From an uncultured Gammaproteobacteria bacterium (lineage in GTDB: Bacteria; Patescibacteriota; Microgenomatia; UBA8517), in contig CAZOVJ010000001.1 of assembly GCA_964583685.1 (NCBI GenBank), forward strand, positions 260,033 to 324,032: a stretch of 64,000 nucleotides of DNA, written 5' to 3'. Made by a program: the position numbers and the translations under genes. The notes under the pieces were generated by a model, which saw only the letters and a list, made by a program, of their open reading frames with translations, was not told the DNA's origin and ran no database searches. The first letter of the stretch is position 1. Every line of letters starts with the position of its first letter. Below, one piece after another: positions 1 through 64,000 of the stretch.

Positions 1-11
1 ATTGTTTACTT

Positions 12-85
12 GGGGCTGTAGCTCAGTTGGCTAGAGTGTCCGCCTGTCGAGCGGAAGGTCGCGGGTTCGAGTCCCGTCAGCCCCG
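12..85 (+). tRNA. tRNA-Asp (anticodon GTC)
   Basis: Cloverleaf read by eye: acceptor GGGGCTG/CAGCCCC, D-stem GCTC/GAGT, anticodon stem TCCGC/GCGGA with loop CTGTCGA, T-loop TTCGAGT; CCA not encoded. Confidence 0.8.
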
Positions 86-178
86 CTAAATTATTAGCCC
101 CAGGAAACACCTCATACCACCCCAGTCTTGGGAACACATCTAGACAATTTTTGTAGAAAAGAGTAATATCCTACATAG

Positions 179-445
179 ATGGCTGAACGAAATATAAGAG
201 CGGAGTTTGGTGTCAAGTATGGCTTTGTGCTTGGGACAGACAGGCCATTCTATGGAATTACAGATACCGAAATGCGGCCAGAAAAAAATATAGCACCAGA
301 CCCAGCCGCAGAAGGTGATATTCAAACCAATGAATCATTAGCAGAAGGGGCAACTGGAATTAGCAGTGACCCTTCTCTTATCAGGCAGAGATCTCCCCTG
401 GTAACGGTAGATGATAATCAGAGCGAAAACCCTTACGACCGTTAA
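179..445 (+). CDS. small hypothetical protein (88 aa), no recognisable motif
   Basis: ORF track only; somewhat GC-richer than flanks; no clear RBS. Confidence 0.25.
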   Translation: MAERNIRAEFGVKYGFVLGTDRPFYGITDTEMRPEKNIAPDPAAEGDIQTNESLAEGATGISSDPSLIRQRSPLVTVDDNQSENPYDR

Positions 446-528
446 ACATTCAACTTTCATACAAAATAGACGTTCCCCAAATAGTCAACTAGTACCCGCA
501 AAAGTTCGAAAAAGCTCCATAGGATTCA

Positions 529-1200
529 TTGGCCTTTTTTTCTGGTATAATTTCCCCAATGAAGAAAACAAAACTTATTTGTTTTGACGTCGATGGAACC
601 CTAGTTGATGGTGTATCCTGGCTGCTTCTAACTAAGGACTTAGGATGTTCTACACAACAGCATCTTGATATTTTTCATCAAGCAAAAGATGGCAAAATTT
701 CATTTGTCGAAGCAGAAAGACTGTTAACAAAAATGTACATAGATAGTGGAAATGCCAATAAACCCTTTATCAAAAACTTATTTTCAAAAATAAAGCTTAG
801 ACCTGGGGTAAAGAAGTTAATTTCTTATTTAAAAGAAAAAGATTATCTCATTTATTTAATCTCAGGTGCAATTGATATTTGTGTTGAGAAAGTAGCTAAA
901 AAATTGAAAGCAAATGGTTTTTATGCCAATTCAACGCTTGAGTTTGATAAGAAAGATGCTCTCAAAAAGATACACTATAGAGATAACCAGGGAGAAGTAA
1001 AGGTTGAACAACTTAAACAGTTGCTTAAGAAACTAGAAATAAAAACCAACGAAGTTATCTTTATCGGCGATAGCGAAAATGATATAGAAGTATTTAAGTT
1101 CATCGGAAAAGGTATTGCCGTGTACTGTTTTAATGAAGATTTGAAAAAGGTTGCCTGGAAAGTAGTTGACACTTTACCCGATATTAAAAAGCTTCTGTGA
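529..1200 (+). CDS. HAD-superfamily hydrolase (phosphoserine-phosphatase-like, HAD-IB type)
   Basis: N-terminal HAD motif I 'CFDVDGTL'; late 'GDSENDIE' motif-IV-like acidic pair. Confidence 0.6.
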   Translation: MAFFSGIISPMKKTKLICFDVDGTLVDGVSWLLLTKDLGCSTQQHLDIFHQAKDGKISFVEAERLLTKMYIDSGNANKPFIKNLFSKIKLRPGVKKLISYLKEKDYLIYLISGAIDICVEKVAKKLKANGFYANSTLEFDKKDALKKIHYRDNQGEVKVEQLKQLLKKLEIKTNEVIFIGDSENDIEVFKFIGKGIAVYCFNEDLKKVAWKVVDTLPDIKKLL

Positions 1201-1365
1201 AACAGCGTGAAAAGTATTGAGTAATAAAATTTGTCTGAGTAACTTTCTTCTCCAATCGTGCCTAACATTCAAAAATAAGTGAACGTCCCTTCTTCGTCAA
1301 GACGCCGAAAGGTTCCGGCGTCAAATATGTCCAGCTGATAAAGTTTAACTTATCTTCTCTTTTTG

Positions 1366-1394
1366 TTGTATTTTAAAACCTAAGGTTCTATAAT
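1366..1394 (+). promoter_or_regulatory. sigma70-like promoter for def: -35 TTGTAT (1366-1371), 17-nt spacer, -10 TATAAT (1389-1394); ATG at 1402 implies a (near-)leaderless mRNA
   Basis: Hexamers and spacing read directly; no Shine-Dalgarno before the def ATG. Confidence 0.3.
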
Positions 1395-1401
1395 TGCCCA
1401 T

Positions 1402-2022
1402 ATGCCAACACAAAGAGAAAGATTTGTTGCGCCAAATGACCCTATTCTTATCCAAAAGGCAGAAGCAATTCCCCCCAAAGAGATAACATCTACTGAGACT
1501 CAAAATATAATAGAGCAAATGCTTGATATAGCATATAGAGTACAAGGAGATAGGAGTAAAGCAATTCTTGTTGGCTTGGCAGCTCCACAAGTTGGTATTT
1601 CCCGAAAAATAATACTTGTAGATGTAGGTGCTGATGGCCGTGGTGAAGTCTCTGATCTAAGAGTCTATATTAACCCCGAAATCACTTGGCTGTCCGTAGA
1701 AAAAGAGGAGTGGTATGAAGGATGTTTTTCCACAGACAAAGTCTGCGGAATTGTTTCAAGACCCAAATCAATCAAGATAAAAGCTTACACCAGGGAAGGA
1801 AACCCAATCGAAGAAGAGCATTCAGGTTATGTTGCAAGAATATTTCAACACGAAATAGACCACTTAAACGGTATTGAATTTGTTGAACACATAACTGATG
1901 ACGATAAACTTCATTGGGTAGAAAGCAACGAATTCCCCAAATATCGTAATAATGAAGCCTGGAGAAGATGGCCCAATAAATGTCCTAGGAGAAAGTGGGA
2001 AGCAATAAAAGGAATTAAATAA
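1402..2022 (+). CDS. def: peptide deformylase with ~35-aa basic Cys-containing C-terminal extension
   Basis: Three PDF motifs: 'GLAAPQVG', 'EGCFS', 'QHEIDHLNG'. Confidence 0.85.
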   Translation: MPTQRERFVAPNDPILIQKAEAIPPKEITSTETQNIIEQMLDIAYRVQGDRSKAILVGLAAPQVGISRKIILVDVGADGRGEVSDLRVYINPEITWLSVEKEEWYEGCFSTDKVCGIVSRPKSIKIKAYTREGNPIEEEHSGYVARIFQHEIDHLNGIEFVEHITDDDKLHWVESNEFPKYRNNEAWRRWPNKCPRRKWEAIKGIK

Positions 2023-2146
2023 TATTTTCAACCCACCCAGGCTCTTGACTTTTTGCCTTACTTAATCTAAATTCAACTTGCATTAATAAACTCTGCCTAT
2101 CTATAAACCTCTGTCTCCTGCCCTCTATTAAAAATCAAAGGAGGGG

Positions 2147-2701
2147 GTGAAAAAACTGAATCTTAAATCAATATTAAAGGCCTTAAAATTAAACGAATCC
2201 ACAATAAGCATGATTTTGGGTGCCTTAGTTGTGGTTGTTGTTGGGATTCTACTTGTAAGATATTTTCGAAACTTAAGCACTCAGCCCTTACCGACAACTG
2301 GTGTTCCCGCCGAACAGAAAATGTCAATAGGAAAATATATCGTAAAAAAGGGTGATAATCTTTGGAAGATTGCCGAGATGCAATTTGGTTCTGGGTACAA
2401 CTGGGTAGATATTGCCAACGAAAATGGAATTAGCAATCCAAACCTAATAGAAGAAGGGCAAGAATTAGTTATTCCAGATGTTCAGGCAAAACAGTTAACA
2501 GTGCAGGAAGTTGAAGAGGACATTACTTCTCAAGAAACTTTTTCCGAAGCGACCTACACAGTTGCCCAAGGAGACAATCTATGGAACATTGCTCTAAAAG
2601 CTTACGGTGACGGGTATAAATGGGTGGAAATCGCGCGTGAAAACAATTTAGCCAACCCCGACCTAATCCACCCGGGCAATATATTTATTCTTCCCAGATA
2701 G
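2147..2701 (+). CDS. membrane-anchored protein with two LysM peptidoglycan-binding domains
   Basis: GTG start preceded by strong RBS aaaggaggggg; N-terminal TM helix; two LysM repeats (YIVKKGDNLWKIA...; YTVAQGDNLWNIA...). Confidence 0.7.
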   Translation: MKKLNLKSILKALKLNESTISMILGALVVVVVGILLVRYFRNLSTQPLPTTGVPAEQKMSIGKYIVKKGDNLWKIAEMQFGSGYNWVDIANENGISNPNLIEEGQELVIPDVQAKQLTVQEVEEDITSQETFSEATYTVAQGDNLWNIALKAYGDGYKWVEIARENNLANPDLIHPGNIFILPR

Positions 2702-2785
2702 AAATTTCTGAAAATGATATAATAATCTCGCATTTAGCGGGATTAGTTGAGTGGCTCAACACCACCTCCCCTGCCTACGCAGCTT

Positions 2786-2860
2786 GCAGCGGTAGTTCAG
2801 TGGTAGAATGTCTGCTTCCCAAGCAGAAGGTCGCCGGTTCGAATCCGGTCCGCTGCTCCA
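2786..2860 (+). tRNA. tRNA-Gly (anticodon CCC), CCA encoded
   Basis: Acceptor GCAGCGG/CCGCTGC, anticodon stem TCTGC/GCAGA with loop TTCCCAA, T-arm GCCGG-TTCGAAT-CCGGT, 3' TCCA. Confidence 0.8.
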
Positions 2861-2911
2861 CTTGCCAGTGGGCAGGCAAGGTGGAAACACGGGTTCAATT
2901 CCCGTATCCCG
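2861..2911 (+). other. hairpin (CTTGCC-N8-GGCAAG) followed by a tRNA T-arm-like element (CACGGG-TTCAATT-CCCGT-ATCCCG); possible tRNA 3'-half remnant
   Basis: Read directly; no complete cloverleaf can be built. Confidence 0.3.
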
Positions 2912-3020
2912 TTCTAAAAATGGCAGAAATGTATAGTAATTTACATAAAGTTACTAACCAAAGACAAGAAACCTAGTCAAATTCGCCGATAATACTTATA
3001 ATAAAATAAACAATTCATTT

Positions 3021-4439
3021 ATGGCAGAAAGAAAATCAGACTTAAACAAGAGCATAGAAGGTTCTTCTCAACAATTAATGGTCGAAAGACTAGGACTATC
3101 ATTTCAAGCTCGCCAAGATTTTGCAAAAGCACTAGAGATTGCAAGTACGCTTCCTGCTGGTCTCTTAAGGGTATACCCCCTCATTCATATTGGCAGGGCA
3201 CAAGTTCGAAGTGGGATAGACTCCTCTCCGTCGCTTGCGGGCTTAGCTCAACTTGCGGAAGAGCAAGAACAAATCTATGGACAGTTTATTCATGAGGGAA
3301 TTGCGCTAGTGCATATTGAAGCAGGAGAGTTTGAGCACGCTCAAGAAGCATTGAATCGAGCACCTCGAGTACCATCTGAACCCAGATTTTATTTTGAGCT
3401 AGCCAAAGCAAAATTCAACCATGGACAAGACCCAACGTCTGAGTTATCAAGGGTTCGCTTAGAAATTGAAGAACGTGAGACCAAGTATTTAAGTGGTGGT
3501 ATCAGCTCTTATGCAGAGCTAGCGGAAGCTCATTATCAAGCAACTGGTGAATATCCAGAAGAATACCTTGCAAAAGCTGAGGCCAACATAGAAGCATATG
3601 CACAAGAATATCCCGACGCGATAGATCTGCCTGAGTGGTATGGAGATATTGCCAAGGCGTATGCAACTGCAGGTAATTTCGAGAGAGCACGAGCTTTGGT
3701 CGATAAAATCAAAGGATACAACCCAATCTCTGAAGCACAAACAAAAATGCGAACCCTTGAGCATATTACAAGGGAGCAGGTAGCAAGAGGACTTTATCAC
3801 GAAGCAATCGCCAATGCAGAACTCGCAATTCAAACAGTTGAACAGGCGGAAGTTAAGCCTGAACATTTAAAGGCTCACATAGAACATAACCGCACGGCTG
3901 GAGTCGTTAAATTATTTGCACTTATAGGTATGGCCCAAGGTTTAGCTGGTGAGGATAGTTCTGAGGCGTTGGGTACCGCATTGGAACGAGTTGATCGGAT
4001 GCCTCAAGATGGTTACTGGGAAATGGATATCTTGGTAGAAATTGCAAGAGCGCAGAGAGAAGTCGGGTTAGATATAAATCCAACTCTGGCTCGTGCGCTA
4101 GCCGGACTAGACGCCATGCCACAAGCTCCAGATTATGACAATTATTATGACTTGGTTCAACAAGTGATGGGTTATGAAAAACTTGCAAAAGTTCAGGCGG
4201 AGTTTGGTCAGATTAACGAGGCAAGAATGGCACTGAACCGCCTAGAAAACATGAACGATAATGGCATTGATACTAAAGATGCGATTACCGAAGTATTGGC
4301 AAGTATTGCAGAGGCAGAGGCAAAACAAGGTTTATCACCTGAGGAGTTGGAGCAATTTCCGACACAAATTGTTGAGTCGATTCTTGTAGGAAAAAATGAA
4401 ACAGCAAAACAAGCACTTCAATACTTTAAACTCAACTAA
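3021..4439 (+). CDS. hypothetical all-alpha, TPR-like repeat protein (472 aa), Ala/Glu-rich, no catalytic motif seen
   Basis: Long ORF with ~45-47% GC (higher than surroundings), bracketed by tRNA-Gly and tRNA-Thr; no obvious RBS. Confidence 0.5.
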   Translation: MAERKSDLNKSIEGSSQQLMVERLGLSFQARQDFAKALEIASTLPAGLLRVYPLIHIGRAQVRSGIDSSPSLAGLAQLAEEQEQIYGQFIHEGIALVHIEAGEFEHAQEALNRAPRVPSEPRFYFELAKAKFNHGQDPTSELSRVRLEIEERETKYLSGGISSYAELAEAHYQATGEYPEEYLAKAEANIEAYAQEYPDAIDLPEWYGDIAKAYATAGNFERARALVDKIKGYNPISEAQTKMRTLEHITREQVARGLYHEAIANAELAIQTVEQAEVKPEHLKAHIEHNRTAGVVKLFALIGMAQGLAGEDSSEALGTALERVDRMPQDGYWEMDILVEIARAQREVGLDINPTLARALAGLDAMPQAPDYDNYYDLVQQVMGYEKLAKVQAEFGQINEARMALNRLENMNDNGIDTKDAITEVLASIAEAEAKQGLSPEELEQFPTQIVESILVGKNETAKQALQYFKLN

Positions 4440-4597
4440 GGATAAGACTGGAGTTCGAAATCAGACCTAATCAGAGATTTTAGGTCCGAGCCTGAGTACA
4501 GTCTCCCGCTCCTTCATATAGAGAGCATCTCTTCCCCAAGGCAGACTGGAAAATTTAGAAGTCTGAGATAGCTCGGATATGGTATACTTTGGGCCTT

Positions 4598-4670
4598 GCC
4601 AGGATAGCTCAGCAGGTAGAGCACTGCTTTCGTAAAGCAGGGGTCGTGGGTTCGATTCCCTCTCCTGGCT
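4598..4670 (+). tRNA. tRNA-Thr (anticodon CGT)
   Basis: Acceptor GCCAGGA/TCCTGGC, anticodon stem CTGCT/AGCAG with loop TTCGTAA, T-loop TTCGATT; one U-U mismatch in T-stem; the minus-strand 'ORF' 4467..4673 is its antisense. Confidence 0.7.
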
Positions 4671-4694
4671 CAAAAGACAAAAACTAATGAGAAA

Positions 4695-5414
4695 ATGAGA
4701 AGAAAATTCTACTCAAGGCTGAATAGGCTGGAAAAAAAGAGATATTTACGTAGCGCAGTAATTTTTGGTTTTTTGACAATCGGATTAATTATATTACTCT
4801 TTGTTTTCGGTCTACCAACGATTGCCAAGTTCGCCGCCTTCCTGACAAATCTTAAGCAAAGTACGGAAGTGATCGAACAAGTTGATACCACCCCGCCGGC
4901 TCCACCCCGAATAGACCTTTTACCTGAATTTACTAACAAAACAAAAACAGAAATTCAAGGAAATACTGAACCAGGAACAAACATAGTTTTTTTTCTGAAT
5001 AATAAAAAGGGGGAAACCTTAGCCAACAAAAACGGTGCCTTTTCTCTAACCCTCTCTTTAAATGAAGGAGAGAATACCTTTTCCATATTAGCAAAAGATG
5101 CCTCAGGCAATGAAAGCCAAAAGTCCAAGATTTTTAAAATTATTTTTGACAACGTTTCTCCCGAGCTTGAAATTAACAAGCCCGAGGATGGAACCGAGTT
5201 TTTTGGGGCAAAACAAAGACAAATTGTCATTGAAGGTAAAACCGAGGAAAACGCATCCGTTAAAATCAACGATCGAATAGTTGTTGTTAATGAAGATGGC
5301 TCTTTTGTTTTTGTCACAACTCTTTCTGAGGGAGAGAATAAATTCACCATAAAAACACAAGATAGAGCAGGAAACGAATCTGAAAAGTCACTTACTACCT
5401 TCTTCTTTCCGTGA
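4695..5414 (+). CDS. N-terminally anchored extracytoplasmic protein with two tandem Ig-like repeats
   Basis: TM helix after basic N-terminus; internal repeat NGAFSLTLSLNEGENTFSILAKDASGNESQKS / DGSFVFVTTLSEGENKFTIKTQDRAGNESEKS. Confidence 0.5.
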   Translation: MRRKFYSRLNRLEKKRYLRSAVIFGFLTIGLIILLFVFGLPTIAKFAAFLTNLKQSTEVIEQVDTTPPAPPRIDLLPEFTNKTKTEIQGNTEPGTNIVFFLNNKKGETLANKNGAFSLTLSLNEGENTFSILAKDASGNESQKSKIFKIIFDNVSPELEINKPEDGTEFFGAKQRQIVIEGKTEENASVKINDRIVVVNEDGSFVFVTTLSEGENKFTIKTQDRAGNESEKSLTTFFFP

Positions 5415-5424
5415 TTAACGAAGA

Positions 5425-6597
5425 CTAGAAGCAACTAGAAGCAAGAAGAATCCCCATCCAGCCCATCACCCAAGGATAAAACATGCTTCCAACAAATAAA
5501 CTATGAACAATAAGAGCAACACTAGTGGCGATAAATAAAGTTCGATTAAATCCAACCGGAATCTTCTTACTCAGTTGGTAAACAATATCTATAAAAAGAA
5601 GAAAACCAATAACTCCTGTTGTTGCCAAGACAAAAAGAAGACTTGAATCTGAGCCGGAACAAGAGTGGGAACCAAATTCTCCTTTACCAAGATATTTCTG
5701 GCGGGCCAAACAAAGATTATTAAAACCAACTCCAAACAAAGGTGATTTCTTGATGATCAGCAAAGTCTGTGAATAATTTTCAAGCCTGGCATAAATACTA
5801 AACATCCGCTCAAGCTTAACGCCTTCACTGGATGGACGGGGAAGGAGAAAGATTAATAATGTTAAAATTAAGAGAACAATAAAGAAAATTCTCAGCCTCT
5901 TCTTTAAAAGAAAAACAACAAAAATACCTGCCAATAGGGCTAAATATCCAGCCCGCGAATAAGTGAAACCAATTGTCATCAAGAGAAAAAGCAAAGGAAA
6001 AATATATTTTCTCTTTTTATTTTCTAGGAATTTTAGAAAACATATCAAAAAACCAAAAACCAAAATTATACTGGTAAAACCAGGGTCTAAAAAGGTCCCA
6101 ACAAGCCTATAAAGATGATCATCCCAACCCCAAATTGTCAAAGACCTTATGTCTGGATAAAAAAGATATTGAATCCAGCCAAAAAAGGCGAGAATCAAGC
6201 TCACAGCTATTAAGGATTTAAGGAGTACGTTTCTTATTCCCTTTCTATTTTTAGCAAAATTCCAAGCAAGTAAGAAGAAAGAAACATAAGTAAAAAGGCG
6301 CAAAAGATATAAACCTCCAAAAAAAACTTCCTTTTGCCTAAAAATTAGTAATGAAAGAACGTAAGAAAACAAAGCAGCGAGCAGAAAGCTGAAGATATAT
6401 TTAAAAACTTTAGGTTTTTTATATTTTAATAGCAGACAGAAAGGCAAAGAAAGTGCGGCCACTAAATCTATAGGCTGAACCGGAATTACCAAATCTAAAA
6501 CTTTCAAATTAAATCTGAAAATCTGGCCAAAAGGAAAGAGTACCAAATAGACAAATACTAGGATCTGGCTAATTTTGTTCTTCGTTGTATTAACCAT
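5425..6597 (-). CDS. O-antigen ligase / Wzy-like polytopic membrane protein
   Basis: ~10 predicted TM helices; 'YSRAGYLALLAG' resembles the Wzy_C/O-antigen-ligase signature. Confidence 0.5.
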   Translation of the reverse strand: MVNTTKNKISQILVFVYLVLFPFGQIFRFNLKVLDLVIPVQPIDLVAALSLPFCLLLKYKKPKVFKYIFSFLLAALFSYVLSLLIFRQKEVFFGGLYLLRLFTYVSFFLLAWNFAKNRKGIRNVLLKSLIAVSLILAFFGWIQYLFYPDIRSLTIWGWDDHLYRLVGTFLDPGFTSIILVFGFLICFLKFLENKKRKYIFPLLFLLMTIGFTYSRAGYLALLAGIFVVFLLKKRLRIFFIVLLILTLLIFLLPRPSSEGVKLERMFSIYARLENYSQTLLIIKKSPLFGVGFNNLCLARQKYLGKGEFGSHSCSGSDSSLLFVLATTGVIGFLLFIDIVYQLSKKIPVGFNRTLFIATSVALIVHSLFVGSMFYPWVMGWMGILLASSCF

Positions 6598-7319
6598 AAC
6601 TCACTCCAAGACAAAAAAGAATGAAAACTCATCACTACTGCCATAACCAAACCCTGAATACCGTCTAAAAAACCAAGCCGAAAAAAATAATTTAAAATAA
6701 ACTTGGCCGAAGGATAGATTATTATTTTAACTATCAAGGACCTTTTGCCTTCTTTGAAATTAGCCTTAGCATGAAGCTGACTTTGAAAGTTTACATGTTT
6801 CAAAAAATCTCGGACGCTTGGATGTGGATAGTGAAGAATTGGATTTTTTAACAAGCCTTTTTTGCCTGGAACATCCCAGGTTTCATGAATAATTCTTCTC
6901 CACTTTCCCGCATCTGACCTTGCCAGCCGCAAAAGTCGGATGTTTCCGCTTTCCCCAAATCTTAAATATTTACCCAGCCAATAATCGCGTCGTTTTAAGT
7001 AATATCCAGTAACTACAGGGTTGGAAATTTTTTCCTTAATCTCTTTGGCCAATTCTTGGGAAACAAATTCATCAGCATCTATGAATAAAGCCCAATGGCT
7101 TTTTAGCTTTTTCAAGGCAAAATTTCTTTGAGCGCTAAAATCATCTCTCAATTCTCTTTTATAAACTCTTGCCCCAAATTTTTTAGCAATTTGGATAGTT
7201 TTATCAATTGAATTATCATCTACCACAATAGTTTCATCACACCAAAGAAGTCCTTTCAAGCATCTAACAAGCAAGGCTCCTTCATTTTTGGTAAGGACAA
7301 CCGCCGATATATTTTTCAT
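6558..7319 (-). CDS. family 2 glycosyltransferase
   Basis: N-terminal GT-A fold signatures 'AVVLTKNE', 'VVDDNSIDKT', 'DADE'. Confidence 0.7.
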   Translation of the reverse strand: MKNISAVVLTKNEGALLVRCLKGLLWCDETIVVDDNSIDKTIQIAKKFGARVYKRELRDDFSAQRNFALKKLKSHWALFIDADEFVSQELAKEIKEKISNPVVTGYYLKRRDYWLGKYLRFGESGNIRLLRLARSDAGKWRRIIHETWDVPGKKGLLKNPILHYPHPSVRDFLKHVNFQSQLHAKANFKEGKRSLIVKIIIYPSAKFILNYFFRLGFLDGIQGLVMAVVMSFHSFLSWSELWLIQRRTKLARS

Positions 7320-9592
7320 ATCCCTTCCTTAACAACAATTATATTTCCCTGGCAAAAGACTTTTTCAAGATGCTCTCCGACTAGGAATTTTCTATCTTCG
7401 TAAATAATATACTCCAGACTGGCTTTATTTTGAGGCTCATTTCCCATCCACCACAAGAGATAACCATAATTCTGGGCATAGTTTCCTTTGAAATAGTCAT
7501 AGGCGCCTTTCCTTGCCAGTTTAAAAGGCCGACCTTGGGAATCTTCTATTATCCGAGCCGCAACTTTACACTGCAAATCGTAGGGAACACTGCGGTTTTT
7601 ATAAACTTTGTTTTGGGGAAGATAAAACCACTTATCCGAAAAAAAGAACCCTAAATTCATAATGGTTATTAGCACCAATATTAAAATTACAATTCCCTTC
7701 CCAATATTCTTTTTATTTCGTGCTTTTAAATAAAGTCCCAAAATAATTATTGGTATTGGGAAAAGAGGAAGAAAATAATGAATTGGTGGTTGGCCATGGA
7801 TAAAAAGAGCTAAGATTCCAAAAACCAACCAGCTTATAATTGTTAACCAAGGAAGGTCCTTTGTCTTTTTCAAGATTTGTTCTCTTGTTTTTATAAAAAG
7901 ATAAATAACAATCAAGATAACCAAGGGTAAAGCAAGAATTTTTGACCTGGCTATGAAACTAAGGCTAAAAAATTGATAAATCGACTCTAAATTTTCAAGC
8001 ACGATTCCCAAAGAAACTGTGTTTTTGGGATATAGTCCCAGAAAACCAATCAGTCTATATGGCAACCAAAGAAAAAGCTTACTCAACATTTCAAATTTAT
8101 GAGTAGCATTGTAAATTAAAAAGGGTATTTGGGGAATGAAAAAACCGCTTATTCCTTCGAACAGTTTTCTCTGCTGGATACTCTTTCTTTTAAAGTAAAT
8201 GAGAACTAAAACAACAGGTATAAGACAAATTGAAGTTAGGTGAAAATTAAACATTATTCCCAAAAACAATCCAACCAAAAAAAGATGTTTCCCCTTACTT
8301 TGCAAAGATTCAAATAAAAAGTATAAGAAAGGATAAACAAAGATGGCCGCCAATGAAAAAAAGCGGGCCTCCCTGGTAAAACTAAGCCATAAAGGAGATA
8401 TCGCTAGTAAATATGATGAGAGGAGAGCAATTCTTTTGTCAAACATCTTAGCCACAAACCAAAAATTTAGCCAAATAGCAATCAAAGATGCCAAGGCGAT
8501 AAAATAAGCACCAGCCAGAGGATTATAATCTGCTAGCCAGAGTACCGGCCCAAAAATCCAATAAAACAAAGGTCCAAAAAAAAGCCAGGGGTGGGAAGTA
8601 GGAGGACCAAGAAGAGGAATCTCCTTACTCTCAATAAAATTTTTGATGACCAGATAATTATGGCCTAATTCGCTATGAAAAACTAAATTCTGCTCTATTC
8701 TGAAAAATCTTAGAAATCCTGCCAGAAGAGTAACGGCAATTAAAATCGCTTGATATTTAGAAAATCTAGTAAAGAGTTCAACAATCATTACCCAGGCAAT
8801 TCCATAATGCTTTTTGAAATAATAAAATCTGCTTTCTCTAAATATTCTCTTTGATTTCTTAGTATGAGGCTTACCCTTTTCCCAAAAATGAACAATCTTT
8901 GCTTCAGGAATAATAAAAATCTTCCAGCCGTGCTCCCGCCTGCCAGCAGGTAGGTCTTTAATCCGTTTGCATAAATCCGATTCTTCAAAATATAGAAAAA
9001 AACTCTCATCAAAGCCTTTCATCTCTTCATAAATTTTTTTGCGAATCAAGAAGGCGGAACCAGGAACAACATCTACTTCTCGCTTTCTATCCAAAGGTTT
9101 ATCCCTTAGCCAATATTTTCTTGAAACTGGATTATCGGGAAAAAGCTTATTCAAAAAAGACAAAGCAAAAACACCCCTGATAGGAGTCAGCTTCCCTGTA
9201 CCCAACTGATCAAAGAGCTGATACTTAGAATTGACTAAATTAGGGGCAACCAGAGCAGCTTTTTTATTTTTCTTAAGAAAACCAACCAAATTGTCTATCG
9301 AATTTGGCAAAATCTTGGTATCTGGATTTAGAATAAAAAGAAATTCTCCTCGAGCCTCTTTTGCCCCCAGATTATTGCCCGCACCATAGCCTATGTTTCC
9401 CTGGCTTTGAAAATATTTAACACTGGGAAATTTTTTAATCAATTCTCGGCCGATTTTCTTTTTCTCATCATTGTCAACCACAATTAACTCATAGCTAAGA
9501 TTGGGCTTATTTTCCTTAATAGAACTCAGGCACTGAAATAAAGCTTCTTTGTCTTTATAGTGAACAATAATGATGGAAACTTCAGGTTTCAT
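7316..9592 (-). CDS. fusion protein: N-terminal GT2 (polyprenyl-phosphate sugar synthase-like) plus C-terminal polytopic GT-C-type (GT39/ArnT-like) membrane glycosyltransferase
   Basis: N-term 'SIIIVHYKDKE...VVDNDEKK...NPDT'; residues ~280-758 form >10 TM helices. Confidence 0.6.
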   Translation of the reverse strand: MKPEVSIIIVHYKDKEALFQCLSSIKENKPNLSYELIVVDNDEKKKIGRELIKKFPSVKYFQSQGNIGYGAGNNLGAKEARGEFLFILNPDTKILPNSIDNLVGFLKKNKKAALVAPNLVNSKYQLFDQLGTGKLTPIRGVFALSFLNKLFPDNPVSRKYWLRDKPLDRKREVDVVPGSAFLIRKKIYEEMKGFDESFFLYFEESDLCKRIKDLPAGRREHGWKIFIIPEAKIVHFWEKGKPHTKKSKRIFRESRFYYFKKHYGIAWVMIVELFTRFSKYQAILIAVTLLAGFLRFFRIEQNLVFHSELGHNYLVIKNFIESKEIPLLGPPTSHPWLFFGPLFYWIFGPVLWLADYNPLAGAYFIALASLIAIWLNFWFVAKMFDKRIALLSSYLLAISPLWLSFTREARFFSLAAIFVYPFLYFLFESLQSKGKHLFLVGLFLGIMFNFHLTSICLIPVVLVLIYFKRKSIQQRKLFEGISGFFIPQIPFLIYNATHKFEMLSKLFLWLPYRLIGFLGLYPKNTVSLGIVLENLESIYQFFSLSFIARSKILALPLVILIVIYLFIKTREQILKKTKDLPWLTIISWLVFGILALFIHGQPPIHYFLPLFPIPIIILGLYLKARNKKNIGKGIVILILVLITIMNLGFFFSDKWFYLPQNKVYKNRSVPYDLQCKVAARIIEDSQGRPFKLARKGAYDYFKGNYAQNYGYLLWWMGNEPQNKASLEYIIYEDRKFLVGEHLEKVFCQGNIIVVKEGI

Positions 9593-10704
9593 TTTCTAGA
9601 AATTTTTCTCAGAGCTTTCTCAATACATTTAGCTTGGCTGCTCCAACTAAAATTCTTGACAACATGTTTCCTGCCCGCTTTTCCCATTCTTTTCGCCAAT
9701 AGCGGGTGTCTAATTAAATAAACTATCTTTTGAGCCAATTCTTGAGGGTTTCTTTTAAGAAGATAGCCTGTCTTTTTATCTAAAACCGTTTCCTTATACC
9801 CTCCTTCGTTGACAGCCAAAACAGGTGTTTCACAAGCCATTGACTCGATTGCCTTAAGACCAAAGGGCTCGGAATAATCTAGACAAAGAGTGGCCAGGGA
9901 AGTTGAATACTCATGTACCATTCCTTTATCATCCTTTATTCTGGGTTGGCCAAGAGAAAAGTCAAGCACTTCTAGTTTGGGTCTAAGCTCGGTTGACATT
10001 AAATCTAGGGCCTGTTTCGCCAAATCATAGCCTTCTATTTCTATCCTATTGCCAATAAACAACACCTTTTTCTCTTTTCTTTTAGAGCCTGGCTGAAAAA
10101 CCTGAGTATCTACACCTGGATAGCAAATAATCGCTTTCCGATTATAAGCCTTCTTTATTTTCTTTTGAATAAACTGAGAATTGGTTAAGATAACATTTGC
10201 AGAACTAGCATTTCTCTTATCAATAATCTTTCTCAATCTCCGTGTTGCTAATTCATAAAACTTCTTCGGCCAAACTACTTTTTCTTTAAACATCAACTGT
10301 TTTTCGTAAACGATTCTTAAAAGTTCATGGCTGTAATATGCACTTGGGGTTTTAAGAAATCTCAAAATAAACGGTGATTCTGTAAATTTGTCTGAGTGAA
10401 CTAAAACCGCATCATAATTACCTGCGTCTATCTGCTCAGAAATTTTTTTATGAACCAAGGCAAGTTGTACAAAATTCTGAAAATCTCTTTCTAATCTGGC
10501 CAGAAACGAAGGTAAACTACTTTTGATCTTAAAGTCGAAGAGAAAAGACTTAGCCACCAAGGGCTTTAAATCCAAAAATTTTTCATCACTAGAAGCCAAT
10601 TCAAATAAATGAAGTTCATGCTTTTTGGCAAGATATTTAGCCTGTTTATAGATACCTCTTTTGGCTCCTCCAGGGGGCAGATTATGAAACACGGCTATTT
10701 TCAT
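9589..10704 (-). CDS. family 4 (GT-B) glycosyltransferase
   Basis: C-terminal 'EPFGLKAIESMACETPVLAVNEGG' (E-x7-E-like GT4 motif). Confidence 0.7.
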   Translation of the reverse strand: MKIAVFHNLPPGGAKRGIYKQAKYLAKKHELHLFELASSDEKFLDLKPLVAKSFLFDFKIKSSLPSFLARLERDFQNFVQLALVHKKISEQIDAGNYDAVLVHSDKFTESPFILRFLKTPSAYYSHELLRIVYEKQLMFKEKVVWPKKFYELATRRLRKIIDKRNASSANVILTNSQFIQKKIKKAYNRKAIICYPGVDTQVFQPGSKRKEKKVLFIGNRIEIEGYDLAKQALDLMSTELRPKLEVLDFSLGQPRIKDDKGMVHEYSTSLATLCLDYSEPFGLKAIESMACETPVLAVNEGGYKETVLDKKTGYLLKRNPQELAQKIVYLIRHPLLAKRMGKAGRKHVVKNFSWSSQAKCIEKALRKISRK

Positions 10705-11537
10705 TTTCTCTTTAAAACAGACAGAAAATCATTTCCCCAGAAAATATTAAAAGGGAAATAGTTCCCTAGGGGGTAGAGATAAACCAAGCTATTAAATAAT
10801 TTATCCTTCCAACTAAGCTCTGGCTTGAGCACAGTAATATTTGTAGACCTAATCTTTCCTAAGAATCCATGTTTGTTAAATAACTTCTTTAATGAAAAAT
10901 AATTCGGCTCATTGATATGCATTATCTTATGTGAGGGAATCCTTAATTCTTTCCAAGGCTGAAGATTTCCATAATTTCTGCCCTTTAATTTATTCCAGAG
11001 AGAAACTATTAAAGTGCTCACTGGGTAACAATAAAAGCGATAGGTATAATCATTAAACCAACGAGCTGGAGCTGTATGAACAAAAACAAAACCCTCTTTT
11101 TTCAAAACCCTTAAAACCTCCTTAAATACCTTTTCTTGTTCTTCAGGGTAGAGATGCTCAAACACCTCCACCAGGAACACCGCATCAAAGCTTTTATCAG
11201 GGAACTTTAGATCTTTGGCATCCATTAACAAAAAACTTATTTTCTTTCTGTCTTCCTGACTACGTTTTTCTTTAGCCTCCTGGGCAAGTTTAATCGCTTC
11301 CTGCGAATAATCTATACCAACAACTTCCGCTCCTTTTCTTGCCGCCCAAAACACAAGTTCTCCTCGCCCACAGCCAATATCTAATATTTTCATATTCCTA
11401 CGAATGGGAATCTCTCTAACTATTCTCTTTAGGCGAGGCTCAAGTTTTCTTCCCCAAGTTTTTTTAAACTCTTCATGGCCTGTACAGTCCGTCAAATAAT
11501 ATTCCCGTGTATAAAGAGACGGCTTCACCCTTCTCAT
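10701..11537 (-). CDS. class I SAM-dependent methyltransferase
   Basis: Motif I 'ILDIGCGRGEL', acidic motif II 'VVGIDYS'. Confidence 0.65.
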   Translation of the reverse strand: MRRVKPSLYTREYYLTDCTGHEEFKKTWGRKLEPRLKRIVREIPIRRNMKILDIGCGRGELVFWAARKGAEVVGIDYSQEAIKLAQEAKEKRSQEDRKKISFLLMDAKDLKFPDKSFDAVFLVEVFEHLYPEEQEKVFKEVLRVLKKEGFVFVHTAPARWFNDYTYRFYCYPVSTLIVSLWNKLKGRNYGNLQPWKELRIPSHKIMHINEPNYFSLKKLFNKHGFLGKIRSTNITVLKPELSWKDKLFNSLVYLYPLGNYFPFNIFWGNDFLSVLKRK

Positions 11538-12790
11538 TTCAAATCGCCAAAAACCCTGGCAAGATAAAAAATAATAATCGGTAAGGCGGTAATCGAACCA
11601 ATCAAGGCCGATAGCCCGGCCCCAACTATTCCAAACTTAACCACCAAAGGAACAATTGAAATTGCCAGTCCTAAAATGCTGACTAAAGTAACAACCATCA
11701 CATATTCCTGCTTCTTAATGGCTAAAAAAAGGGCTGATGATGAACCCGAGATTGCTCTGACCATACCAAAAATAGACAAAACCTTTAAAGCTGGAACCAC
11801 AGCCAGCCAGTTTCCTCCCAAAACAATTAAGACAATCTCTTTGGAAAAGAAAAATAGGATAAGACCTATGGGGATAACCAGAGCAGAAATTGTTAGCGTT
11901 GTCCTGACAAAAGCTCTTTTGAGCCGAATAATATCGTCCGATATCTTAACATATACTGGAAAAGTAACTTTTCCAAAAACTTCCGAAACTTCTGTTATGG
12001 GCAAAGTTGATAGTTTATAAGCGATTTGATAAGTTCCTAGGGCAGTCACGTTAAGTAGGCGACCAACAACAATATCGTCCCCCTGGCGAAATAGATAATT
12101 AAAAATTCCAGCAGCTGTAACCCATTTTCCTCTCCCTAAAATCTTTCTAACCTGTGCTTTTTCAATGACAAATTTTGGAATTGGTTTGACTACAATAAAT
12201 GAAAGAAGGACTTCTAGAAGACCGCCAGCAATCAATCCCCAGACCAAACCTGAGGCCGAACGAATAATCAAAGTAATTAAAACCGCAAAAAAGGCATCGC
12301 AGCTAAATACAAAAAATCGAAAGAAAAATTCTTTATTGAATTCAAGCTCTTTCTGGAATTTGATAATTGCCGGATTTAGAAATCCCCGAATCAAGGGAAC
12401 CAAACTTATTAAAAGTAGTAAAGAATATGAACCTGGCGATTTAAAAAAAGAGGTAATAAGAGAAGAAGCTAGAACAATGACGCTCGAAATCAAAATTCCT
12501 CGGAAAATAGCAATAACCCAAGCAGTATTAATATATTTCTTTAAGTTTATTTTTGACTGAACTAGAAAAACATTAATGCCTGTTTCCGTTAAAATCTCCA
12601 AAAAAGCCAGAGCTAAACTGGCGATGCCAAAAAGGCCGAATTGTTCTGGCAATAAAATGCGTGCCAGGATAGCTATTTTCAGAAAGGCAAGCAAGCGGGT
12701 AGAAACCCTTAAACTTCCTATCCAGGAGATACCTTTAAAAGTGTCTCTAAAATAGCCCATCCTATTTCTTTTATTTCTCAATTGTACCAA
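11534..12790 (-). CDS. Wzx-like oligosaccharide/polysaccharide flippase (MOP superfamily)
   Basis: ~12 TM helices with the central cytoplasmic loop typical of Wzx/MATE-like flippases; located inside a GT cluster. Confidence 0.55.
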   Translation of the reverse strand: MVQLRNKRNRMGYFRDTFKGISWIGSLRVSTRLLAFLKIAILARILLPEQFGLFGIASLALAFLEILTETGINVFLVQSKINLKKYINTAWVIAIFRGILISSVIVLASSLITSFFKSPGSYSLLLLISLVPLIRGFLNPAIIKFQKELEFNKEFFFRFFVFSCDAFFAVLITLIIRSASGLVWGLIAGGLLEVLLSFIVVKPIPKFVIEKAQVRKILGRGKWVTAAGIFNYLFRQGDDIVVGRLLNVTALGTYQIAYKLSTLPITEVSEVFGKVTFPVYVKISDDIIRLKRAFVRTTLTISALVIPIGLILFFFSKEIVLIVLGGNWLAVVPALKVLSIFGMVRAISGSSSALFLAIKKQEYVMVVTLVSILGLAISIVPLVVKFGIVGAGLSALIGSITALPIIIFYLARVFGDLK

Positions 12791-13718
12791 TTATAAAACC
12801 CGTCATCACTGCCAAATCAGAAGTAATTTGGATTGTTGGTAACCAGAGTTTTGCTCTCCAATCCATAACCACATCTTGCATTTTCCAAATTGACCAAAGC
12901 AAATATAAAATCAAAAGAACAACCAAACCAGAGAGCAGGCAAGAAAATCTCAGTGAAAATATAAGTAAAAGGAGAGCAAAGAGATAACGGGCAAAAATCA
13001 GAGATATCTTAATATTGTGCGACGCAAACCTTTGTTGAGAATGCCACCAGATTCCGGCCTGGGCATCTCCCTTGGCGTAGTTATAGAACTTTCTTAAGGA
13101 TTGGCCAAAGGTCTTGGGTAATTGCCAATAAACAATGGCTTTTTTTACTCGGGCTATCTTAAATCCTTTTTTTAAAACATTGTAAACAAACAGAGTGTCT
13201 TCCCCAGCCCTATCTAGTTTTTCAGAATAGCCCCCTACCCTTCTCCAGACCTTTTTTTTAAAGGCCATGGAGCGGGCTGAAGGAAGAAAAGAATTGGCAT
13301 CAAACCTTTTTGCTGGAATACCATGAAAGGGGGCAATCGCCTGCCCAAAAGGAGAACTGGCAATCATTTGATAAAAACCAGCAACAAAATCAATCTCTTT
13401 TTGCTTTAAAGGAGCAATGAGCTTTTCCAGCCAATCTTTTTTAGCCACACAGCCGGCATCGGTTTGAGCAATGAGCGAGGAGCGGGCTGATTTAATGGAA
13501 AGATTTCTAGCTTGCGCAATTGAGCCTGGTTCAATAATCAGTCTGATTTGTCTAAGCTTTTTTTGATAATCCTTGATTATTCCAACAGTTTTATCCTGTG
13601 ATCCCCCATCCACTATCACTATCTCATCAGGCTTTCTGGTCTGTCCCAATAAAGAGTCCAAAAGCCCACCAATACTTCTCTCCTCATTAAAAACAGTAAT
13701 ACAAACGGAAACCTTCAT
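12771..13718 (-). CDS. family 2 glycosyltransferase with C-terminal TM helices
   Basis: 'VSVCITVFNEERS', 'IVDGGSQDKT', 'QTDAG' motifs. Confidence 0.65.
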   Translation of the reverse strand: MKVSVCITVFNEERSIGGLLDSLLGQTRKPDEIVIVDGGSQDKTVGIIKDYQKKLRQIRLIIEPGSIAQARNLSIKSARSSLIAQTDAGCVAKKDWLEKLIAPLKQKEIDFVAGFYQMIASSPFGQAIAPFHGIPAKRFDANSFLPSARSMAFKKKVWRRVGGYSEKLDRAGEDTLFVYNVLKKGFKIARVKKAIVYWQLPKTFGQSLRKFYNYAKGDAQAGIWWHSQQRFASHNIKISLIFARYLFALLLLIFSLRFSCLLSGLVVLLILYLLWSIWKMQDVVMDWRAKLWLPTIQITSDLAVMTGFIIGTIEK

Positions 13719-14887
13719 AAAAATCTTCCCATCAAGAGCAATAACCAGATAAGAATCAACTTTGGATGATAAGCAAGTTGAGATAAAACAGCCATAGAAC
13801 TCAAAAGAGCTAGTGCCTGAAGCTTTCTAATAATGCCTAAACGCTTAGCTATCAGAAAAACAACTAAGATTAAGGGAAAAATGATTGGATAGGTAAAACG
13901 GATATTGGAGACCGTCACCTGATAGCCGGACCAGGAAGGTTGAGGTAAATAAACCAGGAAATTCATCAATCCTAAGAAAATCAAAGGGCCCGTTTCTCTA
14001 AATATCTGCAACTTCCCCTTTAGTTTCCCTAGCCTGTTAGATAAGGCGAGCAGAAAAATTGCCAAGGGAGCCAAAGACCAAATAAGATACTCAGAAATCA
14101 TTGCCTGGATTGTAAACCAAATACCCTCTGAATAGCTAAATAATGTCCTGCTAACTGACCAATCAGTGGCAAAAAAATCAGGATGGCCTGCTAGGCCAAA
14201 CATGGCAATCGGATAAAAAGGATTCCCAGTTATCAAATAATTTCTGACAAACCAAAATAGACCAAAAAAAGAAAAAGGTACAGAAAATGCCACTAATTTC
14301 TTTAGGTTAAGGAGCGGATAAATGTTTCTTAAAAAAATAATTAAAAGTACGCCCGTAGATAAAATACCCGAATACTTTACTCCAGTAAGCAAGCCTAGAG
14401 CCAAGCCTAGTTTAAAGAAATAAACAGTTTTCTTTTGAGGTTTAACCAATAAATATAATGAACTTAAGAAAAAAATGGCCAGCCAGATATCTATTGTCTG
14501 AGTTGGCACCAATCTCAGCACAGTGGGCAAAAGACATAAACTGACAGCAAAAACAAAAGAAGAATCTTTACCCAGGCCAAAGGCTCTTCCTAGCTTTTTG
14601 TTGATAAAAAAGAGGGTTACTAATGCCAAAACATTAAATAAATTTAAAGGTATGCCTATTCTCAGAAAAAGACTAAGAATGCCCTCGCCTACTCCGGGAT
14701 AGAATCCAAGGCCTTGCTGGATATTGAACATGTTTAAAAATTCACCCCTACTAAAATTCTGAGCAATGGGAATATGGTAGGTTAAACTATCAACTTCAGC
14801 GATTTTTATGGGAGTAGTAGTTATTCCCAAATAAGCATAGTAAAGAAGAACAAAAGAAAACAAAGCCCCTGCCAACTTCGCAACCAT
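13715..14887 (-). CDS. polytopic membrane protein, probable glycan polymerase or GT-C-type transferase
   Basis: ORF with ~11 TM helices and no soluble domain; context only. Confidence 0.4.
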   Translation of the reverse strand: MVAKLAGALFSFVLLYYAYLGITTTPIKIAEVDSLTYHIPIAQNFSRGEFLNMFNIQQGLGFYPGVGEGILSLFLRIGIPLNLFNVLALVTLFFINKKLGRAFGLGKDSSFVFAVSLCLLPTVLRLVPTQTIDIWLAIFFLSSLYLLVKPQKKTVYFFKLGLALGLLTGVKYSGILSTGVLLIIFLRNIYPLLNLKKLVAFSVPFSFFGLFWFVRNYLITGNPFYPIAMFGLAGHPDFFATDWSVSRTLFSYSEGIWFTIQAMISEYLIWSLAPLAIFLLALSNRLGKLKGKLQIFRETGPLIFLGLMNFLVYLPQPSWSGYQVTVSNIRFTYPIIFPLILVVFLIAKRLGIIRKLQALALLSSMAVLSQLAYHPKLILIWLLLLMGRFL

Positions 14888-14997
14888 AAAGATTCCTTAT
14901 GGAGATTATATATCAAAATATTCTCAAAAGCCTCCTCCTAGAGAACGACGTTAGAACTTATTTTAATACTACCCACTAAATAACAACCTCAATAATG

Positions 14998-15585
14998 CTA
15001 AGCCTCATCATCTTCACCAGACGATAACATCCCAGCAAAGCCCCTAGATAATTTCTCGCTTAATATTGACTCAACAATCACTTCTCTATCTCTCCCCCTA
15101 CATATATCACTGAACCAACTCATGCCAATACGGCTACCCCGAAGCCAAAGCATTATGCCTGCAACACCAATAGCAAAATCTTCTGGTTCAGCATCGTAAT
15201 ATGACCATGATTCACACTGAGCACAGAACTCTTGATTCTCAAATATCTCATTAAGCTTCCAACAAATACTCCTAATATCCGAGTCGGTCAAATTCCCAAA
15301 CAGCTCTTGCCTTCTCGGATGCTTAAATAAAATATCAGAAACTGACCCTATTACATCTCCATCAACATCAGCATTCTCTTGTCTGTGTAGACTAAAACCT
15401 GCTCTTAAAACCGAAAGAAAATCGTCAAAATCCACTGGAGGTATATCTGGTTCAAAATCCTCGGTGAGTACCTGCCTTCTTATATACTTCCCATAAAAAA
15501 AGACAACTCCTAAAACAACCACCTGTTTATCACGAGGTGAAATCATCTCCAAAGTCCCTAGGGGCTCATCTAATTCCCTCGCCAT
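14998..15585 (-). CDS. hypothetical acidic cytoplasmic protein (195 aa)
   Basis: ORF track; ~45-47% GC; Asp/Glu-rich; no known motif. Confidence 0.45.
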   Translation of the reverse strand: MARELDEPLGTLEMISPRDKQVVVLGVVFFYGKYIRRQVLTEDFEPDIPPVDFDDFLSVLRAGFSLHRQENADVDGDVIGSVSDILFKHPRRQELFGNLTDSDIRSICWKLNEIFENQEFCAQCESWSYYDAEPEDFAIGVAGIMLWLRGSRIGMSWFSDICRGRDREVIVESILSEKLSRGFAGMLSSGEDDEA

Positions 15586-15829
15586 TGCAAGAATTATAAC
15601 ATTCTAGGGCTAAGGAGTATATCAAAATATATCAGCTCCCCAATCCTGAGATTATTATAACTGTTATTTCCAAAACATTAACGGGGTTTGAGGAGCGATA
15701 CGATTTATGAAGTGGGCTGCCTCGGAAATTCTTCAATTGGATATAAAAACGCTGATTGATTTATCTTAAACAGTAGTAGCCCGCCTAGATTTTGACCCTC
15801 CTTTTTTCAGTTGTTAAGATAATAGCTCT

Positions 15830-16693
15830 ATGTATGAGCAGGATTCCCCACTAATGAATCGACGCCAATTTTTAATATCCTCTGCAGCTCTCGCCCTTGG
15901 CGAGGCAGCCGGATTTGGGAGAGAAACAAGAAAAAAAGAAACCAATCTTCAGAAACTCAGGCAATCACTTAATGAAATTATTCTGGAAATCTATGAAGAG
16001 CATCCAAATAAAAATGAATGGGCTAGTAAGCGGGAGATGCTCAATTATTACCAAAATCTAGACCACCGACCTGGATCGGAAAAGCTGGCAGACCACGACC
16101 TCCAAGAAATTATGGCTGTTGTTGCAATGCTGTACTTACTTGATGATAAAGAAATTACATACCGTTTCAAATTCGAAAGCCCTGAAGATATTAATTTGTT
16201 TTTTGGTTTGATCTTTTCCCTTACTGAAGGAACAGGTTGTTATAAACATATTGGCCTCAGTCGTGTTCCTAATACAAGTTTATGGCGGGCTTATTTTTCC
16301 AAAGGAGGTGTTGTACTCGCCAACGAGCTGATGGAGTTTTATTCTCGTTATCTGATGCACAATGCCGGTATTGTCTTTGAAAATAGCCAAATTGACTTGA
16401 GCAATTCAAGAAAAATGCTCCGGGTTGTTGTCAAAACTATTGCCTACTCAGAAGCAACAAAAATCTTTGCCACAAATTACAATCAAGCTTCCGCTGACAA
16501 CCTCAGCCAAACTAGAAATAACATACTGGGAAATTTAGACCAAAGTTACTGGGGTCACTCTGGCCATAGAACCTTAAAGGTAATGATGAGATCTCATTTA
16601 CATCTTTTTCAAGAATACAAGGACAATCCATGGGTAAGAATAAATAACGAACCACGAATAGGTGATTTTTGTTCCTTTGTTCCCGGTAGTTAA
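15830..16693 (+). CDS. hypothetical exported protein with twin-arginine-like signal (NRRQFLISSAALALGEAAG)
   Basis: S/T-RRxFL motif followed by hydrophobic/Ala stretch; alternative start at 15854 (MNRRQF...). Confidence 0.45.
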   Translation: MYEQDSPLMNRRQFLISSAALALGEAAGFGRETRKKETNLQKLRQSLNEIILEIYEEHPNKNEWASKREMLNYYQNLDHRPGSEKLADHDLQEIMAVVAMLYLLDDKEITYRFKFESPEDINLFFGLIFSLTEGTGCYKHIGLSRVPNTSLWRAYFSKGGVVLANELMEFYSRYLMHNAGIVFENSQIDLSNSRKMLRVVVKTIAYSEATKIFATNYNQASADNLSQTRNNILGNLDQSYWGHSGHRTLKVMMRSHLHLFQEYKDNPWVRINNEPRIGDFCSFVPGS

Positions 16694-16717
16694 GGCTATA
16701 ATTTTTATCGATTTTTC

Positions 16718-17713
16718 ATGGATAATCCCGACCAGCCACTGCCAAGAGGAGTAACCTATATTGCTGGTGATGAACAGCTAGTTTTTGTCGGCTTTGAATT
16801 TTATGGCAGAGAAGATTTGAAACCTTTGGAGAACAACCGACCCTCTCCCGGCTATCCCCAGTCAGAATATAGTGCTCGAGAACAAAAAGAAAGATTTCTA
16901 AGAAAAATATTAACAACAGTTAAAGTCTTGGCTAATCGGAACTACGCCCAAGACCTTCATCGTCTAAACGAAAAAACAGGGGAGATTGATTATCCTGGTC
17001 AAAAGGCAGTTTCACTGCACCTGCGGGAAATTAGCTCTTTCGACCTGGAAAGAGCCTTGGATCAAGGTATCCAGGAGAGAAACAGTAACATTGATAACTT
17101 AATTGACCAACTTCCAGGAGACGGCTGGCCGGAAAATATTGGCCTGGGAATCCGCTTCTTAGAAATTTTAAGCCAATTTGGTATCTCCCACCCTCTAATA
17201 AATGAGGATGGCAATTATGAGCCAGCCAATATGAGACTTGAACTATATAACTCGCCGTCTTATGCCGCTGAAGCTTATGAATCTTTTTATAACCCCGATA
17301 TTAATGCCGGCTATCTGCCTTTTAACTACTCAGGGCCAGAAGCTGAGCAATTGGATGCTGAAATCAGAGCATATCTTCCTATCAATCCCAGTATTCTCTA
17401 TACAATTTTCTATAATGCCTATCGTCAGGGAGCTTTTTTTCGTCTTGATTCGCCAATCCTCTTTCTATTTCAAGAAGAAGAATATCGAGAACAACTACTA
17501 ACAATGGCCGAATTTGGCATAAAATTTGATCAAGAAGCTGAAGTAATTGAATCAATCTCTCTATTTCTCAGAACTGATGCGGGAAATTTTAAAGGATACC
17601 AAATTCAAGCAAATGGTAATCTTGAAGAAATTGGTAATCTTGAAGCTATTCCCGAGGATTGTTATCTGGTTTTAAAACAAAATTATGTTTTTAGTACTCG
17701 TGCCTGGATTTGA
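16718..17713 (+). CDS. hypothetical protein (331 aa)
   Basis: ORF 24 nt downstream of previous gene (likely co-transcribed); 3' end overlaps tRNA-Val by ~18 nt. Confidence 0.45.
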   Translation: MDNPDQPLPRGVTYIAGDEQLVFVGFEFYGREDLKPLENNRPSPGYPQSEYSAREQKERFLRKILTTVKVLANRNYAQDLHRLNEKTGEIDYPGQKAVSLHLREISSFDLERALDQGIQERNSNIDNLIDQLPGDGWPENIGLGIRFLEILSQFGISHPLINEDGNYEPANMRLELYNSPSYAAEAYESFYNPDINAGYLPFNYSGPEAEQLDAEIRAYLPINPSILYTIFYNAYRQGAFFRLDSPILFLFQEEEYREQLLTMAEFGIKFDQEAEVIESISLFLRTDAGNFKGYQIQANGNLEEIGNLEAIPEDCYLVLKQNYVFSTRAWI

Positions 17714-17767
17714 ACCAGGGACCTGTCCGATGTGAACGGACCGCTCTAACCACTGAGCTACACGAGC
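17695..17767 (-). tRNA. tRNA-Val (anticodon CAC)
   Basis: Reverse complement gives GCTCGTG-TA-GCTC-AGTGGTT-AGAGC-G-GTCCG-TTCACAT-CGGAC-AGGTC-CCTGG-TTCAAAT-CCAGG-CACGAGT-A. Confidence 0.75.
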
Positions 17768-17873
17768 TTGATGAACAACTTTGGTAGTCTCTTAAGAGGA
17801 ATATTAGCATCCTTAGGGACAAATCCTCAAGTTGACAAGAACAAGTAATTAGCCCTAAAGTAAAATAGTCATT

Positions 17874-18431
17874 ATGTTAAAGCGAATCGGAGCCTTTATT
17901 TTAGATATTCTCCAGATAATCTTTTTTGCCTTAGCCATTTTCCTTTTTGTCTATCTTCTTATTCTACAACCCCACAAGATAAAAGGGGGTTCAATGGAAC
18001 CAAATTTCCGTGACGGCGAATTCCTCCTTACCGATAAAGTTTCTTACCGGTTCAATAAACCTAAACGTGGAGATGTAGTTGTCTTTCAAGCTCCTCCCAA
18101 TAATCAAGATGAGTATATCAAGAGAATAATCGGATTACCAGGAGAAGAGCTAACGATTCAAAGGGGAAAAATCTACATTGATAATAAGCTCATAGAAGAA
18201 AAATATTTGGATCCTGCTTCAGTAACAAAATCGGGAAACTTTAGCGCTGAGGGAAAAGTAATAAAAATACCTGAAAATACGTTTTTTGTAATCGGCGACA
18301 ACAGGGATCACTCATATGACTCAAGAAGTTGGGGAGTTATCGAAAAAAACAAGATTACCGGTCGTGCTTGGTTTGTTTATTGGCCTCCACAAAAAGCAGG
18401 TTTAATTGAGAAAGCAGAATATTCTTTTTAG
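17874..18431 (+). CDS. lepB: signal peptidase I
   Basis: N-terminal TM; catalytic Ser box 'GGSMEPNF', 'GDVVVF', Lys box 'KRIIGLPGE', 'GDNRDHSYDSR'. Confidence 0.85.
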   Translation: MLKRIGAFILDILQIIFFALAIFLFVYLLILQPHKIKGGSMEPNFRDGEFLLTDKVSYRFNKPKRGDVVVFQAPPNNQDEYIKRIIGLPGEELTIQRGKIYIDNKLIEEKYLDPASVTKSGNFSAEGKVIKIPENTFFVIGDNRDHSYDSRSWGVIEKNKITGRAWFVYWPPQKAGLIEKAEYSF

Positions 18432-19291
18432 TCTGAAATTATCTTTTTTGGTTTCTTCTTGGTTATTGCTCTATAGACCTTTTGAAATCTTTCCTCTGTT
18501 TCTTCTAGTTTTCCTTTAAATGTCAAGGTAATCCTTGTTTCTCTTCTTGAACGGGCAACTTTAACCACGGTTGTAGAATCATCTTCAGACAACCTTAGGA
18601 CTTTCTTCATTTCATCTTGTATTCTATCGAGTTCATTCGAGACAATGCGAACCTGGGCAATATTTGCTTTTCCCTTGGGTATTTGCTTAGACTTTGCCTT
18701 CATTCTGCGAGCTAAATCTTCGGCTCGACGGACAGATCCGGCTTCTCTTAAAATAATCTTGTAAGCCTCAATCATCAGGGATTGATCATCAATTGCCGCC
18801 AGGGCTCTTGCATGCCCTTCTGAAATGAGTCCGGAAAGAAGTCCATCTTTCAAGGCATCGGGGAGAGATAAAAGTCTCATTGAATTTGAAACATAAGCAA
18901 CTGACTTGCCAATTCTGGCCGCTATTTCAGATGTTGTTAAAGCAAACTCATTCATCAATCTTTCAAAACCTTTTGCTCTATCAATTGGACTAAGATCAAC
19001 TCTTTGAACATTTTCAACCAAGGCCATCTCCAACATGCCCTTGGGTGAAGTTTCTCGAATTATCGAAGGAACATGAGTAAACCCGGCTAGTTTGGCGGCT
19101 CGCCAACGCCGTTCCCCAGCAATTATTTGAAATCCTGCTGGAGTTTTGGCAACAATCAAAGGTTCAAGAACACCGTGTTCTTTTATAGAATCTACCAAAT
19201 CCACCAAACTCTCGGGAGTAACAAGCCCCCTTGGCTGTAAAGGATTCGCCTGCAGTTCATCTACATTAATTTGGACTACTTCTTCAACCAT
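18428..19291 (-). CDS. parB: ParB/Spo0J-family partition protein (no parA adjacent)
   Basis: ParB box 'GERRWRAAKLAG'; HTH region; C-terminal dimerisation tail. Confidence 0.8.
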   Translation of the reverse strand: MVEEVVQINVDELQANPLQPRGLVTPESLVDLVDSIKEHGVLEPLIVAKTPAGFQIIAGERRWRAAKLAGFTHVPSIIRETSPKGMLEMALVENVQRVDLSPIDRAKGFERLMNEFALTTSEIAARIGKSVAYVSNSMRLLSLPDALKDGLLSGLISEGHARALAAIDDQSLMIEAYKIILREAGSVRRAEDLARRMKAKSKQIPKGKANIAQVRIVSNELDRIQDEMKKVLRLSEDDSTTVVKVARSRRETRITLTFKGKLEETEERFQKVYRAITKKKPKKIISD

Positions 19292-19294
19292 TTT

Positions 19295-19546
19295 TTACTT
19301 AGCAGCAATAGAAACTTGCTTCCTCCCCAGTCTTTTTTGGAATTTAACAATCCCTTCACGCAAAGCATAAAGTGTTTTATCTCTTCCAACCTGAACTCCT
19401 TTCCCTGCTTTGAATTTTGTTCCTCGCTGTCTAATTAAAATAGCCCCTGGAACAACGAATTGACCATCATTAACCTTGATACCCAAGCGCTTACCTGCCG
19501 GGCTTACATGTTGAGCTGTCTTACCACCTTGTTTCTTCTTTGCCAT
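19295..19546 (-). CDS. rpmA: 50S ribosomal protein L27
   Basis: '[35 protein letters not shown]' L27 signature. Confidence 0.9.
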
Positions 19547-19623
19547 GTCTTCAAAAGTGTAAAGTAAATTTTCACGGATGTCAATAGTACAGAAAGAGAC
19601 ATTTTGATGTTGTTTGATGGGGC

Positions 19624-19923
19624 TTAACTAATTTTTTCTATTTGAAGTCTTGTATATTTTGGCCTGAAACCCATTTTTCTTCTATATCTAGATTTTGCTT
19701 TAAATTTCTGGACATAAATTTTTTCTCCTTTTTCTTCTCCGAGAACCTTGAACTCTATCTTTGCTTGCCTAACCTTAGGTTTACCCAGTTTGACTTTCCC
19801 ATCACTAACTACAAGAAGCACTTCTGGTTCTGGTTTTTTGCCCCCAAGACTATCTACTAGAATCTCTTTGCCTTCAATGACCTTATATTGATGTCCTTGA
19901 AGTTTTATAATTGCATATTTCAT
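19624..19923 (-). CDS. rplU: 50S ribosomal protein L21
   Basis: '[15 protein letters not shown]' L21 N-terminus; directly upstream of rpmA. Confidence 0.9.
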
Positions 19924-19991
19924 GGCCTTTGTATTCTAATAGGAAAGAGCAATAAAAACAAGAAACTTTACCCCAAGGGCTGGTGGAGTTC

Positions 19992-21011
19992 TTATTTTAC
20001 TGTGCTGATAACCATTCCCAAGAGAATCATTGTTCCTAACAAAGAAGAACCGCCGGCTGAAACCAAAGGCAAAGGAATCCCGGTTATGGGAAAAAGGGCC
20101 ATATTCATACCAATGTGAACAATCGTCTGGACAAAAAGGATTAAAAAGACACCGCTAACAAATGCCCTGGCGGAAAGACTACGGGTAGAGGAAATTAGAA
20201 GAAGAATCTGGTAAAGAACAAAAAAGAATGCCAATAAAAGCAATATTGCTCCTACAAAACCCATTTCCTCGGCAACAGAAGCAAAAATAAAATCCGTATG
20301 TCTCTCCGGGAGAAAAGCCAACTGTGTCTGTACTCCCTCCCCCAAACCTCTTCCCCAAAGCCTACCAGAACCAACAGAAATCATTGATTGTAAACTATTA
20401 TATCCCCCTCTTAAAGGGTCCTTGCTGGGAGAGAAAAAAGAAATTAGACGAGCTTTCTGATAAGGAACCAGTAATTGCCAAACTACAGGTATGAAAATTA
20501 TTCCAAACAATAATATGGGGAGAAAAATTTTCTTATTAAAACCTAAAGATAGAAGGATACCAACAAAACCCACCAATGTTAGAATTGCTACTCCTAGCGA
20601 AGGCTGAACTAAAATGAGAATAATCGGTAAAGATAGGAATAGAACGGCAAAAGATATTCTCTTAAGGGAGATTTCCTTTTGAGTGAGAAAATTGGCGAAG
20701 AAAATCAGAAGAAAAGGTCTAACTATCTCGGCTGGTTGAATCGTCAAAGGACCCAATGGTATCCAACGAACAGCCCCTCTGGTAATCTGGCCAACCAAAA
20801 GAGGAAGAATAAGAAAAAGAATACTAAGAATATAAAAATGCCAAGAGAATAGAGACAATATCTCGTATTCAATTTGTGAAAAGACAATAAAGCAAGCGAT
20901 GGCTAAAATGAGATAAAGAAAATATAAAGGGAAGATAGTTGGAGCAACCGAATGGAGAATAACGATTCCAAGAAGAAGCAAAAGAGAAATACCAATAACT
21001 AATCTCTTCAT
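19992..21011 (-). CDS. SEDS-family peptidoglycan glycosyltransferase (RodA/FtsW family; RodA-like by position outside the dcw cluster)
   Basis: 10 TM; 'PERHTDFIFASVAEEMGFVGA' conserved SEDS loop. Confidence 0.75.
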   Translation of the reverse strand: MKRLVIGISLLLLLGIVILHSVAPTIFPLYFLYLILAIACFIVFSQIEYEILSLFSWHFYILSILFLILPLLVGQITRGAVRWIPLGPLTIQPAEIVRPFLLIFFANFLTQKEISLKRISFAVLFLSLPIILILVQPSLGVAILTLVGFVGILLSLGFNKKIFLPILLFGIIFIPVVWQLLVPYQKARLISFFSPSKDPLRGGYNSLQSMISVGSGRLWGRGLGEGVQTQLAFLPERHTDFIFASVAEEMGFVGAILLLLAFFFVLYQILLLISSTRSLSARAFVSGVFLILFVQTIVHIGMNMALFPITGIPLPLVSAGGSSLLGTMILLGMVISTVK

Positions 21012-23942
21012 TTACTCCACTTCCACTACTTTAAAGCTTCCCTTATTTAATCTGCGGGCTAAAGTCTTAGATAAAATTCTCTGCCTTAGTATTCTGTCCT
21101 TTGGCCACCAGGGATTTTGTAAGTTCACCTTTTGACTAAGTTCCAAGCCTTGAGTCTTTCTTTGTTTCTGAATCTTACGAATTAAGTCTCTTACCTTTGC
21201 CTCTTCTTTTAACCTAGAGGTAATTTGAGTATCAAGCTTAACAGAAAGTTTTTTACCCTTTGACCAATGAATTTGATGAATATTTAATTCCTGTTTGGCT
21301 AACTCGAGAAGCTCTTTATCTAAAACCACGACAGGACTAGATACTTCAATAGATTGAAGTGGTTGTCTTACGGGAATTTTTGCTTCTTTCCTGACAGCAT
21401 GTGCCTTCTCGACCATTTCTCTTAGAAGTTCCATCTTTTTTATTAAATCTTTTTCTGAAGGAGAGATTCTCTTTGAAGATGGCCAGTCAGAGAGATGAAC
21501 TGATTCTTTCTTGGTTAAGTTTTTATAAATTTCCTCAGAAATAAAAGGAATAATGGGAGCAAGAACTTTTGCCAGGCTTAATAACACATTGTAGTTTGTT
21601 TGATAAAAGCACTCTTTATCTTCTAAATTATCTGCCGCTAATCCAATTCTTTCCCTTGAACGTCTGACAAACCAATTAGACAAATCCTCAACAAATTTTT
21701 CAATCAAAAAAGCAGCAGAAAAGGTATCATATTCCTCTAGGGCTTTTGTAACCTTGACAATTAGCTGTTTAAGCCTTGCTAGAATCCATTTATCAAGAAC
21801 GGTAATCTGTGGACGGTAATCTGTGGACGGTGAACGGTGAACAGTGGGTTTCCAGCCATCCAAATTGGCATAAGTGACAAAAAAATTATAGACATTCCAT
21901 AGTTTCAAATAAAATTTCCTTTTTATTTCCTGAGCATTTTTGTAACTAAATAAAAGATTATCAGCAGGATTCTGTCTGGCAAACATCCAGCGCATAATAT
22001 CAACACCAATTTTATCGGCTGCCTCATTAAACTCAATAGCATTTCCCCAACTTTTATGCATTGGCCGGCCATCCTCGCCAAGTGTAGTAGCAAAACCCAA
22101 AACCATTTTAAAAGGAGCTTTATTTTCAAGAACCGTACTCATGGTAATCAAAGAATAAAACCAGTTTTTAAATTGCCCGGGAAAGCTCTCGGTAATAAAA
22201 TCGGCTGGAAACCATTTTTTCCATTGCTCTCTATTCATTAGATAAAAGGGTTCGCCTTTGTTCTCTTTGGATATTGTGGAAAAAGAAACAATACCTGCAT
22301 CCAACCAGGGATTACCAACGTCAGGAATACGCTTTGTTATCTCCCCACACTGACTACATTTTATTTTCAGTTTATCAATCCAGGGCCTATGAGGACTGTA
22401 GCCATTAAATTTACCCCATCCTTCTACCGCTCGCTTTTTAAGCTCTTCTCTACTCCCAACTACTTCAAAGCTGCCACACTTCTCGCATTCCCAAATAGGC
22501 AAAGCCAAACCCCAATATCGTTTTTTGGAAATCAACCAATCATCCATGTTATCTAGCCAATCCAACTCTCTTCGTAAGCCAAATTCTGGTATCCAATTGA
22601 TTTTTTTCACAATTGTTTTCATTTGTTTCCTTAATAGCTTATCCATTGATATATACCACTCATCTACCACTCTCCAGACAAGTTCGGTTTTACAACGCCA
22701 GCAAGCAGGATAGCGATGTCTGTAATCTTCTTCTTTAAGAAGAAAACGACCATTATCTAGCTTTCGCAAATAATCAATAATTATCCCCGGTCTCTCCTTG
22801 GCATTCTTACCGGTAAATTCACCCATATCCTGAAGATATTTTGCTTCCTCATCAATAACGTCAATTACTGGCAGTTTTTCTTTTTTACCTAATCTAAAAT
22901 CTTCAGTTCCAGCGCCCGGGGCTATATGTACAATTCCAACTCCCTCATCCTCACTTATCTCCAGAATCCTCTTATCAGATTCCACCACCCGATGCTCATA
23001 TTTCTCTAAAGCCTTTTTTACCCGGGGAAGGTTGTCAAAAGGAGATAAATAATTCAAACCCAGCAAATCACTTCCCTCCACTTCTTTTACTATCTCTAGC
23101 CCTAATTCTTTAGCCTTTTTCTGATGGAGATAATATTTCCTACTTGTAAGACTGTCTTTTGCCAAAACATAGGCCAGTTTCTTGTTAACGGCTGCGGCAA
23201 CATTTGCCGGAAGAGTCCAGGGAGTTGTTGTCCAAATCAGTAAGTATTCATCCTTTCTATCCTTTAGGGGATAGGCAATGTAAACTGCCTTGTGGACAAC
23301 TTCCTGATAATCTTCTGTTAACATCTCGTGCTGGGAAATAGCTGTTCCACAACGAGGACACCATGGGACCGAATCGCGACCCTTGTAAATCAGGCCTCTT
23401 TCATAGCATTTCCGCAAAAAACGCCAAATCATATAGTTATTAGCATCGGAAAGGGTGTAATAGGAATTTTCCCAATCCATAAAATATCCCAAGCGTTTTG
23501 ATTGCTCTGTTTGAATTTTGGCGAATTTAAAAACTCTCTTTTTACAAAGTTCAACAAATTTAGCCATGCTTTTCTGGGGCTTTCCTGGAACTAAATTTTC
23601 TATATCCTTCTTACTTTTTAATCCCAATTCTTTCTCTACCTCGACCTCCACCCAAAGACCTTGGGAATCAAATCCATTCTGAAAGCGCTGTTTGAAACCT
23701 TGCATATTTTTAAATCTCTGCCATAAATCTTTATAGGCTCTCCCCCAGGCATGATGAACTCCCATGGGATTATTGGCCGTAATTGGGCCATCCAAAAATG
23801 AGAAGTATTTTTTGGAGTCTTTGTTTTTCTGAAGATATTTTTTGACTATCCCCTTTTTATACCAATAATCCAGAATTCGCTTCTCCAGCTTCGGGAAGTC
23901 AATCTCCAAATTTACAGGCTGGAAATAATCTTCTTTAACCAT
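21012..23942 (-). CDS. ileS: isoleucine--tRNA ligase
   Basis: Class I motifs 'GPITANNPMGVHHAWGR' (HIGH region), 'WTTTPWTLPAN', 'PMHKSWGNAI' (KMSKS-like). Confidence 0.85.
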   Translation of the reverse strand: MVKEDYFQPVNLEIDFPKLEKRILDYWYKKGIVKKYLQKNKDSKKYFSFLDGPITANNPMGVHHAWGRAYKDLWQRFKNMQGFKQRFQNGFDSQGLWVEVEVEKELGLKSKKDIENLVPGKPQKSMAKFVELCKKRVFKFAKIQTEQSKRLGYFMDWENSYYTLSDANNYMIWRFLRKCYERGLIYKGRDSVPWCPRCGTAISQHEMLTEDYQEVVHKAVYIAYPLKDRKDEYLLIWTTTPWTLPANVAAAVNKKLAYVLAKDSLTSRKYYLHQKKAKELGLEIVKEVEGSDLLGLNYLSPFDNLPRVKKALEKYEHRVVESDKRILEISEDEGVGIVHIAPGAGTEDFRLGKKEKLPVIDVIDEEAKYLQDMGEFTGKNAKERPGIIIDYLRKLDNGRFLLKEEDYRHRYPACWRCKTELVWRVVDEWYISMDKLLRKQMKTIVKKINWIPEFGLRRELDWLDNMDDWLISKKRYWGLALPIWECEKCGSFEVVGSREELKKRAVEGWGKFNGYSPHRPWIDKLKIKCSQCGEITKRIPDVGNPWLDAGIVSFSTISKENKGEPFYLMNREQWKKWFPADFITESFPGQFKNWFYSLITMSTVLENKAPFKMVLGFATTLGEDGRPMHKSWGNAIEFNEAADKIGVDIMRWMFARQNPADNLLFSYKNAQEIKRKFYLKLWNVYNFFVTYANLDGWKPTVHRSPSTDYRPQITVLDKWILARLKQLIVKVTKALEEYDTFSAAFLIEKFVEDLSNWFVRRSRERIGLAADNLEDKECFYQTNYNVLLSLAKVLAPIIPFISEEIYKNLTKKESVHLSDWPSSKRISPSEKDLIKKMELLREMVEKAHAVRKEAKIPVRQPLQSIEVSSPVVVLDKELLELAKQELNIHQIHWSKGKKLSVKLDTQITSRLKEEAKVRDLIRKIQKQRKTQGLELSQKVNLQNPWWPKDRILRQRILSKTLARRLNKGSFKVVEVE
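21800..21841. repeat. perfect 14-bp tandem duplication (cggtaatctgtgga x2) followed by 7-bp tandem (cggtgaa x2) inside ileS
   Basis: Read directly; frame preserved, encodes ...HRSPSTDYRPQIT... Confidence 0.8.
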
Positions 23943-23995
23943 AGAACTTGTTTATTTTACAACAGCCGATATTTACAATCCAGCCACTTAAAAAA

Positions 23996-25153
23996 TTAGG
24001 AAATTTTGCGTAGGAATGCGGGGATATCAAATTTCTTGCCAAACTCGTCTCTTTCCTCTGTCTCAACTGGAGGCTGCTCTTCTTCTGGAAAATCTTCCTT
24101 TTTGTCTTTTTCTTCTTCTTTAGCCGATTCCTCATCACTTACTTCCTTAATGGCTGAAGGTTGATCAGCCTTAGCCATCTGGGCAATTCTAGCCTGAGTT
24201 TCATCAAAACCCGTAGCAACAACAGTGATTCTCAACTGGTCTGAAAAATCTTCTTTTAAAACCGCCCCAAAAATGATGTTCGCATCTGGGTCAGCTGCAC
24301 TTGAAATTATTCGAGCCGCTTCATCTACTTCGAACATTGTCAAATCATCCCCCCCAGCAATGTTAAACAACACCCCCCTGGCTCCTTCAATAGAAAGGTC
24401 AAGCAAAGGAGATGAAATTGCCGCTCTGGCCGCCATTTGCGCCCTGTTCCCACCTACTCCGGTTCCAATTCCCAGAAGGGATGTTCCGGCATCACTCATA
24501 ATTGCCCTTACATCGGCAAAATCAACATTGACTAAACCTGGTACAGTAATAATGTCAGCAATACCGGCAACTGCTTGCCCCAAAACGTTATCTGCCACCT
24601 TAAACGCCTCCAAAAGGGTCATCTTTCTATCAATAACATCCATCAACCTCTGATTAGGAATAACAATCAAAGTATCCACTTCATTTTTCAGATCCTCAAT
24701 TCCCTCCTCGGATATTACCATTCTTCGTGTTCCTTCAAAGGCAAAAGGTTTTGTAACAATGGCCACGGTTAAAGCTCCTGCCTCTTTAGCCAATTTGGCA
24801 ACAATTGGAGAAGCCCCTGTCCCCGTACCGCCACCCATACCAGCGGTAATAAAAACCATATCTGAATCAACTAAAAATTCTTTTATCTTCTCGACGGATT
24901 CTTTCGCCGCCTTCTTGCCAAGTTCTGGGTCGCCTCCTACACCCAATCCTTTTGTTAATTTTTCACCAATTTGCAGTTTTGTTGGCGCCGCATTTGCCAG
25001 AAGAACCTGAGCATCTGTATTGACAACAATAAACTCAACGCCAGCGATTTTTTCACCTTCAACCATCGAAGCAACGGCATTTCCACCACCGCCACCAATA
25101 CCAATGACCCTAATCTTGGCTATTCGGGCAGAATCTGGTTTTACAAGAGCCAT
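23996..25153 (-). CDS. ftsZ: cell division GTPase FtsZ
   Basis: '[11 protein letters not shown]', tubulin signature '[12 protein letters not shown]'. Confidence 0.9.
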
Positions 25154-25200
25154 ATCTTTTGTATCGTGATTCTACTACGGCTAAGTATTAAAAAACAAGT

Positions 25201-26466
25201 TCAGGGCAGGAGATCTTTTAACAAACCGCTAAATTTGGCAATTATCCCTCCAGTTGGAAACTTAATTTTTTTTACCAACGATGACAAACCTTGTGAGGAA
25301 GAATTATAGGCTCCGTATAAAATCAGGCCAATAGAAGTAGCAAAAGCAGGACTCAAAATATCATCTACTAAACCTCCAACTCCACTGGGTTTTGCTTTTC
25401 TCACCGGAAGAGAAAGAACCCTTCTGGCCGAATCAACCACCCCTACTGTTTCTGCTCCTCCGCCGGTAATAATTGCACCTGAGGGGATCCGATTAGAAAT
25501 ACCCGCTTTTTCCAAGTCCAGTCTAACCATGGTAAAAATCTCATTTAATCGAGGCCTAATAATTCCTTCAACCAAAGTCCTTCTAGAAACTTTCTTTGTT
25601 TCCTCTACCCCAAATTCCGCAATATCAAGTAGATCACGCTTAGCTTTCTTTTTTACCTTTGATTCTTTGGAAATGGCTATCTTAATCTTCTCTGCAGACT
25701 CAAGGGATACCCTCAGTCCTATTGCCAAATCATTGGTAATATTTTTAGCCCCTATGGGAATGGTTCCAGAAAAAACTAGTGCCCCATCAATAAAAGCGAC
25801 GACCGATGTTATACCACCGCCAATATCAACAAGAACACAGCCTAGTTCTTTTTCCGTTTTAGACAAGGTTGAATAACTTGATGCCAATCCAGCAAAAACC
25901 ACTTTTTCAATATCAATTCCAACTTCGTTTATTGTTTTTGTAAGATTTTTTAGGGCGGCAGAAGAGGCAGTAACCAAATGAGTCTCAACCTCTAATCTCA
26001 CCCCTGCCATGCCAATAGGATCTTTAACTCCAGTTTCTCCATCAACAATATATTCTCGCGGCAAAACATGAATTATCTGGCGAGAAGTAGGCAGGGAAAC
26101 CGCCCGGGCCGCCTCTATTACCCGGTCAACATCTTGAGGAGAAACTTCTCCACTGGGGTCGGAAATCGCCACCACTCCGGTTGAATTTTGCGAGGCGATA
26201 TGAGCTCCACCAACCGAGATAAATGCACTATCAAGATTATATCCAGCCATTCTTTCTGCTGCCTCAACAGCCTTGATTGTCGCTTCAACCGCCTCTTCAA
26301 TATTTACAATCTGCCCCTTTCTAATACCTCGAGAAGGGCTTGTAGCCGCCCCCATTATATTAATTGAGTTCTCTAAAGTTGTTGGGTCAGTGCTTACTTG
26401 GGCAATAAGAGAGACGATTTTAAACGAACCAATATCTACTGCAGCGATAATTCTGCTTTGATTCAT
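25201..26466 (-). CDS. ftsA: cell division protein FtsA (actin-like ATPase)
   Basis: 'AAVDIGSFKIVS', 'LVDIGGGITS' actin-fold phosphate motifs; upstream of ftsZ. Confidence 0.85.
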   Translation of the reverse strand: MNQSRIIAAVDIGSFKIVSLIAQVSTDPTTLENSINIMGAATSPSRGIRKGQIVNIEEAVEATIKAVEAAERMAGYNLDSAFISVGGAHIASQNSTGVVAISDPSGEVSPQDVDRVIEAARAVSLPTSRQIIHVLPREYIVDGETGVKDPIGMAGVRLEVETHLVTASSAALKNLTKTINEVGIDIEKVVFAGLASSYSTLSKTEKELGCVLVDIGGGITSVVAFIDGALVFSGTIPIGAKNITNDLAIGLRVSLESAEKIKIAISKESKVKKKAKRDLLDIAEFGVEETKKVSRRTLVEGIIRPRLNEIFTMVRLDLEKAGISNRIPSGAIITGGGAETVGVVDSARRVLSLPVRKAKPSGVGGLVDDILSPAFATSIGLILYGAYNSSSQGLSSLVKKIKFPTGGIIAKFSGLLKDLLP

Positions 26467-26485
26467 AATCAGTTAAAATTAATCT

Positions 26486-27187
26486 TCATCTTATTATAGG
26501 GTTTTTAAAACGCAAATCAATCAATCTCGGATAGATTTGCTCTCCCTCAATTTTAAAGTCTTGAGCTTCACTATTCAACCGGGAAAGAATCAATTTCAAG
26601 GAGCCTAGAAGGACATCTATCTCTCCTTCTAGAGGAAATAGTACCTGAACCCCCTGACTCAATTTAATCTCAAAACTTCCGTCTTTTATTAATGCCTGTT
26701 TTGCTCCGTAAAAATTAGACATTCTATTCAAAAGCTCTCCCCCAAATCTCACCCTTTCTGACACCTCTTTTCCAACCTCCAAATTGTTAGATTCCTCCTC
26801 AACTACAAGGATAGGAAGAAGTGTTTTCTCTTCTATACCAATAACTCTACCTTCTTTGTCAATCAAAGCAAATCCAACCAAACTTTCTCTCCTTATGGCA
26901 ACCATGGCTTTTCTCTTAATCAAATAAACATGGAGTTTGTTTGGCAGATTAAATCTTAAAGAAAAATCTATAACCTGAGTTTCATCTCCAAGAATTTTTT
27001 TCAGATCTCTCTTGACCTCATTCAAGCTCTTGTCTTCAACCCTGGCAATTAATTCAGAGAGATAGTCTGAACATGGCCCAAATTGACTGCGACAGGAAAT
27101 TTCTCTTATCTTTATAAACCTGGGAGCCAAGAAAACAAGGGAAAAAATAAAACAAATTATTAAGATAAAAAAAAATATTTTCCTCAC
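26486..27187 (-). CDS. ftsQ: FtsQ/DivIB-like cell division protein
   Basis: Single N-terminal TM followed by POTRA-like region; position between murG and ftsA. Confidence 0.5.
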   Translation of the reverse strand: MRKIFFFILIICFIFSLVFLAPRFIKIREISCRSQFGPCSDYLSELIARVEDKSLNEVKRDLKKILGDETQVIDFSLRFNLPNKLHVYLIKRKAMVAIRRESLVGFALIDKEGRVIGIEEKTLLPILVVEEESNNLEVGKEVSERVRFGGELLNRMSNFYGAKQALIKDGSFEIKLSQGVQVLFPLEGEIDVLLGSLKLILSRLNSEAQDFKIEGEQIYPRLIDLRFKNPIIR

Positions 27188-28314
27188 TTCATCGTCTCTA
27201 TAAGATCTACCAATCTAACAGAGGCCCTTTTGTCAAGAATAGATATCTTTCTATTCATACCTGAAACCATCTTGTCCCAATTTTCCTTAAGAAAAAATAT
27301 CTTTTCCTTTAATATCTCAGCCGTAAGACTATCTTGATCAAGAACCAAAGCTATTCCGCTTTTTTTTGCCAAAGCAGCGTTTTTATTTTGCTCATCCTGA
27401 TAAGACCAGGGAATGGGGACAAGAATGGCAGGCCTGGCCGTTGAAATAATCTCAGAAACAGTATTGGCCCCGGCCCGGGCAATTATAATATCCGCCCGCC
27501 TATAAACAGAGGCAATATCTGTCGGCTCAATAAAACTATAAACCTCATACCTTGCTTGCTCTTCGGAACTCATTTTCTTTCTTTTCTGGGAAAAATAATC
27601 AAAATCAGCATTACCGGTTAGGTGAATAATAATAAATGTCTTGAGTAAATCCACGAGAATTTTATCAATTGTTCTATTTATCGTTCTAGCCCCCCTTGAC
27701 CCGCCAAAAACAAACAAGGTGGGTGGAAAGTCTGGTTTTCTCTTAGGCTTAATTTCGGAAATTGCCGCCATCAACGGGTTGCCAACCAAAATAGTCTTTC
27801 TTGTTGGGAAATAAACTTTACTTTCCTTTCTGGCTAGAGCAACCCTTTTAGCAAAAATTGAAGACAATCTATTGACTAAACCAACAGCTGCAGTTTGATC
27901 ATGAATAACAATCGGTATCCTTAAAACAAAGCCTGCCAGTACAACCGGAAAAGCGGCGAAGCCGCCAAAAGACAAAATTACCTGAGGTCGAATTTTTAGT
28001 ATAAGGTAAAAGGATTGAATAAGTCCTAGAGGAATTTTAAGCAGAGAAGGAATTGTGTAGATACTCCATTTCCGCTGCAACCGTCCCATAATAACTGGGT
28101 GGTATGAAACTCCAGCTTTTTTAGAAAATAATCTGTGTTCAAGCGAGAAGACCTTGCTTCCTTCTAGGGCCTGGCTAGATCCAATCCAAAATATCTCCCA
28201 CTTACTCCTCTCACTCCTTCTGAGAATTTCTTCAATTGTGGCCAATGCCGTTGTTGCCGCATGACCACCTGTGAGAATAACTCTTTTACTTTTTTTATTT
28301 TGTCCTAATTTCAT
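27184..28314 (-). CDS. murG: UDP-GlcNAc:lipid I N-acetylglucosaminyltransferase MurG
   Basis: 'ILTGGHAAT' (GGTGGH-like), C-terminal 'RAGANTVSEI' UDP-sugar binding region; dcw position. Confidence 0.8.
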   Translation of the reverse strand: MKLGQNKKSKRVILTGGHAATTALATIEEILRRSERSKWEIFWIGSSQALEGSKVFSLEHRLFSKKAGVSYHPVIMGRLQRKWSIYTIPSLLKIPLGLIQSFYLILKIRPQVILSFGGFAAFPVVLAGFVLRIPIVIHDQTAAVGLVNRLSSIFAKRVALARKESKVYFPTRKTILVGNPLMAAISEIKPKRKPDFPPTLFVFGGSRGARTINRTIDKILVDLLKTFIIIHLTGNADFDYFSQKRKKMSSEEQARYEVYSFIEPTDIASVYRRADIIIARAGANTVSEIISTARPAILVPIPWSYQDEQNKNAALAKKSGIALVLDQDSLTAEILKEKIFFLKENWDKMVSGMNRKISILDKRASVRLVDLIETMK

Positions 28315-29413
28315 ATTTTGAAATATTCAATAATATTCCAATACTTAAAAGCACCATTGTCAAGCTTGATCCGCCATAAGAGAAAAAGGGTAAAGGAATT
28401 CCAGTCAAAGGAATGAGGGCCACCATCGAGGCAATGTTCAAAAAAATCTGGCTTCCAATCCAGGCAACAATCCCGGTTGCCAAAACAGTAGAAAAACGGT
28501 CCGGACTTTTTTTCGCCACCCTTATCGCCTGATAAATAAAAAACAGCAAAAGCATAATCAAAGCACAGCTGCCGATAAAACCAACTTCCTCGGCAACCAC
28601 AGCAAAAACAGAATCGGTTGCTGCTTCAGGTAAAAAAAGATACTTTTGCCGCGATTGACCTAATCCCACACCAAAGATTCCTCCAGAACCCAAGGCAATG
28701 AGAATTTGTCTAATATGATACGAAGACCCTAATGGATCAAGAGACCGCTGAAGATAAGTTAAAAGCCGCTGCCGTCTGTAATCAGATATGAAAACCAACA
28801 AAAACCCTAAAACTCCAAGACAGCTAGTAACAGCCAGAAAAGGCAGTAAAGAAATACCTGAGATGATAAGCTGAGCCAAAGCAATAGCCAAAACAACAAC
28901 TACCGTACCCAAATCCGGTTGTAACATTATCAATCCAGCCACTAAAAGAGCGGGTAACAGAAGATAAATCAGGCGGCACTGAGAATCTGCCAGTCGAGCA
29001 AGAAAGATGGCCAGGGTAAGTTTAACAAATTCTGAGGGCTGGAAGCTAATTGGACCTAAAGCCAACCAACGTCTTGCACCCAAAGCTCTAATCCCTATTG
29101 AAGGCAAAAGGACAATAATCAAAAAAAGTAAACTGGCAATAAAAAGTATAGGCCCTAATTTCTTCCAAAATGAATAGTGAATACCAGAGGCAATAAACAA
29201 GGCCAAGAAACCTAAAAAGCCCCAAAGAACTTGCTGCTTAACAAAATAAAAACTATCAGCAAAAAAAACTTGTGCCTGAGGAGCTGAGGCATCGGCTACA
29301 GCAACAAACCCTAAAATAGTAAGAAGAACAGTGAGAACCAAAAGGGTTTTATTGTAACTCTTTTTTTGTTTGCGTAAAACTACTGCCTTTCTTCTGGATT
29401 TTCTTCTTCGCAC
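28295..29413 (-). CDS. ftsW: SEDS-family lipid II flippase/polymerase FtsW
   Basis: 'PEAATDSVFAVVAEEVGFIGS' SEDS loop; dcw position between mraY and murG. Confidence 0.8.
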   Translation of the reverse strand: MRRRKSRRKAVVLRKQKKSYNKTLLVLTVLLTILGFVAVADASAPQAQVFFADSFYFVKQQVLWGFLGFLALFIASGIHYSFWKKLGPILFIASLLFLIIVLLPSIGIRALGARRWLALGPISFQPSEFVKLTLAIFLARLADSQCRLIYLLLPALLVAGLIMLQPDLGTVVVVLAIALAQLIISGISLLPFLAVTSCLGVLGFLLVFISDYRRQRLLTYLQRSLDPLGSSYHIRQILIALGSGGIFGVGLGQSRQKYLFLPEAATDSVFAVVAEEVGFIGSCALIMLLLFFIYQAIRVAKKSPDRFSTVLATGIVAWIGSQIFLNIASMVALIPLTGIPLPFFSYGGSSLTMVLLSIGILLNISKYEIRTK

Positions 29414-29419
29414 ATTAAA

Positions 29420-30475
29420 TTATATGGTTGCTAGCCATAAACCAAATATTGCCAACATAATACCCACCAACCAGGCTCGCATGACAATCTTTGGTTCTTC
29501 CCAGCCACGGGCCAGAAAAGCATGGTGAATTGGGGCAAGAGGGAAAATGGGACGCTTTAAAAACCTCCAGCCAAGAATTTGAATGGCTGAAGAAGCTACC
29601 TCTAATACAAATATGCCCCCGATGATAAAAAGGGCAGCCACGTTTCCCATCAACAAACCAATAACAGCAATCATTGCCCCAAAAGAAAGAGCACCGGCAT
29701 CGCCCAAAAAAATTCTGGCCGGCCAGGTATTAAAATAAAGAAAAGAGATTATTACTCCAATCCAGAGAGAGATAAAGATAAAAAGTGGAGTATCCAGATT
29801 CCCAGCAGCAATTATTATATAAGCAAAAAGATAAATCAATAAAAGACCACAAGAAAGGCCATCCAAACCGTCTGTAAAATTAAACCCATTGGCAAAGAGA
29901 ACAATAACAAAGGCAGCAAAAGGAATATAAAAAATCCCCAAATCAATCACCTTGTCTATAAAAGGAAGGTGTAAGATGTGGATGCCCAATGACCAATAAA
30001 GCCAGGCGCTAATAATAAAGGCCAGAACCCATTGAAGGAAAAACTTAATCGATCTTCCCATTCCTACCCATAGACCTAGCGTCCCCTTCCTCGGTTTACC
30101 GAATATTTTTAATAAATCATCACATAAGCCCAGAAGGCCAAAAGAAATAAAAGTCAAAAAAATGACAATTAGTTCTTCTCTTAGATGATATGCACTTTGG
30201 ATAAAGACTCCGAGATAAGAAATGACAGGGGAAAGCGTCGCAAAAAGAAGACTCACTACAAAAATTAATAATATGCCGCCACCAGTGGGTGTACCGGCTT
30301 TTATATCATGGAGCTTGTCAAAAAGGGGGATCTTACCCTTCTCCGGTGCCTCTTTTTTTCTAATTACTTTTAGTTTATAAAGGAGGTCAATAAAAGGAAC
30401 CATCAAAACACTATTGATAATAAAAGAGAAAATAACCAAACCCAAGGCCAAGGGAAAAATATTAGCTGTGATCAT
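29420..30475 (-). CDS. mraY: phospho-N-acetylmuramoyl-pentapeptide transferase
   Basis: 'NGFNFTDGLDGL' MraY signature; 10 TM. Confidence 0.9.
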   Translation of the reverse strand: MITANIFPLALGLVIFSFIINSVLMVPFIDLLYKLKVIRKKEAPEKGKIPLFDKLHDIKAGTPTGGGILLIFVVSLLFATLSPVISYLGVFIQSAYHLREELIVIFLTFISFGLLGLCDDLLKIFGKPRKGTLGLWVGMGRSIKFFLQWVLAFIISAWLYWSLGIHILHLPFIDKVIDLGIFYIPFAAFVIVLFANGFNFTDGLDGLSCGLLLIYLFAYIIIAAGNLDTPLFIFISLWIGVIISFLYFNTWPARIFLGDAGALSFGAMIAVIGLLMGNVAALFIIGGIFVLEVASSAIQILGWRFLKRPIFPLAPIHHAFLARGWEEPKIVMRAWLVGIMLAIFGLWLATI

Positions 30476-30511
30476 ATTTTCTCCAATTACAATTATAAAT
30501 AGATAATAAGC

Positions 30512-31768
30512 TCAAGACAATTGTGAAACTACTTTATCTAGAGCCATTGATCTCGAACCTTTAATTAGAATAATCACATTCTTTTTAAGAAGTGGTTGCA
30601 ATATCGAAGCAACTCCTCTATAGGTCTGTGTCCAATATAACTGATAATCCTTCATTGTCTTCGATGCTGCTTTTATAATAGCCTTTGCCGCTTTCCCTAC
30701 CCCAATAAGGTAATCTGGATGATAAGAAGCCACCAAACTCCCTATTTCTTTATGAAATTTTTCCTCGTGCCGACCTAGTTCCAACATATCTCCCAAAACG
30801 ATTATCTTTCCTCTTTTTCCTCCGATTTGATTGAGAGTCTTCAAAGCCTCCTTAACGGCTGCAGGGTTACTATTATAAGTATCATCAATTAATAAAGCCC
30901 CTGAAACTAGCCTAATTGGCCTCATTCTATGTTCAGGCCAGCTAAAATTATCCAGGCCTGCCTTTATCTTCTCCAGGGAAACTCCACAAACAAGACCAAC
31001 TGAGGCAGCGGCCAATGAATTAGAAACAAACTGTAGTCCTGGTACTGGAAGATGAACATTTATTTTATCCGTTCCAATTACCAGAGTAAATTTATTACCC
31101 AAATCCTTTGCTAAACTTATATTTTCGGGATATGTTTCTCCAGTCTTGCCAAAGTAAATAACTCTTGCTTTGCTAAGTTTAGCTATTTTCTTTGTAGATG
31201 TATTTTCTTTGTTTAATATCGCAAATCCATTTCTTGGAAGGGCTTTTATCAACTTAGACTTTTCCCTGGCAACACCAGTTGTGTTTTTAAAAAAAAGAGT
31301 ATGAGTTGGGTAGATGTTCATAAGTACACCAACTAAAGGCCTAGCCAGCCAAAGATAATAATCCATTTCTCCAACAAACTCCACTCCCATCTCAAGCACT
31401 AAATATCTGGTCTTCGGCCGGCACTTTAAAATAGCAGTGGGAATGTTATAGACCGGATCAATATTTGCATAAGAGCAAACACTTTCTCCTTTTTGCCTTA
31501 ATATAGAAACGACCATCTCTTTTGTCGTAGTCTTACCAACGCTCCCTGTGATACCAATGACCGTTATTTTAAAAACTTTCTGCAAAATAATTAAATAATA
31601 TTTGGCTATTCTGCGTTTAATTGGATGGATTAACCATTTTCTAAAATAAACGTTTAAGATTTTTGCCAATTCTTTAGGTCTTTCCTCCGGAGCAATAAAA
31701 ATATGCTCTTTCGGCAGTTTTGGTGTCACCCACCACTGAATCAATTTTGGAATTCTACTCAAGGGCAT
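30512..31768 (-). CDS. murF: UDP-MurNAc-tripeptide--D-Ala-D-Ala ligase
   Basis: Mur ligase P-loop 'GITGSVGKTTTKEM'; position before mraY. Confidence 0.8.
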   Translation of the reverse strand: MPLSRIPKLIQWWVTPKLPKEHIFIAPEERPKELAKILNVYFRKWLIHPIKRRIAKYYLIILQKVFKITVIGITGSVGKTTTKEMVVSILRQKGESVCSYANIDPVYNIPTAILKCRPKTRYLVLEMGVEFVGEMDYYLWLARPLVGVLMNIYPTHTLFFKNTTGVAREKSKLIKALPRNGFAILNKENTSTKKIAKLSKARVIYFGKTGETYPENISLAKDLGNKFTLVIGTDKINVHLPVPGLQFVSNSLAAASVGLVCGVSLEKIKAGLDNFSWPEHRMRPIRLVSGALLIDDTYNSNPAAVKEALKTLNQIGGKRGKIIVLGDMLELGRHEEKFHKEIGSLVASYHPDYLIGVGKAAKAIIKAASKTMKDYQLYWTQTYRGVASILQPLLKKNVIILIKGSRSMALDKVVSQLS

Positions 31769-32693
31769 ATTTAATTATTTTATCAAGCAACTGGCTGTAT
31801 GATATCCCAGCCGCCCCTGCTGCTTTGGGTAAAAGAGACATGGGCGTTAATCCGGGGATAGTGTTTATTTCCAAAACAAGTGGCTCTTTGGCCTTTCGTA
31901 AAATAAAATCTACTCTTGAAAAACCCCTACAACCAATTAACCTGTAAACAACAAGGGCTATTTCTTTAATTCTCCTAGTTAGTCTTTTTGAAATTCTGGC
32001 CGGAGCAATTTCTCTAGCTCCACCCTTCAAGTATTTAGATTGGTAATCAAAAAACCTACTCTTCCTGGGTATTATCTCAACTAAAGGCAAGGGTTCAGGT
32101 TTTTTATTGCCCAGAACCCCACAGGTCACTTCAGTACCCTTTATATATTCATCAACCAAGGCAGTCTCACTATACCTAAAAGCTAAACCTAGAGCTTCAT
32201 CTAAATCCTCTTTGGATTCGACAATTGACGTCCCAATAGAAGAACCTTGGTTATGAGGTTTAATAAAATATGGTGGGTCACCTAAATCTTTGAAAACCCT
32301 TCCACCTGGTTCTCCTTTTTTGACCACTACAAATCTTGGGACAGGAATATTTTCACTTTTCAACACCCTTCTAAACAATAGCTTGTCCATTGCCAGAGCA
32401 CTTGCCAAAACCTTTGAACCTGTATAAGGAAGGTTTAAAAAATCCAGCATTCCTTGAAGAGTACCATCCTCACCATAAGGTCCATGCATGGCGATAAAAA
32501 CCAGGTCAATTTTCTCTTTAGATATCAACTGCCATCCCTTCCCTGTACGAGAAATTACTATTGGTAACACTTCATATTTAGATTTATCTAGATTTTTGAC
32601 AACTTCTCTCCCGCTAATCAGGGAAATTTCATATTCAGGGCTCCTCCCTCCCATCAAAACAGCAATCTTTATTTTCGTCCCCTGATTATCCAT
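31755..32693 (-). CDS. ddl: D-alanine--D-alanine ligase
   Basis: 'IAVLMGGRSPEYEISLISG' N-terminus, ATP-grasp fold. Confidence 0.85.
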   Translation of the reverse strand: MDNQGTKIKIAVLMGGRSPEYEISLISGREVVKNLDKSKYEVLPIVISRTGKGWQLISKEKIDLVFIAMHGPYGEDGTLQGMLDFLNLPYTGSKVLASALAMDKLLFRRVLKSENIPVPRFVVVKKGEPGGRVFKDLGDPPYFIKPHNQGSSIGTSIVESKEDLDEALGLAFRYSETALVDEYIKGTEVTCGVLGNKKPEPLPLVEIIPRKSRFFDYQSKYLKGGAREIAPARISKRLTRRIKEIALVVYRLIGCRGFSRVDFILRKAKEPLVLEINTIPGLTPMSLLPKAAGAAGISYSQLLDKIIKYALE

Positions 32694-32766
32694 CGAATAT
32701 ATTTTAACATTTTGCCAGGTACAAATAAGTTTAAAGGTAGGAATAAATAAGAAGAGGGTACAATCA

Positions 32767-33537
32767 TCAAGTTCCCTTCAAACCGATCACCGCACCCATA
32801 GCTCCCCGGTTCAACCCTTCTATTCTATGTGAATAGAATATGTTTGTCTTGCAGGCAGTACAAAGAGGAGAAATCTCTATATTACTAGGGGGAATACCCT
32901 GGCTAGTAAGTTGCAAGAAATTTATTTTTTGTAAATCAACGAATGTTTTGCTTTCCCTGACTAGCAATCCTCTCTTTCCAAATTCATCTTTCTTAAAACG
33001 ATTCTTTACACCTTGCTTAATCTCAAAACAACAAGAATGTATCGACGGGCCAATAAAAATCTGTAAATCTCGTGGGTTCGAGGAAAATTCCAGTTTCAAT
33101 CTCTCAATTGTTTTCGTACAAATACCAATAACAGTTCCTCGCCAGCCAGCATGAAGCAGAGCTATCAAGTTTCTTTTGGGGTCAAAAATAAATATTGGCA
33201 AGCAATCGGCAAAAGTCGTGAACAAAAACACCCCTGGAACATTGGTAATCAAACCATCAATATCTTCAATCCAGTTCTTTTCTTTAAAAGCCCCTTTCCC
33301 AAGATCTAATTCATTTACATATAGAGTTTTATTTGTATGCTCCAACTTCATGACTACAACTTGCTCCAAACCAACTCCCAGCTGGCCTAAAAATTTTCTT
33401 CGATTAGAAACCACCTCTTTTGTCTTACCTCTTTTAAAAGACATATTACCCAAAGCTCGTGAGGAAAAACCGTGGATCAGGTTAGGAAATTTTAAAAGGT
33501 TTTTTCCTTGACAAAATAAAGGAGCTGAAATCATCAT
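32767..33537 (-). CDS. pgeF: YfiH/PgeF-family peptidoglycan editing factor (DUF152 laccase-like)
   Basis: 'TADCLP', 'HAGWRG', 'CTAC' motifs typical of YfiH family. Confidence 0.7.
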   Translation of the reverse strand: MMISAPLFCQGKNLLKFPNLIHGFSSRALGNMSFKRGKTKEVVSNRRKFLGQLGVGLEQVVVMKLEHTNKTLYVNELDLGKGAFKEKNWIEDIDGLITNVPGVFLFTTFADCLPIFIFDPKRNLIALLHAGWRGTVIGICTKTIERLKLEFSSNPRDLQIFIGPSIHSCCFEIKQGVKNRFKKDEFGKRGLLVRESKTFVDLQKINFLQLTSQGIPPSNIEISPLCTACKTNIFYSHRIEGLNRGAMGAVIGLKGT

Positions 33538-34880
33538 ACTAGCAACATTCTCACTGCTTGCTTAAACTGATTTCCTCTATCCTTGTAATTTTCAAACATA
33601 TCAAAAGAGGCAGAGGCTGGTGAAAGTAAAACGACACCTCCTTTTGCAGTTTGGCTAAAAGAAGTTTTAACAATTTCAGCCATACTTCCCTTACCTAATG
33701 CTAAAATTCTTCCCTGGAATCCTATTTTCAACAACAGCTTTTTAATTTCCCTGGCAATTTCGCCAATTAAGATAACTGTTTTAAGATTTTTCTTGTTTTT
33801 AATTTCCTTAACCAATTCCCCATAATCTAAGCCCTTATCCGAACCGCCGAGAATTAAGGTTATTGGCTGGCTGAAGGAATTGATAGCAGCCATAGTTGGC
33901 TGTGGCCCAGTGGCAAAGGAGTCATTATAAAAAGCAACTCCTTTAACCTTCCCTACCAGCTCAAGTCTGTGTTCCAAAGCCTTAAAAGAAAATATCGTTG
34001 TTTTCATTGCTTCTAAATCAGCACCTACAAGAGCGGCTGTACAGAGAGCAGCGCTGACATTTTCCCAATTATGCTTTCCTCGAAGCAACAATTTATCAGC
34101 ATTTCCTAAAAAATAATCCTTTTTATTTAGAGTCAAAACAATTTTCCCTTTCTTAAATTTACTAAAAAGACAGACCTTGGCCTTGGTGTATTGAGCAAAG
34201 CCCCTAGAATCCTTGTAGTCTACGTTTAAAACGGCAAAGTCTCCTCTATTCTGATGCCTAACAATTTGTCTTTTAGCCAGCAAATATTCTTTTCTATCTT
34301 TATGCCAATCTAAATGATCAGTGGTAATGTTTAAAACAAGGGCAATATGGGGACTTTTATCCAAATCTATAAGCTGAAAGGAAGAAAGCTCCAAAACAAC
34401 CCAACTAGATTTTTTGAGTTTGGCTAAAAGTTCAAGATAAGGCTTGCCAATGTTTCCGGCCAAATAAGCATCTTTACCTGACTTCTTGAGAATTTTATAG
34501 ATTAAAGTGCTGGTTGTACCTTTACCTTTGGTTCCAGTAACTCCAATAATCTTTGCCGGACAAAGATGAAAAAAAAGCTTAATGGCACTGGAAATCTTAA
34601 CTCCTTTCTTTTCCGCTCTTTCCAATTCGGCCAGATAGCGATAAAAACCTGGCGAGCGAAAAACTATATCAAAGTCATCAAGCCCGGTTTTCAAATAATC
34701 CCTTCCACAAACCAACTTAATTTTCCTCTTGTCTATTCCCTTAAAATCAAGCTCATTCTCTGCTTTTTGGTCAAAAATAGTGATATTAGCCTTTTTAGAC
34801 AAAAGAAACTTAACAACATCTCTGCCTTCCAAGCCAAAACCCAAAACAGCAATTTTTTTATCCTTAAAATTTATTTTCAT
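33534..34880 (-). CDS. murD: UDP-MurNAc-L-Ala--D-Glu ligase
   Basis: P-loop 'GVTGTKGKGTTSTL'; dcw position. Confidence 0.85.
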   Translation of the reverse strand: MKINFKDKKIAVLGFGLEGRDVVKFLLSKKANITIFDQKAENELDFKGIDKRKIKLVCGRDYLKTGLDDFDIVFRSPGFYRYLAELERAEKKGVKISSAIKLFFHLCPAKIIGVTGTKGKGTTSTLIYKILKKSGKDAYLAGNIGKPYLELLAKLKKSSWVVLELSSFQLIDLDKSPHIALVLNITTDHLDWHKDRKEYLLAKRQIVRHQNRGDFAVLNVDYKDSRGFAQYTKAKVCLFSKFKKGKIVLTLNKKDYFLGNADKLLLRGKHNWENVSAALCTAALVGADLEAMKTTIFSFKALEHRLELVGKVKGVAFYNDSFATGPQPTMAAINSFSQPITLILGGSDKGLDYGELVKEIKNKKNLKTVILIGEIAREIKKLLLKIGFQGRILALGKGSMAEIVKTSFSQTAKGGVVLLSPASASFDMFENYKDRGNQFKQAVRMLLV

Positions 34881-35839
34881 CGTCTTTGATTAAAACCGAT
34901 TAGCTGAACTTCGGGCTCTAGGTTTATACCAAACTTCTTTTTTACCCTATTTTGACAATCCTTTACCAAAGAATAAAAATCTGTTGCCCGACCCTTGCCA
35001 AGATTAAAAAAGAGATTGGCGTGATAATCAGCTATTTGAATATCCCCTTTTCTCTTTCCTTTAACACCAACCGCCTCCAAGAGATAACCGGCCGATATCT
35101 TACCATAAACAATATTCTCATTAGGAATTTTTGCTAATACTTGGGGCGATAAATCCTTAACTAAGACATTTTTAAAAAATGAGCCAGGACATTTCATATT
35201 TTGAGGATACTTAAGCAAGCGAGTTTTGAGAATCTCGGTAACCTGTTTCTTCATTTTTTTCGGATTTCCTTTCTTAAACTCAAATTCTACCTCCAGAATT
35301 ATTAAATCTATTTTCTTAAAAATGCTCTCTCGGTATTTAAACTTACATTCCTTTTTTGTTAACCACTTTACCTTTAAATCATCAAGAATCTTGATCCTTC
35401 TTAAATTATCACTAATCGTCTGGCCATAGGCACCGGCATTACCGTAAATTGCACCACCAAGAGTACCAGGAATGCCGAACATTCTCTCCATACCAGAAAA
35501 TCCTCTTGCAACCAGAAAAGTGATAAATTTCTTCAAACTTGTACCTGATTTCACCCTGACCAAACCCTTGTCTATACTAATTCCCCTTAGTCTATTGTAA
35601 ATAACCAGGCCGCTAAAACCTTTGTCGCTAACAAAGAGATTGCTACCGCCTCCAAGAATGAAAAAGGGGATATTAAATTTTTTGGCCAGCTTTAAAGCCT
35701 CGATAAATTTCTCTTCTTTATCTATTTTGAGAAAAAGTTTGGCCGGGCCCCCAAGCCCGACGCTTGTGTACTTAGCCATCAGTTCATTGTTCTGGCATTT
35801 CTTTCCCAAAACCGCTTTTAATCTTTGAAATTTATTCAT
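34877..35839 (-). CDS. murB: UDP-N-acetylenolpyruvoylglucosamine reductase
   Basis: FAD-binding 'ILGGGSNL', 'GIPGTLGGAIYGNAGAYG'. Confidence 0.85.
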   Translation of the reverse strand: MNKFQRLKAVLGKKCQNNELMAKYTSVGLGGPAKLFLKIDKEEKFIEALKLAKKFNIPFFILGGGSNLFVSDKGFSGLVIYNRLRGISIDKGLVRVKSGTSLKKFITFLVARGFSGMERMFGIPGTLGGAIYGNAGAYGQTISDNLRRIKILDDLKVKWLTKKECKFKYRESIFKKIDLIILEVEFEFKKGNPKKMKKQVTEILKTRLLKYPQNMKCPGSFFKNVLVKDLSPQVLAKIPNENIVYGKISAGYLLEAVGVKGKRKGDIQIADYHANLFFNLGKGRATDFYSLVKDCQNRVKKKFGINLEPEVQLIGFNQRR

Positions 35840-37247
35840 TTAGCCTCTTGAGTAAATCTTTATGAAGATGGAAAATATCTCCTGCTCCCAAGGTAAGAAC
35901 AACATCTCCGGGCTTTAAATAGTCTTTGAGCCAGTTCAGAGTTTGTTCATGGCCAGCTGAATAAAAAACATTTTTTTTGAATTTCTTGGTTCTCTCAGCT
36001 AAAAGCCTGGAAGAAATTGTTTTATCCTTTGCTTCCCGGGCAGAAGCATAAATATCCATAAAAGCAACCGTATCAGCCTGAGCAAAGGCTTTGGCAAATT
36101 GAGCTAACAAAGACCTGGTCCTTGAATAGGTATGCGGCTGGAAAACGGCCATAATCCGCTTTTGAGGAAACCATTCTCTGGCCGCCTTCAAGATCGCCTT
36201 TAGCTCTTGGGGATGATGAGCATAATCATCAAAAACTAAAATTCCCTTTCTCTCTCCAATTTTCTCAAAGCGACGGCGACAGCCTTTATACTTTAAAAGA
36301 CCTTTCTTTAAAAGCGGTTCTTTAATACCCAAAAATCTACCAACCAAAAAAGCGGCGGTCGCATTTTGAATATTGAATCGGCCGGGAACCTTTAAGCAAA
36401 GAGAGATTTTCTCCCCATTTTTGGCAGTCAGAGAAAAATAAGTCTTGGCCTTTCTAAAAGAAACGTTCTTAATCTGCCAATCTGCCTGGGGATTAAAACC
36501 ATAGCTCTGGATTGGTACCTTGAGCTTTTGCACCATCGAGGCAACATGGGAATTGTCAATACAAGCCAACAAAAGCCCATCAGCCGGAACCTTTGCCAAA
36601 TATTGTCTAAAGGTTCTCTTTGTATCCTTAAAAGTAGGATAAATATCCGGATGGTCGTGCTCGATATTGGTCACAATCAAAATTTTTGGAGAAATAAGCG
36701 AAAAACGAGGCTTGTTATTTACTCCCGGAGAAATAGCATACTCGTCCGCCTCACAAATAAAATGTTTACCCCGGTGGTCATACCTACCCGGAGTAGCCAA
36801 AGGAAAAATATCAGCCACACCGATAGCAAAGGAAGGATGTTTAACTGCCACATCCAAAAGAACGGCAATCATTGAAGAAATTGTTGTCTTTCCGCCGACG
36901 CCGCAAACAGCTACTATCTTCTTGTCCCCGGCCATCTCGGCCAGGGCCTGGGCAAGGGTCATTACTGGAATTCCCTTCTTTTTTGCTGCCAAGACCTCAG
37001 GATTTTTTAGGCCACCGTGGGCACCGGTAGTAATCAACAAATCGGGTTGGGGAACAAGATTCTTTTCAGAAAAGCCAATTTTCCAGCTGATATTTCTCTT
37101 GGCCAAGGTATCATCAGTAACAAACACCTCAGCGATGTCACTGCCACTTACCTTAATTCCCAAATCTTTGGCACAAAGAGCAAGGGATGCCATTCCCACT
37201 CCCTTTATTCCCGTAAAATGAATGTGCTTTAGCTTTCTAATATTCAT
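35832..37247 (-). CDS. murC: UDP-MurNAc--L-Ala ligase
   Basis: 'HFTGIKGVGMASLA', P-loop 'VCGVGGKTTISSM'. Confidence 0.85.
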   Translation of the reverse strand: MNIRKLKHIHFTGIKGVGMASLALCAKDLGIKVSGSDIAEVFVTDDTLAKRNISWKIGFSEKNLVPQPDLLITTGAHGGLKNPEVLAAKKKGIPVMTLAQALAEMAGDKKIVAVCGVGGKTTISSMIAVLLDVAVKHPSFAIGVADIFPLATPGRYDHRGKHFICEADEYAISPGVNNKPRFSLISPKILIVTNIEHDHPDIYPTFKDTKRTFRQYLAKVPADGLLLACIDNSHVASMVQKLKVPIQSYGFNPQADWQIKNVSFRKAKTYFSLTAKNGEKISLCLKVPGRFNIQNATAAFLVGRFLGIKEPLLKKGLLKYKGCRRRFEKIGERKGILVFDDYAHHPQELKAILKAAREWFPQKRIMAVFQPHTYSRTRSLLAQFAKAFAQADTVAFMDIYASAREAKDKTISSRLLAERTKKFKKNVFYSAGHEQTLNWLKDYLKPGDVVLTLGAGDIFHLHKDLLKRLNE

Positions 37248-38686
37248 CTTCTTCGAATCCTTAATACCCCGCCTTTTAAGGCGGTTTTGACTGCCTGGTA
37301 GTCTGACCAGGGATATTCAATCCCATTATAGGCCATACTCTTTTCATGGCCTTTACCACAAATGACCAAAATGTCTCCTTTCTTGGCCAATTTTTGAATT
37401 GCGTAAGCAATAGCTTTACCTCTTTTGGGAATAGAAAGTAAAAGTTGTTCTTTTTTAACTTTCAGTCTCCGGGCGCCTTTAAACATCTGCCTAATAATCA
37501 TTTTTACATCTTCATAGCGGGGGTCCTCGGCCGTAAAAATTGAAATGTCAGCCAGTCTTGTTGAAACTTCTCCCATCATTGGCCTCTTAGCCACATCCCT
37601 TTCTCCTGCACAACCCAAGACAACGATCAATTTCTTCCCCTGGGGTAAACGTTTTTCCAATGCTTGCAAAACATTTTCAAGGGCGTTGGGGGTATGGGCA
37701 AAATCAATAATTACTTTAAAACCTCTTTTGTTTTTGACCTCTTCCATCCTTCCAGAAACTCCGGGAAACGATTTAATAGATTGAACTATTGTTTTCTCAG
37801 GCACCTTCAGCTGCTGGGCAACTAAAATTGCTCCAGCAGCATTAAGTTGATTATAAATTTCTGGAAACCTTTTTTGGACAGCTCGTTTAACTTCTCCACC
37901 TAAACTCTCAGCACTATAATTAATCACTCGGACCGATGGTTTTAATAAACCTTTAAGCAGAGAGTAAGAGCGATCACTTTTGTTTAAAATGGCTATCTTG
38001 GCTGAATTGAAAAGTTTTGCTTTTGCTGCCAGATATTTTTGAAAAGTTTGATGATAGTCAAGATGCTCATGACTAATATTGGTGAGGACCGCCATTTCAA
38101 AATCAATGCCAAAAACTCTTTCCTGATCCAAACCATGAGAAGTAACTTCTAAAATCGCATATTGACATTTTTCTCTCACCATTTTTGCCAAAAATCTCTG
38201 TAAATCAAGAGGCTCTGGGTTGGTAATATGAAATCCGGTATCATAAACCTTTTCTCCTATCTTGGCCCCAATAGTGGAAATTGCTCCCACTTTTTTACCA
38301 GCCTTGACTAAAAGCCAATCAATCAGACTTACCGTGGTTGTTTTACCGTCTGTACCGGTTACCCCAATTACCTTTAATTTTCTAGCGGGATAGTTGTACC
38401 AAGCTGAAGCAAGTAAGCTCAAGGCCTTCCTGGAATTCTGGACTTTGACATAGGTTGCTTTTCCTAGTTTTAGTTTTTCCGGTTCCTCTTCTCCGACAAT
38501 TACCAAGGCGCCTCTTGAAATCGCCTGTGGAACAAACTTATGACCATCAAAGTGGCTCCCTTTTATGGCAACAAAAAGATCTCCCTTTTTTATTTTTTTT
38601 GAATCACTAGTTATACCGGTTAGAGAAACATCACTTTTAGCCAGGGCTTTAAGTAGATTTTCAAGCTTTTTCGTCATCCGTTTCAA
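37244..38686 (-). CDS. murE: UDP-MurNAc-L-Ala-D-Glu--diamino acid ligase
   Basis: P-loop 'VIGVTGTDGKTTT'; Mur ligase C-domain. Confidence 0.85.
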   Translation of the reverse strand: MKRMTKKLENLLKALAKSDVSLTGITSDSKKIKKGDLFVAIKGSHFDGHKFVPQAISRGALVIVGEEEPEKLKLGKATYVKVQNSRKALSLLASAWYNYPARKLKVIGVTGTDGKTTTVSLIDWLLVKAGKKVGAISTIGAKIGEKVYDTGFHITNPEPLDLQRFLAKMVREKCQYAILEVTSHGLDQERVFGIDFEMAVLTNISHEHLDYHQTFQKYLAAKAKLFNSAKIAILNKSDRSYSLLKGLLKPSVRVINYSAESLGGEVKRAVQKRFPEIYNQLNAAGAILVAQQLKVPEKTIVQSIKSFPGVSGRMEEVKNKRGFKVIIDFAHTPNALENVLQALEKRLPQGKKLIVVLGCAGERDVAKRPMMGEVSTRLADISIFTAEDPRYEDVKMIIRQMFKGARRLKVKKEQLLLSIPKRGKAIAYAIQKLAKKGDILVICGKGHEKSMAYNGIEYPWSDYQAVKTALKGGVLRIRRR

Positions 38687-39947
38687 CTCTAACTATGTCC
38701 ACTCCCAAATCTTTAAGTCTGACATCAATAGCCTCATAGCCCCGCTCAATCACCTCAATATTCTTAATAAGACTCTTACCCTTAGCAACCAAAGCAGCCA
38801 AAACCAAGGAAATTCCGGCTCGAATATCCTTGCAAAAAAGGGTATCTGCCTCAAAATCTGTCGGGCCAGTAACAATCACTCGATGGGGATCGGCTATAAA
38901 AATATTTGCACCTAAGGAAATTAGGTCATCGACGAAAAAAACCCTCCATTCATACATCCAGTCGTGACAAAGAACTGTTCCCTTAGATTGAGTGGCCAAA
39001 ACTATCAAGGGGCTCATTAAATCTGTTGGAAAACCAGGCCAGGGACGGGTTTGAAATTTCCTTTTTTTGGCAACAAGTTTTGAAGGCAAAACCCGCAATT
39101 TATCTTTACCAACAAACTCGGTTTTAACACCCATATTTGAAAAATAATGAAGAATCATCTTGTAATGCTCGGGAATTACATCCTCGATTAAAATATCTCC
39201 TCCAGTAATGGCAGCCGCAACTATAAAAGTACCACCTTCAACATAGTCGGCAACAATCCTGTGATTAACTCCCTTAAGCCTTTTGCTTCCTCTAATTCGT
39301 AAAGAATTTGTTCCCATGCCCTTTACCTTCACCCCCATTTTGCTAACAAATTCTGCTAGATCTTGAACATGGGGTTCACAAGCAGCATCATCTATCAAAA
39401 CTTCATGATTAAGACTACTGGCCAAAATAATTCCCATCTCTGTGGCCGTAACCGAGGCTTCTTCGAGAAAAACATCAACCCCTTTTCTTCTTTTCCAAAA
39501 CAAAAAGTATTTCCCATCCTGCTTTTCAATATCAACGCCAAAGTTCTTTATCATGGCAAAATGGGTATCAAGTAAACGTTCACCTATCTGGTCGCCTCCT
39601 GGCGGGGTAATAATAGTTTTCCCAAATTTGGCAAGAAGAGGTGCTGCCAAGACCACCGAACCTCGAATTCTTCCTGTTAACTCGGGGTTAAGTTCATAAG
39701 AAGACAATGTACTCGGGTCAATCATCAAACTATGCGTTCCCAAACCGTTTACTCTTACACCCAAATCTCTCATCAATTCCCCCATTACCTGAACATCCCT
39801 GATAATCGGAACATTGGTAAGGGTTGTTGAAGAATCAGCTAGAAGAGCTGCTGCCATAAGCTTCAGGGCTGAATTTTTGTTTCCAGCAAGTTTCACCTTG
39901 CCTTCAAGTTTTTTATCTCCGCTAATTAAAAAGCTAGCCATGACCAC
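38661..39947 (-). CDS. murA: UDP-N-acetylglucosamine 1-carboxyvinyltransferase
   Basis: 'LAGNKNSALKLMAAALL' EPT-family N-terminus; active-site Cys region 'AACEPHV'. Confidence 0.85.
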   Translation of the reverse strand: MVMASFLISGDKKLEGKVKLAGNKNSALKLMAAALLADSSTTLTNVPIIRDVQVMGELMRDLGVRVNGLGTHSLMIDPSTLSSYELNPELTGRIRGSVVLAAPLLAKFGKTIITPPGGDQIGERLLDTHFAMIKNFGVDIEKQDGKYFLFWKRRKGVDVFLEEASVTATEMGIILASSLNHEVLIDDAACEPHVQDLAEFVSKMGVKVKGMGTNSLRIRGSKRLKGVNHRIVADYVEGGTFIVAAAITGGDILIEDVIPEHYKMILHYFSNMGVKTEFVGKDKLRVLPSKLVAKKRKFQTRPWPGFPTDLMSPLIVLATQSKGTVLCHDWMYEWRVFFVDDLISLGANIFIADPHRVIVTGPTDFEADTLFCKDIRAGISLVLAALVAKGKSLIKNIEVIERGYEAIDVRLKDLGVDIVRVETDDEKA

Positions 39948-39965
39948 AATTTTAACACAAAATGT

Positions 39966-41678
39966 CTAATTCTCGGGCTGGATGCCAAGATAGGGAAAAA
40001 GTTGCCGGGCAATAGAGAACCAAAGGGGAGCGGCTGTTTCCGAAGCCCAAGGCGAAGTTTGAGGTTCTCTCAAAGAAACCAACATGACGAAACGAGGATT
40101 ATCTGCTGGGGCAAAACCGACAAATGAACCGATTGTCTTTTCCTCGTCATAATGGCCTGAAACAGGAATTTGAGCTGTTCCTGTCTTCCCCGCCACCTTA
40201 AAACCACTCGCTTGTATCCATTTAGACTCTCCTTCCTTGACAGCCAAGACCATCATTTCCTTTACTTCCTGAGTTGTCTTTTGAGAAATAACTTGCTTAC
40301 CGATTTCAGGTTTAATATCCTCTACCCAACCATCTTTAGTAATCTTGTCTATCACCTGAGGTTTAATCTCTCTTCCCTCATTGGCAATAATGGCAATTGC
40401 TTTAACCATTTGAATCGGAGTCACTGCTATTCCCTGTCCAAAACCAGCTGTTGCTAAATCAACTATATTCCAGGTCCCTTTCTTTCTTAACTCTGGAGAA
40501 ACTTCACCTTGTAGGTCTATTCCCGTTAATTCGCCTATGCCAAAGCGCTTTAAATAATCAAAGAGGTTATTTGCCCCTAATTTCTCTCCGACAAACACCA
40601 TCCCTACGTTATTAGAATGGATGATTACTTCAGACATTGTCGCGTCAGGGTCATATTTTTGATTCCATGTCTCGATAATATATTTATCAACCTTGACTGG
40701 ACCCGAGCAAATCTCGCATCGAGTATCCGGTTCGACTACACCCGTGTCTAAAGCAGCGGCCATTATTATTGGTTTAAAAATCGAACCAGGCTCAAAGGCA
40801 TCGGAAATTGCCGGATTTCTAAAATATTCATCACCATATTCAAAATATCTCAAAGGGTCATATCCAGGAAACGAAGCCATTGCCAGCAAAGCTCCATTCT
40901 CTGGATTAAGAACAATGACCGTGCCGGCACTGGCAGCATATTTCCCAATCCCCCTCTTCAACTCCTTTTCAATTATCAACTGAACAGTTTTATCAATATG
41001 ACTGACTAAATCTACTCCACCCTTAGGATTAATCTCCTTTGAATCTGCAAATAAAAGTGGTACTCCTTGAGCATCTGCTTCTCTTTCAATAAATCCTTGT
41101 CTTCCGGTCAAAGAAAGGTCATAATAACCCTCTAAGCCAAAATAGCCTTTATCATCACCAGCTTCATCTTTGCCCACAAATCCCAAAATATGGGCGGCAC
41201 TAGATGCTTCAGGATAAACTCTTGTTTCCTCTGGTTCAAAACCGATTCCACTAATACTCAGGGCTTCGATATTTTTCTTGATTTCCGAATTAACTTTGTG
41301 TTTCAGGGGCAGCCATACTGCCTCTTTTTTCAATAAAAGTGCTTCCAGTCTTTGCGCTTCTTTTAATAAAAGCTCCTCATCTTCAGGTTCTTCAATTAAA
41401 AAAGGGGCTAATTTATTAGCAATATTTCTCAGACTTTCTTTTAAGTCTGGTTTAGAAACAAATACAAGCCAGGCCTTACTGTTTGCCGTTAACCAACTAC
41501 CATCTGATGCCAAGATGTTCCCTCGTTGGGCTGGGACTTTCTCTCCACTTTGGTGCTGAAGTCTGGCTTGGGTTGATAATTCTTCTTTTCTCAAAACCTG
41601 CCAAAAGAACAATCTTGCCAAGAGAACAATTGAACAAATTCCAAAAAACAATCCGAGGAGATTTAATCTAGATTTCAT
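39966..41678 (-). CDS. ftsI: class B penicillin-binding protein (transpeptidase) FtsI
   Basis: N-terminal TM; SxxK 'GSIFKP', 'HSNN', 'KTGTAQ' PBP motifs. Confidence 0.85.
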   Translation of the reverse strand: MKSRLNLLGLFFGICSIVLLARLFFWQVLRKEELSTQARLQHQSGEKVPAQRGNILASDGSWLTANSKAWLVFVSKPDLKESLRNIANKLAPFLIEEPEDEELLLKEAQRLEALLLKKEAVWLPLKHKVNSEIKKNIEALSISGIGFEPEETRVYPEASSAAHILGFVGKDEAGDDKGYFGLEGYYDLSLTGRQGFIEREADAQGVPLLFADSKEINPKGGVDLVSHIDKTVQLIIEKELKRGIGKYAASAGTVIVLNPENGALLAMASFPGYDPLRYFEYGDEYFRNPAISDAFEPGSIFKPIIMAAALDTGVVEPDTRCEICSGPVKVDKYIIETWNQKYDPDATMSEVIIHSNNVGMVFVGEKLGANNLFDYLKRFGIGELTGIDLQGEVSPELRKKGTWNIVDLATAGFGQGIAVTPIQMVKAIAIIANEGREIKPQVIDKITKDGWVEDIKPEIGKQVISQKTTQEVKEMMVLAVKEGESKWIQASGFKVAGKTGTAQIPVSGHYDEEKTIGSFVGFAPADNPRFVMLVSLREPQTSPWASETAAPLWFSIARQLFPYLGIQPEN

Positions 41679-41965
41679 TGAAACTTGGCCACAAGTTCTT
41701 CCTGAATTAAATAAATAACTTTTTCTGGCTTGACCATTCCCAGCTCTTCGGCTTTCTTTTTAATTCTGACAAGTGAGGTGTTTGAAATTAAAAGGGAAGT
41801 TAACTCCCTGTTTTCAATCTGAAAAGCCTTTTTTTCTTCTTCATATTTTAAAAGTTCATTTCCTTTTGAAGTTAATTCAATAGTGAAAAGGATTGTCAAA
41901 ATAACCAACAGTCCTAAGAAAATACTAAATAAAACAAATTTGCTTTTAGGTTTTGTCTTTTTCAT
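41675..41965 (-). CDS. ftsL: FtsL-like small bitopic division protein
   Basis: 96 aa, single TM then coiled-coil; sits between rsmH and ftsI. Confidence 0.5.
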   Translation of the reverse strand: MKKTKPKSKFVLFSIFLGLLVILTILFTIELTSKGNELLKYEEEKKAFQIENRELTSLLISNTSLVRIKKKAEELGMVKPEKVIYLIQEELVAKFQ

Positions 41966-42834
41966 TTTTTTTCTAAAATTCGCAATTTGGCACTTCTAGA
42001 CCTTGAATTATTTCTTACTTCGACCGAGCTAGCCCTAATTGGCCTTTTGCTCAAAATATAAGCTAAATTAGCCTTAGCCATTTCCTTAAAAAAAGTCTTC
42101 ACTATCACATCCTCCAAAGAATGGAAACTAATAACCAACAATCTCGCTCCAGGTTTCAAAATTGAGAATGCTTTTGGTAGTCCTTCTCGTAAATTTTCAA
42201 GCTCGGAATTAACCTTGATACGCAAAGCTAAAAAAGCTTTTGTGGCCGGATGAAGTTTTCCTTTCTTCCTTAGAACCCTTGTCACCTTTAAAAAATCTCC
42301 TACTGTTTTAAAGGGAGATTGCCTTCTTTGTTTAATTATGGCCTTCACCAACTTATCACTCTCCACTTTACCCATAACCTTTTCAAATCCCTGTTTTAAT
42401 TGATCCGGCCTTAGAATATTAAGCAAGTCTGCCGCACTTACCCCTTGACTATTTGGACTAAGTTTCATATCCAGAAGAGCTCCCTCTTCCTGGAAAGAAA
42501 AACCCCGATTGGCTGAGTTAAAGTGAGCACTTGAAACTCCTAAATCAAAAATTATTCCATCAGCAGGAGCAAAACCTTCTCTCTTAGCTATCTCATCAAT
42601 TTTCCTAAAATTAGCCTGAACCAATTTAAAAGATTCCTGAGAATAAACCTTCTCCAAGCGCCTTTTAGCCATCGCCAACATCTTTTCATCAATATCAATT
42701 CCCAAAACAATTCCCCCTTTTTCAATAATTTCGGCTGCGTGACCGCCTCCACCGACAGTTGCGTCAATGTACCGAGCCTGATTTTTAAGGTGCAATCCTT
42801 CTATAACCTGGTCAATAAGTACCGGTTCATGCAT
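41962..42834 (-). CDS. rsmH: 16S rRNA (cytosine1402-N4)-methyltransferase
   Basis: 'MHEPVLIDQV' conserved start (track ORF extends 15 codons further upstream to 42879), 'DATVGGGGHA'; 8-nt overlap with mraZ end. Confidence 0.85.
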   Translation of the reverse strand: MHEPVLIDQVIEGLHLKNQARYIDATVGGGGHAAEIIEKGGIVLGIDIDEKMLAMAKRRLEKVYSQESFKLVQANFRKIDEIAKREGFAPADGIIFDLGVSSAHFNSANRGFSFQEEGALLDMKLSPNSQGVSAADLLNILRPDQLKQGFEKVMGKVESDKLVKAIIKQRRQSPFKTVGDFLKVTRVLRKKGKLHPATKAFLALRIKVNSELENLREGLPKAFSILKPGARLLVISFHSLEDVIVKTFFKEMAKANLAYILSKRPIRASSVEVRNNSRSRSAKLRILEKK

Positions 42835-43270
42835 CTTTCTTTGTTTTCTGTGCCAATTTTTCAACCAACTCTCCGGCATGACGAGCGATATAATTTTCTC
42901 TTTTCAGCCATTCTGCCCTGTTCCAAATCTCAACCCTATCGCCCAATCCGATAAAAACAAGGTCACTTTCTAAATGGGCATATCCAGCCAGAGATGCCGG
43001 AATAATTACCCGCCCTTGGTCATCGGGTTCAAGTTCAAAGGCAGAACCCAAAATAAATCTATCCGTATCTCTAACCGGGGCGGTTACCACCTGAGCTTTG
43101 CCTGTTAATTTGTTTAAAAGGGCTTGCCAATTTGTTTTTGAGATAATGATTAAGCACTCTTCATACCATCTGGCAACAATTATTTTCTCGCCCAATTCTC
43201 GTCTAAACTTATTGGGAATAGCTACCCTCCGCTTGCTACTTAGAATTCCAGAATAATGACCAATCAACAT
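42827..43270 (-). CDS. mraZ: transcriptional regulator MraZ
   Basis: Two MraZ half-domains with 'AIPNKFRREL' and 'DxxGRVIIP' motifs; first gene of dcw cluster. Confidence 0.85.
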   Translation of the reverse strand: MLIGHYSGILSSKRRVAIPNKFRRELGEKIIVARWYEECLIIISKTNWQALLNKLTGKAQVVTAPVRDTDRFILGSAFELEPDDQGRVIIPASLAGYAHLESDLVFIGLGDRVEIWNRAEWLKRENYIARHAGELVEKLAQKTKKDA

Positions 43271-43275
43271 ATCCC

Positions 43276-43303
43276 TTCACCACTTTACACCACTAATCAC
43301 CAT
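43276..43303 (-). promoter_or_regulatory. candidate MraZ operator: three direct repeats GTGGTG/ATGGTG (plus-strand CACCAC at 43278, 43288; CACCAT at 43298) with exact 10-bp phasing, 8-33 nt upstream of mraZ ATG
   Basis: Read directly; two more ACCA[C/T] copies at ~43355 and ~43364. Confidence 0.4.
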
Positions 43304-43330
43304 TTTCCATACTTTTCACGCACTTGTCAA
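43302..43330 (-). promoter_or_regulatory. putative mraZ promoter: minus-strand -35 TTGACA (plus 43325-43330), weak -10 GAAAAT ~17 nt downstream
   Basis: Hexamers read directly; -10 is weak. Confidence 0.25.
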
Positions 43331-43368
43331 GCCCCTATAACCACGCTTGCTTTTACCATTTTTACCAC

Positions 43369-43397
43369 TTGACAAGAAATAAAAGACTATATACATT
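43369..43397 (+). promoter_or_regulatory. plus-strand sigma70-like promoter: -35 TTGACA (43369-43374), 17-nt spacer, -10 TACATT (43392-43397); alternatively TATACA with 15-nt spacer
   Basis: Read directly; divergent from mraZ. Confidence 0.3.
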
Positions 43398-43400
43398 AAA

Positions 43401-43436
43401 ATCCCAGAGGCAAAAAATGCATCTGGGATTTTTTTT
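43401..43436 (+). terminator. intrinsic terminator: stem ATCCCAGA/TCTGGGAT (8 bp), 12-nt loop, T7 run
   Basis: Read directly. Confidence 0.55.
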
Positions 43437-43471
43437 AAAACAAAAACTAATAAAAACTTTCTTCAAGTCCA

Positions 43472-43496
43472 AGAGCCCCAGGGCTCTTTTTTTTTG
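43472..43496 (+). terminator. intrinsic terminator: stem AGAGCC/GGCTCT, loop CCAG, T9 run
   Basis: Read directly. Confidence 0.6.
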
Positions 43497-43639
43497 CCCA
43501 AATTTGAACCCAAATATTTATCGAGCCAGGATCGATCGCGGTTCTGGAACCGTTAATTTTTTGGGAATCTAATATACGGAGTCCTTTTGCACTTTAACAA
43601 TTAAATTGAAGGTTGATAAGAAAGCTAACTCTCCTTATT

Positions 43640-43790
43640 AGCGTTGATTTGCAACGCAGTGATTTGGGTTTTAGGTAAGGGTAAACTAAAACCCGACTTG
43701 CTGCGTTGCAGCGCGCGGCAATGGAGGAGGGGAACAAAATGCTGTATACCGTTCGATTCCGCCTGTAAAAACCATAAGGAGAAAACTGAA
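43640..43790 (+). promoter_or_regulatory. structured 5' leader of the BMP transporter gene: hairpin A (GCGTTG 43641-46 / CAACGC 43652-57), hairpin B (GGGTTTTAG 43666-74 / CTAAAACCC 43686-94), and an 11-bp long-range helix (43649-59 with 43701-11) mutually exclusive with hairpin A; RBS AAGGAG at 43776
   Basis: Complementarity read directly; riboswitch class not identifiable by eye. Confidence 0.35.
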
Positions 43791-44915
43791 ATGTTCAATC
43801 GTCTTCTGCTCTTACTACTCACCGTAGCCTTGATGACGACCCTGTCCGCTTCGGCTCAGGAGGAAGAAGCATTCCGAATCGGAGTCGTCAACATCGGTCC
43901 TAACAACGACGGTGGCTGGACTACCGCTCACATGGAGGGGCTTAGAACTGCACTGGCCCGCTTCGGCGCGGTTGAAGGCCTCGTCAACGACAACTGGGAA
44001 CCTGTAGATCTGGTTCCCATTAGCTCTCTTCGCTATAGAGTAAAATCTGGCGAAAGAATTACCATCGAACTCTCAGTAGTAGAAGCAGTGGCGCCGGAAG
44101 CCTTTTGGCGTGTTGCCGAAAGCCTGATCTTGAACTTTGGTGTGAATCTGCTGTTAAGTACAGCAGAAAACTACTGCTCTGACACTTACGGATTAGCGGC
44201 CATTTACCCAAACATCAATTTCGCTACCATCCACTGCGACTATGAAAATCCAGCGCCTAACGTGGCCAGCTACTTCGGAAGAAGTTACCAAGCAGAGTAC
44301 GCAGCCGGCGCAGCACTGGCCATAATGTCCAAGTCCGGCATAGCCTGTTTCGTCGGTGCATTCGAGGAAAACGGCCAGGTAGCAACTAATCTGGCCGGCT
44401 TCGCCAGCGGTTTCCGCGACTTTTTTGACGAAGATGTAGAAATCGCTACCCGATTCACCGGCACATGGTATGGGCCGGACTTGGAGGTCCAAGCAGCACA
44501 ATCGTGCCCCGAAGGGTACGATGTAGCCTGGGCCCACCAAGATAGTCCCTTCGCCGGAACAGTCTTTGCTGAAGACAACGCCTATTTCGTCGGCTATGAC
44601 TCAGACTGGCGTAATGCACTGGGTGAAAACCTTGCTATTACCAGTGTAGTTTACCACTGGGAAAGACTCTATTACCCTTTCATTAAAGGAGCAATAGAAG
44701 AAGACTTCCCGGCTGGTCGTCACTGGCCTGGCATAGGAGAGGAAGTCGTGGGGCTTGCACCCTGGAGTCTTTTAGCAACTGATGAGGCCAAAGAAGTTGC
44801 CAAAAACTTAGTCGAACAGATCGCTGAGGGTGAACGTGTGGTCTTCCCACATCTCAGCGAAATGGAGATTTGGAATCTGAGCGATTGGCAACTGGCTTAC
44901 GCCGGCGACCAGTAA
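43791..44915 (+). CDS. BMP-family (PnrA/Med-like) ABC transporter substrate-binding protein, secreted (signal peptide, no lipobox Cys)
   Basis: RBS AAGGAG then ATG at 43791; signal peptide MFNRLLLLLLTVALMTTLSASA; 'IGVVNIGPNNDGGWTTAHMEG' resembles BMP-family N-terminal motif; ~50% GC; track ORF start 43644 is a spurious 5' extension. Confidence 0.6.
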   Translation: MFNRLLLLLLTVALMTTLSASAQEEEAFRIGVVNIGPNNDGGWTTAHMEGLRTALARFGAVEGLVNDNWEPVDLVPISSLRYRVKSGERITIELSVVEAVAPEAFWRVAESLILNFGVNLLLSTAENYCSDTYGLAAIYPNINFATIHCDYENPAPNVASYFGRSYQAEYAAGAALAIMSKSGIACFVGAFEENGQVATNLAGFASGFRDFFDEDVEIATRFTGTWYGPDLEVQAAQSCPEGYDVAWAHQDSPFAGTVFAEDNAYFVGYDSDWRNALGENLAITSVVYHWERLYYPFIKGAIEEDFPAGRHWPGIGEEVVGLAPWSLLATDEAKEVAKNLVEQIAEGERVVFPHLSEMEIWNLSDWQLAYAGDQ

Positions 44916-44970
44916 AAGCTCTCCCCTCCTCCAAACTTCCATTCTAAAATTACCCACAAGGAAGGACGAA

Positions 44971-46008
44971 ATGCGACAAATGTCAATCTATAAAGGAAAC
45001 CCTACTCAGGTTTTGCTTTCGATTTTCTACTCACTTGCCATTGGAGGGATACTGATAGTCTTGTTAGGATACAATCCCTTCGAAGTATGCGTAGAGGCAA
45101 TCAGGTCGACTCTAGGCAGCATTCACAAGATATCTGAGCTGCTAGTCGTAGCCACCCCACTTATACTAATTTCTGTTGGCTACACTATCTCCTTCCGCAC
45201 TTCATGGAACATTGGTGCAGAAGGCCAGTATGTAGTTGGAGCCATCGCCGCAACATTCGTTAGCCTCCACCTAGTAAAAGACCAACCTACACTAGTGGCA
45301 ATTTCAACAATAGCCCTTGCCAGTATACTAACGGGGGCAAGTTATGTTTCTGTAGCAGCTTGGCTCAAACTACGCTGGAATCTAAATGTAGTCTTTCCAA
45401 CACTGATGCTAAACTTCATTAGTGTCAGAGTTGCCCAGTATCTTTACTCGGGCCCATGGAAAGATCCTTCGGGTGGTTTTCCTAGAACAGAACGATTTCC
45501 GGCAAATACAACACTACCATCTCTCTGGCCGGGAACTAGACTTCACATTGGTTTTGTGATTGCCCTAGTCGTCGCTATAGCTGTTTACGTAATCCTACGG
45601 CGTACCACCTGGGGATACGAGATTGGAGCATGCAGTCTTAATCCTCATGCGGCTCGTTATGGGGGAATAAACGTAAAAAGAGTTACCTTTCTCTCCATGG
45701 CCATAGCTGGCGCCTCAGCAGGTCTAGCAGGTGCCATGCAGGTGAGTGGGATAACTCATCGATTGGTCCCGGGTGTAGCAGCAGGATACGGAAACATCGC
45801 TATCATCATCGCCTGGCTATCCGGGCTACATCCCTTGATTACTATTCCTGTAGCTGTTGCCGTAGCTACCCTAATCCTGGGTGGAGAAAACCTCCAAATT
45901 ACACATGGAATCCCCCACGAATTTGGGGAAATCCTGGGGTATACGATAATGTACGGAGTAGTAATTATTGGCAACGAATTGACTAAAAGGTCACTCAAAA
46001 AGGAGTAA
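44971..46008 (+). CDS. ABC transporter permease (BMP/branched-chain-type permease family)
   Basis: ~9 TM helices; follows SBP gene; GC-richer. Confidence 0.7.
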   Translation: MRQMSIYKGNPTQVLLSIFYSLAIGGILIVLLGYNPFEVCVEAIRSTLGSIHKISELLVVATPLILISVGYTISFRTSWNIGAEGQYVVGAIAATFVSLHLVKDQPTLVAISTIALASILTGASYVSVAAWLKLRWNLNVVFPTLMLNFISVRVAQYLYSGPWKDPSGGFPRTERFPANTTLPSLWPGTRLHIGFVIALVVAIAVYVILRRTTWGYEIGACSLNPHAARYGGINVKRVTFLSMAIAGASAGLAGAMQVSGITHRLVPGVAAGYGNIAIIIAWLSGLHPLITIPVAVAVATLILGGENLQITHGIPHEFGEILGYTIMYGVVIIGNELTKRSLKKE

Positions 46009-46014
46009 AAAGCA

Positions 46015-46851
46015 ATGGATACAATCATCATGACTTTGACCAGCGCTGTCTCGCTGGCCTTAGCCGCCATTGGGGAGGTCATCACTGAAAAGGCTGGGGT
46101 TCTAAACCTCTCAATTGACGGTGTTATGAGTCTGGGCGGGTTAGTTGCCTTCGTTGTCGTTTACCAAACCAACAAATCAATCCTGGGAATTTTGGCTGCT
46201 GGGATACTTGGTGCCTTCTTGGGCTTTTTGCACGCAACTTTCGCTGCGCGAGGCAACAACCAGATTCTCATCGGAGTAGTACCTGCCATCCTATTCGCAA
46301 AACTTGCAAATCTACTAGGACAAAGGTATGTCAATAAAATAACTACACACCTAGAACCAGACATTCTCCTTTGGATGTTGATACCTCTTGCTGTTGGTAC
46401 CTGGTTTTTAATCCAGAAAACACACTTCGGACTAGGAATGCGCGCAGTAGGTGAGTATCCGAATGCAGCTCATGCTAACGGCGTGAAAGTTATCCGTACA
46501 CGGATAATAGCTACTGTTCTGGGCTCAGCTCTGTTTGCTATCGCCGGAGCACATATAGTCCTTGTCCTGGTACGAGGAGTCTGGAGTAATAACATTGTCA
46601 ATAACAGAGGTTGGGTAGCATACGCCATTGCTGTCTTTTCCGGCTGGAATCCAATTCTAGCTTTGGTGGGTGCTATCCTATTTGGAGCGGCAACAATAGG
46701 TCAGTTTCTGGTACAGGGACTGAATTTGGACATACCCCCAAGCCTTCTCAGTGCTACGCCATATGTCCTCGCAGGAATCGCCTATATCAGAAGCTTGAAC
46801 ACTCAACCTGCTGCCCTAGGACAAGAGTGGTCACCCGAGAATATCGCATGA
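46015..46851 (+). CDS. ABC transporter permease, second subunit
   Basis: ~8 TM helices; 6-nt gap after first permease; no ATPase gene follows. Confidence 0.7.
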   Translation: MDTIIMTLTSAVSLALAAIGEVITEKAGVLNLSIDGVMSLGGLVAFVVVYQTNKSILGILAAGILGAFLGFLHATFAARGNNQILIGVVPAILFAKLANLLGQRYVNKITTHLEPDILLWMLIPLAVGTWFLIQKTHFGLGMRAVGEYPNAAHANGVKVIRTRIIATVLGSALFAIAGAHIVLVLVRGVWSNNIVNNRGWVAYAIAVFSGWNPILALVGAILFGAATIGQFLVQGLNLDIPPSLLSATPYVLAGIAYIRSLNTQPAALGQEWSPENIA

Positions 46852-46991
46852 AACTCTTAACCGTCTCACAATCTTCAATGCCTAAGGACTCTGGGGAACG
46901 GAGGAAGTTGCAATGCTTTTGCACAATCTTGTGCCAGCAAAGCTACTTTCTCCCGCCCCATCCGTTAAAAGAATTATTTATTAAAGAAAAT

Positions 46992-48002
46992 ATGCCTTTA
47001 AAAAAAGAAGATATACCTCCATACTTGAAATTTGAGAATGGAAGGGTCGTCATTGATGAAAATTTCATTCATGAAGGCTCTTCAGGTCCATTTACTTTTC
47101 TGTCCGACTATGGAAAAAATCTTGAATATTTAAAAGAATCAACCGAAGTTGACTATCTCCCACAAGGTATTGAAATTCATGCCCGCACAAAAACTAAAGT
47201 TCGCACTGCCTCAGATAATTTAACCCGATTAGCTAATCTTGGGATTGATTTCAATATTCCCGCTTTTGGTGTGCTCTATGCTGCCAATTTCACTTTGGCT
47301 TTTATTCCACCTTTTGAGGCAGCTATTAGCAAAGCGGGTAATAGATGGAGTCTACTTGCACCCCTCAGGGGCGGAGAACCAATTCATATCATTGCAAAAG
47401 CTAAGGGTTACAAGCATAATATTCCCCGTTTTCGGGCTAGTAGGGTAATTTTGCTAAACGGAGAATACCTGGTTGGTATCCAGGAATTAGATTCAGACAT
47501 TAAACTTGAAAATGTTTTACTCCTTTGTGATGATTGCTTAGCGGCAGCCGGCTCAGCCGACACTACTGTAAGATGGGCTTGTCAGATAAACCCAAACATT
47601 AGAGAAATTTACGGTGTGGTCGGTGTGGGAGTCAAGCGCTCAACTGAAACTCTCTCCGTCACTTGGAAGAGAAACAAATTAAATTCAAGCTTTGAGATGG
47701 GAGCTGATGCTAATACAATGGATGATAATTACTATCTAAGGGTAACCGAAGAAGAAAAAGGTAGTCGATTTCCTGAGCACTGTACTTATAGGGTTGGCGA
47801 CATGGGCCAGGCAATGAACTTAACAGATGCTAGAAGAAGAAATGTTTTAGAACCAGTTATTAGGGCTGTTGCTAATCCGGGAATTGATCCTCAATTGATT
47901 TTTGAGGCTACGTCCAGAGTGGTTAAAAATCCTTTGTCTCTTCACCTATGGGCTGATAAAATCTTTACTAAGGCTCAACTTGCTCTTGCTCAGCAGTGCT
48001 GA
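46992..48002 (+). CDS. type I phosphoribosyltransferase-like protein (UPRT-like PRPP motif) with ~130-aa N-terminal extension
   Basis: PRPP-binding motif 'VLLLCDDCLAAAGSADTT' (compare UPRT 'IVDPMLATGGSA'); 'LRGG' and C-terminal 'YRVGDMGQA' regions loosely parallel UPRT; the track ORF start (46611) overlaps the permease in another frame, first in-frame ATG after it is 46992. Confidence 0.4.
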   Translation: MPLKKEDIPPYLKFENGRVVIDENFIHEGSSGPFTFLSDYGKNLEYLKESTEVDYLPQGIEIHARTKTKVRTASDNLTRLANLGIDFNIPAFGVLYAANFTLAFIPPFEAAISKAGNRWSLLAPLRGGEPIHIIAKAKGYKHNIPRFRASRVILLNGEYLVGIQELDSDIKLENVLLLCDDCLAAAGSADTTVRWACQINPNIREIYGVVGVGVKRSTETLSVTWKRNKLNSSFEMGADANTMDDNYYLRVTEEEKGSRFPEHCTYRVGDMGQAMNLTDARRRNVLEPVIRAVANPGIDPQLIFEATSRVVKNPLSLHLWADKIFTKAQLALAQQC

Positions 48003-48087
48003 TAAAAATCCCCACATCTGAAGATTTACCAAGTTTAAGTTCTTCCCATCCACCTCGCGTCCAGCGATAGTAGTTACCTTCACCCAT
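48000..48087. repeat. 88-bp direct repeat, copy 1 (orphaned 3'-end fragment of gene 49857..50600)
   Basis: Identical to 49874..49961 except 48003 T vs 49877 C. Confidence 0.9.
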
Positions 48088-48089
48088 TT

Positions 48090-48284
48090 CTAGTCACTAA
48101 CACTTATGGCTCTGGCCGGACAGCCCTTGGCTGCCTCAAGAATAGTTTTAATGTCATCATAAGGGCCAGGTTTCAGTTTGCTAATTGATTTTTCATCAAG
48201 TTCAAATGTCTTTGGGGCAATGCTTGCACAAAGGCCACAAGAAATGCAGAGAGAGCGGTTTATTTTAATTTTCGGTTTTGCCAT
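48090..48284 (-). CDS. small ferredoxin (single Fe-S cluster, CxxCxxC...CP type)
   Basis: 'CISCGLCASIAP' plus distal 'GCPARAI'. Confidence 0.6.
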   Translation of the reverse strand: MAKPKIKINRSLCISCGLCASIAPKTFELDEKSISKLKPGPYDDIKTILEAAKGCPARAISVSD

Positions 48285-48296
48285 TCTTTAATCATA

Positions 48297-49001
48297 TTAA
48301 AAATATTTTTCAAAGTAAATTTTATTTTCAGGAAAGCCGATCCTCATTAGTCTTTGTTTGAGATCCTCAATCATTTTTTGATTACCACAGAGATAACAAC
48401 TGGTTTTCTTAAAACTTAAATTTTTAGCCAGATTTATTACATAATTATTAACATGTCCCCCCTTGCCTGGCCAGCCGTTTTCTGATTGGGAAAGAATAAT
48501 TTTGTAATGAAAATTGGAATGATCCTTTTGCCAGTTGTCAAGAAGCTCTTGGGAAAAAATGTCTTTTTGGTATCTTAATCCCCAGAAAAGATAAATCTTT
48601 TTTTGGCTCCTTTGAGCGAAAAGCTCCTCAATAATTGGCTTCATGGAGACAATACCACAGCCGGTGGCAGCAAAAATAAAGTTGTTGCTTTTATCGTCTT
48701 TTAAAGTTAGATTTCCTTTGGCACTGCTTGTTTTGATAGTTTCTCCTGGATTTAGTTTTTTCAGAAACCGGCTGCCCGGCCCACCTGGGGTAATGTCCAC
48801 TAGTATTTCCCAAAAAGGCAAATTTTCGGGGATAGAGGCAATAGAATAAGCGCGGTAAACAGATTTTGAAATCTTGACAACTACGAACTGGCCGGCCTTG
48901 AAGGAAAAACTTTTATCCATCATTCTAAAACAAAGACTGCGAAACTTATAATTGAGACTGTTATTTTCGATTACCTCTGATTTGTAAAATTTGGGTTTCA
49001 T
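48297..49001 (-). CDS. FNR-family FAD/NAD(P)-binding oxidoreductase
   Basis: FAD motif 'RAYSIAS' (RxYS), 'GGPGS', NAD-binding 'FAATGCGIVSMKPI'; 12 nt from ferredoxin gene. Confidence 0.6.
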   Translation of the reverse strand: MKPKFYKSEVIENNSLNYKFRSLCFRMMDKSFSFKAGQFVVVKISKSVYRAYSIASIPENLPFWEILVDITPGGPGSRFLKKLNPGETIKTSSAKGNLTLKDDKSNNFIFAATGCGIVSMKPIIEELFAQRSQKKIYLFWGLRYQKDIFSQELLDNWQKDHSNFHYKIILSQSENGWPGKGGHVNNYVINLAKNLSFKKTSCYLCGNQKMIEDLKQRLMRIGFPENKIYFEKYF

Positions 49002-49130
49002 TGGAAGATAGAGTTCTTGATTCAGGGATCAGTCGACAGACTACTGAACCCAGCTCAGATAATAGCAATTTTCATACACTAAATAATAACATGCCCAAAA
49101 GTATTATGAAGTGTTAAACTAAAAGGCGGA

Positions 49131-49895
49131 ATGAGAAGAAAAGGATCAAAGGTTATTGTTGTGATGCCCGCCTATAATGCGGAGAGGACCCTCCAAAAGA
49201 CCTACAAAGATATTACTCCGGGTGTGGTTAATAAAGTAATTTTGGTTGATGATGGGAGCCACGATAAAACAGTCAAGAAGGCTGAGAAGTTGGGTATTGA
49301 AACGATTGTTCACCCCCAAAACAGAGGCTATGGTGGTAATCAGAAGACTTGTTACACAATGGCCCTCAATGAGGGGGTGGATATAGTCGTCATGATTCAC
49401 CCTGATTATCAATATGACAGCCGCTTAACAGGGGAGATCGTCAGACCGATAATTGATGGACGTTTTGATATCATGCTTGGCTCTCGAATAAGGACCAGAA
49501 AAGAAGTACTTGAAGGCGGAATGCCGGCTTATAAATATTTTGCCAATCGTTTCTTAACAGTTCTGGAAAATATTATTCTTGGCCAAAATCTTTCAGAATA
49601 TCATACTGGCTTTCGAGCATTTCACAAAAATGTGTTTAAAAAGCTACCCTTCCATAAATTTTCAGATGATTTTGTTTTTGACCAAGAAATTTTGATTTCG
49701 GCAATTCATCGGGGCTACAAAGTCGGAGAGATACCGGTTCCCGTTCGTTATTTTCCCGATGCCTCATCAATAAATTTTAGGCGCTCATTAATCTATGGTT
49801 TAGTAACACTTTTTGCCCTTTTTAAATATATTTTGGCAACATTGGGCATTTATCATTCAAAAATTTTTGCAAATGACAAAAATCCCCACATCTGA
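49131..49895 (+). CDS. family 2 glycosyltransferase, polyprenyl-phosphate sugar synthase (DPM-synthase/GtrB-like)
   Basis: 'VIVVMPAYNAERTL', 'LVDDGSHDKT', 'DYQYD'; C-terminal TM. Confidence 0.7.
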   Translation: MRRKGSKVIVVMPAYNAERTLQKTYKDITPGVVNKVILVDDGSHDKTVKKAEKLGIETIVHPQNRGYGGNQKTCYTMALNEGVDIVVMIHPDYQYDSRLTGEIVRPIIDGRFDIMLGSRIRTRKEVLEGGMPAYKYFANRFLTVLENIILGQNLSEYHTGFRAFHKNVFKKLPFHKFSDDFVFDQEILISAIHRGYKVGEIPVPVRYFPDASSINFRRSLIYGLVTLFALFKYILATLGIYHSKIFANDKNPHI

Positions 49896-50600
49896 AGATT
49901 TACCAAGTTTAAGTTCTTCCCATCCACCTCGCGTCCAGCGATAGTAGTTACCTTCACCCATCTCAATTGTTCCCGGATAAGTGTTTTTACCTGAAGTGAA
50001 TATTCCATAAGGACCTGAAGAAAGAGCTCCCGGCAGGTCAGCCGGAACTCCAAAGGTTTCCATGACCACAAAAAAAGTGCCTCTGGGAATTTTATCCAGA
50101 CTATAACTAAATTCTCCATCAACCGTGGTCAAAGCTTTGATCCCGCTTTGGAGATGAAAATCCGTACTCAACTTTCCCAACAGCTTTCCCTTATCATTTC
50201 TGAAACGAAGGGTGAGAGTTCCTTTTTCCACTCCCTCATCATATCTAAACTTACCCGAGGATTCAGAACCCAAAAGAAGATCTCTTTCAAGAAAAGTTTC
50301 ATTGTCTAAACTTACTGTTCCCGGAACGCCCTGGGTCCGGCCGTCAGAAACCCGATAAAGAAGTTCATAATCCATTGAATCGACATTAGTCACCTTAATA
50401 TCAACTATCTCAAGCTTTAACCAATGTCCGTCTTCACTTGGAGTCAGAGAAACCACTGGTCTCTGTTCAAAGGGGATCTCGGGAACAAATTTCTCCTCTT
50501 CAACAATTGTGCTCTTTCGTGTCTTGATAAACAAAAAATAGGTAGCAACAAAAACTCCTATCCCCAAGAGAAACAAAATAATGGGCAGAAACTTTTTCAT
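49857..50600 (-). CDS. hypothetical N-terminally anchored extracytoplasmic protein (247 aa)
   Basis: N-terminal TM; no motif recognised; 39-nt convergent overlap with GT2 gene. Confidence 0.5.
   Translation of the reverse strand: MKKFLPIILFLLGIGVFVATYFLFIKTRKSTIVEEEKFVPEIPFEQRPVVSLTPSEDGHWLKLEIVDIKVTNVDSMDYELLYRVSDGRTQGVPGTVSLDNETFLERDLLLGSESSGKFRYDEGVEKGTLTLRFRNDKGKLLGKLSTDFHLQSGIKALTTVDGEFSYSLDKIPRGTFFVVMETFGVPADLPGALSSGPYGIFTSGKNTYPGTIEMGEGNYYRWTRGGWEELKLGKSSDVGIFVICKNF
49874..49961. repeat. 88-bp direct repeat, copy 2 (encodes C-terminus of minus gene 49857..50600 and last 7 codons of GT2 49131..49895)
   Basis: See copy 1. Confidence 0.9.
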
Positions 50601-51914
50601 TTATTGCCTTATCTTATTTTCAATATAGCTTGTCAATTTGTCAACCGATACTCTTATTTGTTTTGTCGTATCTCTGTCTCTAATTGTCACTGTATCATCC
50701 TCAAGGGTTTGAAAGTCAACGGTCAGACACCAGGGAGTGCCAATCTCATCTTGAGCAAAATAGCGCTTGCCAATATTGCCCCGGTCATCCCACGTTGCAG
50801 AAAATTGCTGAGCAAGCTTATCAAAAATTTTTCTGGCCTGGTTTACTAATTTGGGTTTATTGGCCAAAAGAGGAAAAACAGCCACTTTATAGGGAGCTAA
50901 TTGAGGATGTAGACTGAGAACAACCCTCTCCTTTTCCTGGTGATAGGCATCCAAAAGGAAAAAAAGAGCTGAACGGTCTACCCCACCAGAAGTTTCTATT
51001 ACCCAGGGCATATATTCCTGGCCGGTTTCTCTATCTTTATAGTTTAGATGATGCCGGCTTAAGTCCCAATCTCCTCTGTGATGAATTCCTTCAAATTCGC
51101 TCCAGCCAAAAGGCGCCTGATATTCGATATCTTCGGCAAAACGGGCGTAGTGAGCCCGCTCATCCGGCCCATGTTCCCGAAAGCGAAGTTTCTTCTTTTC
51201 CATTCCCAGGGCAAGAAACCATCTCAATCTTTCCTCCTTCCAATAAGCAAAAAGCTTTTCAGCCTCTTTTTCCTCGGGCTGAATAAAATACTCCAGCTCC
51301 ATTTGTTCGAATTCACGACTTCTATAGGTAAAATTTCCTGGGGTGATTTCATTGCGAAAGGCCTTACCAATTTGGGCAATACCAAAAGGAATTCTCATCG
51401 CCATTGAATCAACAACATTTTTGAAATTGACAAAGACACCCTGGGTTACTTCCCCCCGAAGATAAGTTTTTTTCTTCCCCTTCTCCGTTGTCCCAATATA
51501 AACCTCTGTCAGAAGATTGAATTTCTTCGACTCTGTCAGCTCTCCTTGACAATCAGGACAAAGATTCCCTTTTAGGCTGTCTGCTCTAAACCGATGATGG
51601 CACTGCTTGCATTCAACCAATGGATCGGTAAAAGCCTCTATGTGGCCAGAGGCCTGCCAAACTTTGGGATTCATAATGATGGCCGCATCCAAACCTATAA
51701 CGTCATCTCTCTCGTAAACCATGGTCTTCCACCACGAACGTTTGATATTGTTTTTAAGTTCAACTCCCAGGGGTCCATAATCCCAAAACCCACGCAGGCC
51801 ACCATAAATCTCGGAGCCGGGATAAATAAATCCCCGCCTTTTGGCTAAAGAAACAATTTTTTCCATTTTACCCATGCTCAACAAATTATACTTAGAAAAT
51901 AAGCTTTTTGCCAA
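50601..51914 (-). CDS. glyQS: glycine--tRNA ligase (class II, dimeric type)
   Basis: 'RGFIYPGSEIYGGLRGFWDYGPLG' N-terminus, class II motifs. Confidence 0.85.
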   Translation of the reverse strand: MAKSLFSKYNLLSMGKMEKIVSLAKRRGFIYPGSEIYGGLRGFWDYGPLGVELKNNIKRSWWKTMVYERDDVIGLDAAIIMNPKVWQASGHIEAFTDPLVECKQCHHRFRADSLKGNLCPDCQGELTESKKFNLLTEVYIGTTEKGKKKTYLRGEVTQGVFVNFKNVVDSMAMRIPFGIAQIGKAFRNEITPGNFTYRSREFEQMELEYFIQPEEKEAEKLFAYWKEERLRWFLALGMEKKKLRFREHGPDERAHYARFAEDIEYQAPFGWSEFEGIHHRGDWDLSRHHLNYKDRETGQEYMPWVIETSGGVDRSALFFLLDAYHQEKERVVLSLHPQLAPYKVAVFPLLANKPKLVNQARKIFDKLAQQFSATWDDRGNIGKRYFAQDEIGTPWCLTVDFQTLEDDTVTIRDRDTTKQIRVSVDKLTSYIENKIRQ

Positions 51915-52437
51915 CGCGAAGGCTGGTCATTTCTCTTTCCACAATACTCTCTAAAACTTTATCATGTTCAAGTAGGGATTTGTTTTTCGGCCAAAAACCC
52001 AAAAGAACGAGTGAATCTTTTATAAATTTTTCCCTTAATTTTCTTAAAAATTTTGTTCGCTGGAGGTCTTCCAGGGCGTTCAATAAGAGGAAGAAAAATT
52101 GCTCATTTCTCTCGCTATCTCGGGTTAAACGTCCCACCGTCTCAAGAAGAAAATAGGCAACAGCCACTCTCCTCAAATCTTTTCTTATCAAGGAAAAGGA
52201 GTTAATTATCTCTACTTCTGCCATCAAATCCAAACCTTTCCCTCGAGAAGCGGAAAAGCGGATGTAATTAAAAACCTCCAAAGAACCTCCCTTGCGACTT
52301 TGAACTTTTCTTACTCCTTTGGCCAATAGAGAAAGTTTACCGTAATGTTTGCTATAAATAACTAAAATTCTATCTGCTTCGGAATAATTTCTTCGAGCTA
52401 AAACTACCCCTTCACTTCTGTAATTTCTAGACCTCAC
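51892..52437 (-). CDS. recO: short RecO-like DNA repair protein (OB-fold N-terminal domain)
   Basis: 'EGVVLARRNYSEADRILVIYSKHYGKLSLLAKGVRK' resembles RecO N-terminus; only 181 aa. Confidence 0.45.
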   Translation of the reverse strand: MRSRNYRSEGVVLARRNYSEADRILVIYSKHYGKLSLLAKGVRKVQSRKGGSLEVFNYIRFSASRGKGLDLMAEVEIINSFSLIRKDLRRVAVAYFLLETVGRLTRDSERNEQFFFLLLNALEDLQRTKFLRKLREKFIKDSLVLLGFWPKNKSLLEHDKVLESIVEREMTSLRVGKKLIF

Positions 52438-54470
52438 TAGATTCTGAAGCGGAGCTCCTTATCGGTTTTCAAGAAAAACTCTTCCTCTTGTTTGCCTAGA
52501 GAAATCGTGTATAGAGGAGAGTCATGACCGGCTTGTTTCTGAATCAAAAGTTTATATTCTTTGTTAAACTTGAAAGGTAGTTTATATTTAAAACTTAACT
52601 TAACAACTCCTTGAGGCCGCAAACGAAAACCACCGCAAAAAACCGTCTTGCCTAATTCCTCATAGGTTTCTCCCGCTTCTTCAAGACCATCAACAGATAT
52701 TAGTTCAGAACCCAGAGGAACATAAATTCTGGTCCAATTGGGAAGAACCGAATTCAGCCAACCATCATAGTCCTGGGGATTCTTATAAGTAATTGTCAAA
52801 AGCTTTTCCACACTTCCATCCCGAGCTATCTCAATTTCCTGATGAACTTCTTGGCTCACATAAAGATTTGATTTCCTGCCGCCCAAATTAGCATCATTGA
52901 TATGGAGATAATCTTCTTGGTAATCTTTAAGTCTGCCGGCTATATTAAATGCCTCAACACCTCTCTGAACTTCTTCATCTAACATATAAAAAAGAACATG
53001 CTTTTCGGTAAGGGATTTATAGCCGGCTTCAAAAAGCTCAGGCAGTTTATCTTTGGGTTGTCCCATTGCGTTACTCAAAATCGAATTCATCAAAGGCCCA
53101 ATTATCTTTTTCCGGTTATCTATATTTGGAGGAGCAAATACAATTTCTCCTGACACTGGATCCCAAACAATCGGGCCTTCGGTATCAGCAAAACTTTCAA
53201 GCTCGTAAATAACCTGGGGACAATCACATTCGGGAATTATTTTTGTGCTGAAATTACCAAATCCAGGTACCCCAATCTCTCCGGTTACCTCCAATAAATT
53301 AACCAATACTTGAGTATCAACAGCAATTACCCCATCAATATTTCTTATTCCCAGCTTTTGCACCTCTTGAGTAAAGAGTTCCATGCTATTTTTAAAATCA
53401 GGATTAAAATTCATATCTCGTAATCTTAAGCTCCGAGAAAGGACATAAGGACCCTTGATATATTTAATTATTGGCTCAGGAGCAGGTAAGACTGGAGTAT
53501 AACGGGCATCTAGATTATAAATATCGTTTGACAAGACCGGTTTAAACTTTCCTTTATCTACACTCATAATTGAATAGGCAGTCATAAACCCACCAGTCGG
53601 CCGTAATTCCTTGTCATTCTGAAAGAGAATTAAATAAGTTCTCTGCTCATCAATTCCTAAAAGATAAGGAGCGACCTCCAAAAGAGGTTTTCCTTGACCA
53701 ATAATATTGGCGACCTCATCAACTATCACTATCAAGCTTCTGATTTTCTCACGTATTTTTTTGCCAGCAAAAGTAACTGGATAGCGATTAGGATTAATCT
53801 TATCAATCTCTGTCTGTACCAGCTTTGTTTTCTCTGAAATTACTTCGAGCTGAGGAATAACTTCATTAATTGTTTGAACAACAAATTCAACTCTATCACT
53901 AGCGCTTTCCTCTCCACTCTGAGCCTGCTCACTTTCATCCCCTTTAAAACCAATAATGTCTGCATAGGGTTCAATTGTCGTTACTACTAGCTCGGCAGCA
54001 TCCATTCCATAAAGGCCGGCTTTAATCACCGCCTCTCCATCTTGATAATAAGCACTGAGAAGAGGAATGGGTTTAGTCCAGGAAAGATATTTGAAGGATT
54101 TCTGTAAACCAAGTAAATCGCTTCTCAGCTGAGTAATCCCCTGTTTAATTTTGTCAATATCTTGCTCCTCTCTAACAACTCCTTCTAAAGACTGAGCAGA
54201 AACAATCAGTTTCTGGGCTTTCCTATAAACAAAAAAAGAAGGTATTGTCAGGCCCAAGATAAATACAAGAAACAATATCCCTAATCCAACTAGAGTCCAA
54301 AGAACTCTCTTTTTGCCCTTATTCTTGTGCAAATTCTTCTCTTTCTCTTTTACATTCTTTGCTTCTTCTTCGTTTTCTTGATTCTCTATTCCTGGCTTAA
54401 TCTGCTCGAGATTCATTGTCTCAGATTTCAACTCAATCTTGGGAATTTCTTTTTTATTATCTTTATCCAT
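52437..54470 (-). CDS. large N-terminally anchored extracytoplasmic protein of unknown function (677 aa), glycan-locus associated
   Basis: Lys/Glu-rich N-terminus then a TM helix; no motif recognised. Confidence 0.5.
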   Translation of the reverse strand: MDKDNKKEIPKIELKSETMNLEQIKPGIENQENEEEAKNVKEKEKNLHKNKGKKRVLWTLVGLGILFLVFILGLTIPSFFVYRKAQKLIVSAQSLEGVVREEQDIDKIKQGITQLRSDLLGLQKSFKYLSWTKPIPLLSAYYQDGEAVIKAGLYGMDAAELVVTTIEPYADIIGFKGDESEQAQSGEESASDRVEFVVQTINEVIPQLEVISEKTKLVQTEIDKINPNRYPVTFAGKKIREKIRSLIVIVDEVANIIGQGKPLLEVAPYLLGIDEQRTYLILFQNDKELRPTGGFMTAYSIMSVDKGKFKPVLSNDIYNLDARYTPVLPAPEPIIKYIKGPYVLSRSLRLRDMNFNPDFKNSMELFTQEVQKLGIRNIDGVIAVDTQVLVNLLEVTGEIGVPGFGNFSTKIIPECDCPQVIYELESFADTEGPIVWDPVSGEIVFAPPNIDNRKKIIGPLMNSILSNAMGQPKDKLPELFEAGYKSLTEKHVLFYMLDEEVQRGVEAFNIAGRLKDYQEDYLHINDANLGGRKSNLYVSQEVHQEIEIARDGSVEKLLTITYKNPQDYDGWLNSVLPNWTRIYVPLGSELISVDGLEEAGETYEELGKTVFCGGFRLRPQGVVKLSFKYKLPFKFNKEYKLLIQKQAGHDSPLYTISLGKQEEEFFLKTDKELRFRI

Positions 54471-55109
54471 TTAAACAGCTCCTTTCCCAGAAAGCATTAC
54501 CCATGGGGTTTTAAGAAGTATTAAAACATCAAGCAAAATTGACTTTTTCTTGGCGTAATAAGCATCCATTTCTATTCTCTTGTCAAAATTCACTTCACTT
54601 CGTCCTGAAACTTGCCAAAAACCGCTGATTCCTGGTTTAACTGATAAAACTTCCTTAACAAGCTCTTTTGTTTGCGGATACCTTTTCTGTTGCTCCTCAA
54701 GCTCATCAGGATAATAGGGTCGTGGACCAACAATACTCATCTCCCCCTTTAAAACATTTATCAGTTGGGGAATTTCATCAATAGAATGCTTTCTAATAAA
54801 CTTGCCAATCCTGGTAATTCTCGGGTCATCATAAAGCTTATAACTTGATTTTCTATATTCCTTGTAAAGTTTTTTAAACCTGGGGTCTGTATGTAAAAGC
54901 TTATGGGCATTAATAATCATCGATCTAAATTTATAAGGACAAAATAACTGACCATCCTTGCCAACCCGCTTTGGTGTATCGGCAAAAATAGAACCAGGTG
55001 AGGTTAATTTTATTATAATTGCTGTAATCAAACAAGGTAAAGAAAAGATGATTAACAAAACAATTGAGCCAATTATATCGATAATTCTCTTAATTATCCT
55101 GTAATACAT
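54471..55109 (-). CDS. polyprenyl-phosphate sugar-phosphotransferase (small PglC/WbaP-C-terminal type initiating transferase)
   Basis: N-terminal TM; 'DEIPQL', 'MSIVGPRPY' PGT signature. Confidence 0.75.
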   Translation of the reverse strand: MYYRIIKRIIDIIGSIVLLIIFSLPCLITAIIIKLTSPGSIFADTPKRVGKDGQLFCPYKFRSMIINAHKLLHTDPRFKKLYKEYRKSSYKLYDDPRITRIGKFIRKHSIDEIPQLINVLKGEMSIVGPRPYYPDELEEQQKRYPQTKELVKEVLSVKPGISGFWQVSGRSEVNFDKRIEMDAYYAKKKSILLDVLILLKTPWVMLSGKGAV

Positions 55110-55129
55110 ATGGGCAGACAGTAATTATA

Positions 55130-56248
55130 CTATAAAAATTCTTTTCTTTTCTTCTTTTTTAATCCTTGGACAATCTTTTTGACATTTTGAGCCCGACTTT
55201 TGGAACAAACAAGAAGGGCATTTTTTGTATCCACGACAACTACATCATCAACATCAATAATAGCAATCAAGCGGCCATCTGTATGAATCAAAGTATCGGA
55301 AGTATCGATATTGATAATCTCCCCTCCCGGCTCTTGGCCGTCAATAACAACATTCCTTTGTGAATCCTTTGGTAGATTTTCCCAAACTTCCTTCCAGTCC
55401 CCAATATCTGTCCACCGGTAATCGGCAACCAGTAAAAGAAAATTCCTCGCCTTTTCAGAAATGGCGTAATCAACGGAAACTTCAGGCATCCTCTTGTACT
55501 CTCCAATGATAACCTCTCTTTCATTTTTTGTTCCTATTGCTCGAGAAATCTTCTCTAAACCCTGGTTAATCTTTGGAGCGTAGCTCTTGAGAGCCTTGAG
55601 AAAAGAATCCGCTCTCCAAATATACTGGCCGGCATTCCAAAAATAATCTCCACTAGCTAAATATTTCTTGGCCAATTTAAGTTTTGGTTTCTCAGTAAAC
55701 CTCTCGAGCCTGTAAACAGTTTTCCCTTCAAAGACTCGCCAGCGTTCACCTTTTTTGATATAGCCGTAACCAACATTGGGATATGATGGTTTAATCCCTA
55801 TGGCCACAAGCCAATCCCCACTATAAGCGGCCATGGCGGCAGCCTTGATGGTCTTCAAATACCTACTTTCAGGAACAATCAAGTGGTCTACGTAACCATT
55901 GATTATCACTGCCTCTGAATCCTGTTTATGGATGTAGGCTGTACCTAGGGCATGAGCCGGAGCTGTATTCCTTCTAGCTGGCTCGACAAAAATATTCTCA
56001 GAAAGTATTTCAGGAACTTCCTTAAGAATTTCTCTTTTATAATCCGGTGAGGTAGTAATAACAAAAATTCTCTCCCAGGGTAACAGCTTTCTCAAACGAT
56101 AAGCAGTTATCTCAGTCAGTGTTCTTTTTTTGAAGAGTTTTAAAAACTGTTTTGGAGTAGCATTTCTGGACTTTGGCCAAAGCCTTGTACCTCCACCGCC
56201 AACAATAATCAAAACATACAAATGATCTTGATAATTATCTTTTAACAT
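55130..56248 (-). CDS. manC: mannose-1-phosphate guanylyltransferase-like sugar nucleotidyltransferase
   Basis: 'LIIVGGGGTRLWPKSR' nucleotidyltransferase G-loop. Confidence 0.65.
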   Translation of the reverse strand: MLKDNYQDHLYVLIIVGGGGTRLWPKSRNATPKQFLKLFKKRTLTEITAYRLRKLLPWERIFVITTSPDYKREILKEVPEILSENIFVEPARRNTAPAHALGTAYIHKQDSEAVIINGYVDHLIVPESRYLKTIKAAAMAAYSGDWLVAIGIKPSYPNVGYGYIKKGERWRVFEGKTVYRLERFTEKPKLKLAKKYLASGDYFWNAGQYIWRADSFLKALKSYAPKINQGLEKISRAIGTKNEREVIIGEYKRMPEVSVDYAISEKARNFLLLVADYRWTDIGDWKEVWENLPKDSQRNVVIDGQEPGGEIINIDTSDTLIHTDGRLIAIIDVDDVVVVDTKNALLVCSKSRAQNVKKIVQGLKKKKRKEFL

Positions 56249-57323
56249 CCTTTACTAGTCTCAGAAACTCCCTTTTAAATCTCTTTTTGGAAAATCTTTC
56301 TGCATTTTGCGATATTAATCTACTCTTAAATTTCATTTTTTGAAATCTTCCCACTGCCCTTATTAAGCTTTCCGGCTCTTGTTTGTCAAAAAATATACCT
56401 GTTAGGCCATCAACAACTATATCCAAGGCTCCGCCGGCCTTGTAAGCAATAACCGGCTTGCCTAAAGTTTGGGCCTCGACAGCAACCAGGCCAAAATCCT
56501 CCTCTTGGGGGAAAATTAACCCGGCACAATTATTATAGTAATCAGATAACTCAGCGTCTGTCAATTGACCAACGAACTTTATGTTTCTTTTTGCTTTCCT
56601 TTTTAACCTCTTCTTTTCTTTACCTATACCAACAATCACTAAAGGTAATTCCAATTGATTAAAGGCCTCAATCGCCAAATCAACCCTTTTATAAGGCACC
56701 AGACGAGAAACTATTAAATAAAATTCTGGGCCCGCCTTGACTCGGCGAGGCAGGCCCGCCTTGCCGACAGACAAGTCAACCGGCGGATACATAAGATAAC
56801 TATCCCGGGCATAATATTTCTTTATTCTCTTTTGCACCTCTGTTGAGATAGCTACTAACACATCCTGTTTCTGAGCAGCCACTCTATCCCAGCTCCTCAG
56901 ATAGGAAACAACCGGCCTTGAAATTAGTCTTAAAAATGAATTTCTAAAATAAAAATCATAACCACTCCACAAATATCTAGTTGGTGTTAAACAAAAACAA
57001 ATATGCAAGGTTCCAGGCTTAGTGATAATTCCCTTTGCCGCCTCGCTAGTAACAGAAATTACAAGGTCATATTCCTCAAAGGAAAAGCCTTCAAAGGCAA
57101 GGGGCATGAGATAGGCAAAGAGCTCATGGCGGTCTTTCGCTAGGGGAATTTTTTGCAGAAAAGAAGGTGTTATTTGGGGAAAGACTTTTGCCCAAGGGGC
57201 GGTGATAGGATTATAAACGGCAGTGTAAAGAGGAGCTTGGGGAAAAATCTCGTGTAGGACCAAAAGTAATCTTTCTGCCCCGCCCCATTTATTAACCCGG
57301 TCGTAAACCAAAGCAACCTTCAT
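56235..57323 (-). CDS. family 4 (GT-B) glycosyltransferase
   Basis: 'EDFGLVAVEAQTLGKPVIAYKAGG' GT4 motif. Confidence 0.7.
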   Translation of the reverse strand: MKVALVYDRVNKWGGAERLLLVLHEIFPQAPLYTAVYNPITAPWAKVFPQITPSFLQKIPLAKDRHELFAYLMPLAFEGFSFEEYDLVISVTSEAAKGIITKPGTLHICFCLTPTRYLWSGYDFYFRNSFLRLISRPVVSYLRSWDRVAAQKQDVLVAISTEVQKRIKKYYARDSYLMYPPVDLSVGKAGLPRRVKAGPEFYLIVSRLVPYKRVDLAIEAFNQLELPLVIVGIGKEKKRLKRKAKRNIKFVGQLTDAELSDYYNNCAGLIFPQEEDFGLVAVEAQTLGKPVIAYKAGGALDIVVDGLTGIFFDKQEPESLIRAVGRFQKMKFKSRLISQNAERFSKKRFKREFLRLVKDVKR

Positions 57324-58438
57324 AATATAGACTCATAAACTTGAAGTGTTTGCTTGGCTGTTTTCTGCCAAGAGAAACGCCTTACATATCTCTGGGCTTT
57401 TTTAATCATCTTTCTTCTTTTTTCTGAACTAAGTTCTAAAACTTCTTTCGTTACTCTGGCAATATTGGAAAAATCATAGGGATTAAAATAAAGAGCATGA
57501 TTCTTATAGATTTCTTTAAAAATAGGAATATCAGAGACCAAAACTAGGGTTCCGGCCAACATTGCTTCAAGGCCGGGCAATCCGAAACCCTCTGATAATG
57601 AAGAATAGAGAAATCCTACTGACCTTTTATACAAGCTTCCCAAATCACTATCAGGAACAAAACCCAAAAGTTTGACATATTCTCCTGCATTCAAACTGGC
57701 AATTGGTTTTAACAATCTTTGGCTAAATACATCCCTTGAAGAAACTATGACCAACATCACTTTCTCCTTCTGTTTTCTGTTCACTTCAACAACCGCCTCA
57801 ATCGCCCGATTAAGATTTTTATGAGGATAGGCATTACCGACATAAAGGAAAAAGGGCAACTTTAATTTATATTTTTTAAGAATCTTATCATCGTCACTAG
57901 TGGTTATTTCCCCATTGACACCTTCATAAATAATCTTTACCTTATCCTGACTGATTTTATAATAAGACAAAATTTCCTCTTTAACACATTTACTGGGAAC
58001 GATAATCTTTTCGGCATTTATTACCGCTTTTTTAAAAATCAACCTATAACCTAAATATTTCAAAAAATAAATGGGTAAAGGCAGTGTTGTTGCCATTCGA
58101 CCTCTTTGTTTATGCATCAAGACATCATGAATTGTCACCACAAATTTACCGGAATAAAAAATAGGTATATTAAAATGCAAAAAATGAACCAGGTCAGGGT
58201 TTTCCTGACTGATGATTGACGGCAATTTAATTTGTTCAGCAAGACTATAATGTCTAAAATCAGCTAAAACTTTTTTCCAATTCGGGCCAAGCTTTAATCT
58301 ATTAAAGTACTTCTTTCGCAGAAGGACGACATATTGATTCTTCAGATCTTCCTGTAATCCTTCAATAAGATCCATTGTATATCTTCCTAGGCCCGTATTC
58401 TCCGAGCCGTAAAGTCTGGCATCAATTAATATTTTCAT
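57320..58438 (-). CDS. family 4 (GT-B) glycosyltransferase
   Basis: 'EGFGLPGLEAMLAGTLVLVSD'. Confidence 0.7.
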   Translation of the reverse strand: MKILIDARLYGSENTGLGRYTMDLIEGLQEDLKNQYVVLLRKKYFNRLKLGPNWKKVLADFRHYSLAEQIKLPSIISQENPDLVHFLHFNIPIFYSGKFVVTIHDVLMHKQRGRMATTLPLPIYFLKYLGYRLIFKKAVINAEKIIVPSKCVKEEILSYYKISQDKVKIIYEGVNGEITTSDDDKILKKYKLKLPFFLYVGNAYPHKNLNRAIEAVVEVNRKQKEKVMLVIVSSRDVFSQRLLKPIASLNAGEYVKLLGFVPDSDLGSLYKRSVGFLYSSLSEGFGLPGLEAMLAGTLVLVSDIPIFKEIYKNHALYFNPYDFSNIARVTKEVLELSSEKRRKMIKKAQRYVRRFSWQKTAKQTLQVYESIL

Positions 58439-59364
58439 AAAACTAGAAGCCGAACGTATCTAATCATCTTAAGTATCTTAATTGCCCCTATTAGAAGAAG
58501 ATTGAAAAGCAAGGGATAATTTTTCCAAAGCCTTTTTCTGTAAAAAATCTCCATCGAATTCACACCAGCCATGACAAATTTTCTTTTCTCACTCAAACTG
58601 AGGTCTGTTTTGACTTTACCTTTCTTCCCTTTACTGACCCCTTTGAGGTGAATTATTGAAACCTTCGGATAATAAATATTTTTCCAGCCCTTTTCTTTCA
58701 TGCGCCAACAGAGATCAATATCCTCGCCATCTAGAAAATAACTCTCGTCAAACCAGTCCAAATCGTCCAAAATCTGCCGTCTAACCATACAAAATGCTCC
58801 CTGAAGCACATCTATTTCTTGAATCTTGTCAGCAGATTTATAACCGTACCAATACTTGGCAAATACCTTAGAACTAGGAAATAGCCTGTCTAATCCGGAA
58901 AGGTGGCTAAAGGCTACCCAAGGAGTAGGAAAGGAACGGCGGGCATCTTTATCTAAATCTCCGGAAGGCAACTTAATCTTGCAGGTTACGGCTCCTACTT
59001 TAGGATGACCTTTAAGGTAAGCCAGAGTTTCTTTTAAAGTATTCTGGTTTACAAGTGTATCTGAATTCAAAAATAGAATATATTCACCTTGACAAAGTCC
59101 CTGCGCCCGGTTATTGCCGGCTGCAAATCCCAGGTTGCTTTCATTTTCTACAAGCCTTACCCAAGAAAAATCTTTTTTAACCATCTCAACACTTTTATCA
59201 ATTGAACCGTTATCGACAACTATTACCTTAAATTTAACCTCATGTTTTCTTTTTTCCAAAGAATCCAAACAGTTCTTAAGTAAATCTTTTGTGTTGTAAC
59301 TCAAGATTACTATCGAGAGTTCAAGTTTCTCAGACATGGACCACCTTCTTATAAATTCTGTCAT
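58435..59364 (-). CDS. family 2 glycosyltransferase
   Basis: 'SIVILSYNTKD', 'VVDNGSIDKS', 'NSDT' motifs. Confidence 0.7.
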   Translation of the reverse strand: MTEFIRRWSMSEKLELSIVILSYNTKDLLKNCLDSLEKRKHEVKFKVIVVDNGSIDKSVEMVKKDFSWVRLVENESNLGFAAGNNRAQGLCQGEYILFLNSDTLVNQNTLKETLAYLKGHPKVGAVTCKIKLPSGDLDKDARRSFPTPWVAFSHLSGLDRLFPSSKVFAKYWYGYKSADKIQEIDVLQGAFCMVRRQILDDLDWFDESYFLDGEDIDLCWRMKEKGWKNIYYPKVSIIHLKGVSKGKKGKVKTDLSLSEKRKFVMAGVNSMEIFYRKRLWKNYPLLFNLLLIGAIKILKMIRYVRLLVL

Positions 59365-60526
59365 GAAGTTGAACTACAACCTTCCAATCATAATTCTTTT
59401 CAACAAATCCCTGTCCCTGTCTGCCAATTTTTTTTGCCAGCTCAGGATTTTTCAAAAGCTTGACAGTAGCATTAGCCAAACCTTGGTCTGTATCGCTAAT
59501 TAAGACATGACGACCATGCTCAAGGTTCAATCCAGCCGCCCCTGTGGAAGTTGAAACTACAGGAAGCCCTGCGGCCAAAGCCTCCAGAACTTTTAACCTT
59601 GTCCCTCCCGGTCCTCTTATAGGTAAAATCATTACAGTCGCTGTTTTGAGTGTGTCCCTGACATCAGGAACTGATTCTGCAATCTCAATATCATCAGTCC
59701 TCTTTGCAAGTTGGCAAATATTCGAAGGAATGCTCTTACCCACAATCCAAAGTTTAACATCTCTCATCCGTTCTTTTATTTTGGGCCAAACCTCACCCAG
59801 TAAAAGATTAACTGCCTCTACATTTTGCAGCCACTTAAAATTGGCTGCACCATATAAGATCCTAGGGGGGTACTTTTTAGTTTTTTTGTAACTAGAAAAA
59901 TATTTTGAATCAACACCGTTGGGAACAATATCGACCTTTATACCGGGAATGAGCTTCTGCATTATTTTCTTATCCTCTTCAGAAACGGCAACTAGTTTGT
60001 TTGTCTTTCGCCAAAAATATTTCTCCCAGAAACGCAGCTTGAGCACATCAATCATAAAAAGAGGCTTTAAAAGAAAAGGTATTTTGATATCAACATGGTG
60101 TTTATAGACCAAATACTCAATTGTCTGTTCAACTAGAATGGAAGGGATTGCTGTCTTGGGAATATGAGGCATAACATAAAATGTTTCTGCATGTATCAGG
60201 TCATATTTCTCCTCTAAAAGTTCCTTCTTGATTGCCCTTTTCTCTTTTGGAGACCAATTGCGGACAACGAGCAAGGGATAGGGACTAAAGATTGTTAGGA
60301 AAAGATTCCGAAATGTCCACGGCGACTTTGATCTCTTGAAAACCTTTACCTTTTTACAGTATTTCTTCAACTCGGGAATAAACCTTTTTTCAGACTCATC
60401 TTTAATTAATGAAAACAAGGTTATTTGGTGCTTCTCTGATAAATATTTGATAATGTTATACCATCTTGTCTGCCCGCCAGACATAGAAGTATTGGGCAAA
60501 AAGGGAACAAGCATTAAAATTTTCAT
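59330..60526 (-). CDS. family 4 (GT-B) glycosyltransferase
   Basis: C-terminal 'GGTRLKVLEALAAGLPVVST'. Confidence 0.65.
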   Translation of the reverse strand: MKILMLVPFLPNTSMSGGQTRWYNIIKYLSEKHQITLFSLIKDESEKRFIPELKKYCKKVKVFKRSKSPWTFRNLFLTIFSPYPLLVVRNWSPKEKRAIKKELLEEKYDLIHAETFYVMPHIPKTAIPSILVEQTIEYLVYKHHVDIKIPFLLKPLFMIDVLKLRFWEKYFWRKTNKLVAVSEEDKKIMQKLIPGIKVDIVPNGVDSKYFSSYKKTKKYPPRILYGAANFKWLQNVEAVNLLLGEVWPKIKERMRDVKLWIVGKSIPSNICQLAKRTDDIEIAESVPDVRDTLKTATVMILPIRGPGGTRLKVLEALAAGLPVVSTSTGAAGLNLEHGRHVLISDTDQGLANATVKLLKNPELAKKIGRQGQGFVEKNYDWKVVVQLHDRIYKKVVHV

Positions 60527-61983
60527 CTAACTACCTCTTCTTTTAAGTCTATAATGATATAGTTATCTGTCTGCTCCAGAATCCTAAATTTCTCTTTCAA
60601 ATAGTCAAGATCCGGGTCATTCAGGTTGACAGAAACAAAAAAGCTTGCTCCTTTTCCAATAAGATTGTCAATAGAATCATCAACAACCGGCCAACCTTTT
60701 CTTTGAGTTTGGTATAAGAAACTGGTATCTCCATTATATGAGGCAATAATCAAAGCATCTTTTGGTGCAATTCTGTCAATTGCCTGGCCTGCTTGAATAA
60801 TTTCAGGGTGATTTATTTTATAAAACTCCCTTACTTGATACCAACTCATCCCCAACATCAAACCAACTGAAAAAATCAAAAACAGACGAGCAAGCCAAAG
60901 TTTTGATTCTTTAAAATTCCATAGATACCAAGCTCCTTTAGCCAAAAAAAGAGAGATGACTGGTACAATAAAAATCTGATAATAATCATGTCTAATATTG
61001 ACAGTAGCAAAAATAGCCAGATAAATAAAGGCAGCCAAGAAAAGAAAATGGCTGAAAAGATTCTCTTTCTTAATTTTTAAAAAACCAAATGAAAAAGGAA
61101 CTAATCCCCAAATACCGAGCATTAATTTACCTATCCGCTCCCCGAAAATCCATCTCCAAAATGCTGGACGAAAGCGGATATTGTCAGCGTTAAAAGTCCA
61201 CCTCCACCGGGGAATTCCAGCAGGAAATTGATTAATCCAAATTCTCCAAATAAAAAAAGGGATAATGGCTATATTGGCAAAAACTAATAATTCCTTCCTC
61301 TTTAAAATATTTTTTAAACCAAACTTTTGGACTACTAGATAAAATATGGGAATTCCATAGAAAAAACTAAAAGGTTTAGCCAGAGTAGAAATAGCAAATA
61401 AAATAGCTGAAAAAAAGAGACTAGAAAGCTGTTTATACTCTAAATAACAAACAAAAAACCAAATAGAGGCTAAGCCCAAAGCTACAGAAAGCGGCCCAGG
61501 TAATATCGTCCTTGAATAGTAAATGTTAAAAGGAAGAAAGGTACAAAAAAAGGCAGTCAATAACCCAACCCATTTCCCATAATATTTTTTAGCAATCAAA
61601 TAAAGAAAAAGGGCGGAAAATAAAGAGGCGATAATTGAAACTAGTCTACCGCAAACTTCAAAATTTAAAAAAGGAAGACCTTTGGCAATAAAAACATGAA
61701 GAGCATTATAAATAGGAAACTCTACCAGGCGTAATCCCAGAGGATTAAAAATACCGCTTTGAGTACTAGAAAGGTCAAGATATTTGGGATAAAGAAGATT
61801 TATACCATGACGAAAAAATATGCGGGAAACAGATGCCGTATCCGCCTGCCTCCAAGAGTGCCAGTCTGCAATTGGGCCATTAATTTTATATAAACGAGTA
61901 AAAAATCCCAGCAATATAATAATTGATAAAATTATGTATTCAATTTCTTTTGTTTTTAAAAGCTGGGTAATTTTATCCTCCAT
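60523..61983 (-). CDS. GT-C-type polytopic membrane glycosyltransferase (ArnT/PMT, GT39/GT83-like)
   Basis: ~12 TM; N-terminal 'HSWRQADTASV' loop typical of lipid-carrier-dependent GT-C enzymes. Confidence 0.45.
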   Translation of the reverse strand: MEDKITQLLKTKEIEYIILSIIILLGFFTRLYKINGPIADWHSWRQADTASVSRIFFRHGINLLYPKYLDLSSTQSGIFNPLGLRLVEFPIYNALHVFIAKGLPFLNFEVCGRLVSIIASLFSALFLYLIAKKYYGKWVGLLTAFFCTFLPFNIYYSRTILPGPLSVALGLASIWFFVCYLEYKQLSSLFFSAILFAISTLAKPFSFFYGIPIFYLVVQKFGLKNILKRKELLVFANIAIIPFFIWRIWINQFPAGIPRWRWTFNADNIRFRPAFWRWIFGERIGKLMLGIWGLVPFSFGFLKIKKENLFSHFLFLAAFIYLAIFATVNIRHDYYQIFIVPVISLFLAKGAWYLWNFKESKLWLARLFLIFSVGLMLGMSWYQVREFYKINHPEIIQAGQAIDRIAPKDALIIASYNGDTSFLYQTQRKGWPVVDDSIDNLIGKGASFFVSVNLNDPDLDYLKEKFRILEQTDNYIIIDLKEEVVR

Positions 61984-63361
61984 TTCTCTGAAGTTTGGCA
62001 GATTTTACAGCAAAACCCATCATCAACCAAAAGATTATGGCAAATTTAGATGCTTCAAAAATATCAATAAAAAGAGCATTGAGAAAAATCCCCGGTAAAC
62101 TGCTGATTATGGCAATAAGATAGGCTGATTGAAGGTTGATTTTTTTGGGAAGAGGAAATAACTTTAGAAAACGCTTTAAAATCCGAAAGATAATCAAGAA
62201 AAACGACGCAAAACCCAATATGCCAACTTCGCCTAAAAGCCTTAAATAATCATTGTCAGTAGCTAACGTAATAGAAGAAAAGCCAGTTCCCAAAAGAGGA
62301 TTCTTTAAAAAGGCACGTACTGCTCTGGGCCATTCGACATTCAGTCTTATCGAAGTTGAACGATCCTCAATTACCGGAACTGGACTGGGAGACGAGCTGT
62401 CAGTAGAAGCTGCATAGGCAGGAAAAAATTCTCTGTTGAAAAGGAGATTATCTCTTCTATTTATCATCTTTTGGATAGTAACCTCAAATATTCTCGTATA
62501 ACGAGTGATAAGATTAGATGAAAAACCAACAAAAACAATACTCAAGAAAATTACTATCAGAATAGCTTTATATTTCCTAATTAAAAATAGGGCAACTGAT
62601 ACGCTCAATAAATAGGAAACAATAGAAATCCTAGAAACAGTATTGACTAAAAGCCAAAAGCCTAAAATAATAGCAGTCAAAAGTAAGGCCCTTACTTTCT
62701 TATCTGACTCAATCTTCAGCAAACCCCGAAGAGTGGATTTATTGCTAAAAAGCAGGATATAAAAGAGAGGAGAAATTAAAATAAGAAAACTTGCCAGATC
62801 ATAATGGCCGGCAAATGTTGATATCAGGTGCCCGGTTGGAACATATCTCAAAGCAACTCCTTTTGAATACTCGTAGTTTTGAGTAGTAATCACCGGCCAA
62901 TTGAAGAACTTTTGACCAAAAGCATATATAAATACCAAGAAAAGAATGACAAAAAGACATTTAATATAAAAAGCTAGATCTTTTTCTGAACGAATGACAG
63001 ATAATCCCATAAAAAAGGCCATAAGATACTCAACTCTTCTCAGCCAATGAAGCAATCCAATATGAACTTCAGCTGTCTGTGTTAGGAAAACAGCCGATAT
63101 AACTGACAAAAGAGAAATTGCCCAGAAAATAAATATTGAAAAATTAATTTTATCCTTCAGTAACTTCCGCCAATCAGGTAAAATTGAGGATAGCCAAATA
63201 ATTGTTACTACAAAAATTAAAAAATCCTCTAATCTAATAGAAACATAAGTACCTGGCACCCGAACAAAAGGAAATTTGGGATAAAGAGGGACAACTAGAA
63301 AAATTGCCAGTACTCCAAATTTGAGAATTTCTCTCCTAAGCTTGCTTAAACGCTTTTGCAT
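61973..63361 (-). CDS. O-antigen ligase / Wzy-like polytopic membrane protein
   Basis: ~12 TM with large periplasmic loop near C-terminus. Confidence 0.5.
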   Translation of the reverse strand: MQKRLSKLRREILKFGVLAIFLVVPLYPKFPFVRVPGTYVSIRLEDFLIFVVTIIWLSSILPDWRKLLKDKINFSIFIFWAISLLSVISAVFLTQTAEVHIGLLHWLRRVEYLMAFFMGLSVIRSEKDLAFYIKCLFVILFLVFIYAFGQKFFNWPVITTQNYEYSKGVALRYVPTGHLISTFAGHYDLASFLILISPLFYILLFSNKSTLRGLLKIESDKKVRALLLTAIILGFWLLVNTVSRISIVSYLLSVSVALFLIRKYKAILIVIFLSIVFVGFSSNLITRYTRIFEVTIQKMINRRDNLLFNREFFPAYAASTDSSSPSPVPVIEDRSTSIRLNVEWPRAVRAFLKNPLLGTGFSSITLATDNDYLRLLGEVGILGFASFFLIIFRILKRFLKLFPLPKKINLQSAYLIAIISSLPGIFLNALFIDIFEASKFAIIFWLMMGFAVKSAKLQRNGG

Positions 63362-64000
63362 AAATTTTCGCCGAATCCCTCCCCTCTAGTATAGCGAAAA
63401 GAACAATCCTACCAAAAGCACCCAGTTTCAAAAGAAATCTAAGAACCGGATATTGCCAAGAAGATTTGTGTTTCTTATAAAATAACTTTAATCCCTGGTA
63501 TTCTGAAAGCAGAGCAAACTCGGAAGTAGCACTTTCCCTCTCATAATGAACAATGCTCCATTGAGGCAAATACCAAACCTGCCAGCCTGCCTTTTTGGCT
63601 CTGAAGCAAAAGTCAACTTCCTCAACATACATAAAATAGTCTTCATCTAAAAGTCCTATGTCATCAATGACCTTCCGCCTGACCAGAAAGAAGGCACCAG
63701 TTACCCAATCCAATTCCTTTTTCCTTTTATAAAATCTGATGTTCTTGTAAAAAGACTTCTCGTGCATGGGATGAAAAGGTTTAATAAACTGGTCTATCAA
63801 AGGTATGTCTTGGATTGTCATCCAAGAGAAAACACTTAATAAATTCGGAAAATATCCCCCTGTTCCTTGAAGACTGCCGTCTTTATTAAGTAAGGCGCAG
63901 CTGGCAATACCAACCTTAGGATGTTTATCCATCCACCTGAGCATCCCTTTTAAAAAATTATTTGAGATTAAAGTATCTGAATTCAAAAGAAGTATATATT
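63336..64000 (-). CDS. family 2 glycosyltransferase, 5'-partial (continues beyond window end)
   Basis: Reading frame stays open to position 64000; '...LNSDTLIS...' GT2 region and C-terminal part present. Confidence 0.55.
   Translation of the reverse strand, partial: YILLLNSDTLISNNFLKGMLRWMDKHPKVGIASCALLNKDGSLQGTGGYFPNLLSVFSWMTIQDIPLIDQFIKPFHPMHEKSFYKNIRFYKRKKELDWVTGAFFLVRRKVIDDIGLLDEDYFMYVEEVDFCFRAKKAGWQVWYLPQWSIVHYERESATSEFALLSEYQGLKLFYKKHKSSWQYPVLRFLLKLGAFGRIVLFAILEGRDSAKIYAKAFKQA

Follow-up and report, generated by a model that had tools for sequence, protein, structure and literature searches.

We begin by considering a locus in a low-GC sediment bacterium where the genes of an ABC importer stand upstream of a gene resembling a phosphoribosyltransferase (PRT). 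The question that this locus raises is whether the three transporter genes and their PRT-like neighbour make up a unit for base salvage, a reading that is plausible but unproven. Within the window (the whole stretch of DNA that was analysed, 64 kb), the best explanation as a whole, to which we give somewhat more belief than doubt, is an acquired BMP-type importer without its ATPase that lies beside a resident type I PRT.

Gene layout and composition

The solute-binding protein (SBP), of the BMP/PnrA family, is encoded at 43791-44915 on the + strand and matches the Pfam model Bmp (PF02608) at 88.8 bits (cut-off 24.1, E 4e-25). Two BMP-type ABC permeases follow on the same strand, the NupP-like permease 1 (345 aa, 44971-46008) and the NupQ-like permease 2 (278 aa, 46015-46851); both match BPD_transp_2 (PF02653) above cut-off, at 127.7 bits (E 6e-37) and 88.6 bits (E 5e-25) respectively. 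With intergenic gaps of 55 nt and 6 nt, these genes are indeed the tight SBP-permease-permease module of the original prediction.

The 52 other ORFs of the window (mean GC 0.385, sd 0.026; mean GC3 0.341, sd 0.029) serve as the reference for composition. GC and GC3 are 0.520 (z = 5.2) and 0.533 (z = 6.6) in the SBP, 0.465 (z = 3.1) and 0.410 (z = 2.4) in permease 1, and 0.478 (z = 3.6) and 0.444 (z = 3.6) in permease 2. The module is GC-richer than its flanks, as had been claimed, by 3-6 sd, and the earlier figure of about 50% GC fits the SBP and is a little high for the permeases. Strong AAGGAG-type Shine-Dalgarno (SD) sites precede all three genes, a feature that the PRT gene and many native genes do not share.

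Could these be native genes whose GC is raised by amino-acid composition or by expression-linked codon choice, with no transfer? GC1 is high (0.54-0.57) in the hydrophobic, Ala/Gly-rich permeases, but GC3 is raised too, including in the soluble SBP, and the GC3 of native membrane proteins (MraY and FtsW, for example) is 0.34-0.36. SBP homologues are few (six proteins with E<=1e-10 in 5.8 billion, the window's own sequence included), and the two nearest (54% and 42% identity) lie on contigs of 56% and 62% GC, with another relative on a contig of 72% GC. We regard this native origin as very improbable. The neighbours of the two nearest homologues are xanthine dehydrogenase and AllH at one and a 5'-nucleotidase at the other.

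A foreign origin of the transporter genes is supported by the GC3, by the SD sites, by the 56% GC contig of the nearest SBP homologue (L009) and by a block of leader held in common with that homologue. This 5' leader contains a long hairpin with 25-nt arms and an 11-nt loop (43650..43710, + strand, from an inverted-repeat search), and the region 43600-43800 has a folding energy of -67.7 kcal/mol (z = -5.3 against shuffles); no Rfam family matches the leader. The block that aligns with the L009 leader (43697..43742, + strand) contains a CTGC-N6-GCAG palindrome and a strong SD, GGAGGAGGGG (43723-43732). Between these two independent sequences the block is, as judged by eye, about 80% identical in nucleotides, against only 54% identity for the proteins. 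Behind this strong SD the sequence shows a possible 9-codon uORF (MLYTVRFRL, 43739..43768, + strand), perhaps with a function of its own, and the L009 leader carries one of 14 codons at the corresponding position.

On the preferred view, some 3.2 kb of DNA (about 43.65-46.85 kb) would have been acquired horizontally from a higher-GC lineage and inserted between the mraZ promoter region and the resident gene. The best permease matches, at most 46% identical and spread over mixed phyla, single out no donor. A direct repeat of 88 bp just downstream of the locus marks a further rearrangement.

The ATPase and the state of the permeases

Of a BMP-type (CUT2-like) ABC importer, the acquired block would encode no more than the part that recognises the substrate and the membrane part, a heterodimeric permease, the tandem-NBD ATPase being absent. 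No Walker A or LSGGQ motif is found in any long ORF of the 64 kb, and a tblastn search of the window with two BMP-type tandem-NBD ATPases (from L016 and L021) returns no match (best E 0.12-4). The absence of an ATPase from the operon, already pointed out in the original prediction, thus extends to the whole window. The gene does not sit just outside the module either: the left flank (mraZ/rsmH) and the right flank (a ferredoxin and an FNR-like reductase) are unrelated genes on the - strand, so that no ATPase there can belong to the transporter operon. The two closest permease relatives (L021, L016) keep the canonical ATPase-permease-permease order, in which the ATPase immediately precedes permease 1, so that the operon found here is one that lacks its ATPase. 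The importer, if active, must use one encoded elsewhere. Such an arrangement had been thought notable in itself; it is not without precedent, as unlinked BMP components are already known: two other loci (L014/L015) have a permease pair without an adjacent ATPase, and in Borrelia the ATPase/permease system that the Bmp SBP genes are described as serving is named separately, as BB0677-0679 (PMC7093131).

The next question is whether the transporter genes are still functional. Permease 1 is intact and unusually divergent; it matches the NCBIfam model ABC_B6_perm_2 at 2e-53, below that model's cut-off, and its best homologues are only 37-46% identical. It departs from its 119 homologues at 7 of the 47 positions that are at least 90% conserved among them (homologue mean 1.4, sd 1.8), which makes it the second most deviant of the 120 sequences, with one homologue (8 departures) ahead of it. 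One of its changes, G222S, replaces a coupling-helix Gly that is invariant in 119/119 homologues. Permease 2 is about 30 aa shorter than its homologues through a loop deletion and keeps the ATPase coupling motif RAVGE.P..A...G.

These features can also be read as those of a non-functional remnant: a partial ABC operon would have arrived through horizontal transfer, or would have lost its ATPase by deletion, and would not yet be disrupted, and its position beside the PRT-like gene would be meaningless. The ATPase that the closest permease relatives have immediately upstream is absent, permease 1 is deviant, also in its coupling helix, a loop is deleted from permease 2, the SBP is without a lipobox, and the direct repeat shows other rearrangement at the locus. 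The high, unameliorated GC3 indicates a recent arrival, so that intact ORFs alone are no proof of selection. On the other hand, about 3 kb of foreign coding sequence holds three intact ORFs with their SD sites and tight spacing, the conserved structured leader and the coupling motif of permease 2 are kept, and permease pairs without an adjacent ATPase occur in other genomes, as noted above. We take a dead remnant to be possible but rather doubtful.

Ligand of the binding protein

If the importer works, its ligand is suggested by the SBP, a protein of 374 aa with an SPase-I-type signal peptide (ASA|Q) and without a lipobox Cys, so that it has no lipid anchor. Its sequence matches in the PDB are 3S99 (6e-23) and AtzT (5e-18), and with its AF2 model (pLDDT 85) Foldseek ranks the same two first (E 5e-20, TMt 0.79-0.84). 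By sequence and by predicted fold, the SBP is closest to these purine-base binders rather than to the nucleoside-binding PnrA, which changes the initial comparison with PnrA-type nucleoside importers. The affinity of AtzT is 110 nM for guanine and 2.5 uM for adenine, 3S99 holds adenine, and AtzT-type SBPs barely bind uracil (KD 1.6 mM) (PMC6834077).

In a mapping made by hand on the sequence alignment, the two stacking residues are conserved (W43/W226 for Tyr45/Trp194 of AtzT), as is the H-x-D of 3S99 (AHQDSP), and the pocket changes are Ser97 to Ala, Phe98 to Glu and Pro-Glu165 to Gly-Gln (S97A, E165Q). These changes are common only to the SBP and its two closest homologues, which suggests that the ligand may differ from that of AtzT and 3S99; with several ligand-contacting positions altered, it could be, for example, an oxopurine or another heterocycle. 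The acquired protein would then be a periplasmic-type member of the AtzT/3S99 subgroup of purine-base binders, its pocket re-tuned, probably for a planar purine-like heterocycle.

The downstream enzyme

We turn our attention to the PRT-like gene (46992..48002, + strand, 336 aa), which is identified from its AF2 model, Foldseek, hhalign and a family profile. The ATG at 46992 is supported by homologue N-termini and by the NCBI gene call. The longer ORF 46611-48002 was rejected as the gene, as it overlaps permease 2 by 241 nt and its upstream extension is not coding. The long N-terminal extension that had been claimed is largely an artefact of this ORF; what stands of it are N-terminal beta-strands (residues 12-39), which, with a C-terminal helical extension (residues 280-335), are real extra segments relative to a 208-aa UPRTase.

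The protein has no Pfam, NCBIfam or PADLOC match. Its AF2 model (pLDDT 87.7, pTM 0.88) has UPRTases as the top PDB matches in Foldseek (5e38: E 2e-6, TMt 0.71), and the PRPP motif VLLLCDDCLAAAGSADTT (residues 175-192) is placed by the model in what is supported as a genuine type I PRT fold most like UPRTase, in agreement with the uracil-PRTase-like assignment made at the outset. The further motifs are PLRGG (124-128), RxSRV (148-152), DDCLAAAGS (180-188), YYL (247-249) and RVGDMG (267-272), and in hhalign against E. coli Upp (E 1e-3) the PPi loop PLRGG aligns with PILRAG and the PRPP loop DDCLAAAGS with DPMLATGGS. The family profile also matches an APRT (5yw2) at 2e-5 through the PRPP loop; with this loop nearest to APRT in sequence, a purine substrate is possible too. 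The protein most likely converts a free nucleobase and PRPP to a nucleoside monophosphate.

The family is small, with 71 cluster representatives and no Pfam or NCBIfam model; none of 31 members (0/31) reaches a Pfam cut-off, the best being one marginal match to PF00156 (E 0.015). D180, D181, A184, R151, V268, D270, M271 and G272 are invariant in these 31 members, while C182 and G187 reach at least 90% conservation, the Cys being invariant in the 10 closest. The resident gene would thus belong to a small unannotated type I PRT clade with UPRTase-like architecture and an intact PRPP-binding site.

One unit or two neighbours

Can the two parts be one salvage unit? The PRT fold and the importer parts are real; the PRT gene, however, is native in composition (GC 0.407, z = 0.8; GC3 0.315, z = -0.9) and outside the imported block, and GC is back to the native level (0.414) in the 140-nt spacer (46852..46991, + strand). 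What had been called a unit is then a secondary juxtaposition and not a co-inherited operon. The spacer holds no predicted terminator-like site, and no SD precedes the PRT-like gene; with both genes on the same strand, their co-transcription is possible.

The neighbourhoods of the family bear on the same question. Its contigs have 38-44% GC, and in other low-GC genomes its members adjoin pyrG, prs or a UPRTase homologue. With X as the family member, the order is UPRTase-X-pyrG-(IMPDH-like)-purB-purA at L001/L004 and X ... prs-pyrG-PRT-PNP/Bmp fusion at L005. An adjoining transporter is absent at all the other family loci that could be examined (L001, L004, L005, L017, L020). Given the different origins of the two parts and the lack of an adjoining BMP transporter at L001, L004, L017 and L020, their adjacency may be a coincidence. 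The PRT fold points to uracil and the SBP relatives point to purines.

It is thus conceivable that the transporter works with a trans-encoded ATPase to import a purine catabolite or another heterocycle, while the PRT-like enzyme independently serves pyrimidine salvage. The differing compositional origins, the family's usual place beside pyrG and UPRTase, the purine-catabolic neighbours of the SBP relatives and the poor binding of uracil by AtzT-type SBPs (set against a UPRTase-like fold) all agree with this. Against it, the family member at L005 has the PNP-Bmp fusion 4 kb away, an SBP homologue stands together with a PRT at L012, the APRT-like loop leaves a purine substrate possible, and the spacer is free of a predicted terminator. 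We judge this separation of roles to be unlikely. Under the acquired importer beside a resident PRT, which we prefer, a base brought in would be trapped by the adjoining PRT or by another one. Overall, our verdict is an ordinary foreign transporter fragment beside a moderately novel enzyme family, and the main interest lies with the unnamed family, less so with the transporter.

Comparison with known systems

Among known systems, the BMP/PnrA-type nucleoside importers (T. pallidum PnrA-E, B. subtilis NupNOPQ, S. pneumoniae PnrA, Borrelia BmpD with BB0677-0679) share with the window PF02608 and two PF02653 permeases. A binding protein and two permeases, as here, is the usual order of the Nup and Pnr operons, which usually have an ATPase gene between the SBP and the permeases; the window has none there or anywhere in its 64 kb. 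In fold the SBP resembles BmpD and PnrA (TMt 0.76-0.82), but it is only 16-19% identical to nucleoside binders, has no sequence-level PDB match to them, and starts with an SPase-I signal peptide where they have a lipoprotein anchor. A part in the salvage of nucleotide precursors by bacteria of reduced metabolism is a plausible likeness, and the separately named ATPase/permease system of Borrelia (PMC7093131) is another. AtzT (6PI5) and Brucella 3S99 are nearer, with the best sequence and fold matches, the aromatic sandwich (W43/W226), the H-x-D of 3S99 and a periplasmic-type signal peptide; the window SBP is nevertheless only 21-23% identical to them and carries about 30 inserted aa behind helix 1.

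For the PRT-like protein, Upp (PF14681) matches best in structure (TMt up to 0.71, probability 1.0), with the same motif order of PPi loop, flexible-loop Arg, PRPP loop and C-terminal aromatic-plus-GD (YYL...VGDMG vs GYIIPGLGDAGD). It differs from Upp in being only 12-15% identical, with no PF14681 or PF00156 match, and in its length (336 aa vs about 208 aa), with a beta segment added at the N-terminus, about 15 aa inserted before VGDMG and three further helices at the C-terminus; it also lacks a second GD(R/K), and its family has DD and a conserved Cys where Upp has DP. As the family member at L001/L004 adjoins a separate PF14681 protein, its role there is probably not just that of the cell's UPRTase. 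Apt is the nearest in the sequence of the PRPP-binding loop (vlfvDDClAaaGs vs VLVVDDLLATGGT; profile E 2e-5), a match limited to about 40 residues, whereas the overall fold ranking puts the UPRTases first.

Locus organization and base composition

The locus consists of four genes on the plus strand at 43.6-48.0 kb. The substrate-binding protein (SBP) gene (43791-44915, 374 aa) matches the Pfam family Bmp/PnrA-like (PF02608), and it is followed by permease 1 (44971-46008, 345 aa) and permease 2 (46015-46851, 278 aa), which both match BPD_transp_2 (PF02653). The fourth gene (46992-48002) encodes a phosphoribosyltransferase (PRT)-like protein of 336 aa with no Pfam or NCBIfam match. The spacers are 55 nt between the SBP gene and permease 1, and 140 nt between permease 2 and the PRT-like gene. 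No terminator-like site is predicted in this last spacer, and read-through transcription is therefore possible. On the opposite strand, the mraZ-rsmH cell-division cluster begins at the left flank, and a ferredoxin and an FNR-like reductase are found at the right. The locus has only two other copies (L007 and L008), each 100% identical to the window, which come from a JGI metagenome and from the run SRR3095939. This run, from Baltic Sea sediment, is listed with samples from the Bornholm Basin and Aarhus Bay that were taken 0.75-3 m below the sea floor (PMC9301287).

The original prediction described a GC-richer module, and we examine this per gene against the 52 other ORFs of the window (GC mean 0.385, sd 0.026; GC3 mean 0.341, sd 0.029; mean GC of the whole window 39.1%). 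The SBP gene stands far out in both GC (0.520, z = 5.2) and GC3 (0.533, z = 6.6). The values are 0.465 and 0.410 for permease 1, and 0.478 and 0.444 for permease 2, while the PRT-like gene (0.407 and 0.315) is the same as the background. The shift is not a matter of hydrophobic residues, because the native membrane proteins of the window have a GC3 of about 0.34-0.36. All three transporter genes also carry AAGGAG-type Shine-Dalgarno sites, which are absent from the PRT-like gene and from many native genes. The anomaly is therefore real and confined to the three transporter genes and their leader; the PRT-like gene does not share it. The GC-rich block is probably a recent arrival, since its GC3 has not yet come close to that of the host, and its intact ORFs alone are therefore no proof of selection. 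Flanking repeats were considered as insertion scars of this block and rejected, as the only matches are of 12-16 nt, at chance level.

Just downstream there is an 88-bp direct repeat with one mismatch (48000-48087 and 49874-49961). The second copy codes for residues ~214-242 of a 247-aa ORF on the minus strand (49857-50600). The first, a duplicate that does not code, begins precisely where the PRT-like gene has its stop codon. The 1.8 kb between the two copies contains the ferredoxin, the FNR-like reductase and a GT2 glycosyltransferase, with native GC throughout. The region resembles the scar of a segmental insertion or duplication, so that the locus appears to have been rearranged more than once. 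A role in a defence system was rejected, as neither the PRT-like protein nor the SBP nor the 247-aa neighbour has a PADLOC match. Elsewhere in the window, a DUF4012 protein is encoded at 52437-54470, and long series of ORFs that resemble glycosyltransferase genes flank the cell-division cluster (5.4-14.9 kb and 55-64 kb).

The substrate-binding protein and its leader

The assignment of the SBP to the BMP family is confirmed by the HMM search, with a PF02608 score of 88.8 bits (curated cut-off 24.1, E 4e-25) over profile positions 33-288 of 301. For the transporter genes, NCBIfam gives sub-threshold similarity only, to a BMP-type 'B6' transporter. The AF2 model of the SBP (pLDDT 85) has the two-lobe cluster-B SBP fold and superposes on the solved BMP proteins. 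The best PDB matches from Foldseek are AtzT and the Brucella protein 3S99 (E 5e-20, TMt 0.79-0.84), with BmpD and PnrA at TMt 0.76-0.82. The same two proteins are the best when the solved structures are searched by sequence (3S99 6e-23, AtzT 5e-18), and the nucleoside-binding Lbp, BmpD and PnrA rank after them with 16-19% identity. AtzT binds free guanine at 110 nM and adenine at 2.5 uM; its affinity for uracil is very low, and GTP is not bound. 3S99 holds adenine (PMC6834077).

The ligand contacts in AtzT are the Tyr45/Trp194 stack, Ser97, Glu165, Asn218 and Asn220 (PMC6834077). We placed these residues on the SBP by hand from the HMMER alignment, with the residue numbers of that paper. By this mapping, the aromatic sandwich of AtzT is kept (W43 and W226 for Tyr45 and Trp194) and so are a His and an Asp seen in 3S99, while Ser97 is replaced by Ala and Glu165 by Gln. 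Judged from these alignments, the best reading is that the SBP would bind a planar purine-like base or catabolite and not a nucleoside.

The SBP is rare, with 6 proteins in 5.8 billion at E<=1e-10 including the one in the window. Its two nearest homologues (54% and 42% identical) form a subclade with it, which is marked by a ~30-aa insertion and altered pocket motifs (STAENY, ENGQV, HQDS). By inspection, the N-terminus of the SBP has a hydrophobic stretch ending ASA|Q with no Cys and hence no lipobox, and all three proteins of the subclade carry putative signal peptides with no lipobox, in contrast to the more distant homologues P0013-15, which do have one. The contigs of the two nearest homologues are of 56-62% GC, near the 52% of the SBP gene in the window. 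Their neighbouring genes encode a xanthine-dehydrogenase-type molybdoprotein with AllH, and a 5'-nucleotidase.

The SBP gene also has a conserved leader. The region 43600-43790 is strongly structured (z = -5.3), with a hairpin at 43650-43710. A block at 43697-43742 recurs upstream of the gene for the closest SBP homologue, in its leader (L009, 3390-3436), where the two independent sequences are roughly 80% identical by eye. It contains a CTGC-N6-GCAG palindrome and a strong Shine-Dalgarno site, followed in both by a short uORF (43739-43768 in the window). At gathering thresholds, the leader matches no Rfam family. A known riboswitch (purine, xanthine or other) was rejected, as a search of 43250-43850 at E<=10 returns only chance-level miRNA and sRNA matches. 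The leader may be an undescribed cis-regulatory element of the subclade. With its altered purine-type pocket and conserved leader, the SBP defines a small group. We also observe two terminator-like elements on the plus strand between mraZ and the SBP gene, each a hairpin with a T-run (43398-43440 and 43471-43497). No plus-strand gene lies upstream of them. Since each also has an A-run at its other end, they could terminate transcription in both directions and be relics of an earlier gene arrangement.

The permeases and the missing ATPase

Both permeases are of the BMP type as predicted, with 127.7 bits (permease 1) and 88.6 bits (permease 2) against the PF02653 cut-off of 26.8. The module was also said to lack an ATPase gene, and this holds within the 64-kb window: none of its long ORFs contains a Walker A or LSGGQ motif in a six-frame scan, and tblastn with the ATPases of two loci with related permeases (L016 and L021) finds no tandem-NBD ATPase (2 x PF00005) there, the best E being 0.12-4. 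These two loci hold the closest readable relatives of permease 1 (42% identity for L021, 40% for L016) in the order ATPase-permease-permease, with the ATPase abutting permease 1. The ATPase gene is therefore truly missing at the window locus. Split BMP systems do occur in other genomes, since L014 (5879-8051) and L015 (5545-7704) have a related permease pair adjoined by neither SBP nor ATPase, which lies between a histidine kinase (itself preceded by a cytidine deaminase) and fumarase. The Bmp binding proteins of Borrelia have been described as delivering nucleosides to a separately named ATPase/permease system, BB0677-0679 (PMC7093131). An importer with no adjoining ATPase is unusual but not unprecedented.

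From these observations we propose that a resident salvage gene, encoding a divergent PRT, gained a foreign neighbour. This neighbour would be a block of ~3.2 kb with the leader, the SBP and the permease pair of a purine-type BMP importer but not its ATPase, and read-through from permease 2 could extend into the PRT-like gene. Provided that the permeases are served by an ATPase from elsewhere in the genome, a base would be imported and then phosphoribosylated. We hold this composite account to be slightly better than an even bet, and importer activity is its weakest link.

If there is no such ATPase, the block would be a recent, still-intact remnant. The evidence on whether the importer still works is mixed. 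Permease 1 departs from the consensus at 7 of the 47 positions that are conserved in at least 90% of its 119 best homologues (at the same positions the homologues have 1.4 departures on average, sd 1.8, maximum 8), and one of the seven is a coupling-helix glycine invariant in all 119. Permease 2 lacks a loop of ~30 aa. These features are what a decaying remnant may look like; against it stand three intact ORFs over 3 kb, the retained ribosome-binding sites and the coupling motif RAVGE.P..A...G kept in permease 2. We consider the remnant unlikely, yet a serious competitor. A loss of the Glu in the 'GEN' coupling motif of permease 1 was considered and rejected, since that position is not conserved among the homologues; it is the adjoining invariant Gly that differs.

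Should the genome have no ATPase at all, the SBP and permeases might still act as a high-affinity facilitator, with flux driven by the adjacent PRT, which would trap the base by turning it into a nucleotide with PRPP. ABC-type membrane subunits would then work independently of an ATPase, in a manner resembling group translocation. No observation speaks for this model and the separate origins of the transporter and the PRT-like gene speak against it; we regard it as very improbable. The transporter part in itself adds little, being one more horizontally moved and incomplete BMP module.

The PRT-like gene and its family

We turn to the PRT-like gene, which is the more useful result because it belongs to a compact family that has neither a Pfam nor an NCBIfam model. 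A longer ORF that opens at 46611 shares 241 nt with permease 2; the start is the ATG at 46992, where the N-termini of the homologues align, and the NCBI call gives the same 336-aa product. The PRPP-binding loop, VLLLCDDCLAAAGS, has the type I PRT pattern (four hydrophobic residues, two acidic, then a small-residue loop ending G-S/T) and aligns to the loops of APRT and UPRT. D180, D181 and A184 are invariant in 31 family sequences and G187 is kept in at least 90%; the other residues invariant in these close members are F100, R151, G211, Y248, V268, D270, M271, G272 and M275.

The AF2 model, built with a ten-sequence alignment (pLDDT 87.7, pTM 0.88), places this loop in the alpha/beta core of a PRT fold. 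UPRTases head the PDB matches from Foldseek (5e38: E 2e-6, TMt 0.71), with OPRT, APRT and HGPRT next, and the best 50 matches are all chains of these four types (probability 0.99-1.0). The profile comparisons agree with the fold. Hhalign of the family with E. coli Upp gives E 1e-3 and pairs PLRGG with PILRAG and DDCLAAAGS with DPMLATGGS, and the family profile also matches the Francisella APRT (2e-5) through the PRPP loop. The fold, the profile matches and the conserved residues therefore show that the original prediction was right both in the motif and in calling the protein most like UPRTase. The UPRTase family PF14681, nevertheless, has no match to the window protein at E<=0.1 or to any of the 31 family members, none of which reaches the Pfam cut-off of any model.

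A word-seeded search of 5.8 billion proteins gives nine family members. When 1.84 billion 50%-identity clusters are searched exhaustively with the profile, 71 representatives are found, of which 27 fall below 1e-30. Contig scans that use the alignment of the family find only one genome-contig locus (on the same contig as L005, a family locus) and three short metagenome loci. A distant tier of ~300-aa proteins (P0038-P0063) shares the DDC and VGDMG motifs, and thus the superfamily is wider than the 27 close representatives. In 24 members of this tier, R151 and the DDC triplet are present in all and the VGDMG residues in 92-96%. Most proteins of the tier have Asn in place of Arg in the PPi loop (PLNGG), and none of five tested has a Pfam match.

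The genomic contexts of the family bear on its putative function. Two related genomes (L001 8968-16446 and L004 8030-14340) have family members with 80% mutual identity and share a gene order: directly after the ATP synthase operon comes a compact salvage operon with a PF14681 UPRTase homologue, the family member, pyrG, purB and purA; L001 alone has a 351-aa CBS-less IMPDH/GMP-reductase-like gene between pyrG and purB. The UPRTase homologue (85 bits to PF14681 in L001) has the PRPP loop LLHPANGAGGS, with H-P for D-P. Paralogy of the family and this neighbour was rejected, since BLAST finds no similarity between them and the hhalign E value is 0.28. The 4 kb after the family member of L005, which represents an independent lineage, hold prs, pyrG, a 176-aa PRT and a 633-aa fusion (15448-17349) of a PNP_UDP_1 phosphorylase (132 bits) and a Bmp domain (182 bits) with no permease nearby; the fusion could be an exported enzyme that frees bases from nucleosides. 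The shorter contigs L017 and L020 have no salvage genes, nor are other salvage genes (pyrG, prs, purA, purB, UPRTase or another PRT) found in the window. The family contigs are of 38-44% GC, matching the native composition of the PRT-like gene in the window. With salvage neighbours in two independent lineages, the genomic context therefore supports a link between the family and nucleotide salvage.

If active, the modelled protein is predicted to transfer ribose-5-phosphate from PRPP to a base. The fold and the pyrG linkage suggest uracil, but the substrate may also be a purine or a different base, given the separate UPRTase homologue in L001 and L004 and the APRT-like PRPP loop. That the DDC/VGDMG proteins are an undescribed clade of active base PRTs, serving a salvage step in small low-GC genomes, is a tentative proposal to which we give somewhat less than an even chance. 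If it is true, metabolic reconstructions of such genomes miss a salvage step.

The comparison with UPRTase itself brings out how divergent the protein is. It has an additional N-terminal beta segment and C-terminal three-helix extension, and a DD-Cys acidic pair where UPRTase has D-P. The candidate uracil-binding motif consists of YYL, an insertion of about 15-17 aa and R-V-G-D-M-G, in which V, D, M and G are invariant. Its equivalence to the C-terminal motif of UPRTase (Y-I-x-P-G-x-G-D-x-G-D-R/K) is based on the motif order and a partial hhalign alignment, by which the PRT-like protein differs from UPRTase in having this insertion before VGDMG and in having lost the second GD(R/K).

Follow-up and report, generated by a model that had tools for sequence, protein, structure and literature searches.

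What kind of event leaves two almost identical copies of a gene end on either side of a three-gene cassette? The question is raised by a 64-kb stretch of an uncultured Woesebacteria genome (contig CAZOVJ010000001.1 of assembly GCA_964583685.1, forward strand 260,033–324,032), which in its whole length is here termed the window. The cassette carries genes for a ferredoxin (Fd), an FNR-family reductase and a GT2 glycosyltransferase, and the flanking copies represent the 3′ end of the gene for a conserved protein, p247. A preliminary description of the locus proposed either site-specific integration with att duplication or, alternatively, a duplication/rearrangement event. The second proposal is the better supported, and the arrangement looks like a one-off recombination scar and not a new mobile element. 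The features of the region are listed in Table 1.

Table 1. Features between mraZ and p247, with positions in the window.
Feature	Position	Strand	Description
mraZ	42827..43270	-	gene directly after p247 in relatives
Lineage-specific insertion	43271..49856		mraZ to p247; 6.6 kb, about 150 bp in relatives
Module A, transport genes	43791..46851	+	Bmp/PnrA-like substrate-binding protein and two ABC permeases
PRTase-like protein	46929..48002	+	rare family; part of module A
Orphan ORF	47968..48087	-	39 codons, MGEGNYYRWTRGGWEELKLGKSSDVGIFISTAEQEQVEP and stop (translation)
Repeat copy 1	48000..48090		core 48004-48087; displaced original p247 3′ end, between modules A and B
Ferredoxin	48090..48284	-	single-cluster 4Fe-4S (domain scan)
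FNR-family flavin reductase	48297..49001	-	FAD_binding_6 and NAD_binding_1
GT2 glycosyltransferase	49131..49895	+	polyprenyl-phosphate-sugar-synthase-like; Pfam PF00535
Repeat copy 2	49874..49964		core 49878-49961; right: p247 5′ part, unbroken; left: fused to GT2 3′ end
p247	49857..50600	-	conserved Woesebacteria protein, 247 aa

A repeat search of the window aligns 48000–48090 with 49874–49964 as a 91-nt direct repeat with 89 of 91 positions equal. The copies had been described as near identical, with 48003 T facing 49877 C; extension to 91 nt adds a second mismatch (48088 T/49962 C). Between the two mismatches is an exact core of 84 nt, and 3 or 2 more equal bases follow at the repeat ends (TGA[T/C] and [T/C]TC). 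The 84–91-mer has exactly two copies in 64 kb with up to three mismatches allowed and none in 100 shuffles, and this pair is the sole long near-perfect repeat of the window. Among 173 fetched loci, the sequence is restricted to contigs of the same Woesebacteria genome. It has no match in viral contigs, no third copy on the mraZ side and no significant hairpin (fold z = −1.8).

The repeat is part of a gene. It codes for a conserved C-terminal segment of p247 that is common at the protein level to about 150 relatives. p247 itself cannot be assigned to a family of Pfam or NCBIfam; its gene is always found between the glycyl-tRNA synthetase (GlyRS) gene and mraZ in relatives. The protein is fast-evolving, with orthologues showing at most 66% amino-acid identity among relatives. 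Translation of the minus strand of copy 2 yields the p247 residues ...IEMGEGNYYRWTRGGWEELKLGKSSDVGIFVICKNF and stop, in agreement with the earlier assignment of this copy to the p247 3′ end, and the last five codons (ICKNF and stop) are encoded by GT2-derived DNA. Copy 1 lies in an orphan reading frame, MGEGNYY...GIFISTAEQEQVEP and stop, which has in-frame stops ahead of its start. Positions 47989–48003 of this frame encode I-S-T-A-E, a family-typical p247 tail, and the expected position of the p247 stop (47986–47988) is now CAA. The tail consensus from 90 relatives is [IV]-[GAS]-[TV]-S-E followed by the stop, with a length of 4–5 residues in 69 of the 90 tails. The ISTAE of copy 1 matches at 4/5 positions and the VICKN of copy 2 at 1/5. 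Since copy 1 runs into the native p247 tail (...GIF-ISTAE), it is the displaced original 3′ end and not a secondary duplicate. Copy 1 had previously been termed the orphaned duplicate of a gene end; it is indeed orphaned, but the native tail marks it as the original. Over 84 nt copies 1 and 2 do not differ at all, despite the divergence of p247 orthologues, which points to this lineage as the source of both.

As was pointed out in the preliminary description, the TGA of the PRTase-like gene (48000–48002) is also the first triplet of copy 1. The PRTase-like protein has no match in Pfam, NCBIfam or PDB. Its C-terminus is 8 residues longer than those of its closest homologues, and its last four codons and stop are the antisense of the native p247 tail.

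Comparison with relatives shows the ancestral order of the genes. The order GlyRS-p247-mraZ-rsmH is found at 77 genome-assembly and 69 metagenome loci (146 Woesebacteria loci with both genes), and the median gap between p247 and mraZ is 149–153 bp. As p247 is directly followed by mraZ at these loci, the 6.6 kb between the two genes is lineage-specific, and the same adjacency indicates that the PRTase/ABC module is an insertion as well. At none of the 146 loci does a PRTase-like gene converge on p247, as it would in the empty site that had been predicted. In the 0–10 kb of fetched flanks, genes for GT2, FNR, Fd, the PRTase-like protein, the permeases and Bmp are absent from 158 of 158 loci, and a duplicated p247 end was found at none of the 154 related loci checked. 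Module A has a GC content of 48.8%, compared with 38–39% in its flanks and 37.7% in the Fd-FNR-GT2 cassette (module B). A promoter-like site, TTGACA...GAAAAT, is present by mraZ at 43330–43302; a similar motif, CTTGACA..GTGAAAA, is found downstream of p247 in relatives.

Approximately 10–17% of relatives have unrelated inserts of 0.5–3.8 kb in the p247-mraZ gap, with cargo that includes an IS200/RAYT-like gene, CTP synthase and Tad-like genes. The locus has the properties of a hot-spot genomic islet: p247 and mraZ are neighbours in relatives, the cargo of the window is absent there, and other cargo has entered at this position. Within Woesebacteria, the p247-mraZ gap is a hot spot at which insertions recur. 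As in other islets of this kind, which lie at conserved intergenic sites, genes of unusual GC content that are peculiar to one lineage are placed between syntenic core genes, and the cargo varies from relative to relative. Such islets, however, are usually without the long duplication of a flanking gene end that is present here.

The cassette between the repeats (48091–49873, approximately 1.78 kb) consists of three genes. The proposal that they were inserted, with the p247 3′ end duplicated on either side of them, holds up. The stop codon of the ferredoxin gene, TAG at 48090–48092, and the start codon (ATG) of the orphan copy are 2 nt apart. The FNR has a paralogue, P0128 (75%), and the gene order in one relative is B12-radical-SAM, FNR, Fd. 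The GT2 protein gives an AglJ/PpgS-like NCBIfam match below cut-off. Its gene is highly conserved in Microgenomates, with homologues of 70–88% amino-acid identity, and is normally found in glycan clusters. A related GT2 gene (88.8% nucleotide identity) was found in the same sample.

The GT2 gene also defines one edge of the insertion. It is without its native end, and its last codons (..DKNPHI and stop) read antisense through p247-derived sequence; the 39-nt overlap with p247 that had been reported is present. Compared with the GT2 gene of contig L162, nucleotide identity is 88.8% over 49136–49873, and the homology ends exactly at 49873. This is the edge of the repeat and is 7 nt before the end of the L162 gene. 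Past this position L162 continues with GAACTGA and the window with p247-derived sequence. L162 serves as an 89% proxy for the donor of module B, so that the position of the GT2/repeat junction (J1) is accurate to a few nucleotides. Because the homology ends at the repeat edge, the junction is an illegitimate joint inside the gene end, and the ICKNF tail of p247 is GT2 DNA.

A Pfam scan of the window, covering all 56 open reading frames of 110 aa or more, reveals no recombinase, integrase, transposase or resolvase domain, which bears out the earlier remark that the window has no integrase. There are no Rfam or other RNA/structure matches in the region 41–52 kb. Plasmid and phage collections contain no match to the cassette, the ends of which show no terminal inverted repeats and no inverted or direct match of 6 nt or more. 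Integron cassettes are recognized by an attC hairpin at the cassette end and by an IntI integrase with attI; here the repeat is not structured, and no integrase is found among the 56 window reading frames. Target-site duplications of IS elements, transposons and casposons display the same order of target, duplication, insert, duplication and target, with the duplicated stretch being host sequence. Target-site duplications of transposable elements are 2–15 bp in length. The present duplication differs in its 84–91 bp, and there is no transposase in the window, no terminal inverted repeat and no other copy of the insert.

The closest parallel in topology is that of e14 and phage 21 at the icd gene of Escherichia coli, where the insert is in the 3′ end of a coding gene and icd remains functional through an adjoining copy of the end (PMC13626634, which gives Hill et al., 1989, as the e14/icd reference). 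The original C-terminal fragment is orphaned as icdC, and recombination between the copies excises the insert and makes icd whole again (PMC13626634). In the window, too, the insert is in the 3′ end of a gene, p247 is kept by a copy of the end, an orphan fragment lies at the far side, and direct repeats of the target 3′ end bracket 48091–49873. In other respects the two differ. e14 is a 15-kb prophage with its own site-specific excision system, whereas the cassette is 1.78 kb and no recombinase is found in or beside it within the 64-kb window. The icd-like end of e14 is borne by the element and is unlike the host copy, whereas here 84 nt are identical. There are no defined att arms, the joint on the cassette side falls inside a cargo gene, and neither a duplicated end (0 of 154) nor a cassette gene (0 of 158) recurs at the same target in relatives. 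The cassette resembles e14/icd in topology only.

These comparisons bear on the possibility that the cassette represents a small integrative element, or what is left of one, which lacks an integrase, uses the p247 3′ end as att site, supplies its own replacement end and depends on a recombinase elsewhere in the genome. The icd-e14-icdC topology, in which a functional gene reaches into the inserted DNA and an orphaned C-terminal part lies at the far end, is consistent with such an element, as are the exact bracketing by direct repeats and the reuse of the p247-mraZ site for insertions in relatives. Nevertheless we regard it as distinctly unlikely. Neither the cassette nor the island nor the rest of the window yields a recombinase, and the cassette-side junction cuts GT2 7 nt before the homologue ends, which argues against site-specific integration. 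An identity of 84 nt in the fast-evolving p247 is not expected of an att site carried by an element between hosts. The lack of a third copy, a hairpin or terminal inverted repeats, the lack of duplicated ends in 154 other genomes and the absence of viral, plasmid or phage matches also oppose att duplication, and a conserved glycan-cluster gene such as GT2 is atypical mobile cargo. Still less can be said for a dispersed REP/MITE-like repeat present by chance at both positions, an explanation that had been set apart from att duplication at the outset and that we virtually dismiss. REP/MITE elements have many copies, are non-coding and form hairpins. Nothing but the existence of two copies speaks for them, and the sequence encodes the p247 C-terminal segment, is limited to two copies in 64 kb with no significant secondary structure, and is confined to contigs of one genome.

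Two other readings concern the population from which the genome was assembled. Recombination may have joined two strain haplotypes, one with module A and the other with module B downstream of p247. The incoming DNA would have been anchored by homology at one end and joined illegitimately at the other, and the last ~100 nt of the recipient's p247 would have been left behind the block. The variable cargo in the p247-mraZ gap, the GC contents of the two modules, which suggest separate histories, and the related GT2 in the same sample fit this reading, but it is unlikely. Neither a haplotype with module A or module B alone nor a pair of strains differing in the presence of the cassette was found, and the 90%-identity cluster of p247 has a single member. 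In addition, a prior GT2/p247 junction in the donor and a second illegitimate joint amount to more steps than a single duplicative insertion, with the same outcome in sequence. An assembly artefact, in which the chromosome has only the PRTase-like gene, one repeat and p247, and a 1,874-bp unit from a circle or strain branch was threaded through the 84-nt repeat, appears very doubtful. At least one repeat junction is present in six assemblies (L001, L002, L163, L164, L172 and L173), and their contigs either follow the integrated path throughout or break within the repeat. Contigs end 30 nt inside the repeat in L163 and L164 (Logan, SRR3095939 and SRR3095933), 47 nt in L172 (ENA) and 25 nt in L173 (JGI 3300008516). 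The Fd-stop/copy-1 junction is present in L163, L164 and L172, and that of the PRTase-like gene with copy 1 in L173. The graph of short-k assemblies thus branches within the repeat, where their contigs break, and a chromosome plus a circle would formally account for the four junctions observed. Against this, the same full path is found in two separate assemblies, the NCBI contig of 484,806 bp and L001 (JGI 3300008517; 10,012 nt), which is 100% identical through both repeat copies and also has the Fd-stop/copy-1 junction. L002, from another sample (JGI 3300028837), also covers GT2, copy 2 and p247, and the contig resumes at the syntenic partner mraZ past the 6.6-kb island. Copy 1 lies on the native tail and the copy 2/GT2 junction leaves p247 open, as fits integration. 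The length of typical reads and the largest k-mers of modern metagenome assemblers exceed 84 nt.

The reading that we consider reasonably probable is a one-off duplicative insertion, independent of a recombinase, into the 3′ end of p247, with p247 left open. The duplication, the positions of its junctions, the ancestral synteny, the native tail of copy 1 and the lack of recombinase domains in the window are direct observations, whereas how the ends were joined and how recent the event is are matters of inference. The ancestor would have had a p247 ending in ...GIF-ISTAE and stop, with mraZ within ~150 bp, and two unrelated blocks would have entered this site in the lineage, in either order. 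Module A probably entered close to the p247 stop codon. Module B, a presumed 1.78-kb piece of a Microgenomates glycan-biosynthesis cluster with Fd, FNR and GT2 minus its last 7 nt, would have joined into the coding sequence ~100 nt upstream of the p247 stop, the 84–91-bp target stretch being copied to both sides. Upstream, copy 2 would keep p247 open with a new 5-residue tail from GT2 antisense; downstream, the first 3′ end of p247, native tail included, would be stranded behind the ferredoxin gene as copy 1.

Three routes might lead to this duplicative insertion, and the sequence fits all alike: a staggered break that was filled in, replication or repair with a backward template switch, or a single crossover with a circularised fragment that carried the 84–91-bp p247 stretch. 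A Campbell-type crossover likewise leaves direct repeats of the homologous segment on either side of the insert and is reversible by the same recombination. It differs in needing a circle that already joins the Fd and GT2 ends to an 84-nt piece of p247, and none was observed. Template switching of the FoSTeS/MMBIR type and illegitimate recombination in natural transformation are similar to the present case in that they are one-off events with no dedicated enzymes and with arbitrary joints, even within genes; a backward switch duplicates the target around the insert. Such events are known chiefly from eukaryotes and model transformable bacteria (for related work see the SPDIR preprint, 10.1101/2023.11.22.568220).

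Whichever route was taken, homologous recombination between the 84-nt repeats would release the cassette as a 1,874-bp circle. Excision would restore p247 with the orphan tail ISTAEQEQVEP, which is the native tail reading through the lost stop.

The ferredoxin (Fd), FNR-family reductase and GT2 glycosyltransferase genes of the cassette termed module B are bracketed by two direct repeats, copy 1 and copy 2. The repeat search aligns these over 91 nt, with mismatches only at 48003/49877 and 48088/49962, and the exact core is 84 nt long (48004–48087 = 49878–49961), which bears out the repeat position given in the preliminary description. At three or fewer mismatches the 64-kb window contains exactly two copies (none in 100 shuffles), and it has no other repeat that is both long and near-perfect. 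The end of the 247-aa protein encoded by p247 (...IEMGEGNYYRWTRGGWEELKLGKSSDVGIFVICKNF*) is read from copy 2 on the minus strand, and p247 overlaps the GT2 gene by 39 nt. Copy 1 starts at the TGA of the PRTase-like open reading frame; at its other end, the Fd-side joint, the ferredoxin stop codon lies 2 nt away. Read on the minus strand, copy 1 opens with an ATG immediately past these 2 nt, and a 39-codon reading frame, MGEGNYY...SSDVGIFISTAEQEQVEP*, extends over it. The preliminary description regarded this as an orphaned 3′ end that brackets an inserted cassette, and in this it was right.

Features of the island and of the adjoining gene p247 (window coordinates)
Feature	Position	Strand	GC	Content
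Module A	43.6–48.0 kb	+		Bmp/PnrA-like binding protein, two permeases (no ATPase gene), then PRTase-like gene
Bmp/permeases	43791–46851	+	48.8%	
PRTase-like gene	46929–48002	+	40%	
Copy 1	48000–48090			Direct repeat
Module B	48091–49873		37.7%, host-like	Fd, FNR, GT2
Ferredoxin	48090–48284			Single-cluster 4Fe-4S (Pfam)
FNR-family reductase	48297–49001			Pfam
GT2 glycosyltransferase	49131–49895			Pfam
Copy 2	49874–49964			Direct repeat
p247	49857–50600	−		247-aa protein
Flanks			38–39%	

The window is part of a 484,806-bp NCBI contig, and contigs from other assemblies carry the same joints. L001, a separate 10,012-bp contig from JGI sample 3300008517, is 100% identical to 41904–51915 and includes both copies, and L002 (sample 3300028837) links GT2, copy 2 and p247. 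The joint between the ferredoxin stop and copy 1 is present in two Logan contigs (SRR3095939, SRR3095933) and one ENA contig, which end 30–47 nt into the repeat; the joint between the PRTase-like gene and copy 1 is present in L173 (sample 3300008516), which ends 25 nt into it. Contig ends within a repeat are expected from a branching assembly graph, and none of these contigs contains a contradictory joint. The SRA runs are from Baltic Sea sediment, Bornholm Basin or Bay of Aarhus (PMC9301287). In exact-protein look-ups, the p247, GT2, FNR, Fd and PRTase-like proteins were matched by contigs of this genome only, with no strain variant and no empty site, and clustering at 90% identity leaves p247 as a single-member cluster. 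In L002, which is from another sample and otherwise 99.9–100% identical, 249 bp (53183–53431) are missing within the DUF4012 gene at 52437–54470; this is an in-frame length polymorphism of the 677-aa DUF4012 protein.

The joint between GT2 and copy 2 can be read from L162, a contig from the same sample whose GT2 gene is 88.8% nucleotide-identical to 49136–49873. The homology ends exactly at the left edge of copy 2, where L162 terminates as ...TTTGCAAA-GAACTGA and the window continues as ...TTTGCAAA-TGACAAAAATCC.... It follows that the window GT2 is without its native last 7 nt and terminates in antisense sequence derived from p247 (..DKNPHI*), and that GT2 DNA now supplies the codons of the p247 tail (ICKNF*). 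On the left, the repeat ends simply where GT2 and p247 sequences are joined.

The native end of p247 is found at the other copy. Of the 90 distinct C-termini with the motif G[IVL][FL] in relatives, 69 have four to five residues beyond it, with the consensus [IV]-[GAS]-[TV]-S-E and then a stop. The tail at copy 1, GIF-ISTAE, has common residues at four of five positions and that at copy 2, GIF-VICKN, at one of five; therefore, copy 1 together with ~15 nt leftward (to ~47989) represents the original p247 3′ end. The expected position of the native stop beside copy 1 now reads CAA. A site-specific break, with both copies ending at the same p247 nucleotide, is rejected, since copy 1 continues native p247 for those ~15 nt. 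The topology is then native 5′ part, duplicated segment, module B, duplicated segment and native tail.

At its C-terminus the PRTase-like protein extends eight residues beyond its closest homologues, which terminate in ..AKA*. The final four codons of its gene, together with the TGA, are native p247 tail read in antisense, which places the boundary between module A and p247 roughly at the p247 stop codon. The sequence at 47976–47999, CAACTTGCTCTTGCTCAGCAGTGC, contains a tandem CTTGCT CTTGCT (minus strand GAGCAA GAGCAA, or E-Q-E-Q) where the stop codons of both genes are expected, and this may reflect a minor duplication where module A joins p247. Convergent cargo genes borrow stop codons from the antisense strand of a neighbour. 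The 39-codon orphan does not merit annotation as a gene, and the residues at the C-termini of the p247, GT2 and PRTase-like proteins should be viewed as junction artefacts.

Relatives of p247 were compared in 78 species-representative genomes and 80 metagenome contigs among the matches listed, and those that are named belong almost entirely to Candidatus Woesebacteria or other Microgenomates/Patescibacteria. Among these listed matches the orthologues show at most 66% amino-acid identity, the best metagenome relative being 62% identical. Wherever flanks are present the order is DUF4012 protein, RecO, GlyRS, p247, MraZ, RsmH, and the p247 stop and mraZ are separated by a median of 149 bp (77 genome loci) or 153 bp (69 metagenome loci). 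Homologues of GT2, FNR, Fd, the PRTase-like protein, the permeases or Bmp are present at none of the 158 loci (fetched flanks up to 10 kb), and therefore the whole of 43271–49856 (6.6 kb) is lineage-specific. The preliminary description had predicted an empty site with the PRTase-like gene convergent with p247. No such site was found; in relatives p247 is followed by mraZ, and the PRTase-like block is itself an insertion.

The same site contains unrelated inserts of 0.5–3.8 kb in about 10–17% of relatives, for example an IS200/RAYT-like gene, a CTP synthase gene whose end overlaps p247, and Tad-like genes. The locus is a hot-spot genomic islet, and the conserved inter-operon gap, between the end of the glyS-p247 unit and the start of the mraZ cell-division cluster, takes up foreign DNA repeatedly. 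The IS200/RAYT-like gene, of ~222 aa, is in the p247-mraZ gap of L005, L010 and the metagenome loci L088–L090, L116 and L118. In these Woesebacteria it is flanked by 16–20-nt inverted or direct repeats, and it is Y1-transposase-like by an HFH motif seen by eye only.

How module B entered p247 has several possible answers, and the preliminary description offered site-specific integration with duplication of an att site as one of two. The closest analogue by topology is e14/phage 21 at icd, where icd extends into the prophage, a C-terminal pseudogene, icdC, lies at the far end, and excision recombines both (PMC13626634). The present locus has this layout in common. Unlike the integrative element, however, it has no recombinase in the 64-kb window, its joint is inside a cargo gene, the copies are identical over the core, and the arrangement does not recur in other genomes, and an att duplication is therefore not supported. 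Pfam detects integrase, resolvase or transposase domains in none of the 56 open reading frames of at least 110 aa in the window. A duplicated p247 end is absent from all 154 related loci checked, the 84-mer having been recovered from the window as a positive control. The copies share 84 identical nucleotides despite the low identity of p247 orthologues (at most 66%), and therefore both come from this lineage; they do not stem from an element-borne att carried between hosts. On the island's mraZ side, a search for a third att-like copy gave chance local alignments only (score ≤22), and the 9-mer GGGATTTTT at 43425 is at chance expectation. In addition, the cassette has no match in plasmid or phage collections, nor has the 42-nt repeat core in viral contigs.

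Other types of element fare no better. A transposon or IS is rejected because there is no transposase domain and the cassette ends show neither inverted nor direct matches of at least 6 nt. Folding of the repeat is not significant (z = −1.8); this, together with the lack of an integrase domain in the 56 reading frames, argues against an integron cassette, and together with the presence of only two copies in the 64-kb window it argues against a REP element. An Rfam search over 41–52 kb gave nothing meaningful.

The reading we prefer is that module B would have been inserted once, independently of a recombinase, into the p247 coding sequence ~100 nt before the stop, with an 84–91-bp stretch of the target copied onto both sides of the insert. 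This might have come about by fill-in of a staggered break and subsequent end joining, by a backward template switch during replication or repair, or by a single crossover with a circularised fragment carrying the 84-mer. These routes give the same product and are not separable from sequence. The insertion probably persisted because the upstream copy keeps p247 open, only the last ~4 residues being replaced. In RecA-type recombination, 84 nt of identity are enough for occasional deletion, and RecO is encoded in the window. Deletion between the repeats would release a 1,874-bp circle and restore p247 with the orphan tail ISTAEQEQVEP, which is the native p247 tail now reading through its lost stop.

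The locus is an insertion scar of a known kind at a hot spot, with an unusual length of duplication, and nothing here points to a new class of mobile element. It is rather improbable that the 1,874-bp unit (cassette plus one 84-nt copy) is a recombinase-less, homology-targeted mini-cassette, or that it reflects a CPR route of insertion with characteristic ~90-bp target duplications. Were it a mini-cassette, recombination via the carried copy of a host gene 3′ end would take it into and out of the chromosome and would toggle both the C-terminal tail of p247 and the dosage of a conserved glycosyltransferase/reductase set. Were it a CPR insertion route, very long target duplications would protect the disrupted gene. 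To our knowledge, gene gain in the ultra-small genomes of CPR/Patescibacteria is poorly documented; the locus provides a clean and datable example in Patescibacteria.

With respect to origin, the GT2 is strongly conserved in Microgenomates (hundreds of homologues, 70–88% amino-acid identity), and in relatives it is found inside glycan-biosynthesis clusters beside PMT-type transferases, radical-SAM genes and methyltransferases. In one relative (L171) a B12-binding radical-SAM gene is followed by an FNR-Fd pair within a glycan cluster, and in L162 the GT2 gene lies divergent to the N-terminus of a homologous radical-SAM gene. Judging from these contexts, module B looks like a fragment of a Microgenomates glycan cluster that either moved within the genome or came in from a close relative. 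No radical-SAM remnant was found between FNR and GT2 of the window cassette. A paralogue of the FNR (protein record P0128, 75%) is probably encoded on the window's own contig, beyond the 64 kb. On either side of the region lies a large glycan-biosynthesis cluster (5425–14887 and 54471–63986), the two comprising Wzy_C, GT1, GT2 and PMT_2 genes, a flippase, a sugar transferase and a nucleotidyl transferase. The cassette GT2 stands apart from both; relatives keep the conserved GT2 inside such clusters.

No donor of module A can be named, as the best representative match to its first permease reaches no more than 47% identity. Upstream of the Bmp gene, the leader (43600–43795, plus strand) has a predicted fold of −66 kcal/mol (z = −4.6; 0/200 shuffles as stable), in which the Shine-Dalgarno region (AAGGAG) pairs with 43630–43638. 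It has no Rfam match and could be an undescribed riboswitch or attenuator for a nucleoside-type ABC importer. Two terminator-like hairpins with T-runs (43399–43438 and 43471–43495, plus strand) lie between the mraZ promoter region and this leader, with nothing upstream on that strand that needs termination; they may be what is left of the left end of module A or of the former p247 terminator. The PRTase-like family is very rare, with 10 homologues among 5.8 billion clustered proteins, and the protein has no sequence match in Pfam, NCBIfam or PDB. At the locus L165, a homologue is situated between a UPRTase gene and genes for CTP synthase, IMPDH, purB and purA. The family has an invariant DDCxAAxGS motif that resembles a PRPP-binding loop, and the protein is probably an uncharacterised enzyme of nucleotide salvage.
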